Assembly (NCBI GenBank): GCA_964348275.1 | Contig: CAYGBT010000003.1 | Location: 10,819 to 74,818 of the forward strand | Direction: 5' to 3' | Length of the DNA: 64,000 nucleotides | Origin: an uncultured bacterium | GTDB taxonomy: Bacteria; Methylomirabilota; Methylomirabilia; Methylomirabilales; CSP1-5 | Position numbers and translations under genes: made by a program | The notes under the pieces: generated by a model | What the model saw: the letters and a program-made list of their open reading frames with translations, nothing else | Database searches by the model: none | What the model was told of the DNA's origin: nothing | In this document: piece after piece, positions 1 through 64,000 of the stretch | Layout: each line of letters opens with the position of its first letter | Position numbering within the stretch: position 1 is the stretch's first letter

Positions 1-1
1 C

Positions 2-1153
2 TTGATCTGCAACATCCTGGACCCGATCACCCGAGAGCAGTACACTCGGGACCCCCGCAGTGTCGCCCAGAAGTCCGAGGCGTACCTCAGGGCGACCGGC
101 ATTGCCGATACGGCCTATTTCGGACCGGAGGCGGAGTTCTTCATCTTTGATGACGTACGGTTCGACTTTCAGCCGAATTGTGGGTACTACTATTTGGACT
201 CTATCGAGGGGCAGTGGAACATGGGGAAGGCGGAAAACCCCAACCTCGGGTACAAGTCCCGGTATAAGGAGGGGTACTTTCCGGTCTCCCCGACCGACCA
301 CTACATGGATCTCCGAACCGAAATGGTGCTCACGTTGGAGCAGCTCGGGATCAAGGTCGAGGCCCAACATCACGAGGTCGCCACAGGAGGGCAGGCAGAG
401 ATCGACATGCGCTTTGGCCCCCTCACCACGATGGCGGACAACCTCATGATGTACAAGTATGTGATCAAGAACGTGGCCTGGAAGCACGGGAAGACCGTCA
501 CCTTTATGCCAAAGCCGCTCTTCGGCGACAACGGATCCGGCATGCACACCCACCAGAGCCTCTGGAAAGGCGGTCAGCCCCTCTTTGCTGGCCATGGATA
601 CGCCGGGCTGTCAGACCTGGCGCTCTACTATATCGGGGGGATCCTTCACCACGCGGCAGCGTTGTGCGCGTTCGTAGCGCCGACCACCAATTCCTACAAG
701 CGGCTGGTGCCGGGCTACGAGGCACCCGTCAATTTGGCGTACTCCAGCCGAAACCGGTCGGCGGGTGTGCGGATCCCGATGTACAGCCCGAGCCCCAAGG
801 CGAAGCGGATCGAGGTTCGCTTCCCCGACAACACCTGTAATGGCTACCTCGCCTTCGCTGCGATGCTTATGGCCGGACTCGATGGGATCCAGAACAAAAT
901 CGATCCCGGATCCCCCCTTGACAAGGACATCTACGAGTTGCCGCCGGAGGAGCTTGCGGGGGTTCCTGCCGTCCCCGCCTCCTTGGGCGAGGCGCTCGAT
1001 GCCCTCGAGCAGGATCACGAATTCCTTTTGAAAGGGGACGTGTTCACCGAGGACGTGATCCAAACCTGGCTGTGGTACAAGCGGACGAAGGAGGTGGACC
1101 CAGTTCGACTGCGGCCGCATCCCTACGAATTCGTCCTGTACTTCGATCTATAG
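2..1153 (+). CDS. glnA: Glutamine synthetase type I, C-terminal 383 aa (5' end outside window)
   Basis: ORF open to the window edge; GS-I blocks [36 protein letters not shown] and adenylylation-loop context [10 protein letters not shown]. Confidence 0.95.
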
Positions 1154-1172
1154 CTCGTTGCCGTTTGGAGGC

Positions 1173-1205
1173 AGGGCCCCGCGTGATCGCGGGGCCCTTC
1201 TTATT
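1173..1205 (+). terminator. Rho-independent terminator after glnA
   Basis: Perfect GC-rich hairpin AGGGCCCCGCG-tgat-CGCGGGGCCCT followed by TCTTATT about 20 nt after the stop codon. Confidence 0.6.
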
Positions 1206-1237
1206 GATCCCCCCTTGATCCACCTATTGTAGGGAGC

Positions 1238-1909
1238 ATGCGGACGCGGATTCTCGACTTTCGGTTCGGACTCGTGGATCTGGAAGGCGTAATTTTCAAT
1301 CCGGGGCTCCTGTACCGGCGGGAGTTCGGCCGTTTCCTACAAGAACGGGTCGGTATCTCAGCAAAAGAGGCCCTGCGCTTCTACCAAGCCCATGAGGATC
1401 TGCCCTTGGAGGCGAAGTTCACACGCCTCCTCGCGGAGTACGGCCGTGCACCGGAGGAGGCGACTGAGGCGGCCGTCGCATTTCGGGTGACCGTCGCGAC
1501 GTCTAAACCGGTGGTCTCGGAAGGGGCTCGGGAGCTCTTGCAAGCTCTGGTATCTCGAGAGGCACAACTGTTCGCCCTTTCCGAGACTGAGACCCGGATC
1601 GCCGCAGGCACAATGGAAGAGGCCGAGCTCTGGCATCTCTTCGGGCATGTAATTGGCACCGAGCGGGCTCCGCGAGGGCGTGGGCAGATCGCGCTCTGTG
1701 CAGAGGCGGTCGGACTCCCGATGGAGGCCTTTGCCACCCAGAGCTTTGTTCTCACCAGCAACCCTGACGATCTCGCCGCGGCACGGGAACTAGGCTGTTA
1801 TGGTATCGGCATCGCTCATGTCTTTCCCGAAGCTGCCTTGGGGACGCACGGTGCTCAAGAGCTGTACCGGCATGTTGCTCATCTTTCGCTGCGGCTGGGT
1901 CAGGTCTAA
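1238..1909 (+). CDS. HAD-superfamily-like hydrolase (weak assignment)
   Basis: 223-aa ORF with N-terminal motif-I-like GLVDLEGVIF and a C-terminal acidic region as in the haloacid dehalogenase fold; specific family not recognised. Confidence 0.5.
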   Translation: MRTRILDFRFGLVDLEGVIFNPGLLYRREFGRFLQERVGISAKEALRFYQAHEDLPLEAKFTRLLAEYGRAPEEATEAAVAFRVTVATSKPVVSEGARELLQALVSREAQLFALSETETRIAAGTMEEAELWHLFGHVIGTERAPRGRGQIALCAEAVGLPMEAFATQSFVLTSNPDDLAAARELGCYGIGIAHVFPEAALGTHGAQELYRHVAHLSLRLGQV

Positions 1910-2012
1910 CCGGGACCCCTTTACCCCTTCGGGATCTTGCGTGGAGCAGGGTAGAGGATCTCGGCCCTGAGAGGGCCCGGCAAGGTCCAAGACCCTTTTC
2001 GAGTAAGGAGAT

Positions 2013-2654
2013 TCAGGCGATTCGGAGAGACGAGCAAGGCTGGATGGTGAGACCGACGAGAACCTGGATCGAGGGAGGGAAGGGTTCTTTTTTCGTCAGA
2101 AAGCACCGCATGTAGAGGCCGGTCGCTCTTTTGTTCCCTTCAAGGATAGTCCAGGTCTTCCCCTGGGGACGCCCGATCAAGATGAGTCGGGTCTCAACCT
2201 CTGCGACCTTCATCCGTTTTCGGATCTCGAGCACATGGGTTATCACCGCACGGGCCTCTTGGGCCCAACGACTCTTGGCCGTGGCGGGGCCCGTTTCTTT
2301 GGCGACCACGGCCGCCGCCGCTGACAGGCGCCCCGTGTTGCGGGAGAGAAGGGTCCATGTCGGGTAGTTGATGACCCGGAGTGTTCGAAATTCTTTGGGC
2401 GTGATCGTGGCCCGCCACCACTCTATATCTTGGGGAAGGGTTCCCCAGGTATCGCCCCGGTAAAGGGTGAGCACTTTTTGACGCAGATGATTCTCCCAGC
2501 GGCTGCTGAGGGTTGGTTCGTCAATTGCGCGCAGGGGGAGGTGGAGGTCTTTCAGGGCCTTGAGGACCCGGGGTCGAAACCGGGGAGAGAATAGTTCTGC
2601 CTTCAGCCAGCAGGCGGTCACGAAGTCGGAACTCACCTGTTCCAGGAAAATCAT
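2013..2654 (-). CDS. Hypothetical protein (213 aa)
   Basis: Longest ORF in the region with protein-like composition; no motif recognised. Confidence 0.4.
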   Translation of the reverse strand: MIFLEQVSSDFVTACWLKAELFSPRFRPRVLKALKDLHLPLRAIDEPTLSSRWENHLRQKVLTLYRGDTWGTLPQDIEWWRATITPKEFRTLRVINYPTWTLLSRNTGRLSAAAAVVAKETGPATAKSRWAQEARAVITHVLEIRKRMKVAEVETRLILIGRPQGKTWTILEGNKRATGLYMRCFLTKKEPFPPSIQVLVGLTIQPCSSLRIA

Positions 2655-2704
2655 GGGGTGGCTGGAGCCTCAATTCTCCTTGGGCTTCGCTTTGTCAGTC
2701 CCGC

Positions 2705-3421
2705 TCAACGTCCCCGGGGTTTTGTTGGTCGGATCTCGACGCGGGTCGTCATCGTGCGAGAGGGGGATTTGAGGAGGTAGATCACCATGTCAGCGATGTG
2801 CTCGGGAAGGATGGCCCACCCCGATCTCTCCCTCCTCCCGGCGGAAAACCCCGTGTCCACACTTCCAGGCATGATGTGGCTCACCCGGATGTTATCATGG
2901 CGGACCTCTTGGAACAGGGCCTCGCTGAAACCGAGAAGACCGAACTTCGAAGCGTTGTAAGCAGCCATGGTCGGGTGAGCGTTCGCCCCGGCCAGCGATC
3001 CGATGTTGATGATATAGCCACCTCCCCGCGTCCGCATTCTAGGAATGGCCTCGCGGCAACAGTGAAAGACCCCTGTTAAATTCGTTCCGACGACCTCCTG
3101 CCATTCCTCAGGCTTGAGATCACTGACAGCGGCCGTGTGGGAGACCCCGGCGTTGTTCACCAAGATGTCGAGGCCTCCTAGCTCTCGGACGACAAAGTCC
3201 ATGAGCTGCTGAACCTGACGGTGCTCCCGGACATCACAGGCGATCCCTGTCACCTTCCCTTTTCCCCGCTGGCGGCATTCGGATACTGTCCGATCCACGT
3301 CCCGCTGCCGGCGGGAGGAGACGACGACCGAGACCCCCTCTTCGATCAGGGCCTCGGCGATGGCCCGGCCAATTCCTCGCGTACTCCCCGTGACCACCGC
3401 GACCTGCCCCTGCAGCGACAT
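2705..3421 (-). CDS. Short-chain dehydrogenase/reductase (SDR)
   Basis: TGSTRGIG Rossmann motif, NNAG, catalytic YNASK. Start moved to ATG 3421 (MSLQGQVAVVTG) because the upstream part of the 272-aa ORF runs into an intergenic repeat. Confidence 0.85.
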   Translation of the reverse strand: MSLQGQVAVVTGSTRGIGRAIAEALIEEGVSVVVSSRRQRDVDRTVSECRQRGKGKVTGIACDVREHRQVQQLMDFVVRELGGLDILVNNAGVSHTAAVSDLKPEEWQEVVGTNLTGVFHCCREAIPRMRTRGGGYIINIGSLAGANAHPTMAAYNASKFGLLGFSEALFQEVRHDNIRVSHIMPGSVDTGFSAGRRERSGWAILPEHIADMVIYLLKSPSRTMTTRVEIRPTKPRGR

Positions 3422-3500
3422 GCGTTGCACCTCTCGGTGACCGATGACGGCTCGACTGTCTGCGACCCTGAGGCTCAGACCCGAAGGGAGCTCGCCGAAG

Positions 3501-3571
3501 TCCGACGACCGCTGACCGAACAATTTCGAAATTCGAAATTTTGCCTGCCGTGGGCCCTGAACTCTGAACCA
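3501..3571 (+). repeat. Intergenic direct repeat, copy A (TCGAAAT tandem units ... CTGAACTCTGAACCA)
   Basis: TCCGACGACCGCTGACCGAA..CAATTTCGAAATTCGAAATTTTGCC..CCCTGAACTCTGAACCA aligns with copy B at 8114-8197. Confidence 0.65.
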
Positions 3572-3799
3572 CTCGTTACGCGCTAATGGCTCATGTCACT
3601 ATACTGTTTTTTATGGGCTTTGCCAATGGACGAGGACGCATTTTGGCATTTTTCATGCCCGAGTGTGACATTGTGGCACACAAAAATGCTTTGTAAATTG
3701 ATCAGGATCGCCGGAGGGGGCGACTCGAGCGAAGCAGAGCCCATCGCTGCTGTTTGAGGGGAGATCGGTACGGATGTACGAAAGACGGGACCCGAAGCG

Positions 3800-4507
3800 C
3801 TACCTGGGAGGAGGGCTAGATCGGGACGGATCGGATGAGGAGAGCGTCTCACCACCTTGCCGATCGACGACGGCCCCGATCAGGGCTGCCTCTGACGGTC
3901 TGGGGTCGAGGAACTGCACGCCCATCCCCGTCGTGGCGCTTGGCTCCGTCTGCTCCCCACGCGTCCACACTACTCGTGCGAGGACCGAAAAGGTATGGGA
4001 CAGGTTCGGGAGGCTAAATGTCAATGAGACCTGTGAGTGCTGAGGCACCAGGTGTTTGGTTGCAATGAACATCCCGCCGCGACTCAGGTTTAGACACGTC
4101 CCGTGTCCCGCCGTTCCTACCTGCTGAAATGCGACAGGGAACCGGACTGATGCTCGGGCGTGGGACTGCCGTTCCGCGCGATACACCCATTGACGGACTA
4201 GGACTGGATCGACTGGTCGTTCGAAGGCCACTCCATGGGGTACTCTGATCCCAACGGGGGTCGGCATACCTTGGTGAACGGAGACAACGTATGCGCGCAA
4301 TGGATCCCCTTCACCGATTCGGACCAGCACCGGAGTCCTCAGGGGGAGGGCTTCGGGCAAGAGGATTTCGAGTCCACCGGCACTGACGGATCGCGTCTTT
4401 CCGGCGTGCTCTCTTGGACGGGGTTGTCCGGGCGTGGGAGCAGTACACTGGACGGGCAGGTAGGCCTCAAAGCGGGGGTAGCCGCCGACGGTTGTATCGC
4501 GAGCCAT
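3800..4507 (-). CDS. PilZ-domain protein (c-di-GMP receptor type)
   Basis: C-terminal PilZ signature (ERQSHARASVRF ... NLSRGGMFI). Start placed at ATG 4507 (SD GGAGA upstream) because the longer ORF start at 4558 overlaps the sigma-54 promoter. Confidence 0.7.
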   Translation of the reverse strand: MARDTTVGGYPRFEAYLPVQCTAPTPGQPRPREHAGKTRSVSAGGLEILLPEALPLRTPVLVRIGEGDPLRAYVVSVHQGMPTPVGIRVPHGVAFERPVDPVLVRQWVYRAERQSHARASVRFPVAFQQVGTAGHGTCLNLSRGGMFIATKHLVPQHSQVSLTFSLPNLSHTFSVLARVVWTRGEQTEPSATTGMGVQFLDPRPSEAALIGAVVDRQGGETLSSSDPSRSSPPPR

Positions 4508-4542
4508 CCTGTGTCTCCTACAGCATTTATAACAACCATGTC

Positions 4543-4558
4543 GCAAGGATCGTGCCAA
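4543..4558 (-). promoter_or_regulatory. Sigma-54 (-24/-12) promoter for the PilZ gene
   Basis: Minus-strand TTGGCACGATCCTTGCGA = TGGCACG-N4-TTGC with canonical GG-N10-GC spacing, about 35 nt upstream of ATG 4507. Confidence 0.65.
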
Positions 4559-4602
4559 TCAACCCTTTCCTTTACAATTGGTGGGAAGTGTGTTAGGCAT
4601 AA

Positions 4603-4968
<366 letters not shown>

Positions 4969-4972
4969 GGGC

Positions 4973-7900
4973 ATGACTGCCTTGCCTCCGAGCTTTCTCC
5001 TATCCGATTTTCCCACCCTCCCCGAACGCCTCAGGCAGATTGGCTGTACCGATGTTGCCAAGGCTACGAAAAACCTTGAGGCCCTGGCCCAACCGCCGCT
5101 CTATCGAGTGACATTTCTCCGCCTCCTCCCTGCTCTCCTGGAAGTGCTGGCGAATATCCCTGATCCCGATATGGCCCTGAATAACCTCGAGCGTTTCTCC
5201 GATGTGGTAATCGACCGGGGCTTTCTCTTCGACCTCCTTCGTGATCGTCGCAAGAGTCTCGATCTGGTTCTGACCATTTTTGGCAGTTCCCAGTACCTTT
5301 CCGATGTGCTAATTCGTTACCCGCAGCTTTTTGAATGGCTCCTCGAGCCGGGGGTGCTCAGGTGGCCCGTGCTCAAGGCTGAGCTTGCCCGGGAACTTGC
5401 GGCGATGACCGATCGGCTGGCGAGCGTGGAGCGAAAATGGGAGGCCCTTCGACGCTTCAAGACGCGGGAGATCCTCCGGATCAGTCTTCAGGATCTGCTC
5501 GGGAATCAAGATCTCACCGGTATCACCCAGGAACTGTCCCGCCTAGCGGAGGTGACCCTTCAAAAGGCATACGAGATCTCCCGTGAGGAGATGAACCGGC
5601 GGTTCGGGATACCGCAGGTCCTCGGGCCGACGGGTGATGCGCGTGAATGCGGCTTCTGCATTTTGGGGATGGGGAAGCTCGGGGGGGAGGAACTCAACTA
5701 TAGCTCGGACATCGACATCCTCTTTGTGTATGAGGCCGAGGGTGAGACGACAGGAGTGCCGGGCCCGGGCCGCATCCAAGAAGGGAAGATCTCCAATCAT
5801 CAGTACTTCGCCAAGTTGGCCGAGATGATCGTGAAGGCCATCGGGAGTGTCACGCGGGATGGCTCTGTCTTTCGCGTGGATACCCGTCTCCGCCCTGGTG
5901 GGCGCCAAGGGGATCTGTGTCTTTCCCTGCGGAGCTACGAGATCTATTACGAATCGTGGGGGCAGACGTGGGAGCGGCAGGCCTTGATCAAGGCCCGTTC
6001 GGTGGCGGGAGACGGGGGGCTGGGCCGAAGATTTCTCGAGATGATTGTCCCCTTCAGTTATCGAAAGTACGTGGATCAGACGGCGGTTCAGGAAGTCCGG
6101 GCCATGAAGGAGCGAATCGAGCAGAGTCTCCGGCAGGACCGGAAGCTCCACCGGGACGTGAAGCGGGGCTTTGGGGGTATCCGGGAGATCGAATTCATCG
6201 TACAAGCCTTCCAGCTCTTACACGGAGGGCGGGATCCCTGGATCCGTGGAGCGAATACGGTGAGGGCCTTGCACCGGCTGGCGGAGCGGCGCTATCTGTC
6301 CGATGAAGACTGCGCGGCCCTGGTGAAGGCGTACGTCTTTCTCCGGACGGTGGAGCACCGGCTTCAGATTCTCCACAATCTCCAAACGCATACTATTCCC
6401 GAAGATCACCGGCAGCTCTTTCATCTGGCCCGGCGCTCGGGGTATCGCAGCCAGGTGGCAGCCAAGCCGGTAGAGGACTTCTTGAGAGACTACCGGACGC
6501 ACACCCAGGCGGTTCGTCGTGTCTACGATGCCTTCTTTAGGGAAGAGGAGGGGCCAGCCACTCGAGTCGAGCAGGATGAAATTGTTCTTTTCTTCGAGGG
6601 AGCCCTCCCAGCGAGTGACATTCGGGATCGTTTACAGGAGATCGGGTTTGAGGATCTCGAGCGAGCCTATCGCAATTTCCAGCTCCTGCGCGACGGGCCC
6701 CCGTTCGCTCACTACAGCAAGGCGGGGCGGTGGGCGCTGGCTCACGTGGCACCCCATCTCATGAAAGCCCTCCGAGAGGCCCCGGATCCCGATATGGCCC
6801 TCAATCACTTCGAACGGCAGGTGGCGGCAATGGGGGCTCAAGGGGTGTTTCTTTCCATCCTGGCCGAGAAGCCCGAGACCCTGGGCCTCCTCTTTCGGCT
6901 CTTCGGGGTGAGTGACTTCCTTGCCCACACCCTGATTCAGCATCCCGAGCTCATCGATCTCCTCCTGGACCCAGCGAGCTTGAGCCACCGCAAGTTCCAT
7001 CAAGAGATGCTCCGGGAGCTTCAGGAGACCTTGCAGGCGGCACCGGTGGGAAGTGGGAAATTGGATGCCCTGCGCCGGTTCAAGAAGGTCGAGGAACTCC
7101 GGATCGGAATTCGAGACGTCCTGGGCGAGGTGGATCTCACGGACACGCAGGCGGAACTCACTCAGCTCGCAGAAGTATGTCTCACCGGCGCGTTGGGAAT
7201 GGCGTGGGAAGAAGTCGGAGTCCGCTACGGCGTGGCAGAGCAAAAGGGGTTTACCATTCTCGGGCTCGGAAAGCTGGGAGGCGCTGAGATGAATTACAGC
7301 TCCGACCTGGATCTCATCTTTGTCACCGAAGGCGAGATCATCGGGGGAGCCGCTCGCCCGGTCAGCCCCATCGAATTTTTCAGCAAGCTAGCGGACCGGG
7401 TCATGAAGAATTTGACCGTCATTACCCGGGAGGGCTCGGCGTATCGAGTAGACAGCCGGCTCCGGCCGGGGGGGAGCAAGGGGCCTCTCGCACAATCGGT
7501 CGCAGCTTTCGAGGATCATTTCGAACGGTGGGCCGAGATCTGGGAACGACAGGCATACACCAAGGCGAGGGTCGTGGCGGGAGACGAGAGGTTAGGCCGG
7601 AAGATCTGCGGTCTGGTGCAGACATTCGTCTATGAGAAACCGTTCCCTGAAGATCTGGCCCAGCGGATTGATGCCATGCGACACCGGATGGAGGAAGAGC
7701 GCGTCAAGCCGGGCGCGGATCTCCATCTGAAACTGGGCTCGGGCGGAATCGTCGAGGTGGAGTTTATTGTCCAATATCTGCAGCTTCTTCACGGTAGAAA
7801 CCGAAAAGCCGTCCAGGAGCCAAACACACTGTGCGTGTTGGATGCTCTGCACCGGGAGGGAATGCTCTCTGTCGAGGAGTATCAGGGCTTGCGTGAGTCT

Positions 7901-8128
7901 TACCGGTTCCTGCGGATGGTGGAAAACCGGCTGCGGATCGTGGCCGATCTCTCCGTCAATACCGTTCCGAGGGCTCCTGCCAAGCTTGAGAAGCTGGCGC
8001 GGCGCTTGGGATACGCCCGGACAGGGGATGTTCCACTCGGCGAGCGTTTTCTCCAGGATTTCGCGGCTCATACCTCTCGGGTCCACGCGATCTACCACGA
8101 AGTCTTCGGGAACACCGACGACCGATGA
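4973..8128 (+). CDS. glnE: Glutamine synthetase adenylyltransferase / adenylyl-removing enzyme
   Basis: Two nucleotidyltransferase halves, each with G(M/L)GKLGG-E(L/M)NYSSD-D(I/L)-F. Start placed at ATG 4973 (MTALPPSFLL), 4 nt after the glnB stop, rather than the overlapping 4805. Confidence 0.93.
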   Translation: MTALPPSFLLSDFPTLPERLRQIGCTDVAKATKNLEALAQPPLYRVTFLRLLPALLEVLANIPDPDMALNNLERFSDVVIDRGFLFDLLRDRRKSLDLVLTIFGSSQYLSDVLIRYPQLFEWLLEPGVLRWPVLKAELARELAAMTDRLASVERKWEALRRFKTREILRISLQDLLGNQDLTGITQELSRLAEVTLQKAYEISREEMNRRFGIPQVLGPTGDARECGFCILGMGKLGGEELNYSSDIDILFVYEAEGETTGVPGPGRIQEGKISNHQYFAKLAEMIVKAIGSVTRDGSVFRVDTRLRPGGRQGDLCLSLRSYEIYYESWGQTWERQALIKARSVAGDGGLGRRFLEMIVPFSYRKYVDQTAVQEVRAMKERIEQSLRQDRKLHRDVKRGFGGIREIEFIVQAFQLLHGGRDPWIRGANTVRALHRLAERRYLSDEDCAALVKAYVFLRTVEHRLQILHNLQTHTIPEDHRQLFHLARRSGYRSQVAAKPVEDFLRDYRTHTQAVRRVYDAFFREEEGPATRVEQDEIVLFFEGALPASDIRDRLQEIGFEDLERAYRNFQLLRDGPPFAHYSKAGRWALAHVAPHLMKALREAPDPDMALNHFERQVAAMGAQGVFLSILAEKPETLGLLFRLFGVSDFLAHTLIQHPELIDLLLDPASLSHRKFHQEMLRELQETLQAAPVGSGKLDALRRFKKVEELRIGIRDVLGEVDLTDTQAELTQLAEVCLTGALGMAWEEVGVRYGVAEQKGFTILGLGKLGGAEMNYSSDLDLIFVTEGEIIGGAARPVSPIEFFSKLADRVMKNLTVITREGSAYRVDSRLRPGGSKGPLAQSVAAFEDHFERWAEIWERQAYTKARVVAGDERLGRKICGLVQTFVYEKPFPEDLAQRIDAMRHRMEEERVKPGADLHLKLGSGGIVEVEFIVQYLQLLHGRNRKAVQEPNTLCVLDALHREGMLSVEEYQGLRESYRFLRMVENRLRIVADLSVNTVPRAPAKLEKLARRLGYARTGDVPLGERFLQDFAAHTSRVHAIYHEVFGNTDDR

Positions 8129-8197
8129 CCGACGACCAAGCAATGTCGAAATTCGAATGTCGAAATTCGAAATTTTACAGACGCTGAACTCTGAACC
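8114..8197 (+). repeat. Intergenic direct repeat, copy B (overlaps the glnE stop)
   Basis: ACCGACGACCGATGACCGA..GCAATGTCGAAATTCGAATGTCGAAATTCGAAATTTTACAG..CTGAACTCTGAACCA; same order and orientation as copy A. Confidence 0.65.
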
Positions 8198-8219
8198 ATG
8201 AACCCGAAAGGAGGACGTT

Positions 8220-8876
8220 ATGCTGAATTATGAGGGGATCGAGATTACATGGTTGGGGCATGATAGCTTTCGCATCACGAAGGGGAAAGTCATCTATGTT
8301 GACCCCTACCAACTTTCCGGATCACCAGCCAAGGCTGACCTGATCCTCATCACCCACGACCACTTTGATCACCTGAGTGCGGACGACGTGAAAAAGGTGA
8401 TTGGTCCGCAGACCGTGGTGGTTGCCCCTCCGGCGTGCCAGGGACAGCTCAAGGGCCTGTCGGTGAAAGAGGTTCGGAGTCTGGAGGCGGGTCAGAAGAC
8501 GGAACTGGATGCAATCGAGGTCGAGGCGGTCCCGGCATATAACGTGGACAAGTTTCGCTCTCCCGGAAATCCTTTTCACCCCAAGGGGACGGGCGTGGGC
8601 TATATCGTGACCATCGACGGGAAGCGGATCTACCATACGGGGGATACTGATCCGATTCCGGAGATGGCCGCGGCGAAAGGGGTCGATGTGGCCCTTGTGC
8701 CGGTGAGCGGGACATACGTCATGACCGCTCAGGAGGCGGTGGAGGCGGCCAAGGTCATCCAGCCCAAGGTCGCTATCCCGATGCACTTCGGGGCCATCGT
8801 TGGCTCGAAAGCCGACGCCGAGGCCTTCCAAAAGTCCGCCCCGTGCCGAGTCGAAATTCTCGAAGAAGAGAGCTGA
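8220..8876 (+). CDS. Metallo-beta-lactamase-fold hydrolase (UPF0173-like)
   Basis: SD AAAGGAGG before the ATG; HxHxDH-type motif LITHDHFDHL; later His/Asp ligand positions (YHTGDT, IPMHFG). Confidence 0.8.
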   Translation: MLNYEGIEITWLGHDSFRITKGKVIYVDPYQLSGSPAKADLILITHDHFDHLSADDVKKVIGPQTVVVAPPACQGQLKGLSVKEVRSLEAGQKTELDAIEVEAVPAYNVDKFRSPGNPFHPKGTGVGYIVTIDGKRIYHTGDTDPIPEMAAAKGVDVALVPVSGTYVMTAQEAVEAAKVIQPKVAIPMHFGAIVGSKADAEAFQKSAPCRVEILEEES

Positions 8877-8960
8877 GGGCCCGACCAAGCTGAGCCGCAA
8901 CAACCTCCCCCGTTCCACCCGTATCGTCGAGATTTAGTACCGGGCGGTCTCATCGGTTCG

Positions 8961-9845
8961 GTGGCAGTCTCCCCGGATTTGACTCCTGGCTCCTTAGTGA
9001 AAGTGCTGGAATGGCATATCCACACTCCCTATAGGACGGCCATGCTGCATTTTTGCATGAAAAGTTTGGCAGACGTAGGAAGCTTTGCGCGAGAGCAGTG
9101 CCGAGGACTTCAATATTTGGCGGCAGTCCTGGGGACCGTGCTCCTCGTGGGAATACAGCCGGGTCATTGGCGTCGGACCGTACGGCAAGTCTTTGCAAGG
9201 CAAGTTTTCTTAACCGGCGTCAAGTCGCTTCGCTTCATTTTTGCTGTTGCCATTTTGGTCGGTATCCTGGTCGTGGTGCAGATCCAATTGTGGGTTGGGA
9301 AGGTTGGCCATACCCAACTCCTGGGCCCCTTACTCGTGGTGGTTGTGGCGCGCGAATTGGGACCGTTGTTTGCCAATTTCGTCGCAATCGTGAACGGGGG
9401 AAGCACCATGACCACCGAATTGGGGATCATGAAATTCTCCGGAGAAGTACGCGCGCTCGAAGCACAGGGCATTGACCCATTCGTGTTCCTGGTGATGCCG
9501 CGGGTGATGGCAATGGCGGTGTCGGCATTGTGTTTGACCGTGTTTTTCATTGTGGGGGCATTTGGCAGTGGGTACGCGTTCGGGGCATTGATGGGGATCA
9601 CCCACCTTGATCTCACGAGCTTCCTGGCGAGCGTTTTCAAGTCCATTCGTCCGGTCGATGTCGTGAACATCTTGACCAAAAGCATACTGCCCGCGATGGT
9701 GACCAGCGCCATCTGCTCGACGGAAGGACTAGGCGTGGTGGCCACCCTCACCGATGTGCCACTGGCTACGAAGCGTTCGCTGGGTCGTTCCCTGTTAGCC
9801 CTGTTTGTAATTACTGCTGTGATCTCGCTCTTGACCTACTGGTGA
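8961..9845 (+). CDS. MlaE-type ABC transporter permease (start uncertain; ATG 9042 or 9057 also possible)
   Basis: Multi-TM protein with MlaE-like core VVARELGPLFANFVAIVNGGSTMTTELGIMKFSGEVRALEAQGIDP; 4-nt overlap with the next gene. Confidence 0.8.
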   Translation: MAVSPDLTPGSLVKVLEWHIHTPYRTAMLHFCMKSLADVGSFAREQCRGLQYLAAVLGTVLLVGIQPGHWRRTVRQVFARQVFLTGVKSLRFIFAVAILVGILVVVQIQLWVGKVGHTQLLGPLLVVVVARELGPLFANFVAIVNGGSTMTTELGIMKFSGEVRALEAQGIDPFVFLVMPRVMAMAVSALCLTVFFIVGAFGSGYAFGALMGITHLDLTSFLASVFKSIRPVDVVNILTKSILPAMVTSAICSTEGLGVVATLTDVPLATKRSLGRSLLALFVITAVISLLTYW

Positions 9846-10564
9846 TGGCGGAGGCGGCGATCCTGATGGCGTCTGAGCCCATTTTGCAATTCGACGACGT
9901 GACGGTTGAGTCTCATTCCGTGTACGAATCTGGCATTTGGAATGTTTGTTTCAGCTTGCAGCCGGGTGATCTTCTCCTGTTACGTTTGGAGCGGGAACAC
10001 CGACGACTCCCCCTCGCCGATGCCGCCGAGGGGCTGGTACTGCCGAGCCATGGGAGGGTGTTGTTTTTGAACGAAGACTGGCAGACGATGTCGGCAGATC
10101 ATGCGGCCAAGCAGCGAGGAACAATCGGTCGCGTCTTTGAGGACGGCGGCTGGATCACGGACCTCGGCGTGGACGAAAACGTCACACTGGCGCAGCGGCA
10201 TCACTCGTCGCGAGATGAGGGCGAGATCGTGCGCGAGGCGGCAAGTCTAGCAAGGATATTTGGCCTGCCAGGCCTGCCACGAGGACGACCCGACAAGGTG
10301 CGACGCCAGGATTTGGCGAAGGCTGCGTGCGTGCGTGCCTTCCTCGGCAAGCCGGTGCTGATCATTCTGGAGAGTCCAACCCGGGGCGTGTATGCGGACA
10401 TCATCGTTACCTTAGTGAATGCGGTGCACGACGCACGCAGAGGCGGCGCCGCGGTGCTCTGGACGAGCGTGGACCCGCAAGTCTGGGGGACCGCCGGTCT
10501 CCGTCCGAGCGCGCGCTGTAAGATGTTTGGCTCGCAGATGCACACCATGGAGAGGGAAGCGTGA
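9842..10564 (+). CDS. ABC-ATPase-like protein with degenerate nucleotide-binding motifs (MlaF position)
   Basis: Sits between the MlaE-like and MlaD-like genes with overlapping stops and starts. ABC-like topology, but no GxxGxGK(S/T) P-loop, no LSGGQ, and Walker B reads IILESP. Confidence 0.6.
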   Translation: MMAEAAILMASEPILQFDDVTVESHSVYESGIWNVCFSLQPGDLLLLRLEREHRRLPLADAAEGLVLPSHGRVLFLNEDWQTMSADHAAKQRGTIGRVFEDGGWITDLGVDENVTLAQRHHSSRDEGEIVREAASLARIFGLPGLPRGRPDKVRRQDLAKAACVRAFLGKPVLIILESPTRGVYADIIVTLVNAVHDARRGGAAVLWTSVDPQVWGTAGLRPSARCKMFGSQMHTMEREA

Positions 10565-11502
10565 TGGAAAGGCGTTTCAAATTTCGATACGTCAACGAGC
10601 TGACCGGGGTGATGGTTCTGATTGCCGTGGCGGTGGTCATCGCCGCGGTGTTCTTCACGGGACGCGCGCAGCGGTGGTTTTCCCCGCGATTCACCTTGCA
10701 GGTCCTTCTTCCCGAAGATGGCTCCTTCGGTTTGAGCCCCGGGAGCGAGGTCTTTATCCTGGGCATCTCCGCCGGATCGGTGGACGACATTCGCGTGGAT
10801 GAGGCCGGTCGTCTTCGGGCGCGGATCCAGATCCGCGCCGATTTCCAGCGGTTTGTGCGAACCGATTCGATTGGTAGCATCAAGAAGGTCTTCGGTGTGG
10901 CCGGGGACGCATACTTGGAGATCACCAGAGGAAAAGGTGACCCCCTGCCGAAGAAGGACGCCTTCATCACGGCCACGGCCGCAGAGGAACTTCCCGGCGT
11001 GATGGAAAACATGCTGGACGAGGTGCGTCAGGAAGTCCTCCCCGTTCTCAGGACGGCCCGACTGGCTCTCGAGGAGTGGAAGAAGCTGGGCGCCGGACTG
11101 CAAACAACACAGAGCGACTTGGAAAAACTGGTCTCGCGGATGGACAGAGTTGCCGCCGGCCTCGAACGGGGGCAGGGCACAGTCGGTAAGTTGCTGACAG
11201 AGTCGACGGTTGCGGACGCGGCAGAGACTTTGTTGACGCAGGCCAATCGGTCGCTGGAGGACTTGCGCACTGTCTTGAGAAGTCTTCAGCAGGGTACGGA
11301 GCGATTACCGGAAATCACGGATACGGTTGCCACCGAAGCAAAGGATTTGCCCGGTTTAGTATTGCAGGCGCAGCAGACGTTAGGCGAGTTGGAGAAATTG
11401 CTTGCCGGCTTGCAGAGACACTGGCTGTTCCGAGGATACATGGATCTCGCGGACCCCAGCCCGCGTATTCCGCCGGGTCAGGTAGAGGGAAGTCGGCCGT
11501 GA
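10561..11502 (+). CDS. MlaD/MCE-domain substrate-binding protein
   Basis: N-terminal TM helix followed by an MCE-type beta-barrel region (GSEVFILGISAGSVDDIRV) and a long helical C-terminus. Confidence 0.75.
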   Translation: MMERRFKFRYVNELTGVMVLIAVAVVIAAVFFTGRAQRWFSPRFTLQVLLPEDGSFGLSPGSEVFILGISAGSVDDIRVDEAGRLRARIQIRADFQRFVRTDSIGSIKKVFGVAGDAYLEITRGKGDPLPKKDAFITATAAEELPGVMENMLDEVRQEVLPVLRTARLALEEWKKLGAGLQTTQSDLEKLVSRMDRVAAGLERGQGTVGKLLTESTVADAAETLLTQANRSLEDLRTVLRSLQQGTERLPEITDTVATEAKDLPGLVLQAQQTLGELEKLLAGLQRHWLFRGYMDLADPSPRIPPGQVEGSRP

Positions 11503-12434
11503 GCAAGGGGACCTGGGGTGGCTCGAGCACGCTTCTTCTGGTGCTCTTGATAGGGTGCGCTTCGCCGAAGCCCCTGCCGACTCCACCGCGCGATGCGGAA
11601 CTGGCGCGGATGACGCGGATCGCACGAGCGGCTTTTGAGCGTGGATCGATGCCGCGGGCTATCACCCTTTATGGACGAGCGTTGAAGCGGGCCCGAATGC
11701 TGGACGAGGCGACGGAAATTGGCAACGCGGCCTATAACCTTGGAGTGTGTTTGACCATGGTGGGGCAGTACGACCGTGCCTGGGAATTATTGCACGAGGC
11801 GGCAAGCGAATTTAGACGGGCCAAACAGAATCTTGCAGACGTATGGCTCCTGGAGGCGAAGGTGGCCTACAAACAAGGGCGGCGCGCGGAAGCGCTGTCC
11901 CTGGCAGAGCGGGTCCTAACGGACCCGGCCTCAACCCCCAGCCGAAGCCATCGGGTACAGGTGGCGGTGCTCCAAGGGAATGTTGCTGTTGATGATCGCC
12001 ATACCGGACGCGCGGCAAGTGCCCTGGCCAGGGCGGAGCAAGAAATGCACGCCCTTTCCGATTATGCCTTGCAGGCAGAAACAGCAAGGCTGGCGGGCAG
12101 TATTGATCTCCTCGAAGAGAAAACGGAAGCGGCAGCCGCCGCCTTTGATCGCGAGGCCCGGCTGTGGCAACAGGTCGGCCGCTATCCCGAAATGGCCCGG
12201 GCCTTAGGGCGAGCGGGCGAGGCCTATCGTGCCGCCGGTCACAAGGGTCCGGGTGCGGAGAGATTTTTTCGCGCAGCCCGTAGCAGTTGGGCGCGGGGCG
12301 AGAGGGAAGTCGCACTCCAGTATATCCAGCAGGCTGCTTCCCTGGCCCAGGAGGTCGAGAATTCTTCGCTGCACCAAAGGGTGTTGACACTTAAAGAGGA
12401 GATACTCAATACTGCTGGGGAAGGGAACCAGTGA
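11499..12434 (+). CDS. TPR-repeat lipoprotein
   Basis: Signal peptide with lipobox LLIGC; repeated Ala/Leu-rich helical TPR-like units; translationally coupled to the MlaD-like gene. Confidence 0.6.
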   Translation: MSKGTWGGSSTLLLVLLIGCASPKPLPTPPRDAELARMTRIARAAFERGSMPRAITLYGRALKRARMLDEATEIGNAAYNLGVCLTMVGQYDRAWELLHEAASEFRRAKQNLADVWLLEAKVAYKQGRRAEALSLAERVLTDPASTPSRSHRVQVAVLQGNVAVDDRHTGRAASALARAEQEMHALSDYALQAETARLAGSIDLLEEKTEAAAAAFDREARLWQQVGRYPEMARALGRAGEAYRAAGHKGPGAERFFRAARSSWARGEREVALQYIQQAASLAQEVENSSLHQRVLTLKEEILNTAGEGNQ

Positions 12435-12461
12435 TCGAATCTCCAAATCCTTTGACCTGAC

Positions 12462-13622
12462 ATGGAAAAGGCGCCATTGCCCATGAATGAAGACGACCGC
12501 TTAGCGGCCGTTCGCGAGCTGGGGCTCCTGGATACCCCCAAAGAGGAGCGATTCGACCGAGTCACCCGGCTGCTGATGCGGCTGTTTGAGGTCCCGATAG
12601 CGTTCGTGGCGCTGATCGATGCTGACCGGCAGTGGTTCAAGTCCTGTTATGGATTACCCGTTTCCGAAACGCCTCGAGAAGTCTCCTTTTGTGGCCACAC
12701 CATTTTGGGGAACGAAACGCTGATCATCCCTGACGCGCAGTTGGATACACGTTTTTGCGACAACCCGCTGGTCACTGGCGAGCCTTGGATTCGCTTTTAT
12801 GCCGGACAACCCCTCCGCGGACCGCGGGGTCTCAAGGTTGGTACCCTTTGTGTGGTCGACCAGAAACCGCGGCAGCTTGATGAAGCGGATCATGAATTGT
12901 TGCGAGACCTGGCCGCTCTGGTGGAACGCGAGCTAAACTTGGCAGAGGCCATCGAACTTCAGCAACAATTGCTCGCTGCCCGCGCGGCTGAGGAAAAACT
13001 GTTGCTGAACATCCTTCCCAAATCCATCGCTGAACGGTTGAAATCCGATCCGGGAGTTATCGCTGATTGCTTTCCAGAGGCGACCATCTTGTTTGCCGAC
13101 CTCCACGATTTCTCCCGGCTGACCGCCAGCATGTCTCCAGCGGAAATGGTTGTGCTGCTCAACAAGATTTTTTCGCGGTTTGATGTCCTGGTGCAACAAC
13201 GCGGCTTGGAAAAGATCAAGACAGTTGGTGACGCCTACATGGTGGCGGCCGGAGTCCCTATTCCACGTCCCGACCACGTCGATGTGATGGCCGATCTCGC
13301 GCTCGCGATGCAGCAAGAAATCGTGCGCTTTGAAGCGCCAAGCCGAGAGACGTTCAGGCTACGGATAGGGCTCGACAGCGGTCCGGTGGTCGCGGGCGTG
13401 ATCGGTACCACCAGGTTCATTTATGACCTCTGGGGCGAAACGGTGGGGACGGCCTGGGAGATGGCAAGCTTTGGCGTTCCTGGGTGTATCCAAGTCATCG
13501 AAAGCACGTATGCGCGACTGCGAGATAAATATCTTTTCGAAGAGCGCGGCGAATTCTATGTGAAGGGAAAGGGTGAGGTGCGAACCCATTTCCTGAAGGG
13601 GCGAAAAAGCGGCCCAGCTTGA
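12462..13622 (+). CDS. GAF-domain class III adenylate/guanylate cyclase
   Basis: N-terminal GAF region; cyclase core ILFADLHDFSRLT, KTVGDAYMVAAG, LRIGLDSGPVVAGVIG. Confidence 0.85.
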   Translation: MEKAPLPMNEDDRLAAVRELGLLDTPKEERFDRVTRLLMRLFEVPIAFVALIDADRQWFKSCYGLPVSETPREVSFCGHTILGNETLIIPDAQLDTRFCDNPLVTGEPWIRFYAGQPLRGPRGLKVGTLCVVDQKPRQLDEADHELLRDLAALVERELNLAEAIELQQQLLAARAAEEKLLLNILPKSIAERLKSDPGVIADCFPEATILFADLHDFSRLTASMSPAEMVVLLNKIFSRFDVLVQQRGLEKIKTVGDAYMVAAGVPIPRPDHVDVMADLALAMQQEIVRFEAPSRETFRLRIGLDSGPVVAGVIGTTRFIYDLWGETVGTAWEMASFGVPGCIQVIESTYARLRDKYLFEERGEFYVKGKGEVRTHFLKGRKSGPA

Positions 13623-13738
13623 GATTCGGGACGTTTTGCTGGTCGGGCACCCGAGGGTCAGGGTGGAGGTTAAATCGAGGGCTCGGTTGCTCAAGACAGG
13701 TTTGGTATCGCCGATGAGGGAGGAGGAGAAGAGGGTAG

Positions 13739-14524
13739 TTATCCCACGCTCAGGCGGCGGGCGACGACGAAAAATCCGGTGTGGGCGACCATGCGAAGGG
13801 CCGGGCGCACGCTTGGGCCTTTGACCTGCCACGGGCGTTGCACCATCTCGAAGACCTCCTGGAGCCGAATGCGCGGCTCTGACTCGATGGCCTCAGTCAT
13901 CGTCTGTACTTGAGGCACGGTCGGAAAAAAGGCGACGAGCAATCCCCCGGGCCTGAGCGCCTGGGACGCATGCTGGACCGCCTGCCAGCCCTCCGGCAGA
14001 TCCAAAACCACCCGATCCACCGATGCCTCCTCGATCCCCTCATAGATGTCCTTCAGTTTCGACACCCAGTGCGGCACCCTCCCCAAAAAGGCCTCGACAT
14101 TGGTCCTGGCCTGCCGCAGGAAGTCTTCCCGAACCTCATACGTGACGACCTGTCCCTTCTCCCCCACTGCCTGGAGCAAGGCGATGGTCAGGGCTCCCGA
14201 GCCACCGCCTCCCTCGACCACAGTGGCGCCGGGGAAGATGTCCCCCCAAATCAGGACCGTGGCGATGTCTTTCGGGTAGAGGACCTGGGCCCCTCGCTTC
14301 ATCTTGAGGGCGTACTCGGCAAAGGTCGGGCGAAAGGCGACAAAGGCGGCGCCGCCAGAGGCACGGAGGACGGCCCCTTCATCGGATCCAATGATCTGGC
14401 CGTGGGGAATAGTCCCCAGGTGTGTGGAGAATTTGTCGTGGGGCCGGAGTGTGAGAAGGTACTTGCGTCCCTTTGGATCTATTAACAGGACCTTCTCACC
14501 TGACTCAAAAGGTCCCCTCCGCAT
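13739..14524 (-). CDS. trmI: tRNA (adenine58-N1)-methyltransferase
   Basis: GCD14/TrmI-like sequence with SAM motif VVEGGGGSGALT and C-terminal HTGFFVVARR. Start placed at the ATG with GGGAGG-N6 spacing. Confidence 0.85.
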   Translation of the reverse strand: MRRGPFESGEKVLLIDPKGRKYLLTLRPHDKFSTHLGTIPHGQIIGSDEGAVLRASGGAAFVAFRPTFAEYALKMKRGAQVLYPKDIATVLIWGDIFPGATVVEGGGGSGALTIALLQAVGEKGQVVTYEVREDFLRQARTNVEAFLGRVPHWVSKLKDIYEGIEEASVDRVVLDLPEGWQAVQHASQALRPGGLLVAFFPTVPQVQTMTEAIESEPRIRLQEVFEMVQRPWQVKGPSVRPALRMVAHTGFFVVARRLSVG

Positions 14525-14579
14525 GATCATCCTCCCAACGAGGTCCACTCTTTCAAACACGTGCAATGCCGGGTCTGCT

Positions 14580-15857
14580 TCACCCTCTCCTGGCGGTGGC
14601 TCTACTGTCCAGGGCCTCCCGGATCATGGCGAGCTCGTCACGGGCAAGCCGCGGCAAGAGGAACTCTTGCCGGACCCTCTCTCGCCCCGCACGGCCAAAT
14701 GCCGCTCGAACTCCCGGATGCTCGATAAGACTGAGCACTTTCTCCGCACAATCCTCCTCGCTTTCGACCAGGTAGCGCCGATACTCGGGAGGAAATTGCA
14801 TGGGAATCCCTCCCGCTTTGCCGGCCACGACGGCTTTTCCTTTCCAAAAGGCTTCCGAGACCACCAAACCGAAGCCCTCTTTGAGCGATTTCTGGATTAC
14901 CAGGTCAGCCCCGCGCTGGAAGGCATTGACCTCCATGTTCCCCACACCAGTCAGGTTAGTAAAGACATACAGATCTGGATCTTTCACCGCCTCCTCGTTC
15001 ACAATTTCGAGGAGCGCCCACCCCTCCGGATCATCCCCCGCCATGGACCCGACGAGGGCCAACTGGACGTCCGGCCTCACCTCCTTGACCAGACGATAGA
15101 CCCGGATCACGCCCAATGGGTCCTTCCAGGGGTCGAACCGGGAGACCTGAAGGAGGATGGGGCGCTGCATGTCGAGGCCGGAGTCGGCCAGAGCGCGCCG
15201 ACAGATCTCCTCGGGCAGTTGCATGTTCTTTGTGCTGAGGGGATCAATGGCCGGAGGGATGAAAGCCACGTGGCCGACCCGGAGGTCCGGTGGGCAGAAC
15301 TCTTCCAGGGTGAAGACCACGGCATCGTACTCCTGGATAAAGGGGCGTAAGAAGGACCAGACCTCAGGCTCGGGTTCCGAGCTGTCGATATGACAGCGCC
15401 AGATCCACACGGCTTTCCGGGTGCGGGCAAAGTGGCGGATCGCGGCGGGCTGGGGGTCGTGGACTATGTAGACGTCGTAGTCCTCCTCGAGCAGCCGGGC
15501 GCTATCCCGATTGTGGTCGAGATACGTTTCTTGAAACTCTTTGGAGAATGGAAACCACCCCCCCTGCAGGGCATTGTGGAAGCCTTTGGTCACCTTGAAA
15601 AAATCACGGTCGCCGTGAATCAAACGCCAGTCGGCCTGCAAGCCGAGGGCCTGCAGGAGTGGGATGTGGCGTCCCAACAGTTCAGCCACCCCTCCGCCTG
15701 CCACGGTGCTGTTGATGTGACAGAGGCGGACCCTCGATAGCTCGGTGGCCAGCCCTCTGATTTCCTGGATTAAACCATCCCCGACGAAGGGCTCGTAATT
15801 CTCCAAGTTGGTGGACTGCGCGACACAATGTCGACCGATGGCCACCTTAGGGAGCAT
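14580..15857 (-). CDS. GT4 glycosyltransferase, trehalose synthase (TreT)-like
   Basis: HINSTVAGGGVAELL and FFKVTKGFHNALQGG closely resemble the TreT N-terminal blocks as I recall them; C-terminal GT-B EGFG motif (EGFGLVVSEA). Confidence 0.7.
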   Translation of the reverse strand: MLPKVAIGRHCVAQSTNLENYEPFVGDGLIQEIRGLATELSRVRLCHINSTVAGGGVAELLGRHIPLLQALGLQADWRLIHGDRDFFKVTKGFHNALQGGWFPFSKEFQETYLDHNRDSARLLEEDYDVYIVHDPQPAAIRHFARTRKAVWIWRCHIDSSEPEPEVWSFLRPFIQEYDAVVFTLEEFCPPDLRVGHVAFIPPAIDPLSTKNMQLPEEICRRALADSGLDMQRPILLQVSRFDPWKDPLGVIRVYRLVKEVRPDVQLALVGSMAGDDPEGWALLEIVNEEAVKDPDLYVFTNLTGVGNMEVNAFQRGADLVIQKSLKEGFGLVVSEAFWKGKAVVAGKAGGIPMQFPPEYRRYLVESEEDCAEKVLSLIEHPGVRAAFGRAGRERVRQEFLLPRLARDELAMIREALDSRATARRG

Positions 15858-16074
15858 CCAATTTTTCTCCTGTGGTCTACCGCTTCCGGTTCTCCCCGTC
15901 GTTTCCCTGCCTTTCCATCCGACCCGTCATCACCGCACCGTAGCACAGTCTACAGGATTTCGAAAAGCCGCAAACGCATGGCATCTGTTGCACGACGATT
16001 TCGCGTTCCTCGGGGCGCTGCCATCGAAACACGGGCCTGGGAGGGATGAAAATCGAGGGGTGCGGGGCAGAGGT

Positions 16075-16998
16075 TCACAGATTCCGAGGTGGTGCCGCCC
16101 GCCGTGCCTGCTCCATCATTCGGCAAAAAGCGCAGGCCTCAGTCGTTGTCGCTTGGCCGCAGACCTCGCACTCATTGAGCTTAATGCCCTCAGTTTTGGT
16201 GGCAAGAAAAGCCGAGTGACCCTTCTTCAGAAAGCCGAAGTAGAAGCTCTGCTTTGTCCCCGGTGAGGCGTGCTCGAGCTGGTTCAACAAGTCCTTATAC
16301 AAAAGGGACGTCGCCCCGACCGAGTTGGGACACTCGTCTTCGTGATAGTCAATCCCTCGTAACATCGTATATGCCAACGTTTCGCGTTCGGTGAGGCGGA
16401 CCAAAGGTTTGACGGTCTTCACCAACTTCGGATGGGTCGCTTCCATGGCTGGCCTCATTCGGCCGAGCTGCTCCGTCTGCCAATGAAGCAGGTTTCCCAG
16501 GAGGGTGGAGGCGGCATCGTCCAGATTGTGCCCAGTGGCCAGCACGTTAAACCCCCCCTCGAGGGCCGCCCGGTTCATAAGATAGCGCTTGCTGAGGCCG
16601 CAGGCGGAGCATGGAACGCGAGGCGTAAAGAGGGCCAATTCCGGGATGGTGAAGTCGTATTCCGCCTTCACGTCGGTGACGATCAGGGAGAGCCCTTGAC
16701 CCTTGGCGTACGCCTCGACTTTCTCTAGTGCAAGTGGGGAATAGTCCTCAATCCCCAGGGCGATGTGGAGGCCAGTGGTGTGGTAACCCAAGCGATGCAG
16801 CACTTCCCAGAGGGTGAGGCTGTCTTTGCCCCCTGAGACCGCCACCAGGACCGAATCACCTTTGGAGAGCATCTTCTCAGTGTCGATCGTCTTCTGAACC
16901 TGGCGCTCCACGTGGGTAATGAAACAACCCTTGCAAAAGGCTGCGTTATGCCGCCTGACTTCGATCACCGCCTTGGCGGTGCAGGTTCTACACTTCAT
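16075..16998 (-). CDS. ttuA: tRNA 2-thiolation PP-loop ATPase, TtuA/Ncs6-type
   Basis: N-terminal CxxC..CxxC zinc finger (MKCRTCTAKA...FCKGC), PP-loop VAVSGGKDS, C-terminal CEVCG..CAFC. Start at ATG 16998 with SD GGGAGGG. Confidence 0.8.
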   Translation of the reverse strand: MKCRTCTAKAVIEVRRHNAAFCKGCFITHVERQVQKTIDTEKMLSKGDSVLVAVSGGKDSLTLWEVLHRLGYHTTGLHIALGIEDYSPLALEKVEAYAKGQGLSLIVTDVKAEYDFTIPELALFTPRVPCSACGLSKRYLMNRAALEGGFNVLATGHNLDDAASTLLGNLLHWQTEQLGRMRPAMEATHPKLVKTVKPLVRLTERETLAYTMLRGIDYHEDECPNSVGATSLLYKDLLNQLEHASPGTKQSFYFGFLKKGHSAFLATKTEGIKLNECEVCGQATTTEACAFCRMMEQARRAAPPRNL

Positions 16999-17197
16999 CG
17001 TCCGACCCTCCCGAGATGGCCGGGACGACTTCCACGGTCTCTCCTTCCTTGACGACCTCGTCCGGGGTGAGCAATTCCGCACCCCGGACGACGAGGACCG
17101 TCTCCGGGTTGATCTGAAGCTCTTGCAGCAGATCCTTCACGCGACGGCTCCCGGACATTTCGACCTCCCGGCGGGGGCGGCGGATGATGACCTTCAT
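16988..17197 (-). CDS. ThiS/MoaD-fold sulfur-carrier protein (TtuB-like) with 5 residues after the GG motif
   Basis: 69-aa beta-grasp-sized protein ending ...VVPAISGG-SDDEV, directly upstream of and overlapping ttuA; SD GGAGGA 8 nt before the ATG. Confidence 0.65.
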   Translation of the reverse strand: MKVIIRRPRREVEMSGSRRVKDLLQELQINPETVLVVRGAELLTPDEVVKEGETVEVVPAISGGSDDEV

Positions 17198-17220
17198 GCT
17201 CGAAATCCTCCGCGTGCAGG

Positions 17221-17328
17221 CTAGTGCCGTTCCAGTGTGATGAGGCAATTTTAAGCGGCGTACCCTGTTACAACGGTCGCTGGCGTGTCTAGCGACGAAG
17301 TCGGCATAAGAAGTTGAAACGGCACTAG
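17221..17328. repeat. 108-nt element bounded by a perfect 11-bp inverted repeat (CTAGTGCCGTT ... AACGGCACTAG)
   Basis: Read directly; lies in the leader just upstream of the ThiS-like/ttuA SD; function unknown. Confidence 0.5.
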
Positions 17329-17430
17329 CGCTACTGTAGCAGGATTCGGCAGCCCTTTCAACCTGGCCACGGGCCGGTCTCGGGGCCGCAGGTCTCTTTC
17401 AGTCCTCGAAATTCCCTTTTTCATTCCTGA

Positions 17431-17703
17431 TCAAAACCCAGCGCCGTGCAAGGCCCGGAGCATGTCTTCCACCTCTACCTGGCCTTTTCTATAGGTAATG
17501 CTGGCGAGGTGCTGTTCCAGGTCCACCCGGACCTCTACCACACCTTTCACCCCCCGTAAGACCCTGGCGACCGCAATGGCCTCCGTTTTGGATTTCATGT
17601 GGGCGATATGAATCGTGGCGTTCCCTAACGTGAGGCGCCGCAGCAGACGGATGCCGAGAAGGAGGAAAAAGGCCAAGATGGTTGCCACGACGACCCACTT
17701 CAT
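17431..17703 (-). CDS. Membrane-anchored HMA-fold protein lacking the CxxC metal site
   Basis: N-terminal TM helix, then a ferredoxin-like HMA pattern (IAHMKSKTEAIAV...GVVEVRVDL) with the Cys residues replaced. Confidence 0.5.
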   Translation of the reverse strand: MKWVVVATILAFFLLLGIRLLRRLTLGNATIHIAHMKSKTEAIAVARVLRGVKGVVEVRVDLEQHLASITYRKGQVEVEDMLRALHGAGF

Positions 17704-17818
17704 CGAGATCCTCCCGTCCTCGTGACTCTAACGAAGTGTCCCTCTCAAGTCCAGATTGAAGGGGTTTCGTACGGATTCTTTCCTTGCCATGCGGGGCGAG
17801 GGCGGGTATAGTATGGGT

Positions 17819-18263
17819 GGCCGGAGTGGGCCGGGTGGTCGCTTCGATCTCTGATCGGGGAGGAAAGTCCGGGCTCCGCAGGGCAGGGTGGTGGGTAACA
17901 CCCACCGGGGGTAACCCCAGGGAAAGTGCCACAGAAAATATACCGCCCCGCCGGTAGCCTTTGTTCTCTTTCTTCGAAAGAGGCTGTCCGCGGGGTAAGG
18001 GTGAAAAGGTGCGGTAAGAGCGCACCAGCAGTCCGGTGACGGGCTGGCTTGGCAAACCCCACCCGGAGCAAGGCCAAATAGGTTCCGCTTCCTGGTGGTC
18101 GCTCATCGAGCGAGGGCGAGGATGAGAGTGGCCCGCTCTCTTGCCCGAAAGGCAGGCGGAACGGGTAGGCCGCTAGAGTCCCAAAGTAATGCGGGACCCA
18201 GAGGAATGACCACCGTTCGCCTTCGGGCGAATACAGAACCCGGCTTATAGGCCCGCTCCGGCC
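17819..18263 (+). ncRNA. rnpB: RNase P RNA, bacterial type A
   Basis: Universal blocks GAGGAAAGTCCGGGCTCC, GGGAAAGTGCCACAGAAA, GGTAAGGGTGAAA-GGTGCGGTAAGAGCGCACC, CCCGGAGCAAGGCCAAATAGG, ACAGAACCCGGCTTAT; the 5' GGCCGGAGTGGGCC pairs with the 3' GGCCCGCTCCGGCC (P1). Confidence 0.93.
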
Positions 18264-18333
18264 ATTTCTCCCTCCGCGCAAGGCCGCCAGATTCAGCCTA
18301 CCTTCTTTGCCCTCTTTTTCCCGGTCGCTCGGG

Positions 18334-19344
18334 TCAGGTGAACCGCAGGACGACGGGGAGGAGGGCGTAGGCAAGGAGAGCGGCAACGAGCGGCGTCGTG
18401 CCCCACCCCACGATGATGTGGAGTAGCACGCGCCCCTTGATGGTCTGGATACCGCGGGCAAGTCCAATACCGACGACTGCGCCGACCAGCACCTGCGTCG
18501 CTGAGACCGGAATGGCCGGCAGGATGAAGCCGCCGAAGTCCCAGGAATGAGCGAAAAAATCCACCACCATCGCTTCGGCGAGGACCGCGATGAATGCCGT
18601 TACGGCGTCCAGCTTGACCAGGTCCCGCCCAACCGTAAGCATGACACGGTAAGAATACGTCGCGACGCCGAGTGCGATGGCCGAGCCGCCCAGCAAGGCC
18701 AGAATCCTGGACTGGGAGAGCACCCAGGGCCCGAGCCGCAACGGATCGAAGAGGTCGAGTCGTGTATAGACCCCGACGACGTTCGCCATGTTGTTACTGC
18801 CCAGAGCCCAGGCTCCGTAGCACCCCACGGCAAGGAGGCCGAAACGCAACCAGCGGTCGAGCACGAACAGGGGCATGGGCAATTGGCCAAACACCCAGGC
18901 CATTACCTTATATATAACGAATGCGGCGATTGCAGCGAGGATTGGGCAGGCCACCCAGGTGAGAACGATAGTCCGCAGTAAGTCCCAGGTTGCAGCATCG
19001 AGGCTGCCATGCTGGAACAGGCGGTAGCCGAGGAGGGCGCCGACTACGGCTTGCGAGGTAGAGACCGGCATCGCGTATCGAGTCATGGCCGCAATGGCCG
19101 CCGCCGCCGCGAGGGCGGTCGTAAAGGCGCCCGCCAGTAGTTCGATCTGCCCCAGGTCGCCGAGCGTCTCCATGGCGGCCGGTCCGACCACCACGCCGCC
19201 CAGCATGACAAAGAGGGCGGCCAGTTTTGCTGCGGTGCGGAACCGGACCATGTGCGAGGCGACTGCCGTGCCAAAGAGATTGGCCGCGTCATTGGCGCCC
19301 AGGGTCCAACCCAAAAATAAGCCGCTCGATAGTCCAAGCACCAT
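18334..19344 (-). CDS. Inorganic phosphate transporter, PiT family
   Basis: GANDAAN motif near the N-terminus and a duplicated half (GSNNMANV). ATG 19344 (2 nt after the upstream stop) preferred over TTG 19371. Confidence 0.9.
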   Translation of the reverse strand: MVLGLSSGLFLGWTLGANDAANLFGTAVASHMVRFRTAAKLAALFVMLGGVVVGPAAMETLGDLGQIELLAGAFTTALAAAAAIAAMTRYAMPVSTSQAVVGALLGYRLFQHGSLDAATWDLLRTIVLTWVACPILAAIAAFVIYKVMAWVFGQLPMPLFVLDRWLRFGLLAVGCYGAWALGSNNMANVVGVYTRLDLFDPLRLGPWVLSQSRILALLGGSAIALGVATYSYRVMLTVGRDLVKLDAVTAFIAVLAEAMVVDFFAHSWDFGGFILPAIPVSATQVLVGAVVGIGLARGIQTIKGRVLLHIIVGWGTTPLVAALLAYALLPVVLRFT

Positions 19345-19346
19345 GG

Positions 19347-20009
19347 CTAAAACAGCCGCTTGATAGCCCAAATCATGAGCCGGTCCCCCACATCTTCGGC
19401 CATGTCACAGATCGAACCCAAGCGGTCCACGAAGTGGTATAGTTGCATCTTTTCGGCTAACTCCAGGCTCGCATCCTCGAAGATCAGCTTCAGCGCCTGT
19501 TGTTCGATTAAGTCCCCCGCATGTTCGTGCTGCGAGAGTTGCTTTGCCCCTTCTCTGACGTGATGAGGCCTGTTCAGAAATGCGTGGGCCACCCGGGTTA
19601 ACACTTGCACAATTTGGACACCCCGGTCCGCCAGATCGTCTAAATTTTGGTGGAGATGTTCCGGGATACGGATGTGCTGCAATAGCATCTCTCGAGTGAC
19701 TGCCTGGATGCGATTCGGGATCTTGTCCACCGTCTCGAGCAATGTCAAAACATCGTCGCGCGTATCGGGAAGCAGTCGGTGTCCATAAATTTTCTCCTGA
19801 ATGTTGCGTCGTAGCATGTCTAGACGGTTTTCCAACGAGTTGATTCGTTCAAATACATGGAGAAACTGCTCCATATTCTGGCCGAGATAAGCTAGAATTG
19901 CCTTGCGCATGTCCAGGGTGATGGCGTTCAGGTTATCGAGATATTCGTCGAGTTCTGTCTGAATCTGCTCATGTCGCGCGCCGAATAGACTTTTCAGGAA
20001 GTTCTTCAT
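19347..20009 (-). CDS. DUF47 / PhoU-like phosphate-transport regulator partner of PiT
   Basis: About 220-aa helical protein immediately upstream of PiT, the usual DUF47-PiT pairing. Confidence 0.8.
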   Translation of the reverse strand: MKNFLKSLFGARHEQIQTELDEYLDNLNAITLDMRKAILAYLGQNMEQFLHVFERINSLENRLDMLRRNIQEKIYGHRLLPDTRDDVLTLLETVDKIPNRIQAVTREMLLQHIRIPEHLHQNLDDLADRGVQIVQVLTRVAHAFLNRPHHVREGAKQLSQHEHAGDLIEQQALKLIFEDASLELAEKMQLYHFVDRLGSICDMAEDVGDRLMIWAIKRLF

Positions 20010-20160
20010 GGTGGGGATTCTCGAGAGACTCGATTCTGACTGTGGTTTAATGATTGAGTGTGACCGACGCTAGGCATACTATGCGAACCCGAAGGGCTTG
20101 ACAAGGACAAAGAGTGATCGGAAACAGAATGTCTCGTGAACCAAATCCAGCAGAGGCTCG

Positions 20161-20793
20161 ATGAGGTCTGAAGGATGCAACAGACCCATGATCAAAGCAA
20201 TTGCATTTGATCTTGGGGGAGTTCTTTTCTCCGAAGGGAATTCCGTCGCAGCGGAGCAATTGTCCAAAGGGCATGGCTATAGGAAGGACCTTATTTTAGA
20301 GCTGTTGGTTTCTCCGAAGAGCATTGAACTGAGAAGGGGAGTCATTGATGATGCCGAGTTTTGGGCCTGGGCACAGTGCCACTTGCCGGAGACTTACGAC
20401 GCGCAATTGATCAAGCGGGAATGGTATAGTGCGTACATAATAGATGAAGACATCCTGAAGTTGATCACCCTGCTGAAAAGCAGATATAAGCTCTTGGCTT
20501 TTTCCGGAAACATCAAGAGTAGAATCGATTTTCTTGAGGAAAAATATCCGTTTCGGAATCTGTTCGATGTCGAAGTCTATTCATTTATGCACGGCCTCAG
20601 CAAAAAGGACAAAGGGTTTGCGGAGGTGATGATCAGAGCGTCCGGCGTCAAACCTGAAGAGATCCTCTATGTCGATGACAACGAGACGCATGCTAAGCAC
20701 GCGAAGGAACTTGGCGTGAAAGTCCTGATCTATGCGAGAGGAGAAATAGAGAAATTACACAAACAACTCGAAGCGTCAGGAGTAGAACCCTGA
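20161..20793 (+). CDS. HAD-IA family phosphatase (alternative start ATG 20188)
   Basis: Motif I AFDLGGVLF (YihX-like D-x-G), motif III/IV K...YVDDN; visibly AT-richer than its neighbours. Confidence 0.75.
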   Translation: MRSEGCNRPMIKAIAFDLGGVLFSEGNSVAAEQLSKGHGYRKDLILELLVSPKSIELRRGVIDDAEFWAWAQCHLPETYDAQLIKREWYSAYIIDEDILKLITLLKSRYKLLAFSGNIKSRIDFLEEKYPFRNLFDVEVYSFMHGLSKKDKGFAEVMIRASGVKPEEILYVDDNETHAKHAKELGVKVLIYARGEIEKLHKQLEASGVEP

Positions 20794-20889
20794 GATCACT
20801 GCCCGCCATGAGGGCCTAGGTTCTCCGGCGTGGGGACTCAGCCCTAGGACCCATCTTGCTAATTCTGTATTCCGGGAGGGAGCGCAGAT

Positions 20890-21765
20890 ATGTCTAAGGC
20901 GAAAAAGCTGAGGGAATTGTTCACCCGGCCCGGGCTGGTCCGGATCGTCGGCGCGCACAATGGGCTGGGGGCGAAACTCGTGGAGCGGGCTGGGTTTGAT
21001 GGTATTTGGTCCAGCAGTTTGGGGATTTCGGCGGCGCATGGCATCCCGGATGCCAGCCTTCTCTCCATGACTCAGTACCTTGAGGTGGCTCGAAGTATGG
21101 TCGAGGTGACCTCGATTCCTCTCGTGGTCGACGGGGATACCGGCTATGGCAATGCCAATAACGTCTTCTACGCCGTAGAGCGTTTTGAGGACGTGGGTGT
21201 TGCCGCCATCACGTTCGAGGACAAAAAGTATCCCAAAGATAACAGCCTCCTTCCCGGAGGTCGCCAGGTGCTCGCTGGAGTCGACGAGTTTGCCGGCAAA
21301 ATCGAGGCAGCCAAGGCCGCGCAGCGCTCCCCGGCTTTCATGGTCATTGCCAGGGTCGAAGCGCTCATTGCCGGCTGGGGGCAGGAAGAAGCCCAGAGGC
21401 GGGCAAATCGGTATGTGGACGCCGGCGCAGATGCGATTCTGATCCACTCGAAGTCATCCGACCCAGGAGAGATAATCGACTTTGTGAAGCAGTGGGGGGC
21501 GAGGGCGCCATTGGTTCTGGTCCCGACCACTTATCCAAGCCTTACGGAAAAACGCATTGAAGAGCTCGGTAAGGTGAAAATGGTCGTCTACGCAAACCAT
21601 CCGCTGCGCGCCGCCATCCGGGCCATGGAAGAAGTGCTGGGCAAGATTCAGCACGACGGGGGCATCTATGAGGTCGATCACCTGGTGGTGCCGATGAAGC
21701 ACGTGTTCGACTTGCAGGGTGTCCCGGAGATGAAAGAGCGGGAACAGCGGTTTTTGCGGGATTGA
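20890..21765 (+). CDS. Phosphoenolpyruvate mutase (PepM/Ppm) family
   Basis: ICL/PEPM fold with GAHNGLGAKL, DGDTGYGN and the PepM-diagnostic EDK-x5-NS (EDKKYPKDNS). Confidence 0.8.
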   Translation: MSKAKKLRELFTRPGLVRIVGAHNGLGAKLVERAGFDGIWSSSLGISAAHGIPDASLLSMTQYLEVARSMVEVTSIPLVVDGDTGYGNANNVFYAVERFEDVGVAAITFEDKKYPKDNSLLPGGRQVLAGVDEFAGKIEAAKAAQRSPAFMVIARVEALIAGWGQEEAQRRANRYVDAGADAILIHSKSSDPGEIIDFVKQWGARAPLVLVPTTYPSLTEKRIEELGKVKMVVYANHPLRAAIRAMEEVLGKIQHDGGIYEVDHLVVPMKHVFDLQGVPEMKEREQRFLRD

Positions 21766-22235
21766 TTGTCGGGGAAAGAACGAGCTGGTGACCAAGACGG
21801 CGAGCAAGCCCTCCCCACTCCACTGGCCGCAGCTGGGGCTCCCCTTAAGACATGAGTCTCGGTTGACGCCAGGGCGGCTGAGGTACCAGTTGACAACCAC
21901 TGCTCAGATCGCTGTATAGAAAGCCGAAGATGCCGCGCACGGATTTCGGGCACAGCATTACTGTCCCAGTATCCTCCGGATCAAAAAAATTGACCGAAAT
22001 CACCCCCTGTGACGCTCAAAAATCTTGAAAACCATGACCCAAAGCATCATTCTGTACTGCGATGCGCTATTCCATCTTCTCGACACCGCCGGCATCAAAT
22101 ATGCATTGGGTAGTTAGCGGTATCTCTCCCCATTGCCGCAGGGCGTAGTAAACCCGAGGAGCCGCCGATGAGGGGTCTGGGGAGGGGAGAGGCGATGGCG
22201 GGTTTCGTTCCTTCGCGTGGCGAGGAGGATAGGGA

Positions 22236-22997
22236 ATGCGGTTGAGAGGAAAGATCACCGTGATTACGGGGGGTGCACGGGGAATCGGGCGGGCGACGGC
22301 TCTGCGATTCGCTCAAGAAGGTGCTCACGTCGCGATCATCGACAAGGATCGAGAAGCTGGAGAAGCTCTGGTTCGGGAGATCATCGACCGAATCACGTCC
22401 CCGGTGAATGGTTGGCGTACCCCCGTCTTTTTTCGAGCGGACGTGACCAAGCGCGAGGAAGCGCAAGCGGCGATCGAAAAGATTCATCAACGCTTCAGGC
22501 GCATCGATGTTCTGCTCAACAACGCAGGCATCGTCCTCGACGCTCAGCTTTCGAGGATGAGCGAGGAGGAGTTCGATGCGGTGGTCTCTGTCAACCTAAA
22601 GGGCACCTTTAACTGCACGCAGGCAGTTGCACCGTTCATGATCGCGCAGGGAAGCGGCCGGATCATCAACGTATCATCGGTGGTGGGGCTCTACGGCAAC
22701 TTCGGTCAAACCAGCTACGCTGCCACGAAAGCCGGGGTGATCGGCATGACCAAGGTCTGGGCCCGTGAGCTTGGGGGCAAGGGCATTTGTGTCAATGCCG
22801 TCGCGCCGGGCTTCATCAGTACAGATATGCTTGGGAGTGTGCCCGAGAAGATTCTCAACCAACTCAATGGCAGGATTCCGCTCGGCCGGTTGGGCCAGCC
22901 CGAAGAAATCGCCGGAGTCTATGCTTTCCTCGCCTCGAACGACGCCAATTACATCAACGGCGCCGTCCTAAGCGTGGATGGCGGGATGTCCATATAG
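22236..22997 (+). CDS. FabG-like 3-oxoacyl reductase (SDR)
   Basis: TGGARGIG, NNAG, S...YAATK catalytic triad, C-terminal INGAVLSVDGG. Confidence 0.85.
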   Translation: MRLRGKITVITGGARGIGRATALRFAQEGAHVAIIDKDREAGEALVREIIDRITSPVNGWRTPVFFRADVTKREEAQAAIEKIHQRFRRIDVLLNNAGIVLDAQLSRMSEEEFDAVVSVNLKGTFNCTQAVAPFMIAQGSGRIINVSSVVGLYGNFGQTSYAATKAGVIGMTKVWARELGGKGICVNAVAPGFISTDMLGSVPEKILNQLNGRIPLGRLGQPEEIAGVYAFLASNDANYINGAVLSVDGGMSI

Positions 22998-23011
22998 CGG
23001 GAGAGATCGTG

Positions 23012-23221
23012 TTATTGGGATGCCGAAGACCGGGAACGACGGGGCAGAGGCGTCCAGCCGATGGTTTCCGGTTCGAGCTTGAGACCGAAGCGGTAGCAGT
23101 CCTCGTGGTAGACCTGTACCTCCGCCTTGTCGTCCTCCCGAAAAAATACCTGAGACCGGATGGGAAGACCACACCACGCGCAGTGGGGAACATCGGAACG
23201 CTCACGAAGCTCTCGTCGCAG
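23012..23221 (-). CDS. Candidate small zinc-ribbon-like protein with CTG start (not in the ORF track)
   Basis: Protein-like frame ...HCAWCGLPIRSQVFFREDDKAEVQVYHEDCYRFGLKLEPETIGW... lacking ATG/GTG/TTG; GGAGAG sits 6 nt before a CTG codon; third-position GC enrichment seen by eye. Confidence 0.25.
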   Translation of the reverse strand: MRRELRERSDVPHCAWCGLPIRSQVFFREDDKAEVQVYHEDCYRFGLKLEPETIGWTPLPRRSRSSASQ

Positions 23222-23249
23222 TGTGTGCTCTCCAGGAGAGGTGTTCAGG

Positions 23250-23945
23250 TCAGACGGCAGGGGCTTTTTGGTGGAGGAGAACCCGGGCGTCCACGACGCT
23301 GAAGCCTTTTTCGTAGACGATGATCGGATTGAGGTCCATCTCGGTAATCTCCACGTTCTCCTGGGCGATCTTTGAGACCTTCAGGAGAAGATCGGCGAGG
23401 CCCTCGAGATCTGCGGGCTTGCTCCCTCGGGCTCCCTGGAGCAACGGGAAGGCCTTGATCTGTTGAATCATGGCGGCCGCATCCTGTTTGGTGAGAGGGA
23501 CGAGCCGGAAGCTCACATCCTGATAGACCTCGACGAAGACCCCACCCAGCCCAAACATCACCACGGGGCCGAACTGGACGTCCTGCAGAAGACCGACAAT
23601 GACCTCGGTGCCCGGCGGGGCCATACGGCTGATGAGAACACCGCGGACTGTGGCCTTGGCCTGGCGGGCCCGGTCCGTAATCTGTCGGTAGGCATTCCTG
23701 ACTGCGGGTCCCTCGGTGAGATTCAGGACGACCCCCCCCGCCTCGGTCTTGTGCAAGATATTCGGGGAGACGATCTTGGCGACGACCGGGTAGCCGATCT
23801 CGGTGGCTGCGGCTTCGGCCTGTTCGTCCGAGTTGACCAACCGGTGAGGGGGAACAGAAACCCCGTAATGTGCAAGCAGTTCGTAGGCCTCCGGCTCCAA
23901 GAGATTTCGGCCTTCCTGAATCGCCTTCCCGATGGCAATCGTCAT
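23250..23945 (-). CDS. ADP-forming acetyl/acyl-CoA synthetase, beta (ATP-grasp) subunit
   Basis: ATP-grasp_5-like sequence (YPVVAKIVSPNILHKTEAGGV) adjacent to the CoA-binding alpha subunit. Confidence 0.85.
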   Translation of the reverse strand: MTIAIGKAIQEGRNLLEPEAYELLAHYGVSVPPHRLVNSDEQAEAAATEIGYPVVAKIVSPNILHKTEAGGVVLNLTEGPAVRNAYRQITDRARQAKATVRGVLISRMAPPGTEVIVGLLQDVQFGPVVMFGLGGVFVEVYQDVSFRLVPLTKQDAAAMIQQIKAFPLLQGARGSKPADLEGLADLLLKVSKIAQENVEITEMDLNPIIVYEKGFSVVDARVLLHQKAPAV

Positions 23946-23954
23946 CCGGACTTC

Positions 23955-25289
23955 CTATCGGAGGAGCTCTCCCAGGGCCCGAATTCCACGTTCAGGGGTC
24001 GGAAAGACCGGGATACCTTTCCGGTGAAAGCGGAGTCGCTCTTGCCGCTCCACCTCTGCCCCTCCGAGATAGATCACAAGCTGGAGGGGCTCTTTGCCGA
24101 CCACCTCTGAGGCACCAGGAATCGGGTCGCCAAAGATCAGGGCAACGGTGTCGAAGTGGGAAGTGGCAGCCTCGACCACCTGCCGGTACATCTCTGCGGT
24201 GGCATCGCCAGTCAGATCCAAAGGGTTCGCCACGATGCAGTGCTTGGGCAGCACATCCCTGAGGCTTCGCGCCATCTCGTCGGGAAGCGGCGCGACATCG
24301 AGTCCGGTCATTTCCGCCATGTCGGTGGCCAGGATACCAGAGCCTCCCGAGCTCGTCACGATCAGGAGCCGGGGTCCTTTCGGGCGAGGAAGGTAGGAGA
24401 GCGCCTTGCTGAAGTCGTAGAGCTGCTCCAGGTCGCTCGCCCGATGAATGTGGAGTTGGCGGAAGGCCCCCTCGTATACCTCGTCCCGGCCGGCGAGGGA
24501 CCGGGTATGGGATTCAGCCGCTTTACGCCCTTTGGGGGTCCGCCCCGCCTTTAAAATGACCAAGGGCTTTTGGCATTGTCGGACGGCTTCCAAGAACTTG
24601 GGAGCGACCTTGACCCCCTCCATGTAGATGGCGATGGTCTCGGTATGGGGGTCCTGGCTGAAGTAGTGGATCAAATCGGCCTCGTCAACATCTGCTCTGT
24701 TGCCCAGGCTGACGAACGTGGACACCCCGAGCTCTTCCTGAGAAGCCCAGTCCATGAGGGCTGCTCCGACGGTCCCACTCTGGGAGATGATCGCCACCCC
24801 CCCTCGCCGGGTGAGGAGGGGCCAAGAGGCGCAGAGGGGATGGTGTGGGTTGTTAACTCCTTGGCAGTTTGGTCCGATGACGGCTACGTTGGCCTTCTGG
24901 GCTGCCTCGACGAGTTGGCCTTGCAGGACCTCCCCCTCTGGCCCGATCTCGCTGAAACCGCCGCTGATCACGATGGCCCCTTTGACCCCTCGCTTGCCAC
25001 AGTGCCGAATGGTGTCGGCCACGAGTGGCGCGGGGATAATGATGACGGCTAGATCGACTTGTTCGGGGGTTGCGTCGATGGCCGGATGGCATGGGTGACC
25101 GAGGATCTCGGTCGCCTTAGGATTGATGGGGTAGACCGTGCCCGGAAAGCCTGCGTCAAGGATGTTCTTAAAAATCTGGTATCCGAGTTTTTCTGGCGCA
25201 GTGGAGGCCCCGATGACCGCCACGCTCTGCGGGCGAAAAAGGGCCTCAAAAGCCTCTTTCGACTTGAATAAGGGGGATGGGGCGGGCAT
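23955..25289 (-). CDS. ADP-forming acetyl/acyl-CoA synthetase, alpha (CoA-binding/ligase) subunit
   Basis: SVAVIGAS CoA-binding Rossmann motif, succinyl-CoA-synthetase-like GPNCQG and SQSGTVG blocks. Confidence 0.85.
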   Translation of the reverse strand: MPAPSPLFKSKEAFEALFRPQSVAVIGASTAPEKLGYQIFKNILDAGFPGTVYPINPKATEILGHPCHPAIDATPEQVDLAVIIIPAPLVADTIRHCGKRGVKGAIVISGGFSEIGPEGEVLQGQLVEAAQKANVAVIGPNCQGVNNPHHPLCASWPLLTRRGGVAIISQSGTVGAALMDWASQEELGVSTFVSLGNRADVDEADLIHYFSQDPHTETIAIYMEGVKVAPKFLEAVRQCQKPLVILKAGRTPKGRKAAESHTRSLAGRDEVYEGAFRQLHIHRASDLEQLYDFSKALSYLPRPKGPRLLIVTSSGGSGILATDMAEMTGLDVAPLPDEMARSLRDVLPKHCIVANPLDLTGDATAEMYRQVVEAATSHFDTVALIFGDPIPGASEVVGKEPLQLVIYLGGAEVERQERLRFHRKGIPVFPTPERGIRALGELLR

Positions 25290-25546
25290 TTCGCCTCGTC
25301 ATTGCCGATGTGAGGATCTCGCCGGCGCCACCGGTGCAAACAGGGCGACGACCGCGCTTACAATGCCGCCAGTGCTGGGGTTGTACCATGGCGCCAAAGG
25401 ACTGTCAAGGCATGAGCAGGACGGGTGGCTGGTGCGTTAAGACGGTTCGGGCTGAGCGTGAAGCGGGATGGAGCCCGCTGCAGGGCTGTTTGCTTGTATC
25501 GCCGCAACTGGTTAGGTTATGATTGCGCTGAAGCGTCCGGGGTAGG

Positions 25547-26677
<1,131 letters not shown>

Positions 26678-26800
26678 GGCGCTGGCAGGCTAGGAGGCTA
26701 GTACGCTGGAACGCGAGGACGCCAAAAGGCCGTAAGAGTGTGATTGACTGGAGTCCATCCGAGCCTCCTAGCTTCCTAGCGTTCTAGCGTTTGAGGAGTG

Positions 26801-28267
26801 ATGATGCCCGAGCCTCTGAGAGCAAAAATTGTGGTAGCGGACGATGAGGAAAGTGTCCGCTGGACGCTGAAAAAGGCCCTCGAGCGGTCGGGGTACGCTG
26901 TGCTCACAGTCGCGGATGGGAAGGCAGCGGTGGAGACAGCGGAACGGGTCAGTGCCGATCTGGTCCTCATGGATATCAAGATGCCTACCGTGGATGGGCT
27001 TGAGGCCCTCTCCCTACTCCGCGAACGCCGTCCAGATACCATCGTGATCGTCATGACCGCGTTCGGCAGCCTCCAAGCGGCCGTGGAGGCCATGAAGCGG
27101 GGGGCGTACGACTATATCACCAAACCCTTTGATTTCGAGGAGCTCACTCTTCTCGTTCGCAGGGCCCTAGAGGTGAAGACGCTCACGAAGGAGCTGAACC
27201 GGCTCAAGGCCCAGCTGAGAGATCGCCAAGAGTTGGATGAGATCGTGGGGACGAGTCAGGGCATGCAAGTGGTCTTCAAGTTGGTGGGCCAAGTGGCGGA
27301 CAGTGGGGCAACCGTTCTCATCCAGGGAGAAAGCGGAACCGGCAAGGAGCTTATTGCCCAAGCAATTCACAAGAACAGCCCGAGGTCCCAAGGCCCCTTC
27401 GTGACGGTCAACTGTGCTGCCATTCCTAAGGACCTGCTCGAGAGCGAACTCTTTGGCCACGAGAAAGGGGCCTTTACCGGAGCCGTCGCCACCCGGCGCG
27501 GGAAATTCGAGCTGGCCGACAGCGGAACCATCTTTCTCGACGAGATTGGAGAGATGGATCCAGCGCTGCAGACCAAGATTCTTCGAGTCTTTGAGGAGCG
27601 GCGCTTCGAGCGGTTGGGAGGAGAAGTCCCTATCACCGCGGACGTCCGGATCCTTGCCGCCACCAATCGCGATCTTCCGACCCTGGTGACGCGAGGGATC
27701 TTTCGGGAAGATCTCTTCTACCGGCTGAATGTGGTGACCATTGCGCTCCCGCCCCTGAGGGAGCGTCAGGATGATATCCCGCTCTTGGTGGACCATTTCC
27801 TTCGCCTCTATGCGGGAGCAGACCACAAAGAGGTTGCGCCAGAAGCGCTCAACTGCCTTCTCCGGTACCATTGGCCGGGCAATGTTCGGGAACTGGAGAA
27901 TGTGATCAAGCGAGCCTGCCTTCTGGCCCGGACGCGTCTCATCCTTCCGGAGCATTTCTCTGAAGCCCTGCAGGCGGCGGCCAGCGTACCCCATGCTGAA
28001 GATTCCGCTAGCGTCCCGGGAGGACTCGGACGGGAGGTCCGCGTAGAGCTCAAACGCGTAGGTGGAGAGAAAGACGGACAGCTGTACGAGCATCTCCTCT
28101 CCCTGGTAGAGCGCCCCCTGCTACAAGCCGTGTTGGATCGGGCAGGGGGGAATCAACTCAAGGCGGCCCAGCTTCTCGGCATCAACCGGAACACCCTGCG
28201 AAAACGGATGCGGCAGCTTGGGATCTCAGGAAAGAGGGAATCCCCGGAGGGTAGCGACCCTTCCTGA
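26801..28267 (+). CDS. Sigma-54-dependent response regulator (NtrC family bEBP)
   Basis: Receiver domain (VADDEES...DIKMP), AAA+ with GESGTGKE and the GAFTGA loop (EKGAFTGA), C-terminal Fis-type HTH. Confidence 0.9.
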   Translation: MMPEPLRAKIVVADDEESVRWTLKKALERSGYAVLTVADGKAAVETAERVSADLVLMDIKMPTVDGLEALSLLRERRPDTIVIVMTAFGSLQAAVEAMKRGAYDYITKPFDFEELTLLVRRALEVKTLTKELNRLKAQLRDRQELDEIVGTSQGMQVVFKLVGQVADSGATVLIQGESGTGKELIAQAIHKNSPRSQGPFVTVNCAAIPKDLLESELFGHEKGAFTGAVATRRGKFELADSGTIFLDEIGEMDPALQTKILRVFEERRFERLGGEVPITADVRILAATNRDLPTLVTRGIFREDLFYRLNVVTIALPPLRERQDDIPLLVDHFLRLYAGADHKEVAPEALNCLLRYHWPGNVRELENVIKRACLLARTRLILPEHFSEALQAAASVPHAEDSASVPGGLGREVRVELKRVGGEKDGQLYEHLLSLVERPLLQAVLDRAGGNQLKAAQLLGINRNTLRKRMRQLGISGKRESPEGSDPS

Positions 28268-28395
28268 TCGCCCCAGTCGAAATCTGTAAAACCTTACGGA
28301 CCTCTGTATGAAACAAAAAAGAGAACCCGCCCCCTTCAGTCCTTCTGGTCTCCGGGAGAGGCCTACTTATGATGGGGGGTATCCCCCTGTCCTTT

Positions 28396-29094
28396 TTACA
28401 GCAGGGCCCGGAGTCGATCGGGAGACTTGAGGGTCAGGCGTCGGCCGTGCACCTCCAAGAGCCCTTCCCGCTGAAATTGGCTCAGAAGGCGCATGGCCGT
28501 CTCCGGGCTCAGACCGACCAACGCAGCAAGCTCCCCCCGACGTAGAGACAGATTGAGCATCGTTCCCTTTGATCCCGGCTGCCCGTAACGATCTGCGAGG
28601 TCCAAGAGCTGGGCCGCCATTCGCGTTCGTGCGTCGCTCAGGGCCACGTGGGTGAAGCGGACTTGGGTATCTATCAATACCTGGCACACGTGACGGAGGA
28701 TTGGGAGGAGGACTCGATCCCGCTTTTGGAGCAGTTCGAGAAAGGCCTCGCGCCTTACGAAGGCACTTTGACAGGTGTCGAGCGCTTCAGCGGTATTCGT
28801 GTAGGGTGCCCCGTCCAAGAGGGCTTCTTCCCCGCAGATCTCTCCGGGACCCACAATTCGCAGGATCTGCTGCCGCCCATTATTGGCCCCCCGGGAGAGT
28901 TTTACTCGACCCGAGCAGAGGATGTGGATGCCTAGGGCCGGCATCCCCTCGTGATACAGGATTTGTCGGGGCTGGTAAGTCCGGGTGTGGCGGATCCCTT
29001 TCGTGGCCTCGATCTCCTCGGGAGTGAGCTGGCTAATGAGGAGACACTTCTGTCTGGCTCCGCATTCAACACAGCCGTTCTCTTCCACTGTCAC
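28396..29094 (-). CDS. FNR-type Crp/Fnr family transcription regulator
   Basis: N-terminal C-x2-C-x5-C (CVECGARQKC), cNMP-binding-like beta-roll, C-terminal HTH (RGELAALVGLSPETAMRLL). Confidence 0.85.
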   Translation of the reverse strand: MTVEENGCVECGARQKCLLISQLTPEEIEATKGIRHTRTYQPRQILYHEGMPALGIHILCSGRVKLSRGANNGRQQILRIVGPGEICGEEALLDGAPYTNTAEALDTCQSAFVRREAFLELLQKRDRVLLPILRHVCQVLIDTQVRFTHVALSDARTRMAAQLLDLADRYGQPGSKGTMLNLSLRRGELAALVGLSPETAMRLLSQFQREGLLEVHGRRLTLKSPDRLRALL

Positions 29095-29138
29095 CTCCTT
29101 GGACCGCCGTTCCCCCTAAGCCTGAGTGGATGTGGGGG

Positions 29139-30260
29139 TCACTGCTGGTCTCCCGGGGATTTGCCCCCGTCCGGTTGGTAGACGCAGAGGGGTTCCTCCG
29201 CTAGATAGTCTCCGCTCGTTGCATAGGCTCGTGCCCGAGAACCTCCACAGATCCACCGAAACTCACACTGCCCGCATTTTCCCTTCAACCGGTCCATATC
29301 CCGGAGTTCGGCCAGCCAGGGAGAGTTTCGGTAGATTTCTGACAGGGGTTTCTCCCGCACGTTCCCGAGGAGGGGATAGGGGAGAAAGCCCGCGGGGTAG
29401 ACCTCCCCCTTGTGGGAGACGAAGATCACCCCATTTCCGTCTCTGACCCCAAAGCCCATTGTCTTTCCCAGTCTCTCGATATCATCGAGGGCCATGCCCT
29501 CCTCGAGCTTTCGTTGAATCCAGTGCCTTCGAAAATGTGGAGCCTCCACCGTACTTACATGGAAGGGTGCATCCCCGGAGATTGAGTAGATCCAGGTGAA
29601 AAGATGCTCCACGTCGTCCGCCGAAGGGAGTCCCAGCGTGGCTCCCCGACCCACCGGGACCAGAAGGAAGAGGCTCCATCGGCGGACGGGAGGGGAGGCT
29701 TCTTCCTGCAACAGGCGGTAGAGGGCGGGTAGATGGGGAAGGGTTTCACGAGTGACGGTGGTGTTCACCTGCACGGGGATGTTGGATTCCCGAGCCCACT
29801 GGAGGGCGTTCAAGGAGTGTTCGAACGTTCCGGGGACTCCCCGAAAGGTGTCGTGGACCTCTTGGTTAGGTCCATCCAGGCTGACCCCCATGGCGACCAC
29901 CCCCAGCCTCCGGAATTGGTGGACGGCGTCCCGAGTCAGGGTAGGGGTCGTGCTCGGGGTGATTCCGAGGGGTAAACGGATTTCCCGGGCGTACGCGATG
30001 AGCTCGAAGAGATCAGGCCGCTTCATGGGATCCCCGCCCGTGAAGATCATCATGCTCCCCATGGTCTTGACATCTCGCATCAGGCCTTTCGCTTCATCGG
30101 TGGTGAGCTCCAGGGGGTCTCGGTGGGGAATGGCCTCGGCCCGACAATGCTGACAGGCAAGATCACACGCAGTAGTCATCTCCCAGTAGACGTTGCGCGG
30201 GGCATCCAGATAGAGGTCTCGGGGATAGGTGAATCTCTCTTTGAACCCATCCTGGATCAC
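29139..30260 (-). CDS. Radical SAM enzyme with SPASM-type C-terminal domain
   Basis: Cx3Cx2C (CDLACQHC), GGDP SAM motif, C-terminal Cys cluster CGQCEFRWICGGSRARAY..PLC; GTG start with SD AGGAGA. Confidence 0.85.
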   Translation of the reverse strand: MIQDGFKERFTYPRDLYLDAPRNVYWEMTTACDLACQHCRAEAIPHRDPLELTTDEAKGLMRDVKTMGSMMIFTGGDPMKRPDLFELIAYAREIRLPLGITPSTTPTLTRDAVHQFRRLGVVAMGVSLDGPNQEVHDTFRGVPGTFEHSLNALQWARESNIPVQVNTTVTRETLPHLPALYRLLQEEASPPVRRWSLFLLVPVGRGATLGLPSADDVEHLFTWIYSISGDAPFHVSTVEAPHFRRHWIQRKLEEGMALDDIERLGKTMGFGVRDGNGVIFVSHKGEVYPAGFLPYPLLGNVREKPLSEIYRNSPWLAELRDMDRLKGKCGQCEFRWICGGSRARAYATSGDYLAEEPLCVYQPDGGKSPGDQQ

Positions 30261-30307
30261 GCGGATCTCCTGAGCGATGATCGTGCTTCCGGCTGCATGG
30301 GCGTTCT

Positions 30308-30514
30308 CTACCGTCGAAGCCGTCTATACTGCCGACACAGGATATGCTTCACAGTCGTACACCGGTTCCAGTATTCCCAGAAACCAGGGACCTTGGTGAA
30401 TCCAGAAGCGAGGTCCCGACAGTATCCCGGGATAACCCATTCCTGCGCGTCAGCCTGCCGCCAGAAATAGGGGCAATCTCTTTCGGGGAGTCCTCTTCGC
30501 ATCGGATCGGCCAT
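30308..30514 (-). CDS. Small Cys/Trp-rich protein (68 aa), family not recognised
   Basis: ATG preceded by AGGAAGG at 7 nt; 4 Cys, 4 Trp, basic tail; 47 nt upstream of the radical SAM gene and downstream of a sigma-54 promoter. Confidence 0.55.
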   Translation of the reverse strand: MADPMRRGLPERDCPYFWRQADAQEWVIPGYCRDLASGFTKVPGFWEYWNRCTTVKHILCRQYRRLRR

Positions 30515-30679
30515 GATTGAGCCTTCCTATCACTTGCTTGCCAAATTTCCGATCGTGAGGCCCTCCGGTCCTGAATCACGTCCGAGGGGTACAGCCGCAC
30601 TCCTCCTCGAGTGGTCACTCAACGCAAAAACCTTTGGCTGTTCTTCAAGAAGGAGCCAGACGAGTATACGGTCGTTCAG

Positions 30680-30696
30680 AGCAATGGCAGTGCCAC
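30680..30696 (-). promoter_or_regulatory. Sigma-54 (-24/-12) promoter, copy 1
   Basis: Minus-strand TGTGGCACTGCCATTGCT = TGGCAC-N5-TTGCT, about 165 nt upstream of ATG 30514. Confidence 0.65.
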
Positions 30697-30802
30697 AATC
30701 TCCGCTGTGGGCCCGCTGAGGTGTTGATTATTTAATCTCTTAATTTTAAAGGACGAAAGACAAGTGTGGGTGGCGGCACATGACAGGATCTGAAATGGGA
30801 AC

Positions 30803-30920
30803 TGGGACAACCATGTCCCAGAGCAGCGTGTTTTCTGACGCAGAGCATGTCTGGACCATATTTTTTACAGGGAGATATCCCCTGGGGCAACTCTGCCACA
30901 TTGGGAAACGGCTTGCCCCA
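30803..30920 (-). promoter_or_regulatory. Putative enhancer (three dyads plus A-tract), copy 1
   Basis: Plus-strand TGGGACAACCATGTCCCA (30803-30820), TATTTTTTACAGG, TGGGGCAACTCTGCCACA (30883-30900), TTGGGAAACGGCTTGCCCCA (30901-30920); same order and spacing as at 42073-42191. Confidence 0.5.
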
Positions 30921-30968
30921 CTTGGTACGCCAGACATGTCCCTCGGCCGTGGTGACGTCTTTACCTTT

Positions 30969-31754
30969 TTATTTATCAGAAATTGGGAAGGCGTAGGTCA
31001 GGCCAAAAGTGATCCCCCAATTGTCCGATCCATCGCTCAGGCCGGCGAAGCCGCCAACATCGAATTTCAGTTCACCTGGCGTCGTATACGTAAGCCCTAA
31101 GAGCGCGGTTGCCTCGTCGTCGGCGTCTGGGATTGCCTTCCCCTGGAATTCGCCGACGAGGGCGATCCCATCGGCGATGCTGACCTCAGCCGCCATCGCC
31201 CAGAGAAAGACACCGACGTAATCGGCATCGTCGGGGTGTGGCTCGACTCCACCCCCGAGGTCCAGGATGTACAGGAGGGGTCCGGCCTCTCCCGTGAGGG
31301 CCACGAGACCGGTGACACCGACCCGCCGCGTCTCATCCGGCTGAAACTCCTCCCGGGCCGTGGGAAAAGTGAGGCCGAGTTCGGTGGCGAAAGATGGAGC
31401 CCCCTCCTCACCCTCCCACCAGAGGTTCTTAAAGGTCAGCTCCGTATCGCTAACGCTGCCGAGGGTCTCATCCGCTTCGTCATCGTCCACGAGCTCGAAT
31501 CCGGTGCCGATATCAATTTCGAACCGGTTTACGATGCCGATGTTGAAGGCGGCACTCGGCAGGGCGTAGCTCGTCTCGTCAGCATCATCCCGGGTATTTC
31601 GACTGACGTCGATCCCGAGCTCTATTTCTACCTCTCCAGGGGCCACGACCGCGGCATCGGTGGCGGCGAGGAAGGGCCGGAGGGCATGGGCGTCTTCACC
31701 CAGGATCAGGCCCATGATCCCTCCGGCCATGAGGACAATAGACCCCCACCTCAT
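30969..31754 (-). CDS. Putative outer-membrane beta-barrel protein with Asp/Glu-rich loops
   Basis: Signal peptide (..GEDAHA/LRPF), alternating-polarity strands, acidic loops (DDDEADE, PDADDEA, HPDDADY); resembles MetA-pathway/transporter-type barrels. Start at ATG 31754 assumed. Confidence 0.5.
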   Translation of the reverse strand: MRWGSIVLMAGGIMGLILGEDAHALRPFLAATDAAVVAPGEVEIELGIDVSRNTRDDADETSYALPSAAFNIGIVNRFEIDIGTGFELVDDDEADETLGSVSDTELTFKNLWWEGEEGAPSFATELGLTFPTAREEFQPDETRRVGVTGLVALTGEAGPLLYILDLGGGVEPHPDDADYVGVFLWAMAAEVSIADGIALVGEFQGKAIPDADDEATALLGLTYTTPGELKFDVGGFAGLSDGSDNWGITFGLTYAFPISDK

Positions 31755-31941
31755 TACACGGCGATCCACATCTTCGCCTCGCATCGCCTAAGCCCTCCTA
31801 TCGTCTTGGTGGAAGACGAGGAAAGGGGGGCTTTCGACGAGGCCGTGGTTCGCCCCCCAGCGAAATCTTCTGGTCTTGGCGTTCTGGCTCCCGCTTTACC
31901 TCCTCGCTCGGGGCAGAGACTTGAGCCTGTGCCGGTCAACG

Positions 31942-32730
31942 CTATTTTTTCGGCAGTGTCTGGGAATGAGCGAGCACATCGACAGCTTGCTTGATGTCCC
32001 AACCCAGAACCACCGCCGAAGGCATAGGAGGATCACTCCCGGGATGTCCCATCCGGACTTTATGCAGGAACTCCTGCGGGTTCTTATTGGCCAACGTGCC
32101 GAGGAACTCAGGCTTTTCCTCGCTACCGAAGTTCAACTTCTTCCCGTCAGCTCCGTGACACGCAACGCAAAGACCGGCAAGCGTCTTCCCGCGGCTCGCA
32201 TCTGCTCCGATCGGCTTCTTCGTCGTGTAGTCGATCACCTTGGTCATGTCGACAAGCCCATCGTTGAGAAAGTTCGCGAGATCGGCGATATCTTGGTCCC
32301 GCATGACTTTTGAGAAATCATGTTTTTTATTGGCCGATCCTCGCAGGATTGCCGCCAGTTGCTCGACACCCTTCTTTTGGGCTGCGTCCCACACGCCGGG
32401 GAATCCTGTGCGATGAGAGCCTGACCCGTAGGCACCATCCTTGCCTTGATAGTCCCAGCCATGGCATTCCTTGCAGCGCCACGTAGTATCTCCCTTCCGT
32501 GTGTTGGTAGTCTGGAGGGACCACAGGGGATGGTCACCCTTGGGCGTGGTAGCCCCCGGAACAACTTTCCACCACTTGTCGTATAACAATCCTCCACGGG
32601 CGACACTCTTGGCGTCAGACCCCGCAGCGGCAGCAAGTGAAATCAGCCCGCTCCCATAGTCCGGTTGGAAACTTAGAGTGAGCCACGCTGCCAGAAAAAC
32701 CAAAGCACTCGCGAACATAACCTTTTTCAT
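31942..32730 (-). CDS. Diheme c-type cytochrome
   Basis: Signal peptide; two CxxCH sites (CKECH, CVACH). Confidence 0.8.
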   Translation of the reverse strand: MKKVMFASALVFLAAWLTLSFQPDYGSGLISLAAAAGSDAKSVARGGLLYDKWWKVVPGATTPKGDHPLWSLQTTNTRKGDTTWRCKECHGWDYQGKDGAYGSGSHRTGFPGVWDAAQKKGVEQLAAILRGSANKKHDFSKVMRDQDIADLANFLNDGLVDMTKVIDYTTKKPIGADASRGKTLAGLCVACHGADGKKLNFGSEEKPEFLGTLANKNPQEFLHKVRMGHPGSDPPMPSAVVLGWDIKQAVDVLAHSQTLPKK

Positions 32731-32830
32731 GTCTTTTCCTCCTTCTCTCTCAGTTCCCTTCGTTCTCTGTCAGATACTCTAAGATATGCCCGCACGGGGG
32801 ACTTCGTTGTAAAAAGCGCGCGAGCGACCT

Positions 32831-33313
32831 TCAGGCTAAGGAATCTTTGCTCCTGAGGCGATCTTGGATCTCTTTGGCCAGCGCTGCCTGCAGCGTTTGG
32901 AATCGTCCACCAATGATACGGGCGGTGTTTTTCATGACAATGTAGCCCAGGCGAATATTTGTCTCACACAAGTGTTGAATATCAGCTTGGCTTATCTGCA
33001 ACACCTCAGAATCTTCTTTCGCGTACGCCGACAACGTGTATTTGTGGGGATGGGTCACCGCCGACCAACCAAACACTGCCCTTGGGACCTTTATTTCGAA
33101 GGGGATTTCTACCGTGGCACTGTAGTACGAGACTCTGGACCGAAGCTCAATCTCTCCCGCGCATACTAGAAACAGGGATGTGGCCTGTTCGCCCTCCTTG
33201 AAGATTTGTTCTCCCTTCTGGAACTTCTTGGTTTTGCACAGCTTTTTGATGGCCGCCAGGTCTTCCGGTCCCAGACCTTCAAAGATGCTGAATCTCACAA
33301 GTTGTTCTGTCAC
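32831..33313 (-). CDS. Stand-alone cyclic-nucleotide-binding domain protein
   Basis: 160-aa cNMP-binding beta-roll pattern (FKEGEQATSLFLVCAGEIEL). Confidence 0.75.
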   Translation of the reverse strand: MTEQLVRFSIFEGLGPEDLAAIKKLCKTKKFQKGEQIFKEGEQATSLFLVCAGEIELRSRVSYYSATVEIPFEIKVPRAVFGWSAVTHPHKYTLSAYAKEDSEVLQISQADIQHLCETNIRLGYIVMKNTARIIGGRFQTLQAALAKEIQDRLRSKDSLA

Positions 33314-33805
33314 GGCTACTTCCTCCTATCCCGCACCGCTGTCTGGATTTCACTGAATAAGCGGAGCCAAACCGCTGCCCGTGCCGCCGTGTGGGCAGCA
33401 GCCGCGCCAGTCCGGGAGCCCGCGAGTGAAACTTCTTTGCGGGCAGGATGACACCCGAGAAGGTGTCGCGCTTTCTGGTCCGCGAACCCACTGTACCGGA
33501 AATGGGCTACGAAGTAAACCTACCCGAGCTCTACCGCTGCATCTCCTGTGGTGTCTCCTCCTCCCGAGGATCTCGTCGGCGGCCGCCAAGGCTGTCACGT
33601 TGTTGGGCTGCACCTGTTCCCGCGTGAGTCTGTCGTACCGTCGATCCTAGGTGCATCGGTATCCTTGATCTTCTTGGTTTCCAACCCGATCTGCGCTGAC
33701 TAGGCTGTTCCGGGAGTAACCAGGGCGAATGGCATCAGTCGAACGAGCGCCCCCAGTAACCGTTTGATGGTCTAGGCACTTTTCCTTTATGCGTTGGGTG
33801 TCTCC

Positions 33806-35032
33806 TTACTTGCGCTTGCCCTTGAGCCCGTCCAGCTCAACCGATCCTCCCCCCATGTACAGCAGATAGGCAATCAGGTCGGCCATCTCCCCTCCCTTGA
33901 AGACCGGCCAGGCCATGTCCTGCTCCAGCATCATTTCTTCCATACTGGACGCGTGATTCCACATCGCAGTGATGACCTCCAGGGGGGTACCAAGGCCCGC
34001 CGCCGTCGCGAGATTCGGCCCCACAGTTTCGCGAACGCCCCCGAAGGAGTGACAGGAGACACACTGTTTCTCCACGATCACAACCCGCCCCCTTTGGGGG
34101 TCCGCCGCCGGGTCGATGAACTGGAAGAAGTAAAGGTAGTTAATAAGATCCGACATCTGTTTCGTGCTGAGAGAGGGCTCCTTGATCCCCATCTCAACCA
34201 TTTTCTCCCACATCTTGGGGCCGTGGTTCCACATCGCTCCGGCGATGCGCATGAGGCTTCCCGTGAGCGTGGTGCCGAGGTCTGGACCCACCTTGGCGCC
34301 GTGGCCTCGGATCGCGTGGCACTCGACGCACCGCTTCTCCCGGTACAGCTTCTCGCCCCGCTCAGGACTTCCCGGCGGGGCGTACACTCGCTCGAGGCCG
34401 CCAGCGACATCCCGGATATAGGCGAGGAGGTCTGGGATGTCATTCCCCTCAAAGGTGGGGCGCGACACGCCCATCTCCCGCATCGTCTCCGCCATCGCCT
34501 TCCCCTTCTTCCACAGGTCAGTCGTCAAAAAGAGGGGAGAAGCGTACCGGCCGTACTTGTCAAGCGCGGGGCCGATACTCCCGCCTCTCCCTCCCAAGGA
34601 GTGACAGGCCTCGCAGCCCTTTTGGCGGAAGAGGCGTGCGCCGAATGCCGGGTCTCCCGGAGGATCGAGGGAGTTTAGGTAGTACAGGAATGCGATGAGG
34701 CTTGCCATTTCCGAGGGCTCGAATGTGGGCCGGGAAACCCTTTTTTCTCGGAGGACCTGCTCCATTCCGGGGAAGTGGTTCCACATCACCCCGGCGATCT
34801 CCAACAGAGGACGGTTCAGGATCCCCCGGCCCAGCTCGGGCCCCGCGACTCCTCCCACTCCGGTGACCGCATGACACTGCAAACACCCTTTCTCGATGAA
34901 CAGTCGGCTTCCTTCAAGGGGATCACCCGGGAGGAGGGCCGAGAGGGCTCCATGGCCGCCAAAGGATGACGCAGGCACAATGCCAAATCCGACCAGTAAG
35001 GCGAGGCCGAACAACAGGGTTTTGACCTTCAT
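33806..35032 (-). CDS. Four-domain (tetraheme) class-I-type cytochrome c, paralogue 2
   Basis: Signal peptide MKVKTLLFGLALLVGFG; CLQCH, CEACH, CVECH, CVSCH, each followed by an (A)MWNH..M block; ATGA overlap with the upstream small gene. Confidence 0.85.
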   Translation of the reverse strand: MKVKTLLFGLALLVGFGIVPASSFGGHGALSALLPGDPLEGSRLFIEKGCLQCHAVTGVGGVAGPELGRGILNRPLLEIAGVMWNHFPGMEQVLREKRVSRPTFEPSEMASLIAFLYYLNSLDPPGDPAFGARLFRQKGCEACHSLGGRGGSIGPALDKYGRYASPLFLTTDLWKKGKAMAETMREMGVSRPTFEGNDIPDLLAYIRDVAGGLERVYAPPGSPERGEKLYREKRCVECHAIRGHGAKVGPDLGTTLTGSLMRIAGAMWNHGPKMWEKMVEMGIKEPSLSTKQMSDLINYLYFFQFIDPAADPQRGRVVIVEKQCVSCHSFGGVRETVGPNLATAAGLGTPLEVITAMWNHASSMEEMMLEQDMAWPVFKGGEMADLIAYLLYMGGGSVELDGLKGKRK

Positions 35033-35280
35033 GGCTCGCTCCGATCCGTGAGGAGCCCCCAGATGACGTAAAGGACCACGCCGAGGAGCACCAGAAAGAC
35101 CGGGATCGCCACTAACGAGATGCCGATAGAGGCAGAAGGGACGTCCCTGAGGTACCAGGCGGTGCGGATCAGGTGGATGATCCAGATCACGATCCCTCCG
35201 ACGAACAGGACAAAACCTCCCGCTATGGCCCACTGCATGATTCTCACGATTCGATCCGGCGCTGCATGCGGGCGATCCAT
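35029..35280 (-). CDS. Small two-TM membrane protein (83 aa)
   Basis: ATG 35280 lies 1 nt after the NrfD-like stop, with GGAGGG as SD; two hydrophobic helices; coupled to the downstream cytochrome. Confidence 0.5.
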   Translation of the reverse strand: MDRPHAAPDRIVRIMQWAIAGGFVLFVGGIVIWIIHLIRTAWYLRDVPSASIGISLVAIPVFLVLLGVVLYVIWGLLTDRSEP

Positions 35281-35281
35281 G

Positions 35282-36646
35282 TCACCCTCCTCCCTTGGCC
35301 GGGATGAATTCGGGCTCACCCGCTTCCGGGAGGTAGGTCAGGAGACGCTCCTCCACCTCTTTGATGCCTACCTCCCGCCCCTCCTCTATCTCCCAGATGG
35401 AGATGATGGGGAAGAGCTTGGTGAAGAGGAGATAAAAGAGGGCGAACAAGGCAAAGCTGGCCGCCGTTTCTCCCAGCTCTACCCACGTCGGCCAGTAGAT
35501 GCCCGCGGGGAATGGCAGCCGTGGGTACGACAGGGTGGGAACGACGATGATGAAGCGCTCAAGCCACATCCCCACCAGGACCGACAGGGACGCGGTCAGG
35601 ACTTTTCCGATGGTTTGCCCGTCGAGCCTCACCAGGCACAGGAGTGGGATGACGAAGTTGGTGAGGATCATCCCCCAGAAGAATGGCCAGAAGGGACCTG
35701 TGAACTTGGCCCAGAAGACCTTCATCTCCTCTGGATCGCCGCCATAGTAACCGGTCAGGTACTCGGTGAATGTGAAGTAGAACCAGAGGAGTGACATCAC
35801 GAGCAGGAGCTGTCCCAGGTACCTAAAATGAACCGGTCTGAGGTAGCTCTGAAGACCGTACATCTTTCTGAAAATGAGCATGGCCACGATGAGGGCGGCG
35901 ATGCCGGAGAAGATGGCCCCTACCACGAAGTACGGCCCGAAAATCGTCGAATGCCACATCGGCTGGAGCGTCATGGAGAAGACGAAAGAGACCACCGTAT
36001 GGACCGAGACGGCGATCGGGATCACGAGGACCGCCATGATGGCAATGGCGCGGTTGAGAACCTTATGCTGACGCTCCGTCCCCCGCCATCCCAGGGCCAA
36101 CACGGTATAAAAAAACTTTCGCTTTCCGAGACGGTCCCTGAGAATGGCGATATCCGGGATCATAGGGATCCACAGGTAGATGAGGCTGGCCGTCAGGTAG
36201 GCGCTGATACTGGTAGCGTCCCAGAGGAGGGGAGACTGGTAGCGGCCGTGATGGATGACGTTCATGGCCCGGTCAGGCCGACCCAGGTCCACCAGGATCT
36301 GTCCGGCGCCGATGAAGAGGACCATCACGGTGATCACCTCAGCCATCCGGGTGATGGGGCGCCGCCACTCGGCCTTCGAGAGGCGGAGGATGGCCGAGAT
36401 GAGCGTCCCCGCGTGGCTGATCCCGATGAAAAAGACAAAGTTGGTGACGTAAAAACCCCAGGAAACCGGCTGGTGGAGCCCGGTGACGCCCAGGCCTTCG
36501 TTGAGCTGGACCGAGTAGGCAAAGCCTCCCCAGAGGACAATGAGAAACAGGATGGCCACGGCCAAGTAGAAATTACGTCCCGTGTGCTCGATCGGAGCGA
36601 GGAGGATGGCATCTCGCATGTCAGTGGTATGTGCCACGAACTTCAC
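35282..36646 (-). CDS. NrfD/PsrC-type integral membrane quinone-interacting subunit (ActC/QrcD-like)
   Basis: Polytopic protein aligning with the ActC paralogue at 46141-47466 from its N-terminus. GTG start overlaps the Fe-S subunit stop (GTGA). Confidence 0.85.
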   Translation of the reverse strand: MKFVAHTTDMRDAILLAPIEHTGRNFYLAVAILFLIVLWGGFAYSVQLNEGLGVTGLHQPVSWGFYVTNFVFFIGISHAGTLISAILRLSKAEWRRPITRMAEVITVMVLFIGAGQILVDLGRPDRAMNVIHHGRYQSPLLWDATSISAYLTASLIYLWIPMIPDIAILRDRLGKRKFFYTVLALGWRGTERQHKVLNRAIAIMAVLVIPIAVSVHTVVSFVFSMTLQPMWHSTIFGPYFVVGAIFSGIAALIVAMLIFRKMYGLQSYLRPVHFRYLGQLLLVMSLLWFYFTFTEYLTGYYGGDPEEMKVFWAKFTGPFWPFFWGMILTNFVIPLLCLVRLDGQTIGKVLTASLSVLVGMWLERFIIVVPTLSYPRLPFPAGIYWPTWVELGETAASFALFALFYLLFTKLFPIISIWEIEEGREVGIKEVEERLLTYLPEAGEPEFIPAKGGG

Positions 36647-37311
36647 CCTTTCAGGTAGATCACCTTGGGCTTTGTCCCGAGCTCTTCCTGGAGCCTCATG
36701 GCCCGTGGGCTCCGGGCGAGCTTTGACACCTCGCTGCCAGGATCGGAGAAATCCCCAAAGACGATGGCTCGGGCGGGACACGCCTCAGCACAGGCGGGAA
36801 CGTATTCCCCCGGCTCGATCCCCCGTTCTTCGGCGCGGGACCGTGCGCGCACCTTCTGGAGACGATGGTGGCAGAAGGTGCATTTCTCCACCACGCCGTT
36901 TGAGCGGACGGAGACGTCTGGGTTCTGCGCTGGGCCCTCTTTCTGGTAAGTGTGCCAGTTGAAGTACTTGGCGTTATACGGGCAAGCGGCCATGCAGAAG
37001 CGACAGCCGATACAGCGGGCGTAAATCTGGGCGACGATCCCCTCCGGGTTCCGGTAGGTGGCGTAGACGGGACAGACCTTCGTGCAGGGAGGATCGTCGC
37101 AGTGGAGACACGGCCTTGGCAGGAACCGGATCTTCCCGTCAGGGTGTTCTTCATCCGCTTCGGTGAGGACCTGCATCCAACTGATGGTCCGCCCTCTGCT
37201 GGCCTCCTTGGCTCCAACGGCCGGGATGTTGTTCTCGGCCTTGCAGGCCATGACGCAGGCCTGGCATCCGGTGCAGCGATCCAGATCGATCACCATCCCC
37301 CAGAGTGCCAT
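36643..37311 (-). CDS. 4x[4Fe-4S] ferredoxin-type subunit (ActB2/QrcC/PsrB-like)
   Basis: CTGCQACVMACK, CLHCDDPPCTKVCP, CIGCRFCMAACP, CTFCHHR...CAEACP cluster motifs. Confidence 0.9.
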   Translation of the reverse strand: MALWGMVIDLDRCTGCQACVMACKAENNIPAVGAKEASRGRTISWMQVLTEADEEHPDGKIRFLPRPCLHCDDPPCTKVCPVYATYRNPEGIVAQIYARCIGCRFCMAACPYNAKYFNWHTYQKEGPAQNPDVSVRSNGVVEKCTFCHHRLQKVRARSRAEERGIEPGEYVPACAEACPARAIVFGDFSDPGSEVSKLARSPRAMRLQEELGTKPKVIYLKG

Positions 37312-37312
37312 G

Positions 37313-39733
37313 TCACGCCCTCCGTATCCTGACCCTGGTGGTGTTGAAGAGGCCGAAGCCCTTGACAGGGTCCAGCTCGCTCGAGATCAGGTCGTTGGGA
37401 TTGGGACCATCGCCCCCGAAAAGGGGCATAAGGACGACGCCGGGAAGCGTGCCATCATAGAGCTTGGCCTGAAGCCTGATTCGCCCCTTGGAAGATTCCA
37501 CCCAGACCCAGTCGCCGTCGTTGATGGCCAGTTTCTCGGCCGTCTCTGGGTGAACCTCGATCCACTTCTTCCAGGATGCTTCGACGTGGACCGCGGGCTG
37601 CTCCAGGAGCCACGGCTGGTTCTTTCCGCCCCCGACGGGCCGGGTCACAAGCCGGTAAGTGATCAAGCGGAGGGAGGATACTTCCGGCTCCTGTTCCTGA
37701 GCGGAAGGGATCGTAACGGCGGGAAGAAAGAGCAGGTCTCCCCGATCCCACCCCCCGATGGCGCTCACAAAGCGACCTTTTTTCCCCTCGCGCTTCACGG
37801 CCTCATCCACCCACCGCTTGAAGCGGCTCGAGTAAAACTCGAACTTCCCAGACGAGGTCGTAAGGAGGGCTTTCCGGCCAACTGGGAGGCCTGTAGGGTC
37901 CCACCATACTCCCCGCTTGAGCAAAGCGTTCCAGAACTCGTCGTAGTTCTTGAACTCGGGGATCCAGTATCCCTGGCGCTCCAGGATTTTCCTGAGCGAT
38001 TCCTCGGCATGGATCGAGACCACGTATCCCCGCCCTGCCTCGTAGAGTCCTCGGGCTCCTTCGTGAAGGAGGGCCTCGAAGGTGTTCCACGAAAGGCTTT
38101 CGGCAATGGTGCCGCCCAGAGCCTTCGAGATCTGGAGCAGCACGTCACCCGTGTTGCGGGTTTGGTGGAGGGGGGTCGCAGCAGGCCGGGCCAGGCTGAA
38201 GCAGGTGAAGCCAGCCAAATGTGTGACCTGGTCGTCCTGCCACCGCTCCAGATAGGGGTGGTCTGGCAGGATGAGATCGGCCAAAGCGCTGGATTCATCC
38301 AGAAATGGAGAGAAGCTAACAACGAAAGGAACCTGGTCCATCGCTCTGGCAAAAGCTTCTTTAGCCGGATGGTTGGCCAGCGGATTGGTGGCGAAGAGGA
38401 AGAGAGCGTTGATGGGATACGGATCCCCGCTCAGAATCTTTTCTGGTACAGCCTGGGAAGCATCGGAGACCAGGAAGTATTCCCCCAGCCCCGCCCCATC
38501 GATCCTCGGTTTGGCAAGTGCATCCTTTGCGGCCTTGTCTCGCTTAACCGGACGAAGCGGGGCCAGCGGCAGCTCGCCCTGGATCAGGAGGCCGCCGTGG
38601 ACGCCGATGTTTCCAATGAGGGCATTGAGGCTGTGGATGGCCATCCGGGTGTGAAGATCGTCAGGGCCGTACGATGGTCCCCGCTCGCCGATAACAAGGG
38701 CCGGCTTCATCGTGGCAAGATCCCGGCCGATCTCGAGGATAACATCTGCGGGGACGCCGGTGGTCTGCGAAACGGTGAACAGGCCATACTCACTGAGCAC
38801 CAGCTTCTTGAACCCCGTGTGGTGCTGACCGGTTCTGTCCACCCAGTCCTCAAAGCCGAACGTGTGTGTGTCCAAGAACTCTTGGTCAATGAGCCGTTCC
38901 CGGATCAGCACATTGGCGATCCCTAGGGCGAGGATCCCGTCCGTGCCGGGGATGATTGGGACCCACCGATCTGCCTTGGCCGCAGTCTGGGAGCGTCTGG
39001 CATCCACGTGAACGAGCCGGCCCCTCGGACGGTCGCCCGCCCCGCGCAAGCCGGCGAAGGCAAGGGAGGAATGCACCGGACCCATCCAGGATTCCAGAAG
39101 ACCGGCCCCGAAGGAGAGGATCAGTCGGGTCTCAGCGATGTCATAGCCCAGCGGGCTCGTCACTCCCTGCATCAGGTAGTGGGCGAGGGCAGGTCTCTCT
39201 GGCGAGAAGCAGCGGACCCGGATGTAGTTTGGACTCCCGTACGCCTCGGCGAAGCGTTTCCAGAGCGTGTCCCGATAGCCGCGGTACTGTCCCCCCAGGA
39301 TCGCCACGGTGTGAGACAGGCCCTGATCGCGAAGCGCAGCAAGGCGCGTTGTTACCAACCGTAGAGCCTCCTCCCACTCAATCGGACGCAAGCGCCCCTT
39401 CTTTTCATCCCGCACCATCGGCCCCTTCAGGCGGTGGGGGTCGTAGAGGAGCTGGAGTCCCCCAAACGCCTTTGGGCAGAGGGCTCCCCGATTGACGGGA
39501 TGAAGAGGGTTCCCTGAAATTCCCACCGCTTCCCCGTCCAGCGTCCGGACCAGGAGACCACAACCTCCCGGACACTGCTGACAGATGGAGGGGACGACGA
39601 CCTCCTCTGGGGTGGCCCAACGTTCAAAGTCCTGGCGTGCCTGGTCGGCCCTGGTCAGTCGGCCTCTCACCAGGGCGGCGGCTCCGGCAGTTCCACCCAC
39701 AGCCTGTAGGAATCTACGTCGCGTGACTCGCAT
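37313..39733 (-). CDS. Tat-exported Mo-bisPGD-fold subunit (ActB1/QrcB/PsrA-like)
   Basis: MRVTRRRFLQAVGG twin-arginine signal; N-terminal CQQCPGGCG..(x)..C Fe-S motif; molybdopterin-oxidoreductase-like domains. Confidence 0.85.
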   Translation of the reverse strand: MRVTRRRFLQAVGGTAGAAALVRGRLTRADQARQDFERWATPEEVVVPSICQQCPGGCGLLVRTLDGEAVGISGNPLHPVNRGALCPKAFGGLQLLYDPHRLKGPMVRDEKKGRLRPIEWEEALRLVTTRLAALRDQGLSHTVAILGGQYRGYRDTLWKRFAEAYGSPNYIRVRCFSPERPALAHYLMQGVTSPLGYDIAETRLILSFGAGLLESWMGPVHSSLAFAGLRGAGDRPRGRLVHVDARRSQTAAKADRWVPIIPGTDGILALGIANVLIRERLIDQEFLDTHTFGFEDWVDRTGQHHTGFKKLVLSEYGLFTVSQTTGVPADVILEIGRDLATMKPALVIGERGPSYGPDDLHTRMAIHSLNALIGNIGVHGGLLIQGELPLAPLRPVKRDKAAKDALAKPRIDGAGLGEYFLVSDASQAVPEKILSGDPYPINALFLFATNPLANHPAKEAFARAMDQVPFVVSFSPFLDESSALADLILPDHPYLERWQDDQVTHLAGFTCFSLARPAATPLHQTRNTGDVLLQISKALGGTIAESLSWNTFEALLHEGARGLYEAGRGYVVSIHAEESLRKILERQGYWIPEFKNYDEFWNALLKRGVWWDPTGLPVGRKALLTTSSGKFEFYSSRFKRWVDEAVKREGKKGRFVSAIGGWDRGDLLFLPAVTIPSAQEQEPEVSSLRLITYRLVTRPVGGGKNQPWLLEQPAVHVEASWKKWIEVHPETAEKLAINDGDWVWVESSKGRIRLQAKLYDGTLPGVVLMPLFGGDGPNPNDLISSELDPVKGFGLFNTTRVRIRRA

Positions 39734-39741
39734 CGCTTCCC

Positions 39742-40296
39742 TTACCGATGACAGGCGTTGCAATCAGTCAAGATTGCTCGCTGCGCCGCCGCCTCCGGTT
39801 TCACTTCTCCTGCTTCGTTTCCTCTGGACCACTCCCACTTCTCGTGACAGCGGATGCAGTCGTCCATGGTGAGGATCTTGAGGGCGCGCGCGGGGGGGCG
39901 GTCAAGGGTCTCCATCGGTCCATGGCAGGTCTGGCACTTCACCTTTGCCACCACCACGTGCGTGCGGTGAGGGAAGAAAACGTGAGAGGGGAGTCGCCAG
40001 ACGCGCTTCCAGGGGATCTCCTCGCCCTTTTCTTCGAAGGCTTGGAGCCTCTTCAATTCCTGGCTCTCGGGCTCCCCCCCCGAATGGCAGCCAAGGCACA
40101 ACGTGGTGGGAGGACGGCCTGCGACGACATCCTTCTCCGCTCGTTGGTGGCAGTTCGTGCACGTCAGGCCCACCTCCAGGTGGGTCTTGTGGGGGAACTC
40201 GATCGGCTGCCTGACAGCGGGCTCCGCCAACAGACGCCATGCTCCCCACGCGAAGAGGCCCAGGGCGAGCAGACCGACCGCAGCGAGCCACCTCAT
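39742..40296 (-). CDS. Pentaheme c-type cytochrome (ActA/NrfB-like)
   Basis: TM/signal anchor MRWLAAVGLLALGLFAW; CTNCH, CLGCH, CQTCH, CIRCH, CNACH. Confidence 0.8.
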   Translation of the reverse strand: MRWLAAVGLLALGLFAWGAWRLLAEPAVRQPIEFPHKTHLEVGLTCTNCHQRAEKDVVAGRPPTTLCLGCHSGGEPESQELKRLQAFEEKGEEIPWKRVWRLPSHVFFPHRTHVVVAKVKCQTCHGPMETLDRPPARALKILTMDDCIRCHEKWEWSRGNEAGEVKPEAAAQRAILTDCNACHR

Positions 40297-40483
40297 GGTG
40301 TTTCCCCGCGCTCGGCCCCTTGCGTTTGTCCCATAGCAGCCGGCGCCCCGCATCGGCCGTCGGCATGGTGTCCGTGAAGCCTTGATGGCACAGCCACCCT
40401 GACTGTGGTGAGAGGGGGTATCCAGCGTTTCTCCGTAGCGCCGCCCCCGTTGGTGTTCGTGGGGAAAAAACCCCGCAGGCCCT

Positions 40484-41827
40484 TCACCGGTTCTGCCTCA
40501 GCGTCTGGAGGTAAGCAACGAGGTCAGCCATCTCGTCTTGGCGGAACTGGGGCCAGGTGACCCCTTTAACCTCGGTTACCCGTTCCATGACCAAGGCGTG
40601 GTTCCACAATATTGAGATGACTGCGGCAGGCGAGACAAGGTGCTTCACCCGGGCGAGGTCGCCCGCGACCTTCCCGCCCTTCCCACGGACCGAATGGCAC
40701 TGCAAACACCCCTTGTCCTTCACCAGCTTCCGTCCCTTGCGGGGTTCGGTCGGTCCGCCGAAGTATTGGACAGAGTAAAGGTAGGCGACAAGGTCCGCCA
40801 TCTCTTCCGCCCGGAGTTGTGGGATGGAGATTCGCTTGGCCTTCATCGCCTTTATCATCGCCGGGGTCTTGTTCCACATCGCTGTCGCAAACTCAGTAAG
40901 GCTCCGGTGAACTCCTCGCTCGCCAAGGTCAGGCCCGAGCCGACCGCCCCGTCTTCCAATGCTGTGGCACACACGGCAGCCCTTCTCCACGAACAGCTCG
41001 CGCCCTTCGTCGGCGCGGCCGGGCAGGACATACAGCGGTTCCTCCTCCGGCTCCGGCGAGGCGGATTTGAGGTAGGCGATCAGATCGATGAGCTCCGTTC
41101 CCTTAAATGTGGGTCGCTCTATTCCTCTTGCCCGCATGGCCTCGGCCATGGCGGGGCCGTGGTTCCACATCGCCGTCGCGACATAGATCGGCGAGCCATA
41201 CTGCTTGAGCAAGTCGAGGTTAGGGCCGATCACGCCGCCAGTTCCACCCACCTGGTGGCAGATCACGCACTGCTTCTCGATGAAGATTTCTCTACCGGTC
41301 TCGGGATTCCCAGCGGGATCAAAGTAGTTGAGGGTATACAGAAAGGCGATCAGATCGCCGGTCTCCTGCGGACTGATGTGAGGGTGGGAGATCCCGAGCT
41401 CACGCATCTTTTCGGCCATGCGGGGAAAGTGGTTCCACATGGCCGCGGCAAGATCGTAGAGCGAGCGGGGACGCGAGATACGGCCGAGATCGGGCCCGAC
41501 CTTCCCGCCCTTCCCGTTCACGGCGTGACACTCGGTACATCCCTTAGCCCCGAAGACCCGCGACCCGACAACCGGGTTGTGGGTCGGGCTGAGAAGTTGC
41601 TGGGCGAATGCCAGTCCCAGGGACCAAAGGAGCAGAAGGACAACAGATATCAAGGAGAAGAAATAAGCTGGAGGAAAAGTGATAACGCCGCCCCGGGCAG
41701 CGCCAGAGCGAGGGATCTCGGCCAGATCCGGATGGCCGAGAAATTTCGTTTCGCAACAAGAGGAAGGGGTTCTCCCTCTCGCCAGCGATTCCCAGGCGGG
41801 TTGTGTGCGCTGTCGTCTGATCCTCAT
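40484..41827 (-). CDS. Four-domain (tetraheme) class-I-type cytochrome c, paralogue 1 (start uncertain)
   Basis: CTECH, CVICH, CRVCH, CLQCH with MWNH blocks. The 562-aa ORF start (42172) lies inside a regulatory module, so ATG 41827 or a later codon before the TM segment SLISVVLLLLW is more likely. Confidence 0.75.
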   Translation of the reverse strand: MRIRRQRTQPAWESLARGRTPSSCCETKFLGHPDLAEIPRSGAARGGVITFPPAYFFSLISVVLLLLWSLGLAFAQQLLSPTHNPVVGSRVFGAKGCTECHAVNGKGGKVGPDLGRISRPRSLYDLAAAMWNHFPRMAEKMRELGISHPHISPQETGDLIAFLYTLNYFDPAGNPETGREIFIEKQCVICHQVGGTGGVIGPNLDLLKQYGSPIYVATAMWNHGPAMAEAMRARGIERPTFKGTELIDLIAYLKSASPEPEEEPLYVLPGRADEGRELFVEKGCRVCHSIGRRGGRLGPDLGERGVHRSLTEFATAMWNKTPAMIKAMKAKRISIPQLRAEEMADLVAYLYSVQYFGGPTEPRKGRKLVKDKGCLQCHSVRGKGGKVAGDLARVKHLVSPAAVISILWNHALVMERVTEVKGVTWPQFRQDEMADLVAYLQTLRQNR

Positions 41828-41951
41828 CCGAGTTCGAATGATCGAGAGCTCCCCTGCTAGCGCAGTGGTTTGAGGAGGAGAAGAGCAAAGAACCTCGCCG
41901 TTTGTAATCGTTACATGCGCAGATCCGGTGGCAGACTCGGGGTCCGTGGAA

Positions 41952-41968
41952 GCAAAGGCGGTGCCACA
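41952..41968 (-). promoter_or_regulatory. Sigma-54 (-24/-12) promoter, copy 2
   Basis: Minus-strand TGTGGCACCGCCTTTGCT = TGGCAC-N5-TTGCT, about 125 nt upstream of ATG 41827. Confidence 0.65.
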
Positions 41969-42072
41969 TACTGCCTGGCAGGGCAAAGGAGGGTCGTCGC
42001 GACGTAACACATTGTCTTTAAAGGAGTACTTCAATCGGAGACGAGCCGACCAGAGAGCGGTGGAAGACGTCA

Positions 42073-42191
42073 TTGGGGCAAATACGCCCCAGAGCAGGCC
42101 CTCATCTGACGGCGGGCAGGTTTGTGCCTTATTTTTTACAGGAAGATACCGTTTGGGGCAACTGTGCCACACCCGACAAGGCCTTGTCCCA
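42073..42191 (-). promoter_or_regulatory. Putative enhancer (three dyads plus A-tract), copy 2
   Basis: Plus-strand TGGGGCAAATACGCCCCA (42073-42090), TATTTTTTACAGG, TGGGGCAACTGTGCCACA (42154-42171), CCCGACAAGGCCTTGTCCCA (42172-42191, containing the perfect palindrome GACAAGGCCTTGTC). Confidence 0.5.
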
Positions 42192-42436
42192 CCCGATACC
42201 CTTTCTTAATGAGTCGAAGGGGTTGTGCCACCTCACGGCGTTCCTGAGAAGCTGTGCAAGCCCTAGACCGAACAGGAGACGGTCGGGGAGGATAAAGGTT
42301 GTGGTCTCGCCGCGCGTACTGTCCGGGCAGCACGCTCAGCTCGCGCCGTGGCTGGCGAAAATGATTCATCCGTTAGGATGAAGTGTTGGACGTAACAATC
42401 CCGGGTCTGACGGCGGCCATGCACCAAGAGGCTCGA

Positions 42437-42551
42437 TTACGGTTGCCGCCTTTTCAAGGTCTTCAGATATCTTTCGACATCCCGGACCTGCTGCTGCAAT
42501 AGCGTCGTGCTCCACTCGGGCGCAGAGGTCCCTTTCGCTGATCGCGGACAA
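42437..42551 (-). pseudogene. Fragment duplicating the 3' end of the diheme cytochrome gene at 43041-43709
   Basis: Encodes ..AKG..PEWSTTLLQQQVRDVERYLKTLKRRQP*, compared with ..AKGFHGSPYMPEWRTTLSQQQIQDVMEYLKTFKKPNP* in the intact gene; no start and no heme site. Confidence 0.6.
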
Positions 42552-42554
42552 GTC

Positions 42555-43028
42555 CTATTTCTTTGCCAATGTCTGGGCATGGGCCAGCACATCGACACCT
42601 TGCTTCATGTCCCAGCCGAGAACCAGCGCCGAAGGCATGGGAGGATCGCTACCCGGATCTTTCACCCAAACCTTGTGTACGAACTCTTGCGGGTCCTTAT
42701 TGGCGAAGGTGCCGACGTACCTGGGCTTTCGCTCAGAGCCGAAGTTCAGCTTCTTCCCGTCAGATCCGTCGCACGGCACACACAGATGAAAGAGCCTCTT
42801 TCCACGGCTCGCATCCCCTCCGATCGGCATGTTGGCCCTGTGGTCGACGTATTTGGTCATGTCTACAAGGCCATGCTTGAGAAACTTCGCACGGTCGGCA
42901 ATATCTCGATCCCGCATGACTGAGGAAAAATCATGTTTGCGATTGGTCGATCCTCACAGGATGGGCGCCAGTCGCTTGATGCTCTTCTGTTGGGCCGCGT
43001 CCCAGACACCGGGAAATCCTGTACGATG
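42555..43028 (-). pseudogene. 5'-truncated, inactivated paralogue of the diheme cytochrome c gene at 31942-32730
   Basis: Collinear with the last ~157 codons of 31942-32730 (HRTGFPGVWDAAQ...VLAH.QTL.KK*). In-frame TGA at 42954-42956, heme motif CVACH changed to CVPCD, first heme domain absent. Confidence 0.7.
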
Positions 43029-43040
43029 TCTTCTCTCTCA

Positions 43041-43709
43041 TTACGGATTAGGCTTTTTGAAGGTCTTGAGATACTCCATGACATCCTGAATCTGCTGCTG
43101 CGATAACGTGGTCCTCCACTCGGGCATATAGGGGGAGCCGTGAAATCCTTTGGCCCCCCCCATGAAGATGGCTCGGGAGATTTCCTCTTCCCGCCCCTCG
43201 ATGACAAATTCCTCGGAAGTGAAATCCCTTGGCGTCACACCGACCAAGTTCTTGGCGGCGGGCCCTTGTCCATCCCCTCGGGATCCATGACACGCTTGGC
43301 AGAAGGTGTTGTAAATATCCTTGCCCGCCAGGATGCTTACATGTTTGCCCGGCACTGCGAGGGTCCGGATATACGCAATGGCATCGCGAAGCGCCTCTTC
43401 CTTCAGCGACTCAATGACAGTTGCCATGGGCATATGCGCAGTGTCGGGACGCCCCTTTCTTTGTGTGAGCGTGGAAACGATCTGCTGATTAGACCTGCCT
43501 CCGAGGACTGCGGGGTTGGTAAAATCGGGTAGCGGTGTAGCGATATATTGGGCAGCCGGGCCATCTCCCCGGCCGTAACGACCGTGACATGTCCAGCAAA
43601 AGGTCATATATACCTCTTCCCCCTGGGGAACCACCGCTTGGGCCTGTGGCTGAGCGGCAACCCCGCCTGCCATCAAGAGGAGTCCGAGAATCGCCATCCC
43701 CGCTCTCAT
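43041..43709 (-). CDS. Diheme cytochrome c (c4-like)
   Basis: Signal peptide; CWTCHGRYGRGDG and CQACHGSRGDG class-I motifs. Confidence 0.8.
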   Translation of the reverse strand: MRAGMAILGLLLMAGGVAAQPQAQAVVPQGEEVYMTFCWTCHGRYGRGDGPAAQYIATPLPDFTNPAVLGGRSNQQIVSTLTQRKGRPDTAHMPMATVIESLKEEALRDAIAYIRTLAVPGKHVSILAGKDIYNTFCQACHGSRGDGQGPAAKNLVGVTPRDFTSEEFVIEGREEEISRAIFMGGAKGFHGSPYMPEWRTTLSQQQIQDVMEYLKTFKKPNP

Positions 43710-43718
43710 TTCGCTCCC

Positions 43719-44219
43719 TCACTTCGCCTGCACGTGCCGAATGAAATTGACGATGTCCCAACGCTCCCGGCGTGAAAGGGCGTCCCCCTGACCAGGCATG
43801 AGGGCACCCCCATTCCGGATGGTACCATACATGAACCCGTCAGTTCGTTGCCGGAAAATCTCCAGGGTGAGGTCGGGCGGAGGAACAAATTTGGTCGCGA
43901 CAGGCCCATCCCCCTTCCCATCAGGGCCGTGGCACAGGGCGCAGTAGATCTGAAAGAGCCGCTTTCCGTTTTCGATGGACGCGGCAGTCGGCTGCACAGG
44001 ATTGCGCAACTTCTCTGATGCTTCGATCCGGTCCATGCGCGGCTCTTTTCCTTGCCTCGGGATTGAGCCAGGCGGGGGGAGCCGCGGGTCCTCCTGAGGT
44101 CGGATGGAGGGCTGTTTCTCCATATCGGTGCTCCAGGGCCATCCATGGGCAAGGCTTACCCCGATGAGCACGAGGCCCACTGCCGTCGCCAGGGACCGGA
44201 AGAGCTCTCTGACGGCCAT
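43719..44219 (-). CDS. actE: Monoheme cytochrome c subunit of ACIII (ActE-like)
   Basis: Start placed at MAVRELFRSLATAVGLVLIG (signal/anchor); single CALCHGPDGKGDG site. Confidence 0.7.
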   Translation of the reverse strand: MAVRELFRSLATAVGLVLIGVSLAHGWPWSTDMEKQPSIRPQEDPRLPPPGSIPRQGKEPRMDRIEASEKLRNPVQPTAASIENGKRLFQIYCALCHGPDGKGDGPVATKFVPPPDLTLEIFRQRTDGFMYGTIRNGGALMPGQGDALSRRERWDIVNFIRHVQAK

Positions 44220-44298
44220 CCTCTTCTCACGCCAGAGGACGCGCCGGCTTCCAGGTCTGTCCCTGGAACAGGTGGGACTGGCGTGGATGCTGCCGGCC

Positions 44299-45582
44299 CT
44301 AGGCCCTTGAAGACGTCTCCTCAAGAATCTTCCCTCCTGAGTGGCCCGAGGCCGAGACAATGGGGAACCTCACGCGCGGGACGATGGGGATGTGCTGTAC
44401 GAAGAACACATAGCTCAACCCGACCGTTCCGAGGAACCCCAGCGTCACCCCGATCTCGAGCCACCCGAACGGAACCCTTTCCGCGTGCCAGAGCGATGGG
44501 ACCACCAGGACATACCGCTCGAGCCACAATCCTGCCGCAATCAACGTGCCCACCGCGAGCATGATGGATGGGATCTGTTTGGCTCGACGGCTGAGAAAGA
44601 CGACGGAGGGGATGAAAAAGGTCGCGACCAGGACAGTCCACGACAGCAGCGCCCAAGGTTTCTCCCAGAGGCGGAGCATCACAAAGTGGGTCTCCTCGGG
44701 GAGATTGCCGTACCAGATCACGACATACTGGGACCAGAGCATGGCCATGTAGGTGAGGCTGAACCCAAAAAGGAGCTTGCCCAAGTCCAAGAAGTGGGCG
44801 GGAGTGATGTCGTGGATGCCAAGATAGCGGCGGGTGAGTGCGGCTCCGATAGTGAGGCCAGCGAGGCCAAGGAGGAAGGTGCTGACGAGGAAGTGGCCGC
44901 CGAAGAGCGAGCTGTACCAGAAAGGATCCAGCGCCATAATCAGATCGAACGCCATAAAGCTGTAGATCATCGGATACGCGAGAAGCACCGCTGCAGCGAG
45001 GACGTCCAGTCCCCGCTCGCTTCGCTGAATCTCCGCCTGCTCTCCCTGCCATCCCTCGACCAACCATCCGTAGAGCCATTGCCGGGGCCGAAGACCCTGC
45101 TCGATGAGCGAACCCATATCGAGGCGGAATGAGTAGTAGACAAAGAGCAGGCTCAACACCGTCATGGATCCGATGCCGAGACCGCCGCGAACGAAGATGA
45201 AACGGAAATCAAACCACGCCCCTCGGTCCGGGTTGAGTTCGCGGATCTGGCCAAAGAACAAGTCCAACCCAAAGTACAGCGGCAAAAACAGCACGAGACT
45301 CACCGGCAGAAAAGCAGACATTCCCTCGGCCAAGCGACGGATGGGTGGTCCCCATTGTCCGCCAACCACATGGTAGACGGCCGCGAAGACTACCCCACCC
45401 TGGGCCAACGCACCCCAAAAGAGGAAATTTACCAAGTACGCCTGCCAGGCGCGCCCTGGGTCGAGCAACAGGCCGGAAAGGAAAGCCCCGACGCCGACGG
45501 CCAGCAGGCCCCCCAATGTCCAGGTCAGTCCTGATGGGATCGAGAGGGATTGCGCCCAGCGCTCTTCCCAGCCCTCGTGCAT
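44299..45582 (-). CDS. actF: ACIII membrane subunit, NrfD-related (ActF-like)
   Basis: Polytopic 427-aa protein with an NrfD-like N-terminal pattern (NFLFWGALAQGGVVFAA); start overlaps the ActD stop. Confidence 0.75.
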   Translation of the reverse strand: MHEGWEERWAQSLSIPSGLTWTLGGLLAVGVGAFLSGLLLDPGRAWQAYLVNFLFWGALAQGGVVFAAVYHVVGGQWGPPIRRLAEGMSAFLPVSLVLFLPLYFGLDLFFGQIRELNPDRGAWFDFRFIFVRGGLGIGSMTVLSLLFVYYSFRLDMGSLIEQGLRPRQWLYGWLVEGWQGEQAEIQRSERGLDVLAAAVLLAYPMIYSFMAFDLIMALDPFWYSSLFGGHFLVSTFLLGLAGLTIGAALTRRYLGIHDITPAHFLDLGKLLFGFSLTYMAMLWSQYVVIWYGNLPEETHFVMLRLWEKPWALLSWTVLVATFFIPSVVFLSRRAKQIPSIMLAVGTLIAAGLWLERYVLVVPSLWHAERVPFGWLEIGVTLGFLGTVGLSYVFFVQHIPIVPRVRFPIVSASGHSGGKILEETSSRA

Positions 45583-46139
45583 TACGCCTCCTTCACCGGG
45601 TGATCCGCCTGCTCTCCAGCGCGGTGCACCTCCTCGGCCCCCGCGCTTTCGAGCAGTCGACTGACCGTGTCGAAATCCTTTGTCTCACAACGGACAAAGA
45701 GACCAAATCGGTCCTCCGAGAACCGGGGATCGTAGGCTGGGACAACATGTACGCGCGGCAGGCGGGCATTGAGCAGCATCCCACCGAGCGTCATGAGCCC
45801 GCCGAAAAGGATTGTCAGTTCAAAGACGATAATCAGGAAGGGGGGCATCGAGACGATCGGTTTGCCACCGGTCATGATGCCACCGGCGATGATCGGGTAA
45901 AGCTTCGAGGTATGGATGGTAAGAAACAACCCCGTGGCGCCTCCCAGCAGACAGCCAATCAGGGTGAAGACGCGCACGGGGCTAGGCGGCTTCTCCAGCG
46001 CCTCGTCGATGGCGTGGTGGGGAACCGGAGACAGCGCCTGAAGGTTCCGGTAGCCGGCTTGACGCAGTCGTTCGATGGCCTCAAGCAGGCTGTCCAGGTG
46101 GCGAAAACTCCCGACAATCCCTCCGGACGGTCGAGCCAT
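45582..46139 (-). CDS. actD: ACIII subunit ActD (DUF3341-like)
   Basis: 185 aa with a soluble N-domain plus two TM helices, positioned directly after ActC. Confidence 0.75.
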   Translation of the reverse strand: MARPSGGIVGSFRHLDSLLEAIERLRQAGYRNLQALSPVPHHAIDEALEKPPSPVRVFTLIGCLLGGATGLFLTIHTSKLYPIIAGGIMTGGKPIVSMPPFLIIVFELTILFGGLMTLGGMLLNARLPRVHVVPAYDPRFSEDRFGLFVRCETKDFDTVSRLLESAGAEEVHRAGEQADHPVKEA

Positions 46140-46140
46140 C

Positions 46141-47466
46141 TTATGTGACCCCCTCCGTAGCTCTCGTGGGAGGTGGCAACTCCTCCTTTACCTCCACAAT
46201 AGAGACGACGGGCAAAAGCTTCGCAAAGAGCAGAAACCAGAGGAAGAACCAGGCAAAGCTCCCCAGCGTGATGCTGATATCCACCCAGGTGGGAATGTAC
46301 AGCCCCCATGCATACGGAACGTATTCGTGGGCCAAGCCGGTCACGATGATGACGAAACGCTCCATCCACATGCCGATGTTGATCAGGATGGCGATCCCGA
46401 ACAGCCACGGGGTGCTGGTCCGGATCCGTTTCACGAAAAACAGGAGGGGAACGAGCGAGTTGAAGAGGATCATGATCCAGAAGGGAATGGCGTACTCGCC
46501 AGCGACTTGATAGACGAAGCGCTGCCACTCGGGGACGTTGTTGCTGTACCAGGCGATATAGGACTCGACCACGTAGGCGTAACCCACGATCAGGCCGGTG
46601 AGGATGATGAGCTTCGCTAAATTCTCCATGTGCCACTGGGTCAGATAGACATCGAGGCGGAAAATCCGCCGCAGCGGAATCAGCAGGGTCAGAACCATGG
46701 CGAGCCCGGAATGGATCGCCCCCGCGACAAAGTACGGAGCAAAGATGGTGCTGTGCCAGCCCGGGACGATGGACTGGGCAAAGTCCCACGAGACGACGCT
46801 ATGGACTGAGATCACCAGGGGAGTGGCCAACGCTGCCAGAAACACGTAGGCGGCCTTGTAGTGGCGCCACTGTCGGTCGGTCCCTTGCCATCCCTGTGCG
46901 AGGAAGGCGTAGAGGCGATGCCGCCACCCGGAGGTTCGGTTGCGGACCACGGCCACATCCGGGACCAGCCCGGTAAAGAAGAAGAGAATGCTGATGATCA
47001 TATAGGTCATCACTGCAAAGACGTCCCAGACCAGGGGCGAGCGGAAGTTAACCCACAGCCCCCCCAGTTGCGGGTAGGGCAGGAGCCAGTAGAAGAACCA
47101 GGGACGGCCCAGGTGAATGATGGGGAAGAGCCCCGCCGTGAAGAGGGCAAAGACCGTGACCGCCTCGGCCGTTCGGTAGACGCTTGCGCGCCACCGGACC
47201 CGGAAGAGGAAAAGGATGGCCGAGATGAGGGTACCGGAGTGGGCAATTCCCACCCAGAAAACGAAATTGGTAATGTAAATACCCCACATAACCGGGTGGC
47301 TGAGCCCGGAGACGCCCATGCCATGGACGATTTGATACCACCAGGCGAAGGCCCCCCAGGCTAGGACGAGGAGGGTGGCCGCAAGGACCGCGTAGTAACG
47401 CGGCCCGGGTGCCTCCATGGCCTGGAGGATATCCCGATCCACTTGGCTGTACGTGAGATGGGACAC
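46141..47466 (-). CDS. actC: ACIII quinol-interacting membrane subunit ActC (NrfD family)
   Basis: 441-aa polytopic NrfD-type protein (GLSHPVMWGIYITNFVFWVGIAHSGTLISA). Confidence 0.88.
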   Translation of the reverse strand: MSHLTYSQVDRDILQAMEAPGPRYYAVLAATLLVLAWGAFAWWYQIVHGMGVSGLSHPVMWGIYITNFVFWVGIAHSGTLISAILFLFRVRWRASVYRTAEAVTVFALFTAGLFPIIHLGRPWFFYWLLPYPQLGGLWVNFRSPLVWDVFAVMTYMIISILFFFTGLVPDVAVVRNRTSGWRHRLYAFLAQGWQGTDRQWRHYKAAYVFLAALATPLVISVHSVVSWDFAQSIVPGWHSTIFAPYFVAGAIHSGLAMVLTLLIPLRRIFRLDVYLTQWHMENLAKLIILTGLIVGYAYVVESYIAWYSNNVPEWQRFVYQVAGEYAIPFWIMILFNSLVPLLFFVKRIRTSTPWLFGIAILINIGMWMERFVIIVTGLAHEYVPYAWGLYIPTWVDISITLGSFAWFFLWFLLFAKLLPVVSIVEVKEELPPPTRATEGVT

Positions 47467-50391
47467 CTAGCCCTCCACCGGCCCGGCGGTGATCTTCTTC
47501 AAGTAGGTGATCGCCGGTTGGGTGTTCACATGTTCCAGAATAAGATACCGCCGGGGGTTTCTTGACAGCCTGGAGGCCTCACTTTCGGAATCATTCAGGT
47601 TGCCGAAGACGATGGCCCGGGTCGGACAGGTCTGGGCGCAGGCGGGGGTGATCTCCCCGTCGCGGACTGGTCGCTTCTCCGCCTTTGCCGTGAGTTTCGC
47701 GGCTTGAATCCGCTGCACGCAGAAGGTGCACTTCTCCATCACCCCCATGGTCCGGACGGTGACATCCGGGTTGAGCTGGAGGTGAAGCGGCTCGGGCCAC
47801 TCCGCCGTGAACCAGTTGAACCGGCGGACCTTATATGGGCAGTTGTTGGAGCAGTACCGGGTGCCGACACACCGGTTGTAGACCTGCACGTTGAGGCCCC
47901 CCGGGTTGTGGTAGGTCGCGTAGACGGGGCAGACTGGTTCACACGGAGCATAGTCGCAATGCTGACAAAGCATCGGGAGAAAGTGGTGCTCGGGTCGGTG
48001 AGGTGCTCCCACATTGACGCGTTCGATCCGGATCCACGACATCTCGCGCCCCTTCGCCACCTCTGCTTTCCCCATGACCGGGATGTTGTTCTCGGCGTAA
48101 CAGGCGGTCACGCAGGCGCCGCACCCGATGCACGCATTGAGGTCAATAGCCATACCCCAGCGGTGCTGGGGATGGGGGTGCTCTGGATAGACCTGAAGCA
48201 GGTGTGGGTGTGCTTTAGCGTGACGGCCGCTCTGCAAGCTCGCCAGCGAAATTGTCTGAATGATGTCCCGGTCGTGGGGCTGATCGCTTCCCGCGGTGGA
48301 GATGAGCGGACGTCGCCGTCCCGTTCGGGCAATGGTCACGCGGGTGGCAATCCAGGGAAGCCCCCCTGAGCTTTCCTCGGGCTCGGGTGAGAGGAGGGGA
48401 ATCGGGTTGGCCCCCTGCCCATTCGCGGTGCGACCGTACGCGGTGTGTCCCTGGCCGATGGCGACCGCGAGTGTTCCGGGGTGTACACCACCGGAAAGAT
48501 GGGCTGGCAGCTCCATGTGGCCGAACGACGACTGCACCCGGAGTAGGTCTCCTGTTTTTACCCCGAGTCGGCTGGCATCGGCGGGGTGGATGTCAAGCCA
48601 GCTATCCCAGACGATATTGGTTAGGGCGTCGGGAAGCTCCTGGAGCCACGGGCGGTTCGCCATCCGCCCGTCATAAAAAACGGGAGACGGAAAGGGAATG
48701 AGCGTCAGCCCTTCAGTCTCCCCGACAAACCTCGGCGGTGTGAATTGGCGTGTGAATATCTCCGGGTTCAGCCGGACAGCCCGAGTAGGGGCGGCTTGGA
48801 AAAGGCCACCGCGCTGAAGTGCCTGGGCCCAGAAATTCTCGAAGTCCTCTGCGGGCTTGAACCCTTGGGAGAGTTCCTTCCACTGCTCCCTCAGATACGC
48901 ATAAAAGTTCTCCCATGGGAAGCGCTGCTCTAGCCCGATCCGTTTCGCTACGGATATGAGGACGTCTCCGAAGACCCGGGTGTCGTATAGTGGCCGCATG
49001 GCGGGCTGCTGGAGACCGCGGATCCCCTCCCACGGTTCGTGATCACCCCAGTTCTCTAAGAAGGTATGATCCGGCAGGATCAAGTGCGCCGCATTCGCCG
49101 TTTCGTCGAGAAAGCTGGCGAAACTGACGACCAGGGGAACCTTTTCGAGTGCTTTGCGAAAGCGCTCGCCCTCCGGAAGAGTGAAGACTGGATTCACCCC
49201 GGACAAAAGGAGCAGGGAGATCTCCCCTGCCTCCATCGCCTCAAGGAGGTTTCGCATCTCCCGGTATGTCGAGGTTTTCCCGACCGCGGCCGTGGGACCA
49301 AAGTGAATCGTCTCGCCCACATTACCGACCACATAATTGAGGAGATTCACCGCCAGACATGTTGCTGTTCCGTTGGAGGTCTTGCCATCGACCAGGGCGA
49401 GGCTCGGGCGGACACGAGCGAAGGCGCGGGCCAGGGCGCGGACCTTGTCGGGTGATACTCCGGCCTGCTCTGCCACTGCAGCGGGCGTGTAGGGTAGCAC
49501 GAGCTTCAGGAACGCCGCCTCTTCGTCGGCGGGTAAGGAGGTCGCGAGCCCCTCTTCGATGATGGCCTGAATCATGCCCAGTGCGAGGAGGCCTTCGGTG
49601 CCCGGTCGAATGGCGACCCACTCGTCCGCGTTGGCCCCTGTCAAAGAGAGGCGAGGACCAACGTAGGCGAAACGCCCCATACGCCCCTGCCGGTAACTTC
49701 GCATGGAGGCAAAGTGGCGCGCGTACTCTACCGGTGACAGCCATGTCTCCAGGAAGTCGGCCCCGAAGGAAAGGATCAGTTCTGCCTGCTCAAGGTTGTA
49801 AAAGGGGACGGCTTCGATCCCAAAGGCGGTCCCATTCGCCTCCCGGAGCGACTCGTAGTTAATCGCCTCGTAGCGGAGACGGCGACCACCACCCAGGGCT
49901 TGCAGCCACGTTTCGATCAGGTGATCCAGACTGCCTGTGAGGAGGGACGTCACACAGGCAATCCGATTTCCCTCCCCCTTAAGCTCGGCGAGGCGGCCGG
50001 CGAGAAGTCCCTCGCCTTCCTCCCACGAGATCGGCCGCCACATGCCATCCTTCCCCTTCCTCATGGGCTCTCGAACCCTCTCCGGATTAAAGAGACCCTG
50101 GAGGCTTGCCTGTCCCCGGGCGCAGAGTCGGCCGCGGTTTACCGGGTGGTCCGGGTTTCCCTCGACCTTGATGGCCCGTCCGTCCATGGTCTTCGCCAAC
50201 ATCCCACAGCCAGCGGGGCATTCCCGGCAAACGGTGGCATACCAGGTGGCCTGGCCCGGAATGATCTCTTCTGGGGGAACGACATACGGGATGAGCGTCT
50301 CAGGCGGCTGAGCCGAGCAGCCCACCATGGCGGCCGCGGCGCCCCCAATCCCCAAGACCTTGAAGAAATCTCGGCGATTCACTTCCATCAC
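47467..50391 (-). CDS. actB: ACIII subunit ActB (fused Mo-bisPGD-fold plus 4-cluster Fe-S domains)
   Basis: Tat signal MMEVNRRDFFKVLG with lipobox-like MVGC; CRECPAGCG Fe-S motif; C-terminal ferredoxin-type clusters (CIGCGACVTACY, CQHCDYAPCEPVCP, CVGTRYCSNNCP, CTFCVQR). Confidence 0.9.
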   Translation of the reverse strand: MMEVNRRDFFKVLGIGGAAAAMVGCSAQPPETLIPYVVPPEEIIPGQATWYATVCRECPAGCGMLAKTMDGRAIKVEGNPDHPVNRGRLCARGQASLQGLFNPERVREPMRKGKDGMWRPISWEEGEGLLAGRLAELKGEGNRIACVTSLLTGSLDHLIETWLQALGGGRRLRYEAINYESLREANGTAFGIEAVPFYNLEQAELILSFGADFLETWLSPVEYARHFASMRSYRQGRMGRFAYVGPRLSLTGANADEWVAIRPGTEGLLALGMIQAIIEEGLATSLPADEEAAFLKLVLPYTPAAVAEQAGVSPDKVRALARAFARVRPSLALVDGKTSNGTATCLAVNLLNYVVGNVGETIHFGPTAAVGKTSTYREMRNLLEAMEAGEISLLLLSGVNPVFTLPEGERFRKALEKVPLVVSFASFLDETANAAHLILPDHTFLENWGDHEPWEGIRGLQQPAMRPLYDTRVFGDVLISVAKRIGLEQRFPWENFYAYLREQWKELSQGFKPAEDFENFWAQALQRGGLFQAAPTRAVRLNPEIFTRQFTPPRFVGETEGLTLIPFPSPVFYDGRMANRPWLQELPDALTNIVWDSWLDIHPADASRLGVKTGDLLRVQSSFGHMELPAHLSGGVHPGTLAVAIGQGHTAYGRTANGQGANPIPLLSPEPEESSGGLPWIATRVTIARTGRRRPLISTAGSDQPHDRDIIQTISLASLQSGRHAKAHPHLLQVYPEHPHPQHRWGMAIDLNACIGCGACVTACYAENNIPVMGKAEVAKGREMSWIRIERVNVGAPHRPEHHFLPMLCQHCDYAPCEPVCPVYATYHNPGGLNVQVYNRCVGTRYCSNNCPYKVRRFNWFTAEWPEPLHLQLNPDVTVRTMGVMEKCTFCVQRIQAAKLTAKAEKRPVRDGEITPACAQTCPTRAIVFGNLNDSESEASRLSRNPRRYLILEHVNTQPAITYLKKITAGPVEG

Positions 50392-50444
50392 TACCGTCCG
50401 ATGTCTGAAGTCCGCCTCTCTGAGCCCTCAACCCTGAACTATTT

Positions 50445-50948
50445 CTAGCGGTGGCACACCGCGCAGTCGATGCTCGCCTTCTTCCGCCGATGACAGTTCA
50501 CGCAGAATTTCATGCTGAGGTCCCTGACCTGCCGCATGCGATCCATGGTCTCTACCGGGCCGTGACAGGTCTGACACTTGATTTCAGCCCGGACGTGGGG
50601 CCAATGTTCAAAAAAGACAAAGTCAGGCATCCAGGTGACCTTCGGCCAAGGGATCGACTCTTTCCGGTCCCAGTACCCCTTGAGTTTTTTCACTTCGGGT
50701 TTGTTGGCCGCGGTGATCTTGTGACACCCCATGCACCGCTCCACCGAGGGGATGCCAGCGGTTGATGACCGTCGGGCATTTACATGGCAGTACAGGCACG
50801 GGATTTTGTTCTCCCCGGCATGCACCCGGTGATTATAGGCGACAGGCAGTTCCGAGGTCGCTTGGCGACCGGAAGCCATCGTAAAAAGCCCAAGCGCGAC
50901 CACGGCCAGAAGTGCTGCCGTAATGCCTGCGATTCTGAGAAATCTCAT
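50445..50948 (-). CDS. actA: ACIII pentaheme cytochrome c subunit ActA
   Basis: N-terminal anchor; CLYCH, CMGCH, CQTCH, CVNCH, CAVCH. Confidence 0.85.
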   Translation of the reverse strand: MRFLRIAGITAALLAVVALGLFTMASGRQATSELPVAYNHRVHAGENKIPCLYCHVNARRSSTAGIPSVERCMGCHKITAANKPEVKKLKGYWDRKESIPWPKVTWMPDFVFFEHWPHVRAEIKCQTCHGPVETMDRMRQVRDLSMKFCVNCHRRKKASIDCAVCHR

Positions 50949-50960
50949 CGTAACAACAAA

Positions 50961-51341
50961 TTATTTTCCAGATTTCGACAGCGATCGGATGTGCGCCACG
51001 ACATTCCAAATATCCTGATCCTTCAGCTGGCCACCCCAGGGAGGCATGAGGGCGGATTTCCCCACGCTGGCACCACCCTCTTTGATGACCTTGAACAGAT
51101 ATTCATCTTTCAGAGTGCTCACGTACTTGCCATCCGCAAGATTCTGAGGCTTGGTGGGGAGTGCCGCGGCGGCCGGGCCATCCCCCTTGCCGGTGTTCCC
51201 GTGGCACGAGGCGCACAGAACATCGTACGTTTTCTTCCCCGCTTGAGCATCACCCTTCTGACCGGCAAAGCTCGTCGAGACAGCTGCCACAACCAGCAAA
51301 AGCATAGCACCCATACTCACTAAGATCTGAAATCCCTTCAA
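50961..51341 (-). CDS. Class I monoheme cytochrome c (likely oxidase electron donor)
   Basis: CASCHGNTGKGDG plus a distal Met region. TTG 51341 with GGAGG-N7 gives a proper signal peptide; the ORF-track start at 51443 is less likely. Confidence 0.75.
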   Translation of the reverse strand: MKGFQILVSMGAMLLLVVAAVSTSFAGQKGDAQAGKKTYDVLCASCHGNTGKGDGPAAAALPTKPQNLADGKYVSTLKDEYLFKVIKEGGASVGKSALMPPWGGQLKDQDIWNVVAHIRSLSKSGK

Positions 51342-51446
51342 GGCTGCACCTCCATGCGAGAGAATTGTCTTGTGTTTACGCTCCCCAAGCTTCCTCTGTA
51401 AGACGAAACGCCCAGTTTGGAAATTCCGAGTACGTTTACTCATGCC

Positions 51447-53090
51447 TTACCACACCCGAAGGCCTGGTGCGTTAAAAGGCGTCGTCGTGATCAGCCGGAC
51501 GATAGTGGGGCCGTAGGCGATCACGATCATCACCATGGCGAGGGCCAGCCACGGTCGCCACCGATCCAGGATGGGCGGGGCGTGCTCGGGACCGGAGAGT
51601 GCCTGGGCGAATGGAACCTCCACGGACTCCTGCTCGCGGGACGCCACCACCGTGAGGAAGATATTCGCGAAATAGAGAACCGCACTGACAAAAAGGATGG
51701 TCCCGCCAATCCCCACCAGCGGGAGAGCCGACTGCCACTCGGGCTGTAGATAAGGCGAGACACCGATCATCGTCCGGCGGGGCATCCCCATGAGTCCAAG
51801 CCGATGTTGAGTATTGGACAGAATCGCCATCCCCACGAACCAAGACCATGCCTGGACTAGCGCTATGCGCCGGCTCCAAAGCTTCCGCCTTCGGAGCAGT
51901 GGGACCAGCCAATACGTGATTCCCATAAAGGTCAAGGTCACCGCCGTTCCGATCGTCAGGTGGAAGTGTCCGACGACCCACGCAGTGTTGTGAACGACTA
52001 GGTTCATGGTAAACGATGCATTGATCAATCCCCCGATACCACCGAAGGCGAAGAGAATCATGGACAGGACCTGAGCCGCCAGGGAGGGATCACCCCAGGG
52101 GAGCTTTCCAAACCAGGCAACCAATCCCTTGCCGCCGCGGGCTCGCGCTCCATTTTCAAGAGAGGCAACGACGCTGAAGAAGGTCAGAAGGCTTGGGAAG
52201 AAAACGACAAAAGTCAGAAACGCATGCAGGAGCTTCCATCCTTCGCCGATGCCCGGGTCGGTAAACTGATGGTGGAAGCCGAGTGGAGTCGAGAGGATCA
52301 AAAACAAGATAAACGATACCCGAGCTAACGGATCGCTGAAGAGCCGCCCTCCGGCCTGCCGAGGGACAAGCGTGTACCAGGAGATGTACGCAGGGAGGAG
52401 CCAGAAGTAGACGATCGGATGCCCGGTGTACCAGAAGAGGACCCGGGCAAAGAGAGCGTCTGTTCCAGCGACCAGCCCAAGTGACCACGGAATGAGCATA
52501 AAAATCATTTCGACGGCCAACCCGAGGGAGGCAAAGGTCCACATCACGAAGGTGACCAACGACATAAATGCGGGCAGGGGCGTCCGGATCTCCGGATTCC
52601 GTGACCGCCAGGCGCGATAGGTGAGCACGAGGTTCAAAGTCACGATCCAGGTGGCGACCACAACCACCGTGAGCCCGACGTAAAACGCCCAATGGGCTTT
52701 CATGGGGGGATAAAAGGTGAAGAGAACTGTTGCCGCATTGCCCACGAGCGGGATCGCCGCCAGGATGAGCCCGCCAGTCATGAGCCAAAGGGTTGTCCAC
52801 GCGAGGGGGCGACTCCAGAGAGGCATGGCGAGCGCCCGGCTGGTGATGAACTGCAGAAACCCGGAGATGAAAAAGGTCGTGAATACCAGGACGTTCAATA
52901 CTCCATGGAGGCTCAAACCGTGATAGTACGATTTAATCACGGGGGTGAGCCACGGGTACAGATTGATACCGGCGTGCTCGAGCGCCTGAAAGAGGCCGAT
53001 GGACACGCCGCCAAAAAGGGCGACCAGCGCGACAACAAGATATGCGGCGGTCATGCGGTTTTCCGGAGTCAGATCAGGGGTGGTGGTCAT
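51447..53090 (-). CDS. cbaA: B-family (ba3-type) heme-copper oxidase subunit I
   Basis: SYYHGLSLHGVLNVLVFT matches the Thermus ba3 CbaA block SYYQGLTLHGVLNAIVFT as I recall it; His ligands (GHPIVYFW, HHQF..); about 13 TM helices. Confidence 0.92.
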   Translation of the reverse strand: MTTTPDLTPENRMTAAYLVVALVALFGGVSIGLFQALEHAGINLYPWLTPVIKSYYHGLSLHGVLNVLVFTTFFISGFLQFITSRALAMPLWSRPLAWTTLWLMTGGLILAAIPLVGNAATVLFTFYPPMKAHWAFYVGLTVVVVATWIVTLNLVLTYRAWRSRNPEIRTPLPAFMSLVTFVMWTFASLGLAVEMIFMLIPWSLGLVAGTDALFARVLFWYTGHPIVYFWLLPAYISWYTLVPRQAGGRLFSDPLARVSFILFLILSTPLGFHHQFTDPGIGEGWKLLHAFLTFVVFFPSLLTFFSVVASLENGARARGGKGLVAWFGKLPWGDPSLAAQVLSMILFAFGGIGGLINASFTMNLVVHNTAWVVGHFHLTIGTAVTLTFMGITYWLVPLLRRRKLWSRRIALVQAWSWFVGMAILSNTQHRLGLMGMPRRTMIGVSPYLQPEWQSALPLVGIGGTILFVSAVLYFANIFLTVVASREQESVEVPFAQALSGPEHAPPILDRWRPWLALAMVMIVIAYGPTIVRLITTTPFNAPGLRVW

Positions 53091-53608
53091 GATCCCAAGT
53101 CCACGCGGCGAATATTCGCCTCCGATGTAGGCTCAACGATGACCTTGCCCCACATCGCATGGTGAGCGACGCCACAGTACTCGTGACAGAAAAAGGGGTA
53201 TTCGCCAGATCGGTCGAATCGCGTGGTGACCCGGGCGATCTGGCCGGGAAGGAGCATCACGTTGACGTTCGCCCGGGGAATGAACAGTCCGTGGACCACG
53301 TCCCTGCTGGTGGCCACGAACGTCACTGTCGACCCTGCCGGCACACGGATCTCATTCGGGGTGAAAAGCCATATACCGGCGATCATGCGTACCTCGTAGG
53401 CTCCGGGACCAACCTGAACAACTCCTGGCTGGTCAAACGGCGCCGTGGCCATGACCCTGGTCGGGTTCACCCGTCCCTCATCCCCCGGCAGGTGTTTACC
53501 GGTGCCAAAGGCAAAGACCACTAACGCCACGAGCATCCCGATCGGAATCGCGATGCTGGGAAGAATCCACGCGAGCTCGTAAAGATAGACCGTGCTGCCG
53601 CGCTGCAT
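53087..53608 (-). CDS. cbaB: ba3-type oxidase subunit II (CuA)
   Basis: Single TM helix plus cupredoxin with the CuA site DVVHG...CHEYCGVAHHAM; ATGA overlap with subunit I. Confidence 0.9.
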   Translation of the reverse strand: MQRGSTVYLYELAWILPSIAIPIGMLVALVVFAFGTGKHLPGDEGRVNPTRVMATAPFDQPGVVQVGPGAYEVRMIAGIWLFTPNEIRVPAGSTVTFVATSRDVVHGLFIPRANVNVMLLPGQIARVTTRFDRSGEYPFFCHEYCGVAHHAMWGKVIVEPTSEANIRRVDLGS

Positions 53609-53614
53609 GGCCCC

Positions 53615-53722
53615 TCATCCTCCCCAGAGTCGCAGATAGACGTTGAGCCAAAGCCCGACGAGGATCAGCAGATATACGAGCATGAAGAACAGGGCGCCCT
53701 TGGGATGCTCGTTTTCACCCAC
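53615..53722 (-). CDS. cbaD: ba3-type oxidase subunit IIa (35 aa, not in the ORF track)
   Basis: GTG start with SD AAGGAGG 6 nt upstream. VGENEHPKGALFFMLVYLLILVGLWLNVYLRLWGG resembles Thermus subunit IIa (..KPKGAL..WLGVY..) as I recall it; its stop codon is separated by 6 nt from the subunit II start codon. Confidence 0.7.
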   Translation of the reverse strand: MGENEHPKGALFFMLVYLLILVGLWLNVYLRLWGG

Positions 53723-53945
53723 GACTTGCCTCCTTGGATCGTTCTGTCGCCAGCGCTCCGTTGCAGGTCTCGTCCGTCTGCGACCTCTCGAAGACCCAGG
53801 CTCACTTCAGGCTTGAGGGAAAAAACTCCAACATGTAATTCTCGCTTCGAGGAGACCCGGAGGGGTGAGCCGAGAGAGACCGAGGCCCTGGATCGTTTTG
53901 GTACCCGCAGACCCTAGCAAAGCCAGGCCACTCCCGTCAAGGCAG

Positions 53946-54284
53946 TCATGCCTTTCCTTCCTTGTCGGTCTTGATGAGCAGCAGGAGCATCACCAAGGGG
54001 GTTTTGGCCACAATACTGTGACGAAGATGTGGCGGCATGTGCACCCATGTTCCGGCGTGGGCAGACATCGTGTCCTCTCCTAGCGTCAAGTGGGCTTCCC
54101 CCTCAAGGACGTGGAGGATCGCGGGCTGCGACGCGGTGTGCTCGGAAAGTTCCTGACCCGCTGCGAAGCCGAAGAGGACGGCCCTGAGCCGGTCGTCGGT
54201 GTAAATGGCACGACTGACAATACTGTCGGGGGGGATATCCGGCAACAAGTCAGATAAATTGGCAAGATAGGTATATGTGTTCAT
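53946..54284 (-). CDS. Cupin-domain protein
   Basis: Cupin motifs (ELSEHTASQPAILHVLEGE ... GTWVHMPPHLRHS); start at MNTYTYL assumed. Confidence 0.7.
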   Translation of the reverse strand: MNTYTYLANLSDLLPDIPPDSIVSRAIYTDDRLRAVLFGFAAGQELSEHTASQPAILHVLEGEAHLTLGEDTMSAHAGTWVHMPPHLRHSIVAKTPLVMLLLLIKTDKEGKA

Positions 54285-54477
54285 GCTAGCAATTCCAATG
54301 GGGCCTTCGGGACACATAATGACCCATGCTATGGTGGATCCGCAACACCCGTCTGATGAAAAATGGGAGAAGTCTCAAGGTTTTCTGCGGCCTGTCAGCA
54401 CACAGTATGCGTTGCTCTCTCGGGTCGACGTTAGCCCCCGATGTATGCTTCGAGATATTCTGGGCGCGCGCTGCGGT

Positions 54478-55149
54478 TCACGCGTTGCACTTCCAGGTGC
54501 TTCCCTGAACGATGTCCGTCGCGTAGTCGGAAAGCTTTCGGATCTGTGCTTGGATTCCCGTTGTCTCTTTATCGAGAACGAGCTTGAGCAGCGCTCCGAT
54601 CCTGCGGTAATACTCCTCCTCGGTTTGTCCTTCAAGGCGGCGGACAAAGACCTCGTACCAGCGTCCGAGGTGGTCGGCGAGGAACTTTCGGTAGGCGTCT
54701 CCGCAGATCTCTGCCCCGTCCTGGTCTCCCTCCTTAAAGGTGTAGGACAGCTTCTGAAGAAGCAGGGAAAGGAACTCAAGCTCTGCGACCAAACTGTCCG
54801 GTTCCAGGGGAATGGTTAAATTGAGCCCGAAGGCGCGGTAAAATCCCTCAATATCCGACAGCTCGGCCGCCCTCCTCGCTGTCTTGTCGATCTCATAAGC
54901 GGTTTCCCAGGCAGGGGCCTTGACACTCGTCGCAAAGAGGGCGTTGTATTCCCCCTGAAGGTCCAGAAGTCTCTGACGCGCTTGCTTCAAGACCGGTCTC
55001 AGCGACAGGGCATCATAGCGTATCGCGAGAGCTTGTACGGATCGGTCAAGATCTTCGAGACTCTCTTCCAATGTGTGCATAACGGTCTGTTCAGGGTAGG
55101 AGAACGCGAGGGAAAGAAATTGATAGACAAAAGCCCGGTACGCCTCCAT
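54478..55149 (-). CDS. TorD/NarJ-family redox-enzyme maturation chaperone
   Basis: GEYNALF and PDSLVAELEFLS motifs. Start codon ATG 55149-55147 follows 1 nt after the gamma-subunit stop codon (55153-55151). Confidence 0.7.
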   Translation of the reverse strand: MEAYRAFVYQFLSLAFSYPEQTVMHTLEESLEDLDRSVQALAIRYDALSLRPVLKQARQRLLDLQGEYNALFATSVKAPAWETAYEIDKTARRAAELSDIEGFYRAFGLNLTIPLEPDSLVAELEFLSLLLQKLSYTFKEGDQDGAEICGDAYRKFLADHLGRWYEVFVRRLEGQTEEEYYRRIGALLKLVLDKETTGIQAQIRKLSDYATDIVQGSTWKCNA

Positions 55150-55150
55150 C

Positions 55151-56014
55151 TCATTTCTCCTCGATCTTGAGTGGAGTCCAGGCGAATTCGAGAGATTTTC
55201 TGGCTCCCCGCTCGTTGTTCGCGCCATCCCACACGGCAAAGTTGATAAACGTGTTCTTTCCGGCTCCCCACTCGGGGTTGCTCGTGTTCTCCTCCACGAA
55301 TTTTCGTTTGATGGCGACGTGCCACCGGCCATCCCTGTAGATGCCTTTTCCCTCTGCCCCCTGAATATCTTTCCAGGTTGACGACCCAAATCCTTCTGCG
55401 ACAACCTCCCGGACGGGAGTTTTCACAGTATTTTTCCTGAACACCTTTTCCCCGCCGATGTAGTTCAAAGCATAGGGACTGTGCCAGTCTTCAGGATACT
55501 TGTAGGGAGCGTTTGCATGAGGATACCAGTCGTACGTGTAGTTTGGTTTGGCCTTTTCCGTGTCGTAATAGCCTTGGTCAATATTTTCCTGTCGAAATGC
55601 CGTCCAGTGAAGGATGAGTACCCGCTGGCCCGGACCGCCCATGGTGATCGGGACCCGATCGCTGGGTATATATGGAATCTGGACCGCGACCGCATCGGAG
55701 AACTCTCCCAGCGAGTGGAACCGATTCTCGGTGGGGTCCTTCCACACGAGCAAGAAGCCGATTTCCGTGTCTGTACTGAGGGTCCTTACGGTGAGAGACC
55801 TGACGGAGGGATTCATATGCATCGGGGTCGTGATAATCTGGCCATGGAGGTCCACGGTGACGGGTGCGGCCTTATTCCAGACCTTGCTGAGGGGGTCCAG
55901 CGGTATCTCCCCGGGGACGCGTGTGGAGACCAGGGCCTCCTGCGCTAAAGCGGGGACCGCCAGTATCAGTGCCGCAGCGAGTAGCGGTGCCGAGAACAAT
56001 GCAGTCCGTTTCAT
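55151..56014 (-). CDS. Type II DMSO-reductase-family gamma subunit (EB_dh heme-b domain; NxrC/EbdC-like)
   Basis: Sec signal MKRTALFSAPLLAAALILAVPALA; blocks DAVAVQIPY, ITMGGPG, NFAVWDG typical of EbdC/NarC-like gamma subunits. Confidence 0.8.
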   Translation of the reverse strand: MKRTALFSAPLLAAALILAVPALAQEALVSTRVPGEIPLDPLSKVWNKAAPVTVDLHGQIITTPMHMNPSVRSLTVRTLSTDTEIGFLLVWKDPTENRFHSLGEFSDAVAVQIPYIPSDRVPITMGGPGQRVLILHWTAFRQENIDQGYYDTEKAKPNYTYDWYPHANAPYKYPEDWHSPYALNYIGGEKVFRKNTVKTPVREVVAEGFGSSTWKDIQGAEGKGIYRDGRWHVAIKRKFVEENTSNPEWGAGKNTFINFAVWDGANNERGARKSLEFAWTPLKIEEK

Positions 56015-56123
56015 CCCCTCGCCTCCTGTTTCTATTTCAGTTATCAACCCCCAGCTTTCTGCTTTGCGGCTTGCCCTGAACTTTCTGTGCTGACTGCTTG
56101 GATCTATCAAGCTTTCCCTCCCC

Positions 56124-57260
56124 TTACGGGATGTCCTGGCGCACGACGGTGAGCTGCTTGTCCTTGTGGGGTCTATGCTGGAACGGTTCCTGAACAGGAA
56201 CCCGAACGACCTCTGTTCCCTTTTCGTCGAATCCAATCGCTTCCCCTTTTTTCACCTGGAAGGAGTGGAGGATGAGGGGGCTGGAACCGAAGAGGTGTAA
56301 TAGCCCTTGAAGTTCCGATTCCTTCCCGGCCCGCATGTCCTTGTAAGTCTTGACCGCCTGCTCGACTCCTGGACCGTACATTTGCATCAGAAACCGGGGC
56401 GGGACGTGGATCGGGGGGATGTAGTAGACGTTCGGCTCAAGGCCGGACTGAGGAAAGAGGGGAAGGGCCACCTTCTTGATATGCACGAGAAAGTCGATGG
56501 GGTTGTCGGCTCTCACCTTCTTGGGGGGGCTCACAAATCCCTGCATGCGTATCTTTCCGATGCACGTTGTCACGCACTGCGGCTGACGGCCCTGCTCGAT
56601 CATGGGGAAGCATCCGATGCACTTCTGAGAGATGCGGGCGACGAAGTTGAACAGCACCTTCTTGTATGGGCAGGCCATGACGCACTCCTGATAGCCCTCA
56701 CATCGCTCCGGGTCGATCAGGACGATGCCGTCTTCCTCGCGCTTATAGATGGCCTGGCGCGGACAGGCGGCCAGGCAGGCAGGATTGGTGCAGTGGTTGC
56801 AAATTCGCGGAAGGTAGAACATCCAAACGGGATGAGGCAGCGCATCTAGGATGGTGCCGACGTCGACGGGCTCGTTGACCTCGTCTTCGCCGATGTTGGG
56901 GTTCATCCAGTCCCTTTCTTCCGGTTTCCATCCCTGAACCCGCTCGCCCGGTGGGGCGTCGAGAACCGTTTTTCCGGTATACGCGTCCCCCGTCCACTCC
57001 TGGTTATCTCCCAACATCTCCATGAGACGGACATCCCAGCCCATCGGGTAGAACCCATACGGTTTGGTCTCGACGTTATTCCACAGCATATACTCCTGTC
57101 CCCGACCCGGCGTCCACGTGGTCTTGCAGGCGACCGTGCAGGTCTGGCAGGCAATACACTTGTTCAGGTCCATTACCATGGCGAACTGCCGCTTCGGCCG
57201 CTTGGACTCGTATGGGTACGGCACTTCTCTTTTCAGGTGCCAGTTGTCAGCTTTGGCCAT
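56124..57260 (-). CDS. Type II DMSO-reductase-family beta subunit (NxrB/NarH-like, 4 Fe-S clusters)
   Basis: CIACQTCTVACK, CNHCTNPACLAACP, CEGYQECVMACP, CIGCFP...CVTTCIG; no signal peptide (Tat hitch-hiker). Confidence 0.9.
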   Translation of the reverse strand: MAKADNWHLKREVPYPYESKRPKRQFAMVMDLNKCIACQTCTVACKTTWTPGRGQEYMLWNNVETKPYGFYPMGWDVRLMEMLGDNQEWTGDAYTGKTVLDAPPGERVQGWKPEERDWMNPNIGEDEVNEPVDVGTILDALPHPVWMFYLPRICNHCTNPACLAACPRQAIYKREEDGIVLIDPERCEGYQECVMACPYKKVLFNFVARISQKCIGCFPMIEQGRQPQCVTTCIGKIRMQGFVSPPKKVRADNPIDFLVHIKKVALPLFPQSGLEPNVYYIPPIHVPPRFLMQMYGPGVEQAVKTYKDMRAGKESELQGLLHLFGSSPLILHSFQVKKGEAIGFDEKGTEVVRVPVQEPFQHRPHKDKQLTVVRQDIP

Positions 57261-57271
57261 GGCTCATCCCC

Positions 57272-60200
57272 CTATCGTTTCTTGAACTTCACATATGCGG
57301 CCTGAAGGTACTTTGTGAAACCTTTCCGGGGTCTTGTCGGTCGAAGGCCGAGCTTTACAGGCCTCCACACGCCCTTGGCGCCAAGGCCGCCGTCTTCCGC
57401 TTTGCGCACCTTCCCGAGGGCCTCGCGGGGGGCACCAATGGGCCCGTGGACGTCCACGGCAAACCCCTTGCCAATCGCCTGGCCCATCAGGTTCTTTCGC
57501 ACTAACGAGTCGGTCATATAGGTCGGCTTGAGCCAGGATCGCGTCACACTCTGGTGGCTTCCCCTGCGGTACAGCGACTGGTAGCCCGTCCCCGGGTTTT
57601 TCGCGAGGCCGGTGCGATTCACCTTGGTTCCCTTCACGGTTCCGTGGGAAGACCCGTACATGTTAAACCAGATCTTGGCTACGCCCGAGGGGGTGTTGTT
57701 TGAGGCGCGGGCCCGGATCAGCATCCGTCCGACCTCGTAGTCTTCGTCTCGTCCTTTCCACCCTGTAAAGGGACGATCCTGGGGATCGGCGTCCACCCAG
57801 ACGTAGTCGCCATCCTGGGTCCCAAGCTTCTCGAGGTCCTTTGGGTTGACGTCGATGTAGGCCTCGGCGACGAACGGCTGCCGCTTGTCGTGCCGGTAGA
57901 TATCGCCAAACGGACCGAAGAGAAGGGTAGTGACATCCGTGTCACCCGTGGTGGTATGGGCGGCATGGCGGTATTTCGGCGTGTGCACGATGTGGCTTGC
58001 TCCGAAGGTCACCGTGAGAGGATGCCTGGTGCCGGGAAGTTTCTCCGGGGAGACCATGACGTTACGCGCCTGTCGCAGTTCCGTGGACGTGAGCGCTTTG
58101 GCAGAGTCCACACCGTAGTCCTCCGGACGCTTGGGGCGCAGCAGGGGGTGAGGCTTGGCGACGATCACGTTAGGCTCGTGGTGGGTGGAGTCGATGGGTT
58201 CCCGGTATACCGGCAGATTTTCGCCGGCGTCCACGAATTCGTCCTCTTCACGGTAGAACTCCAGCCTGCCGCTCTTGGTGTACCAGGGCTGGTTCTCATC
58301 GGTCTGGTCGATTCCCACATACTTCGGGTAGCTCCGGGTCATGATCAGCGAGGGTATCCCTTGCTGAGCCTTCTGGGCAATATCGGCCAGCTTGTACCCG
58401 CGGAGATTAGACGAGGCGTTGATGACGCGCTGGGTGTAAGCTTCCGGTTGTCCCTCGATGGCGAACTTCCAAAAGTCATGGAATCGTTGGTCCGCCGTCA
58501 GCTCGGAGAGACGGACCGCCACCCGGGCGAACACCTCCACGTCGTTTCTGGTGTCGAAGAGGCGGCGGTGCCCGGTCTTGGGCCAGACGTAGACGAATGG
58601 GTTCGTGACGGAGCCGGCGATGTCCCAATATTTGTTCTCGTTCCAGGCGTCCACCCCCAGCACGATATCCGAGTACTCACAGGTGAGCGACCACCACCAC
58701 TCGTTGGTAACGATACAGTCGATCTTGGGGAGGGTGTTTGCGATGATGTTGTACTTCCACTTGGCGTTCCCGAGAATGGAGTTGGCATCCACGAACCACA
58801 TCAACTTGGTGGGCGTAGGCATGTGAGTCTTTCCAGTGAGCACCGCATCTCCCATCATCAGGGGGTGGTCGTCGTGGGAATAATAGTGGGCCGACTCCGC
58901 CCTGAAGTAGAACTTCACTCGGGAGGGCTTTTGGGGATCGAGCTGAACGCGGAACGGATCTTCAGCGAGGAACTGCCCGGCCCCGTTGAAGAGAGGGAGA
59001 CGGAAGTTTCCCGCGTATGAGCCAATGTTGCCGGTCAGGTGCCCGATATTGTCGGTTAAGGCACAGACGAGGTACATCGCGCGGTCCTTTAAGTCTGCAT
59101 GCTGGTACTGGTTCACCCCCATTCCCTGCGAGAGTCGCGTCTGTTTGGGATGGGCGGCAATCTCCCGGGCCAATTCCACGATCTTCTTGGCTGCAACCCC
59201 GGTGATCTTCTCGGCCAGCTCCGGCCGGTAGTTCTCCTCGAAGAACTCGAAGTAAACGTGGAAGAGCGGCCGGACCTCTACGTCCTTGCCCTCGATGGTC
59301 TTCAGTCGGTGACTTCCCGTCAGCGCAGGATCGATGTTGAGTTTCCAGAAGTCCTCGCCTACGGCGTCCCGCGTGACCACCTTGAGGGAGTTGGTTCGGG
59401 TATCCCACATCACGAAGTCGTTCATATCCTCGTTTCGGATATTCTCAGGAATATACTGCTTCTCCTGTTGAAAGAAGAGGGGAAGCTTCTCACCTTTTTT
59501 GAAGACCGCGGCCTTTTGCAGGGGCGCGGGCTGGTAATTGGGGACGATGTCCTTCCCTCGCAAAAGCTTTCCAGTATCCATGCGAACGAGGAGGGGCATG
59601 TCGGTGAAACTCTTGACATATCGCTCCCGATAGCGCTTTTCCTTCATGATCACGTAGGCGAGGGAGTTCGCGAACACTGTATCAGTTCCTGTGCGAAGGA
59701 TGATGACCTCATCGGCGGCCCGGGAGGTGGGGGAGTAATCGTTCGAGATCACCGTCACCTTGGATCCCTTGGCCCGCGCTTCGGTCAGCCAGTGGCAGTC
59801 AGGCATCTTGGTGGTGAAAGGGTTCATCCCCCAGAGGATGTTGAGCTTGGAATGCTCCCAGAGGCAGAGGTCGTAATCGGTGTTCTGCTGACCGGTGACC
59901 ATGGGGTGGCCGGGGGCAAGATCGGTGTGGAACGCGTAGTTGTCCCACCCGCGGCCTCCTTTAGCCTGCTTGGGCGGGACGCCACGGATGTGGTGATCGA
60001 GGAGCGCCATCATGTTGGACATCCGGTAGGGCGCTGTGTACCGGGTGACGGCGAGGAAGGGCATGGATCCCCGGAACTTGAAGGCGCGGGTTCCGGCGCC
60101 GTCCATGGCGTCCAGCATAACCTTTGGATAATGTCCCTGAGACTCGAGGCGCTTTCGCCCCTCATCACCAGAGTAAGTCTGGGCGACATTGATCAGGCTC

Positions 60201-60742
60201 TTGGCGAGGATGTCGCTCACCTCATCCCAGGTCAGGCGGAGCCACTTATCCTTGCCCCGTTGGAAGAATTTTTCAGGGGGCCTCCCTGTCACAGGGTCGC
60301 GGGGGAACCCGGACCGAAACCATTCGTAGTAACCTTTCCGGACCATAGGTCCTTTGACCCGGCGGTCTCCGTAAAAGCGCCGCATGAGAGACAAGCCCTT
60401 ATTACAGCACCTGGGGTCCCATCGGTGCGATGCCTTCAGTCCGTACAGATCTGTGGCCTCGCCGTAGCCATGGGTGGGTTCGATACGCGTGATCACTCCG
60501 TTCTTGACGTGGCCGGTCAAAAGGCAGTTGTGCGTGTCGTTGGGGGCGCAGAGAAAGGTTATCGTGGATTCTGAACGCGCGATGTCCCGGTAAAACCGTT
60601 CCCAGTCCCGGTTTGGGTAGACAGCCAGGGGGTTGTCCACCTTGACCACCGGTTCAAAGACCCGAAAAGTGGCCCCCAGGTTGGAAACGCCCGCCAAGGA
60701 GAGTCCGAAAATCTTCACGAAATCTCGTCTGGTGACCTCCAT
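57272..60742 (-). CDS. Type II DMSO-reductase-family catalytic alpha subunit, periplasmic, NxrA-like (substrate unproven)
   Basis: 1156 aa; twin-arginine signal MEVTRRDFVKIF; N-terminal Fe-S region FLCAPNDTHNC...C; Mo-bisPGD domains throughout. Confidence 0.88.
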   Translation of the reverse strand: MEVTRRDFVKIFGLSLAGVSNLGATFRVFEPVVKVDNPLAVYPNRDWERFYRDIARSESTITFLCAPNDTHNCLLTGHVKNGVITRIEPTHGYGEATDLYGLKASHRWDPRCCNKGLSLMRRFYGDRRVKGPMVRKGYYEWFRSGFPRDPVTGRPPEKFFQRGKDKWLRLTWDEVSDILAKSLINVAQTYSGDEGRKRLESQGHYPKVMLDAMDGAGTRAFKFRGSMPFLAVTRYTAPYRMSNMMALLDHHIRGVPPKQAKGGRGWDNYAFHTDLAPGHPMVTGQQNTDYDLCLWEHSKLNILWGMNPFTTKMPDCHWLTEARAKGSKVTVISNDYSPTSRAADEVIILRTGTDTVFANSLAYVIMKEKRYRERYVKSFTDMPLLVRMDTGKLLRGKDIVPNYQPAPLQKAAVFKKGEKLPLFFQQEKQYIPENIRNEDMNDFVMWDTRTNSLKVVTRDAVGEDFWKLNIDPALTGSHRLKTIEGKDVEVRPLFHVYFEFFEENYRPELAEKITGVAAKKIVELAREIAAHPKQTRLSQGMGVNQYQHADLKDRAMYLVCALTDNIGHLTGNIGSYAGNFRLPLFNGAGQFLAEDPFRVQLDPQKPSRVKFYFRAESAHYYSHDDHPLMMGDAVLTGKTHMPTPTKLMWFVDANSILGNAKWKYNIIANTLPKIDCIVTNEWWWSLTCEYSDIVLGVDAWNENKYWDIAGSVTNPFVYVWPKTGHRRLFDTRNDVEVFARVAVRLSELTADQRFHDFWKFAIEGQPEAYTQRVINASSNLRGYKLADIAQKAQQGIPSLIMTRSYPKYVGIDQTDENQPWYTKSGRLEFYREEDEFVDAGENLPVYREPIDSTHHEPNVIVAKPHPLLRPKRPEDYGVDSAKALTSTELRQARNVMVSPEKLPGTRHPLTVTFGASHIVHTPKYRHAAHTTTGDTDVTTLLFGPFGDIYRHDKRQPFVAEAYIDVNPKDLEKLGTQDGDYVWVDADPQDRPFTGWKGRDEDYEVGRMLIRARASNNTPSGVAKIWFNMYGSSHGTVKGTKVNRTGLAKNPGTGYQSLYRRGSHQSVTRSWLKPTYMTDSLVRKNLMGQAIGKGFAVDVHGPIGAPREALGKVRKAEDGGLGAKGVWRPVKLGLRPTRPRKGFTKYLQAAYVKFKKR

Positions 60743-60856
60743 GACCGTTGCCTCCTCTCCTATGCGTTCCTCCTGCCTGGACGGTATGTGGCGCCGCTTC
60801 CTCTTTTTTTCCCCTAGCCCAAGCGATGCAGATTGAAAACATATCGTATGAGAGAT

Positions 60857-61303
60857 CTACAGAAGGACCTGCTCGTGCTTAGGAACCCCCTGATCGCCTC
60901 CATATTCGCGGGCGAGATCTTCGAGCGACTTTTTTTCCAATGCTAGGAGCAGTTGGGGTTTAATCCGGGCCCATTCGGAGTGCAGGAGGCAAGGATTTTC
61001 GTCTTCGCACCGGTGGCCCCAGAACAAGCAGCGCCGAAAAAGATCCGCTCCCTCGATCGCCTCGAGCAGCTCTCGCAGTTTCATTTCTGAGGCGTCGCAG
61101 GCGAGACAATAGCCACGTTGGCGACCGCGAAACGACTGAAGCAGACCGTGCCGGACCAGCTTCTGAAGGATCTTGGCCAGGAAGCCGACCGGGAGATCTC
61201 CGGCCTCGGCGATATGATGCAAGGTCAGGACTGTCGCCGGCGGCTGGTGGGCCAGGTAGATCATCGCCCTCAGTCCGTATTCGCTCTCGCGGCTCAGATT
61301 CAT
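60857..61303 (-). CDS. Rrf2-family transcription regulator (NsrR/IscR-like, Fe-S type)
   Basis: MNLSRESEYGLRAMIYLA wHTH; Cys triad C-x6-C-x5-C (CLFWGHRCEDENPC); start at ATG 61303 assumed. Confidence 0.85.
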   Translation of the reverse strand: MNLSRESEYGLRAMIYLAHQPPATVLTLHHIAEAGDLPVGFLAKILQKLVRHGLLQSFRGRQRGYCLACDASEMKLRELLEAIEGADLFRRCLFWGHRCEDENPCLLHSEWARIKPQLLLALEKKSLEDLAREYGGDQGVPKHEQVLL

Positions 61304-61626
61304 GGTCTCAAATGACCCATCGGGTCTTTTGCCTCCGATCATGCCTAAATTAGAACAATAACAGCCAACATTCAATGATGTGTGTCTTATGGCGATGTGA
61401 TTTTCGTCATATATTTACAGGTGTTGTTTAAGCTTTCCGGGAGCCGAGGGTGGCTCCAGTGGTGCTCGGGACAGGTGAGCGAGTTTGGTGGCGGTAAGCG
61501 TGTCGAGGGACCTCTTGGCCTTAGGGCCGTCGACGGGCGTGCCTGAAGTGCTGAGGGCCGAGGAGTAACGCGGTCTCTCCTCGGCCCTCTCTCTCAGCAG
61601 CCAATATTCATCCAAATGACCAGAAC

Positions 61627-62529
61627 TTAGAACTCCTCCTCTTGCTCGTGCTCGTCATGAAGCCAGACGAGGTAGTCCACCAGGTCCTCTGAGAGGTCAA
61701 AGAAGGCCCTGCTGACCTCGGACGTCTGCTTAGCCAGAAGGTAAGGGGTTGCTCCTCCTTGCACCGTCCCGAGCGCAGGCTCATAAGGGATTGGCACCCG
61801 GATCGGGATACCGAACGTTCGGCCCAACTCCTCAACACTCTCGCCCCGGTATCGTCCCTCCATGTTCGAGATAAGGCCGATGGCCGGGGTGCTACTGGCA
61901 TCAAAGAACTTCCAAAGACTTCTGATCCGCTCCCGCTCCCCCTCGCCAGGACGGGTGACGATCAGCGTGGCCTCGATCGGAGGCAGCACTTCTGAGAGGT
62001 CTTCCACCGCCTCGATGCCGGGGGGAAACTCGATCAGAAGCAGGTCCAGCTCGTCCCAATCGACCTCGCCCAGAGATCCCCGCACGGTGTTCCAATCTCT
62101 CAGCCCTGCGACTCCCGGGGTGAAGCGATCCCCCATGAGCATGTCCAGGGTGACCACCTGCACGTCCCCGAGTCCCCGAGCCGGACGAAACCGGGTACCG
62201 CGTCTCTCCAGCCCGGTGGTGTTTCCACCCAGCCGCTCGGGGAAGGTCGAGCCACCGAGATCGAGGATGCCGATGTTGGGCGTCCGTACGACCTCGAATT
62301 CGGAACCCTCGAGCTTTCCATGCCGCAGGGCCATGGCCAGATTCATGGTGAACGTGCTCACGCCGACGCCGGGTCTGGTGCCGGTGACGGCCACCTTGAA
62401 TTCCACCGGCGCCATGAGGTTCTTGAGCCGCTTCAGCGTCTCGGGCTCGTCGAGGTGCAGCCCCGCGGCCATGGCCTGTTTCATATCCCTGTCTGGAATC
62501 GCCATCGTGTTATCCTCCCGCGCGATCAC
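61627..62529 (-). CDS. Mrp/MinD-superfamily-like protein with a degenerate P-loop
   Basis: The position of the deviant Walker A reads VTGTRPGVGVST (no Lys); the DxD-like site reads DLGG; no CxxC. Overall SIMIBI-like layout (LLLIEFPPG, ATLIVTRPG). Confidence 0.55.
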   Translation of the reverse strand: MIAREDNTMAIPDRDMKQAMAAGLHLDEPETLKRLKNLMAPVEFKVAVTGTRPGVGVSTFTMNLAMALRHGKLEGSEFEVVRTPNIGILDLGGSTFPERLGGNTTGLERRGTRFRPARGLGDVQVVTLDMLMGDRFTPGVAGLRDWNTVRGSLGEVDWDELDLLLIEFPPGIEAVEDLSEVLPPIEATLIVTRPGEGERERIRSLWKFFDASSTPAIGLISNMEGRYRGESVEELGRTFGIPIRVPIPYEPALGTVQGGATPYLLAKQTSEVSRAFFDLSEDLVDYLVWLHDEHEQEEEF

Positions 62530-62581
62530 TCGGGATCGCGTTTCTCTCGTTTTCCGTCAGATCCCCTCAGCCAGGCAGGGG

Positions 62582-64000
62582 TCATATGATATCCCTCCGG
62601 CCAAAGCTCATGGCCTCGAAGGAGCGCTTGTAGGGCGACTCCCCGGTCTTCTTGACCTTGGCCACCGCCAGCATGAAGCGGTAGTGGTTGTTGAAGGGGT
62701 CTGTCACCCGGGGGATGAGGTCGTTGGCCGACTTGTCCATATCCATCTTCAAGACGGCCATGATCCCTTTCTTCACCGCCGGGGTCACGATGGCCACGGC
62801 CGAGATGGACGCCTTGGTCATCTTGATATGGCCATGCTTCATCAGCCCGGTGAAGCTGTTGTCATCCCCCATGACCCCGTAAAATCCACCTGTCTGGACG
62901 GGGATCCGCTCATTGGCAAGGCGCACCCAGTCACCGCTCTCGATCCCGTGGCGTTTGGCGTCGTCCGGGTGGATCTCGACGAAGACGTCCGGCCACCGCT
63001 GCATGATATACGGTCTCCGCATATCATCGAACTGGGTTTGCCAGGTCTCGTTGATGCGGACGTTGGTCAGCCAAAGCTCCTCACCCCTGGGCTTGAGCCA
63101 CTCGTAGTAGTCAGAGAAGAAGTCCCACGGCGACCGCATCCAGTTGAACTTGCCGGTCTGCGACTTGGCCCCCGTGAGCCATTTCTGCCAGACCGTGGGC
63201 CCCTGCGGCCCGGTCTCGGGGAGCTTGAGCGTCGAGTCGTGGAGGCGCACGCTTCCGACCAATTTTCCATCTTCATACCGGATGGGGCACTGAATCCCCT
63301 CGGTCCCGTAGGTCCTGAGGAGTTCGTGACCGCGCATCCCCTTCTTTTTGGCCAGCCAGACCAACGGATGGTAGTTCACCCGGCTTCCCCTTCTGAACCG
63401 GGCGCCCTCTTCGAAGACGTCGTTCGAATCCTTCCAGTCAAATCCGTCAAAGCCCATCCGCTTGGCAAACTGGGCGGCGATCCACCAGTCGGGCTTGCTG
63501 TCGCCTGGCGCATCATAGAATTTCTCGTAGATGCGGATCCGTCTCTCGCCGTTACAGCGCGTAAAGTCTTCCTCGCCCCAGGTGGCGGCCGGCAGGACGA
63601 TATCGGCGTACGTCGTGCTGATGGGATCCCGCAGGTAGATCTCCTGATTGACCAGCACCATGCCACCGCTGTCCATCCGCTTCTTGAACGTCTCGATCGC
63701 CTTTTTCTTGTCGAAGCTTTTGAGCTGGTGTGGGTTGTTCCGGGTCAGGGATTCAAAGACGCGGCGCAGCTCGGCGCCGGCCGCCATCGACTGGATCCAG
63801 GTGGTCCCAATCACCCAGGCAAACCTGACGTTTCCGCTCTGCACCCAGCGGTCCAAATCGATCTTTCGCTTCCGCCGGCCGGGGTACTTCTCCGGCGATC
63901 GCTCATTGGGGTTTCGTCCGGCCGTGTTTCCGCCCCGCTGGTGGCCGCCAAATCGGCCGACCATCTGGCCGGGCCGATTCCCCGCCCCGCAGAGGAGCGC
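62582..64000 (-). CDS. aioA: Arsenite-oxidase large-subunit (AioA)-like molybdoenzyme, C-terminal ~470 aa (N-terminus outside window)
   Basis: The frame stays open to the window edge. GRFGGHQRG, NGERRIRIYEKFYDAPG, FDGFDWKDSNDVFEEG and the C-terminal ..SFGRR.. parallel the Alcaligenes AioA blocks (MGGHQEG, NGERRIRLSEKFMDPPG, FEGFDWKTEEDAFNDG, ..SFKSRRFA) as I recall them. Confidence 0.75.
   Translation of the reverse strand, partial: ALLCGAGNRPGQMVGRFGGHQRGGNTAGRNPNERSPEKYPGRRKRKIDLDRWVQSGNVRFAWVIGTTWIQSMAAGAELRRVFESLTRNNPHQLKSFDKKKAIETFKKRMDSGGMVLVNQEIYLRDPISTTYADIVLPAATWGEEDFTRCNGERRIRIYEKFYDAPGDSKPDWWIAAQFAKRMGFDGFDWKDSNDVFEEGARFRRGSRVNYHPLVWLAKKKGMRGHELLRTYGTEGIQCPIRYEDGKLVGSVRLHDSTLKLPETGPQGPTVWQKWLTGAKSQTGKFNWMRSPWDFFSDYYEWLKPRGEELWLTNVRINETWQTQFDDMRRPYIMQRWPDVFVEIHPDDAKRHGIESGDWVRLANERIPVQTGGFYGVMGDDNSFTGLMKHGHIKMTKASISAVAIVTPAVKKGIMAVLKMDMDKSANDLIPRVTDPFNNHYRFMLAVAKVKKTGESPYKRSFEAMSFGRRDII

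Follow-up and report, generated by a model that had tools for sequence, protein, structure and literature searches.

A putative periplasmic nitrate reductase of the Hydrogenobacter thermophilus type, from the NXR-like branch of the type II DMSO-reductase superfamily, in a Methylomirabilota (NC10) bacterium

Results and discussion

The window (the whole 64-kb stretch of DNA that was analysed) carries a gene cluster on its minus strand that, judged from its sequence, is a member of the type II DMSO-reductase superfamily and belongs to the periplasmic NXR-like branch of it. The cluster appears to encode a periplasmic three-subunit molybdoenzyme for the nitrate/nitrite couple, an orthologue of the H. 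thermophilus-type NAR, and we consider nitrate reduction its likeliest role, a reading that we favour with some reserve. The clade to which the enzyme belongs has already been described; going by the account of Kitzinger et al. 2018 (PMC6050957), it has one purified member, a nitrate reductase. NXR/NAR-like enzymes of this lineage from uncultured bacteria, including NC10 (CSP1-5), have also been published and discussed as possible nitrite oxidisers (PMC6050957; Versantvoort et al.).

Organisation of the locus

Every feature described in the original prediction was found at its coordinates on the minus strand. The first gene (60857..61303) encodes an Rrf2-family transcription regulator of 148 aa, which exceeds the cut-offs of both Pfam Rrf2 (106.7 bits) and NCBIfam rrf2_super (99 bits). 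It is separated from the next gene by a gap of 114 nt (60743..60856), in which a ribosome-binding site, GGAGAGGAGG, could be read directly; a consensus scan of this gap found no sigma-70-like promoter. The catalytic alpha subunit (57272..60742, 1156 aa) was identified by full-length alignment to NxrA of Kuenenia (7b04_B) and by Pfam Molybdopterin, and the beta subunit (56124..57260, 378 aa) by Pfam Fer4_11 and its match to Kuenenia NxrB (7b04_A). They are followed by the gamma subunit, an EB_dh-type haem-b protein of 287 aa (55151..56014; Pfam EB_dh, 85 bits), and by a NarJ/TorD-type assembly chaperone of 223 aa (54478..55149; Pfam Nitrate_red_del, 54.7 bits). All four enzyme genes are intact. 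The stop codon of the gamma gene and the start of the chaperone gene are one base apart, and an independent gene caller gave the same 287 and 223 aa on a public contig with an identical beta subunit. The same subunit order recurs in homologues at 45-88% identity in dozens of genomes, so that a chance arrangement is no concern.

Further downstream, still on the minus strand, lies a gene for a small cupin-domain protein (53946..54317, 123 aa, Pfam Cupin_2), placed between the chaperone gene and genes for a ba3-type haem-copper oxidase. The latter encode subunit II (53087-53608) and subunit I (51447-53090), both taken from the ORF list and both outside the enzyme itself. They are followed by a membrane-anchored monohaem cytochrome c (50961-51443) and by an alternative complex III (ACIII) with the gene order ActA-B-C-D-F-E (43719-50948; Pfam NrfD, ActD and Cytochrom_C, with ActB from the ORF list); the Pfam matches in the block 43719..51443 include Cytochrome_C7 and Cytochrom_C. 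The proposed adjacency of ACIII and a ba3 oxidase to the enzyme genes was thus borne out. The absence of a membrane anchor, also proposed, holds for the operon itself, since the signal peptide of the gamma subunit is the sole hydrophobic stretch in its five proteins.

Signals, cofactors and active site

The alpha subunit contains a Tat motif, T-R-R-D-F-V-K, and the gamma subunit a Sec signal, MKRTALF...ALA|QE, with cleavage at A-L-A|Q-E, in agreement with the predicted topology. The beta subunit has no signal peptide and is presumably exported while bound to alpha.

The N-terminal Fe-S region of alpha reads F-L-C65-A-P-N68-D69-T-H-N-C73. Its predicted cofactors are Mo-bisPGD and the [4Fe-4S] cluster FS0, for which C65, D69, C73 and C113 are the predicted ligands; this is a 3Cys/1Asp variant that agrees with the FS0 motif of the type II family, [H/C]-x3-[C/D]-x3-C-xn-C, as C65-x3-D69-x3-C73 ... 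C113. Ligands were mapped on Kuenenia NxrA (C67, N70, D71, C75, C115 and D275) and on NarG (N52 and D222). This comparison, which the original prediction had called for, located both the substrate Asn (N68) and the Mo-ligand Asp (D274); the latter, which corresponds to D222 of NarG and D275 of Kuenenia, does not vary among 68 relatives. The Fe-S region was correctly described as unlike that of NarG, as alpha has Cys65 and Asp69 where NarG has His49 and Cys53. Its length of 1156 aa is likewise close to that of Kuenenia NxrA (1148 aa) and above those of the PcrA chain (899 aa) and EbdA (976 aa), as had been claimed.

The 15 cysteines of the beta subunit are grouped 4+4+3+4, a pattern that predicts three [4Fe-4S] clusters and one [3Fe-4S] cluster; the match to Kuenenia NxrB has an E value of 2.5e-107. 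In the gamma subunit, which matches the Kuenenia NxrC chain (7b04_C) with an E value of 3.9e-16, Met125 and Lys273 are the predicted haem ligands, and both are kept in the alignment with Kuenenia NxrC and EbdC. The chaperone matches NCBIfam DMSO_red_II_cha, below the cut-off.

Family membership and comparison with known enzymes

A Mo-bisPGD alpha, a four-cluster beta, an EB_dh gamma and a NarJ/TorD chaperone are combined in one operon, as the earlier assignment to type II of the DMSO-reductase family had it. Several features are those of the periplasmic NXR/NAR lineage: a Tat signal on alpha, a beta without signal, a soluble EB_dh gamma with a Sec signal, full-length homology to the solved 7b04 chains, the 3Cys/1Asp FS0 and the predicted Met/Lys haem b. 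In a neighbour-joining tree of 69 sequences, whose deep branching is unresolved, the alpha subunit and that of H. thermophilus TK-6 (BAI70164) fall in a clade of 35 members with 98% bootstrap. A branching of alpha with Pcr, Clr, Ser, Ebd or Ddh, which the original prediction had named as a reason to abandon it, was not seen; alpha falls with the NXR/NAR lineage. We would place the enzyme in the NXR/NAR 'sister clade' of the Nitrospira/anammox NXR lineage.

The closest characterised system is that of H. thermophilus TK-6, in which the genes have the same alpha-beta-gamma-chaperone order and the subunits are 77.7% (alpha, BAI70164.1), 76% (beta), 67% (gamma) and 52% (chaperone) identical to those of the window. 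Its alpha also has a Tat signal, and its gamma is of the EB_dh type with a single, N-terminal hydrophobic segment. At every position checked near the active site (N68, D69, D274, T311, M541, Q545 and K923) the two enzymes are the same, and haem-copper oxidase genes adjoin both clusters. The hosts differ in phylum, Methylomirabilota for the window, with a GC content of about 59%, and Aquificota for H. thermophilus, a thermophile with a much lower GC content. Unlike H. thermophilus, the window has an Rrf2 gene immediately upstream in the same orientation, and the cupin, ba3 oxidase and ACIII genes follow in this orientation, too. In addition, the H. thermophilus locus has a canonical narGHJI-narK 5 kb away, whereas the window has none nearby. 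Kitzinger et al. 2018 (PMC6050957), citing Kameya et al. 2017, present the H. thermophilus enzyme as a membrane-bound NAR that has been functionally characterised and is oriented towards the periplasm, and NCBI names the alpha homologue a dissimilatory nitrate reductase subunit. Because of the canonical genes only 5 kb off, the equation of this characterised NAR with the homologue of the window rests on the account of Kitzinger et al. and on the NCBI naming.

NXR-ABC of Kuenenia stuttgartiensis (PDB 7B04; Chicano et al. 2021, PMC8387239) and the enzyme of the window are homologous from end to end in each of the three subunits. The alignment of alpha to its NxrA has an E value of 1.8e-255 across residues 1-1152, although the identity is only 39.6%. 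Both have the 3Cys/1Asp FS0, the substrate Asn, the Mo-ligand Asp, a Met/Lys haem b (predicted in the window) and a soluble gamma. They differ at Thr311, Met541 and Gln545 of the window, where Kuenenia has Asn312, Glu527 and His531, and neither the NXR-T tubule subunit nor the anammoxosome context of Kuenenia was seen for the window.

E. coli NarGHI (PDB 1Q16) shares Mo-bisPGD, FS0, the four-cluster electron wire, the Mo-ligand Asp and the substrate Asn, and its NarG Thr259 is equivalent to Thr311; alpha is 27.8% identical to NarG. However, NarGHI faces the cytoplasm and its NarG lacks the Tat signal, and in place of an EB_dh-type gamma it has NarI, a dihaem membrane protein, as third subunit. 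A canonical membrane-bound NarGHI was rejected as an identification on account of the Tat signal, the Cys65/Asp69 FS0, the failure to find a Nitrate_red_gam gene and the score below the narG model cut-off.

Proposed function

On the basis of the nearest characterised homologue, which works as a NAR according to Kitzinger et al. (PMC6050957), we propose that the enzyme reduces nitrate to nitrite in periplasmic respiration. The NarJ-like chaperone would retain apo-alpha up to the insertion of the Mo cofactor, after which the folded alpha-beta pair would be exported by the Tat system through the alpha signal peptide. The gamma subunit would be exported by Sec and bind a high-potential, Met/Lys-ligated haem b. 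The conserved ligands suggest a path of electrons from haem b, by way of the four Fe-S clusters of beta and then FS0 (3 Cys and Asp69), to the Mo, with Asp274 as Mo ligand and Asn68 placed to hold the substrate. Quinol may be the electron source, with the co-located ACIII and the c-type cytochromes as the path, and like related NXRs the enzyme probably works in both directions in vitro.

The same enzyme could instead work as a physiological nitrite oxidoreductase, oxidising nitrite in the periplasm of a host that is a nitrite oxidiser or nitrite detoxifier; we regard this as possible but doubtful. The haem b of gamma would then pass electrons to cytochromes of the c type and to the ba3 oxidase encoded alongside, with ACIII reversed to provide reducing power. 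The enzyme, the ba3 oxidase, the monohaem cytochrome c and ACIII form one block on the same strand that is kept in the homologous loci L003 and L004, and this co-occurrence of c-type cytochromes and an oxidase is permissive of nitrite oxidation, not proof. Haem-copper oxidase genes also lie beside the clusters of H. thermophilus and other Aquificaceae, but H. thermophilus with this same adjacency reduces nitrate. The 3Cys/1Asp FS0 and Lys923 are common to the lineage and Kuenenia NXR and are absent from NarG; Thr311, on the other hand, is NarG-like where Kuenenia has Asn.

Nitrite oxidation was suggested by Versantvoort et al. for an NXR-like enzyme of the NC10 genome CSP1-5, and according to Kitzinger et al. 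(PMC6050957) uncultured carriers of the clade could oxidise nitrite if high-potential cytochromes are present. The broad clade includes a true nitrite oxidoreductase, that of Ca. Nitrotoga, a proven nitrite oxidiser; the Ca. Nitrotoga fabula NXR was placed with the H. thermophilus enzyme in the same 'sister clade' (Kitzinger et al. 2018, PMC6050957). As in the enzyme of the window, its alpha carries a Tat signal and its beta no signal; its gamma, with a Sec signal, lacks a transmembrane helix, and a chaperone is present (PMC6050957). Ca. N. fabula further combines this soluble-looking periplasmic NXR with ACIII and a haem-copper oxidase, of the cbb3 type where the window has ba3 (PMC6050957), which contradicts the earlier claim that such a respiratory combination is not the one described for cultured nitrite oxidisers. 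Yet the sequences of Gallionellaceae, the family of Nitrotoga, are only 45-47% identical to that of the window and fall outside its clade, in a comparison that did not include the N. fabula sequence itself. The original prediction of a periplasmic NXR or NAR-like enzyme stood as to family, lineage and periplasmic topology, whereas the closest characterised relative, with 78% identity, is a nitrate reductase and not a nitrite oxidiser in the account of Kitzinger et al.

An enzyme that merely resembles NXR/NAR and acts on another substrate (chlorate or perchlorate, selenate, iodate or an organic compound) is improbable. Some Sulfurihydrogenibium species with homologues respire selenate or arsenate, and the neighbouring iodate-reductase-like gene set indicates that the island handles other oxyanions. 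All four proteins also stay below the curated cut-offs of the NCBIfam type II models TIGR03479/03478/03477/03482 (alpha 293.9 against 984.75, beta 265.8 against 480.7, gamma 128.2 against 169.85, chaperone 66.9 against 152.3); the shortfall is wider still for the narG and ebdA equivalog models (narG 159, cut-off 1084). Against another substrate, alpha scores 853 bits to Kuenenia NxrA, at least about four times its scores to PcrA (199), NarG (139) and EbdA (115), and the substrate-coordinating Asn is invariant in 68/68 NXR-like sequences but Ile in ethylbenzene dehydrogenase. The substrate is also less open than the 'equally' of the original prediction implied, because of the 78% identity and the identical active-site positions shared with the H. 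thermophilus enzyme, a nitrate reductase as Kitzinger et al. report it.

The Rrf2 regulator

The Rrf2 protein contains C92-x6-C99-x5-C105 followed by H108, a predicted Fe-S ligand set whose positions align with C92, C98, C104 and H107 of IscR; the pattern of three Cys and one His is IscR-like. In L004, L005 and several Aquificaceae, the Rrf2 genes beside the homologous operons keep these ligands. The protein passes the Rrf2 superfamily model only; its scores do not reach the equivalog cut-offs of IscR, NsrR, RirA and CymR. Identification as NsrR (NF008240, score 46, cut-off 182) was rejected, and the score to the IscR model TIGR02010 was 59 (cut-off 207). An Fe-S-type Rrf2 protein encoded upstream would probably act as a switch of the operon that responds to redox, NO or O2.

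Host and genomic neighbourhood

To judge from GlnE, whose gene is not part of the respiratory island, the host is a Methylomirabilota (NC10) bacterium: this protein shares 82% identity with proteins from Methylomirabilales/NC10 MAGs. The 64-kb window was found to lack nirK, nirS, nor and nos genes, a point that speaks against a nitrate-reducing role. The layout of enzyme genes, ba3 oxidase and ACIII is shared by the nearest relatives and is kept in L003 and L004, in which cupin homologues with 75-76% identity occupy the same position. Synteny of the oxidase genes extends to L002, L003 and L004, with homologues in L003 carrying COX2 and COX1 Pfam matches, and the ba3 oxidase is likely a shared respiratory module. 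The monohaem cytochrome c and ACIII are candidate electron links from quinol to the enzyme.

In L003, a gene of the HPP family, which includes nitrite transporters, adjoins nxrA, in keeping with an enzyme of the nitrate/nitrite couple. Just upstream of the cluster in the window lies an iodate-reductase-like gene, and in the lineage the cluster has a set of iodate-reductase-like genes as its immediate neighbour.

Gene cluster and its products

The five genes of the original prediction, an Rrf2 regulator followed by the alpha, beta and gamma subunits and the chaperone of a periplasmic NXR/NAR-like molybdoenzyme, were all recovered by an ORF map and family scans, and all lie on the minus strand. 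The Rrf2 regulator (60857-61303) carries the motif C92-x6-C99-x5-C105-x2-H108. The alpha subunit (57272-60742, 1156 aa) starts with a Tat motif (MEVTRRDFVK) and contains the sequence FLC65APN68D69THNC73. The beta subunit (56124-57260, 378 aa) is without a signal peptide, and its 15 cysteines are grouped 4 + 4 + 3 + 4, as expected for a protein with three [4Fe-4S] clusters and one [3Fe-4S] cluster. The gamma subunit (55151-56014, 287 aa) belongs to EB_dh, the Pfam family of the haem-b gamma subunits, and has a Sec signal (MKRTALF...ALA/QE). It is followed by a chaperone of the NarJ/TorD type (54478-55149, 223 aa), the start codon of which is one base past the gamma stop codon. The lengths of the gamma subunit and the chaperone were identical in the public gene call on a contig carrying an identical beta subunit.

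In a hydropathy scan, the gamma signal peptide was the sole hydrophobic segment across the cluster proteins. The operon itself encodes no membrane subunit, as had been predicted. The enzyme of Hydrogenobacter thermophilus is said, in a 2017 abstract by Kameya and colleagues, to be 'anchored with a putative transmembrane subunit'. At the H. thermophilus locus, the only candidate for this subunit is the N-terminal segment of gamma, and this hydrophobic segment is common to the window and H. thermophilus.

The Rrf2 gene is kept upstream of the cluster in two other Methylomirabilales loci, L004 (73% identity) and L005 (55%), and several Aquificaceae have more distant, divergently oriented Rrf2 genes upstream (27-30% identity) with the same C...C...C-x2-H pattern. 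This pattern aligns with the cluster ligands of IscR. The protein passes the superfamily model only, scoring below the NsrR and IscR equivalog cut-offs. Between Rrf2 and an IdrA-like gene lies a gene for an Mrp/NUBPL-type P-loop ATPase of the Fe-S cluster carrier family (61627-62529, minus strand), which may be a maturation factor. In Gallionellaceae-type and Nitrospinota loci (L041, L050 and L059), distant Mrp-like genes (25-28% identity) likewise come after the NXR-like operon.

No sigma-70-like promoter was found by a consensus promoter scan, and terminator-like matches were no more numerous than shuffled sequence gives. A GC-rich hairpin, perfect over 11 bp (GGGCCGAGGAG ... CTCCTCGGCCC, window approximately 61555-61587, minus strand), is located directly past the Mrp stop codon; it is without a U-tract and is followed by an AT-rich spacer of 250 nt up to Rrf2. 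This hairpin and spacer suggest that Rrf2 is transcribed together with the nxr genes, in a unit apart from the upstream genes.

Family assignment and active site

Residues 1-1152 of the alpha subunit aligned with NxrA of Kuenenia stuttgartiensis (7b04_B) with an E value of 1.8e-255 and a score of 853 bits, against 199 bits for PcrA (perchlorate reductase), 139 for E. coli NarG and 115 for EbdA (ethylbenzene dehydrogenase) among the other solved structures. The beta and gamma subunits matched Kuenenia NxrB (E 2.5e-107) and NxrC (E 3.9e-16), respectively. All four subunits matched the NCBIfam 'type II DMSO reductase' subfamily models. Because these scores were well under the curated cut-offs, the cluster is, as judged by sequence, a member of the superfamily that does not belong to the Ebd/Ser/Clr/Ddh-type subfamily.

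For residue comparison, the Kuenenia NxrA sequence was rebuilt from printed alignments; its numbering reproduces residues C67, N70, D71, C75, C115 and D275 of the structure paper. The proposed check of the Mo ligand and substrate pocket against Kuenenia NXR and NarG came out in favour of the prediction, a 69-sequence alignment showing all the expected residues. The ligands of FS0, the N-terminal [4Fe-4S] cluster of alpha, are C65, D69, C73 and C113 (three Cys and one Asp), N68 is at the position of the substrate-coordinating Asn (NarG N52) and D274 at that of the Mo ligand (NarG D222). These positions were invariant in 68/68 NXR-like sequences. In ethylbenzene dehydrogenase the N52-equivalent position is Ile (Chicano et al. 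2021, PMC8387239). The haem-b ligands of gamma, M125 and K273, are kept as well (Kuenenia M155 and K305); haem b of EbdC also has Met/Lys ligation (PMC8387239).

According to a recent review, Kuenenia NXR and E. coli NAR differ at four positions near the active site. The window alpha is mixed at these positions: D69 (Kuenenia D71, NarG C53) and K923 (Kuenenia K917, NarG H1092) are NXR-like, T311 (Kuenenia N312, NarG T259) is NAR-like and M541 (Kuenenia E527, NarG A542) is like neither. The H. thermophilus enzyme has the same residue as the window at all four, and also at Q545 (NarG H546). This residue (window 59108-59110), His531 in Kuenenia, is Gln in all 35 members of the Hydrogenobacter-type clade. 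It was rejected as a clade-specific or direction-specific marker because Gln also occurs in 12 of the 34 sequences outside the clade. A search of the 69-sequence alignment for residues setting the clade apart gave four near-diagnostic columns only, none with a known role, and no directionality marker emerged from it. The NxrA pattern of Nitrotoga, 'Y-4x-D-11x-QM', did not map cleanly onto the Gallionellaceae loci; the window alpha reads Y-4x-D-11x-QN, the form reported for Nitrospira defluvii.

Relatives and phylogeny

The closest matches to alpha in a protein search (86-88% identity) were metagenome proteins, the cluster of which includes Ca. Methylomirabilales MAGs. Identity was 78% to H. 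thermophilus, including strain TK-6 (BAI70164.1, named dissimilatory nitrate reductase subunit by NCBI), 67% to Sulfurihydrogenibium azorense, 62% to Hydrogenobaculum sp. Y04AAS1, 39.6% to Kuenenia NxrA and 27.8% to NarG. A scan of species-representative genomes gave matches of 70-78% in Aquificaceae, several Alphaproteobacteria, one Desulfuromonadales MAG and one Nitrospirae MAG, of 50-55% in a wide range of other phyla, and of 44-48% in Gallionellaceae, Nitrospinota and Nitrospirae groundwater MAGs.

A neighbour-joining tree was made of 69 alpha subunits (1147 columns, 100 bootstraps, E. coli NarG as outgroup). The window was placed in a clade of 35 members with H. thermophilus, Hydrogenobaculum and Sulfurihydrogenibium (98% support), inside which it joined the Methylomirabilales loci L002-L005 (99% support). 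The tree gives no resolved deeper branching, the position of Kuenenia included.

A canonical narGHJI-narK set was seen in the H. thermophilus MAG CP076323 (L001, 1-5742), approximately 5 kb from the NXR-like cluster and with oxidase genes between them; its NarG is split between two gene calls, of 838 and 352 aa. The presence of this set matters for which enzyme was characterised in H. thermophilus.

Host and genomic context

GlnE (4805-8128) is encoded far from the respiratory genes and shares 82% identity with proteins from MAGs of Ca. Methylomirabilales and of candidate division NC10. By this protein the host is assigned to the Methylomirabilota. Past the chaperone, on the same strand, follow a conserved cupin, subunits II and I of a ba3-type oxidase and a membrane-anchored monohaem cytochrome c; further downstream, again on this strand, are alternative complex III (ACIII, ActABCDFE), dihaem and multihaem cytochromes c and another Mo enzyme, which has a subunit of the NrfD type. 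The order alpha-beta-gamma-chaperone-cupin-COX2-COX1-cytochrome c-ActA-ActB is repeated in L003 and L004 at 62-92% identity. The cupin-domain protein (53946-54317, minus strand, 123 aa; counterparts at 9702-10067 in L003 and 17578-17922 in L004) is kept at 75-76% identity between the chaperone and ba3 oxidase genes in all close relatives.

The 64-kb window contains no nitrite, NO or N2O reductase genes, and no denitrification or autotrophy genes were found in the window or upstream in L004, where haem-biosynthesis genes are located. The combination of ACIII with a haem-copper oxidase had been thought undescribed in cultured nitrite oxidisers. This does not hold: in Ca. Nitrotoga fabula, a periplasmic NXR whose gamma subunit is not transmembrane occurs together with a cbb3 oxidase and with ACIII instead of complex III (PMC6050957).

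Direction of catalysis

From the sequence features, the alpha-beta pair would be exported by Tat and the haem-b gamma subunit by Sec, and the enzyme has a dedicated chaperone. The predicted electron wire would run from haem b through four Fe-S clusters and FS0 to Mo-bisPGD, with the residues of a nitrate/nitrite enzyme in place. The enzyme would exchange electrons with c-type cytochromes, either periplasmic or membrane-anchored, and ACIII would connect these to the quinone pool.

In its general form the original idea has already been published. Kitzinger et al. (2018, PMC6050957) describe the H. thermophilus enzyme as a functionally characterised, periplasmically oriented NAR of a sister clade in the NXR/NAR lineage. 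This clade also contains putative NARs of known nitrate reducers, and the same authors suggest that those uncultured carriers which possess high-potential cytochromes might oxidise nitrite. Versantvoort et al. (2018, PMC6094997) reported an NXR-like alpha from CSP1-5, an NC10 genome, and Chicano et al. (2021, PMC8387239) showed Kuenenia NXR to be active in both directions.

Judging from the nearest characterised relative, we lean towards nitrate reduction as the physiological direction. The main rival is nitrite oxidation, in which the co-encoded ba3 oxidase would receive the electrons. It fits the same-strand linkage to this oxidase, but haem-copper oxidase genes are also neighbours of the cluster in Aquificaceae, H. 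thermophilus among them, so that a nitrate reducer has an oxidase neighbour of the same kind; we consider this rival possible, with rather less confidence. Its most far-reaching form, an uncultured, non-methanotrophic NC10 lineage of nitrite oxidisers in which a Hydrogenobacter-type enzyme serves as NXR wired to the ba3 oxidase, with ACIII reversed toward quinone, seems improbable. If true, it would mean that nitrite oxidisers occur in one more phylum and that, in the sister clade, the 'nitrate reductase' branch works in the oxidative direction in nature. Action on a different substrate is very unlikely because the substrate Asn is conserved and because of the score gap to enzymes of the Pcr and Ebd types.

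To our knowledge, nitrite oxidation is the only biological source of nitrate, and enzymes of the NXR lineage serve as markers for it in metagenome surveys. Since a cluster that looks like a periplasmic NXR is closest to the nitrate reductase of H. thermophilus, such use can mislead, and 'nxrA' calls of this kind in MAGs of NC10, Alphaproteobacteria, Aquificota and other groups should be taken for nitrifiers only where physiological data back this. The main value of the cluster lies in this caution and in being a candidate for directionality tests in NC10 bacteria.

Neighbouring respiratory genes and related loci

Upstream of the cluster, the C-terminal half of a Mo-enzyme gene is visible (62582-64000, minus strand, cut at the window end). 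This half matched the arsenite oxidase AioA model weakly (171 bits, cut-off 359) and is 63% identical to a gene of L002. In L002 (7440-12933) and L005 (3334-9090), genes for two cytochrome c peroxidases and a Rieske subunit come before the homologous gene, and in L005 this set lies directly upstream of Rrf2 and nxrA. The set thus has the order idrP2-P1-B-A, which is described as characteristic of iodate reductase, including that of Ca. Methylomirabilis iodofontis (PMC10989891). Arsenite oxidase was rejected because the subunit order in the relatives better fits an iodate-reductase-like enzyme. It is possible that an iodate-respiration module is linked to the nitrate/nitrite enzyme in this NC10 lineage. 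The conserved linkage of the enzyme with the ba3 oxidase, ACIII and iodate-reductase-like cluster points to a compact and probably mobile island for periplasmic respiration. The respiratory island appears to cover approximately 28-64 kb of the window.

The second molybdoenzyme module (33806-39763, minus strand) consists of a subunit of 816 aa that has an Fe4S4 domain (37313-39763), an ORF of 173 aa without a Pfam match (36696-37217), a membrane subunit of the NrfD type (35282-36781) and a cytochrome c of 475 aa (33806-35233). The respiratory genes are flanked, at 28396-33313 on the same strand, by a Crp/Fnr-type regulator (28396-29094), a radical-SAM/SPASM protein (29139-30260), a further cytochrome c (31942-32730) and a cyclic-nucleotide-binding protein (32831-33313).

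The order alpha-beta-chaperone-gamma was seen in L028 (16216-19214) and also in L031, L036, L037, L043 and L048, which belong to a clade of Acidobacteriota and hot-spring 'HR' bins (approximately 53% identical). A complete oxidase is absent from these loci; past gamma they encode two cupredoxin/CuA-like proteins, a rubrerythrin and a protein with a weak Fer4_5 (4Fe-4S) match. In L003, an 88%-identical relative, the region directly upstream of nxrA (2-3208) contains a partial second beta-like gene (42% identity), a NarJ-like gene, a 322-aa ORF without a Pfam match and a gene for a membrane protein of the HPP family, which includes nitrite transporters.
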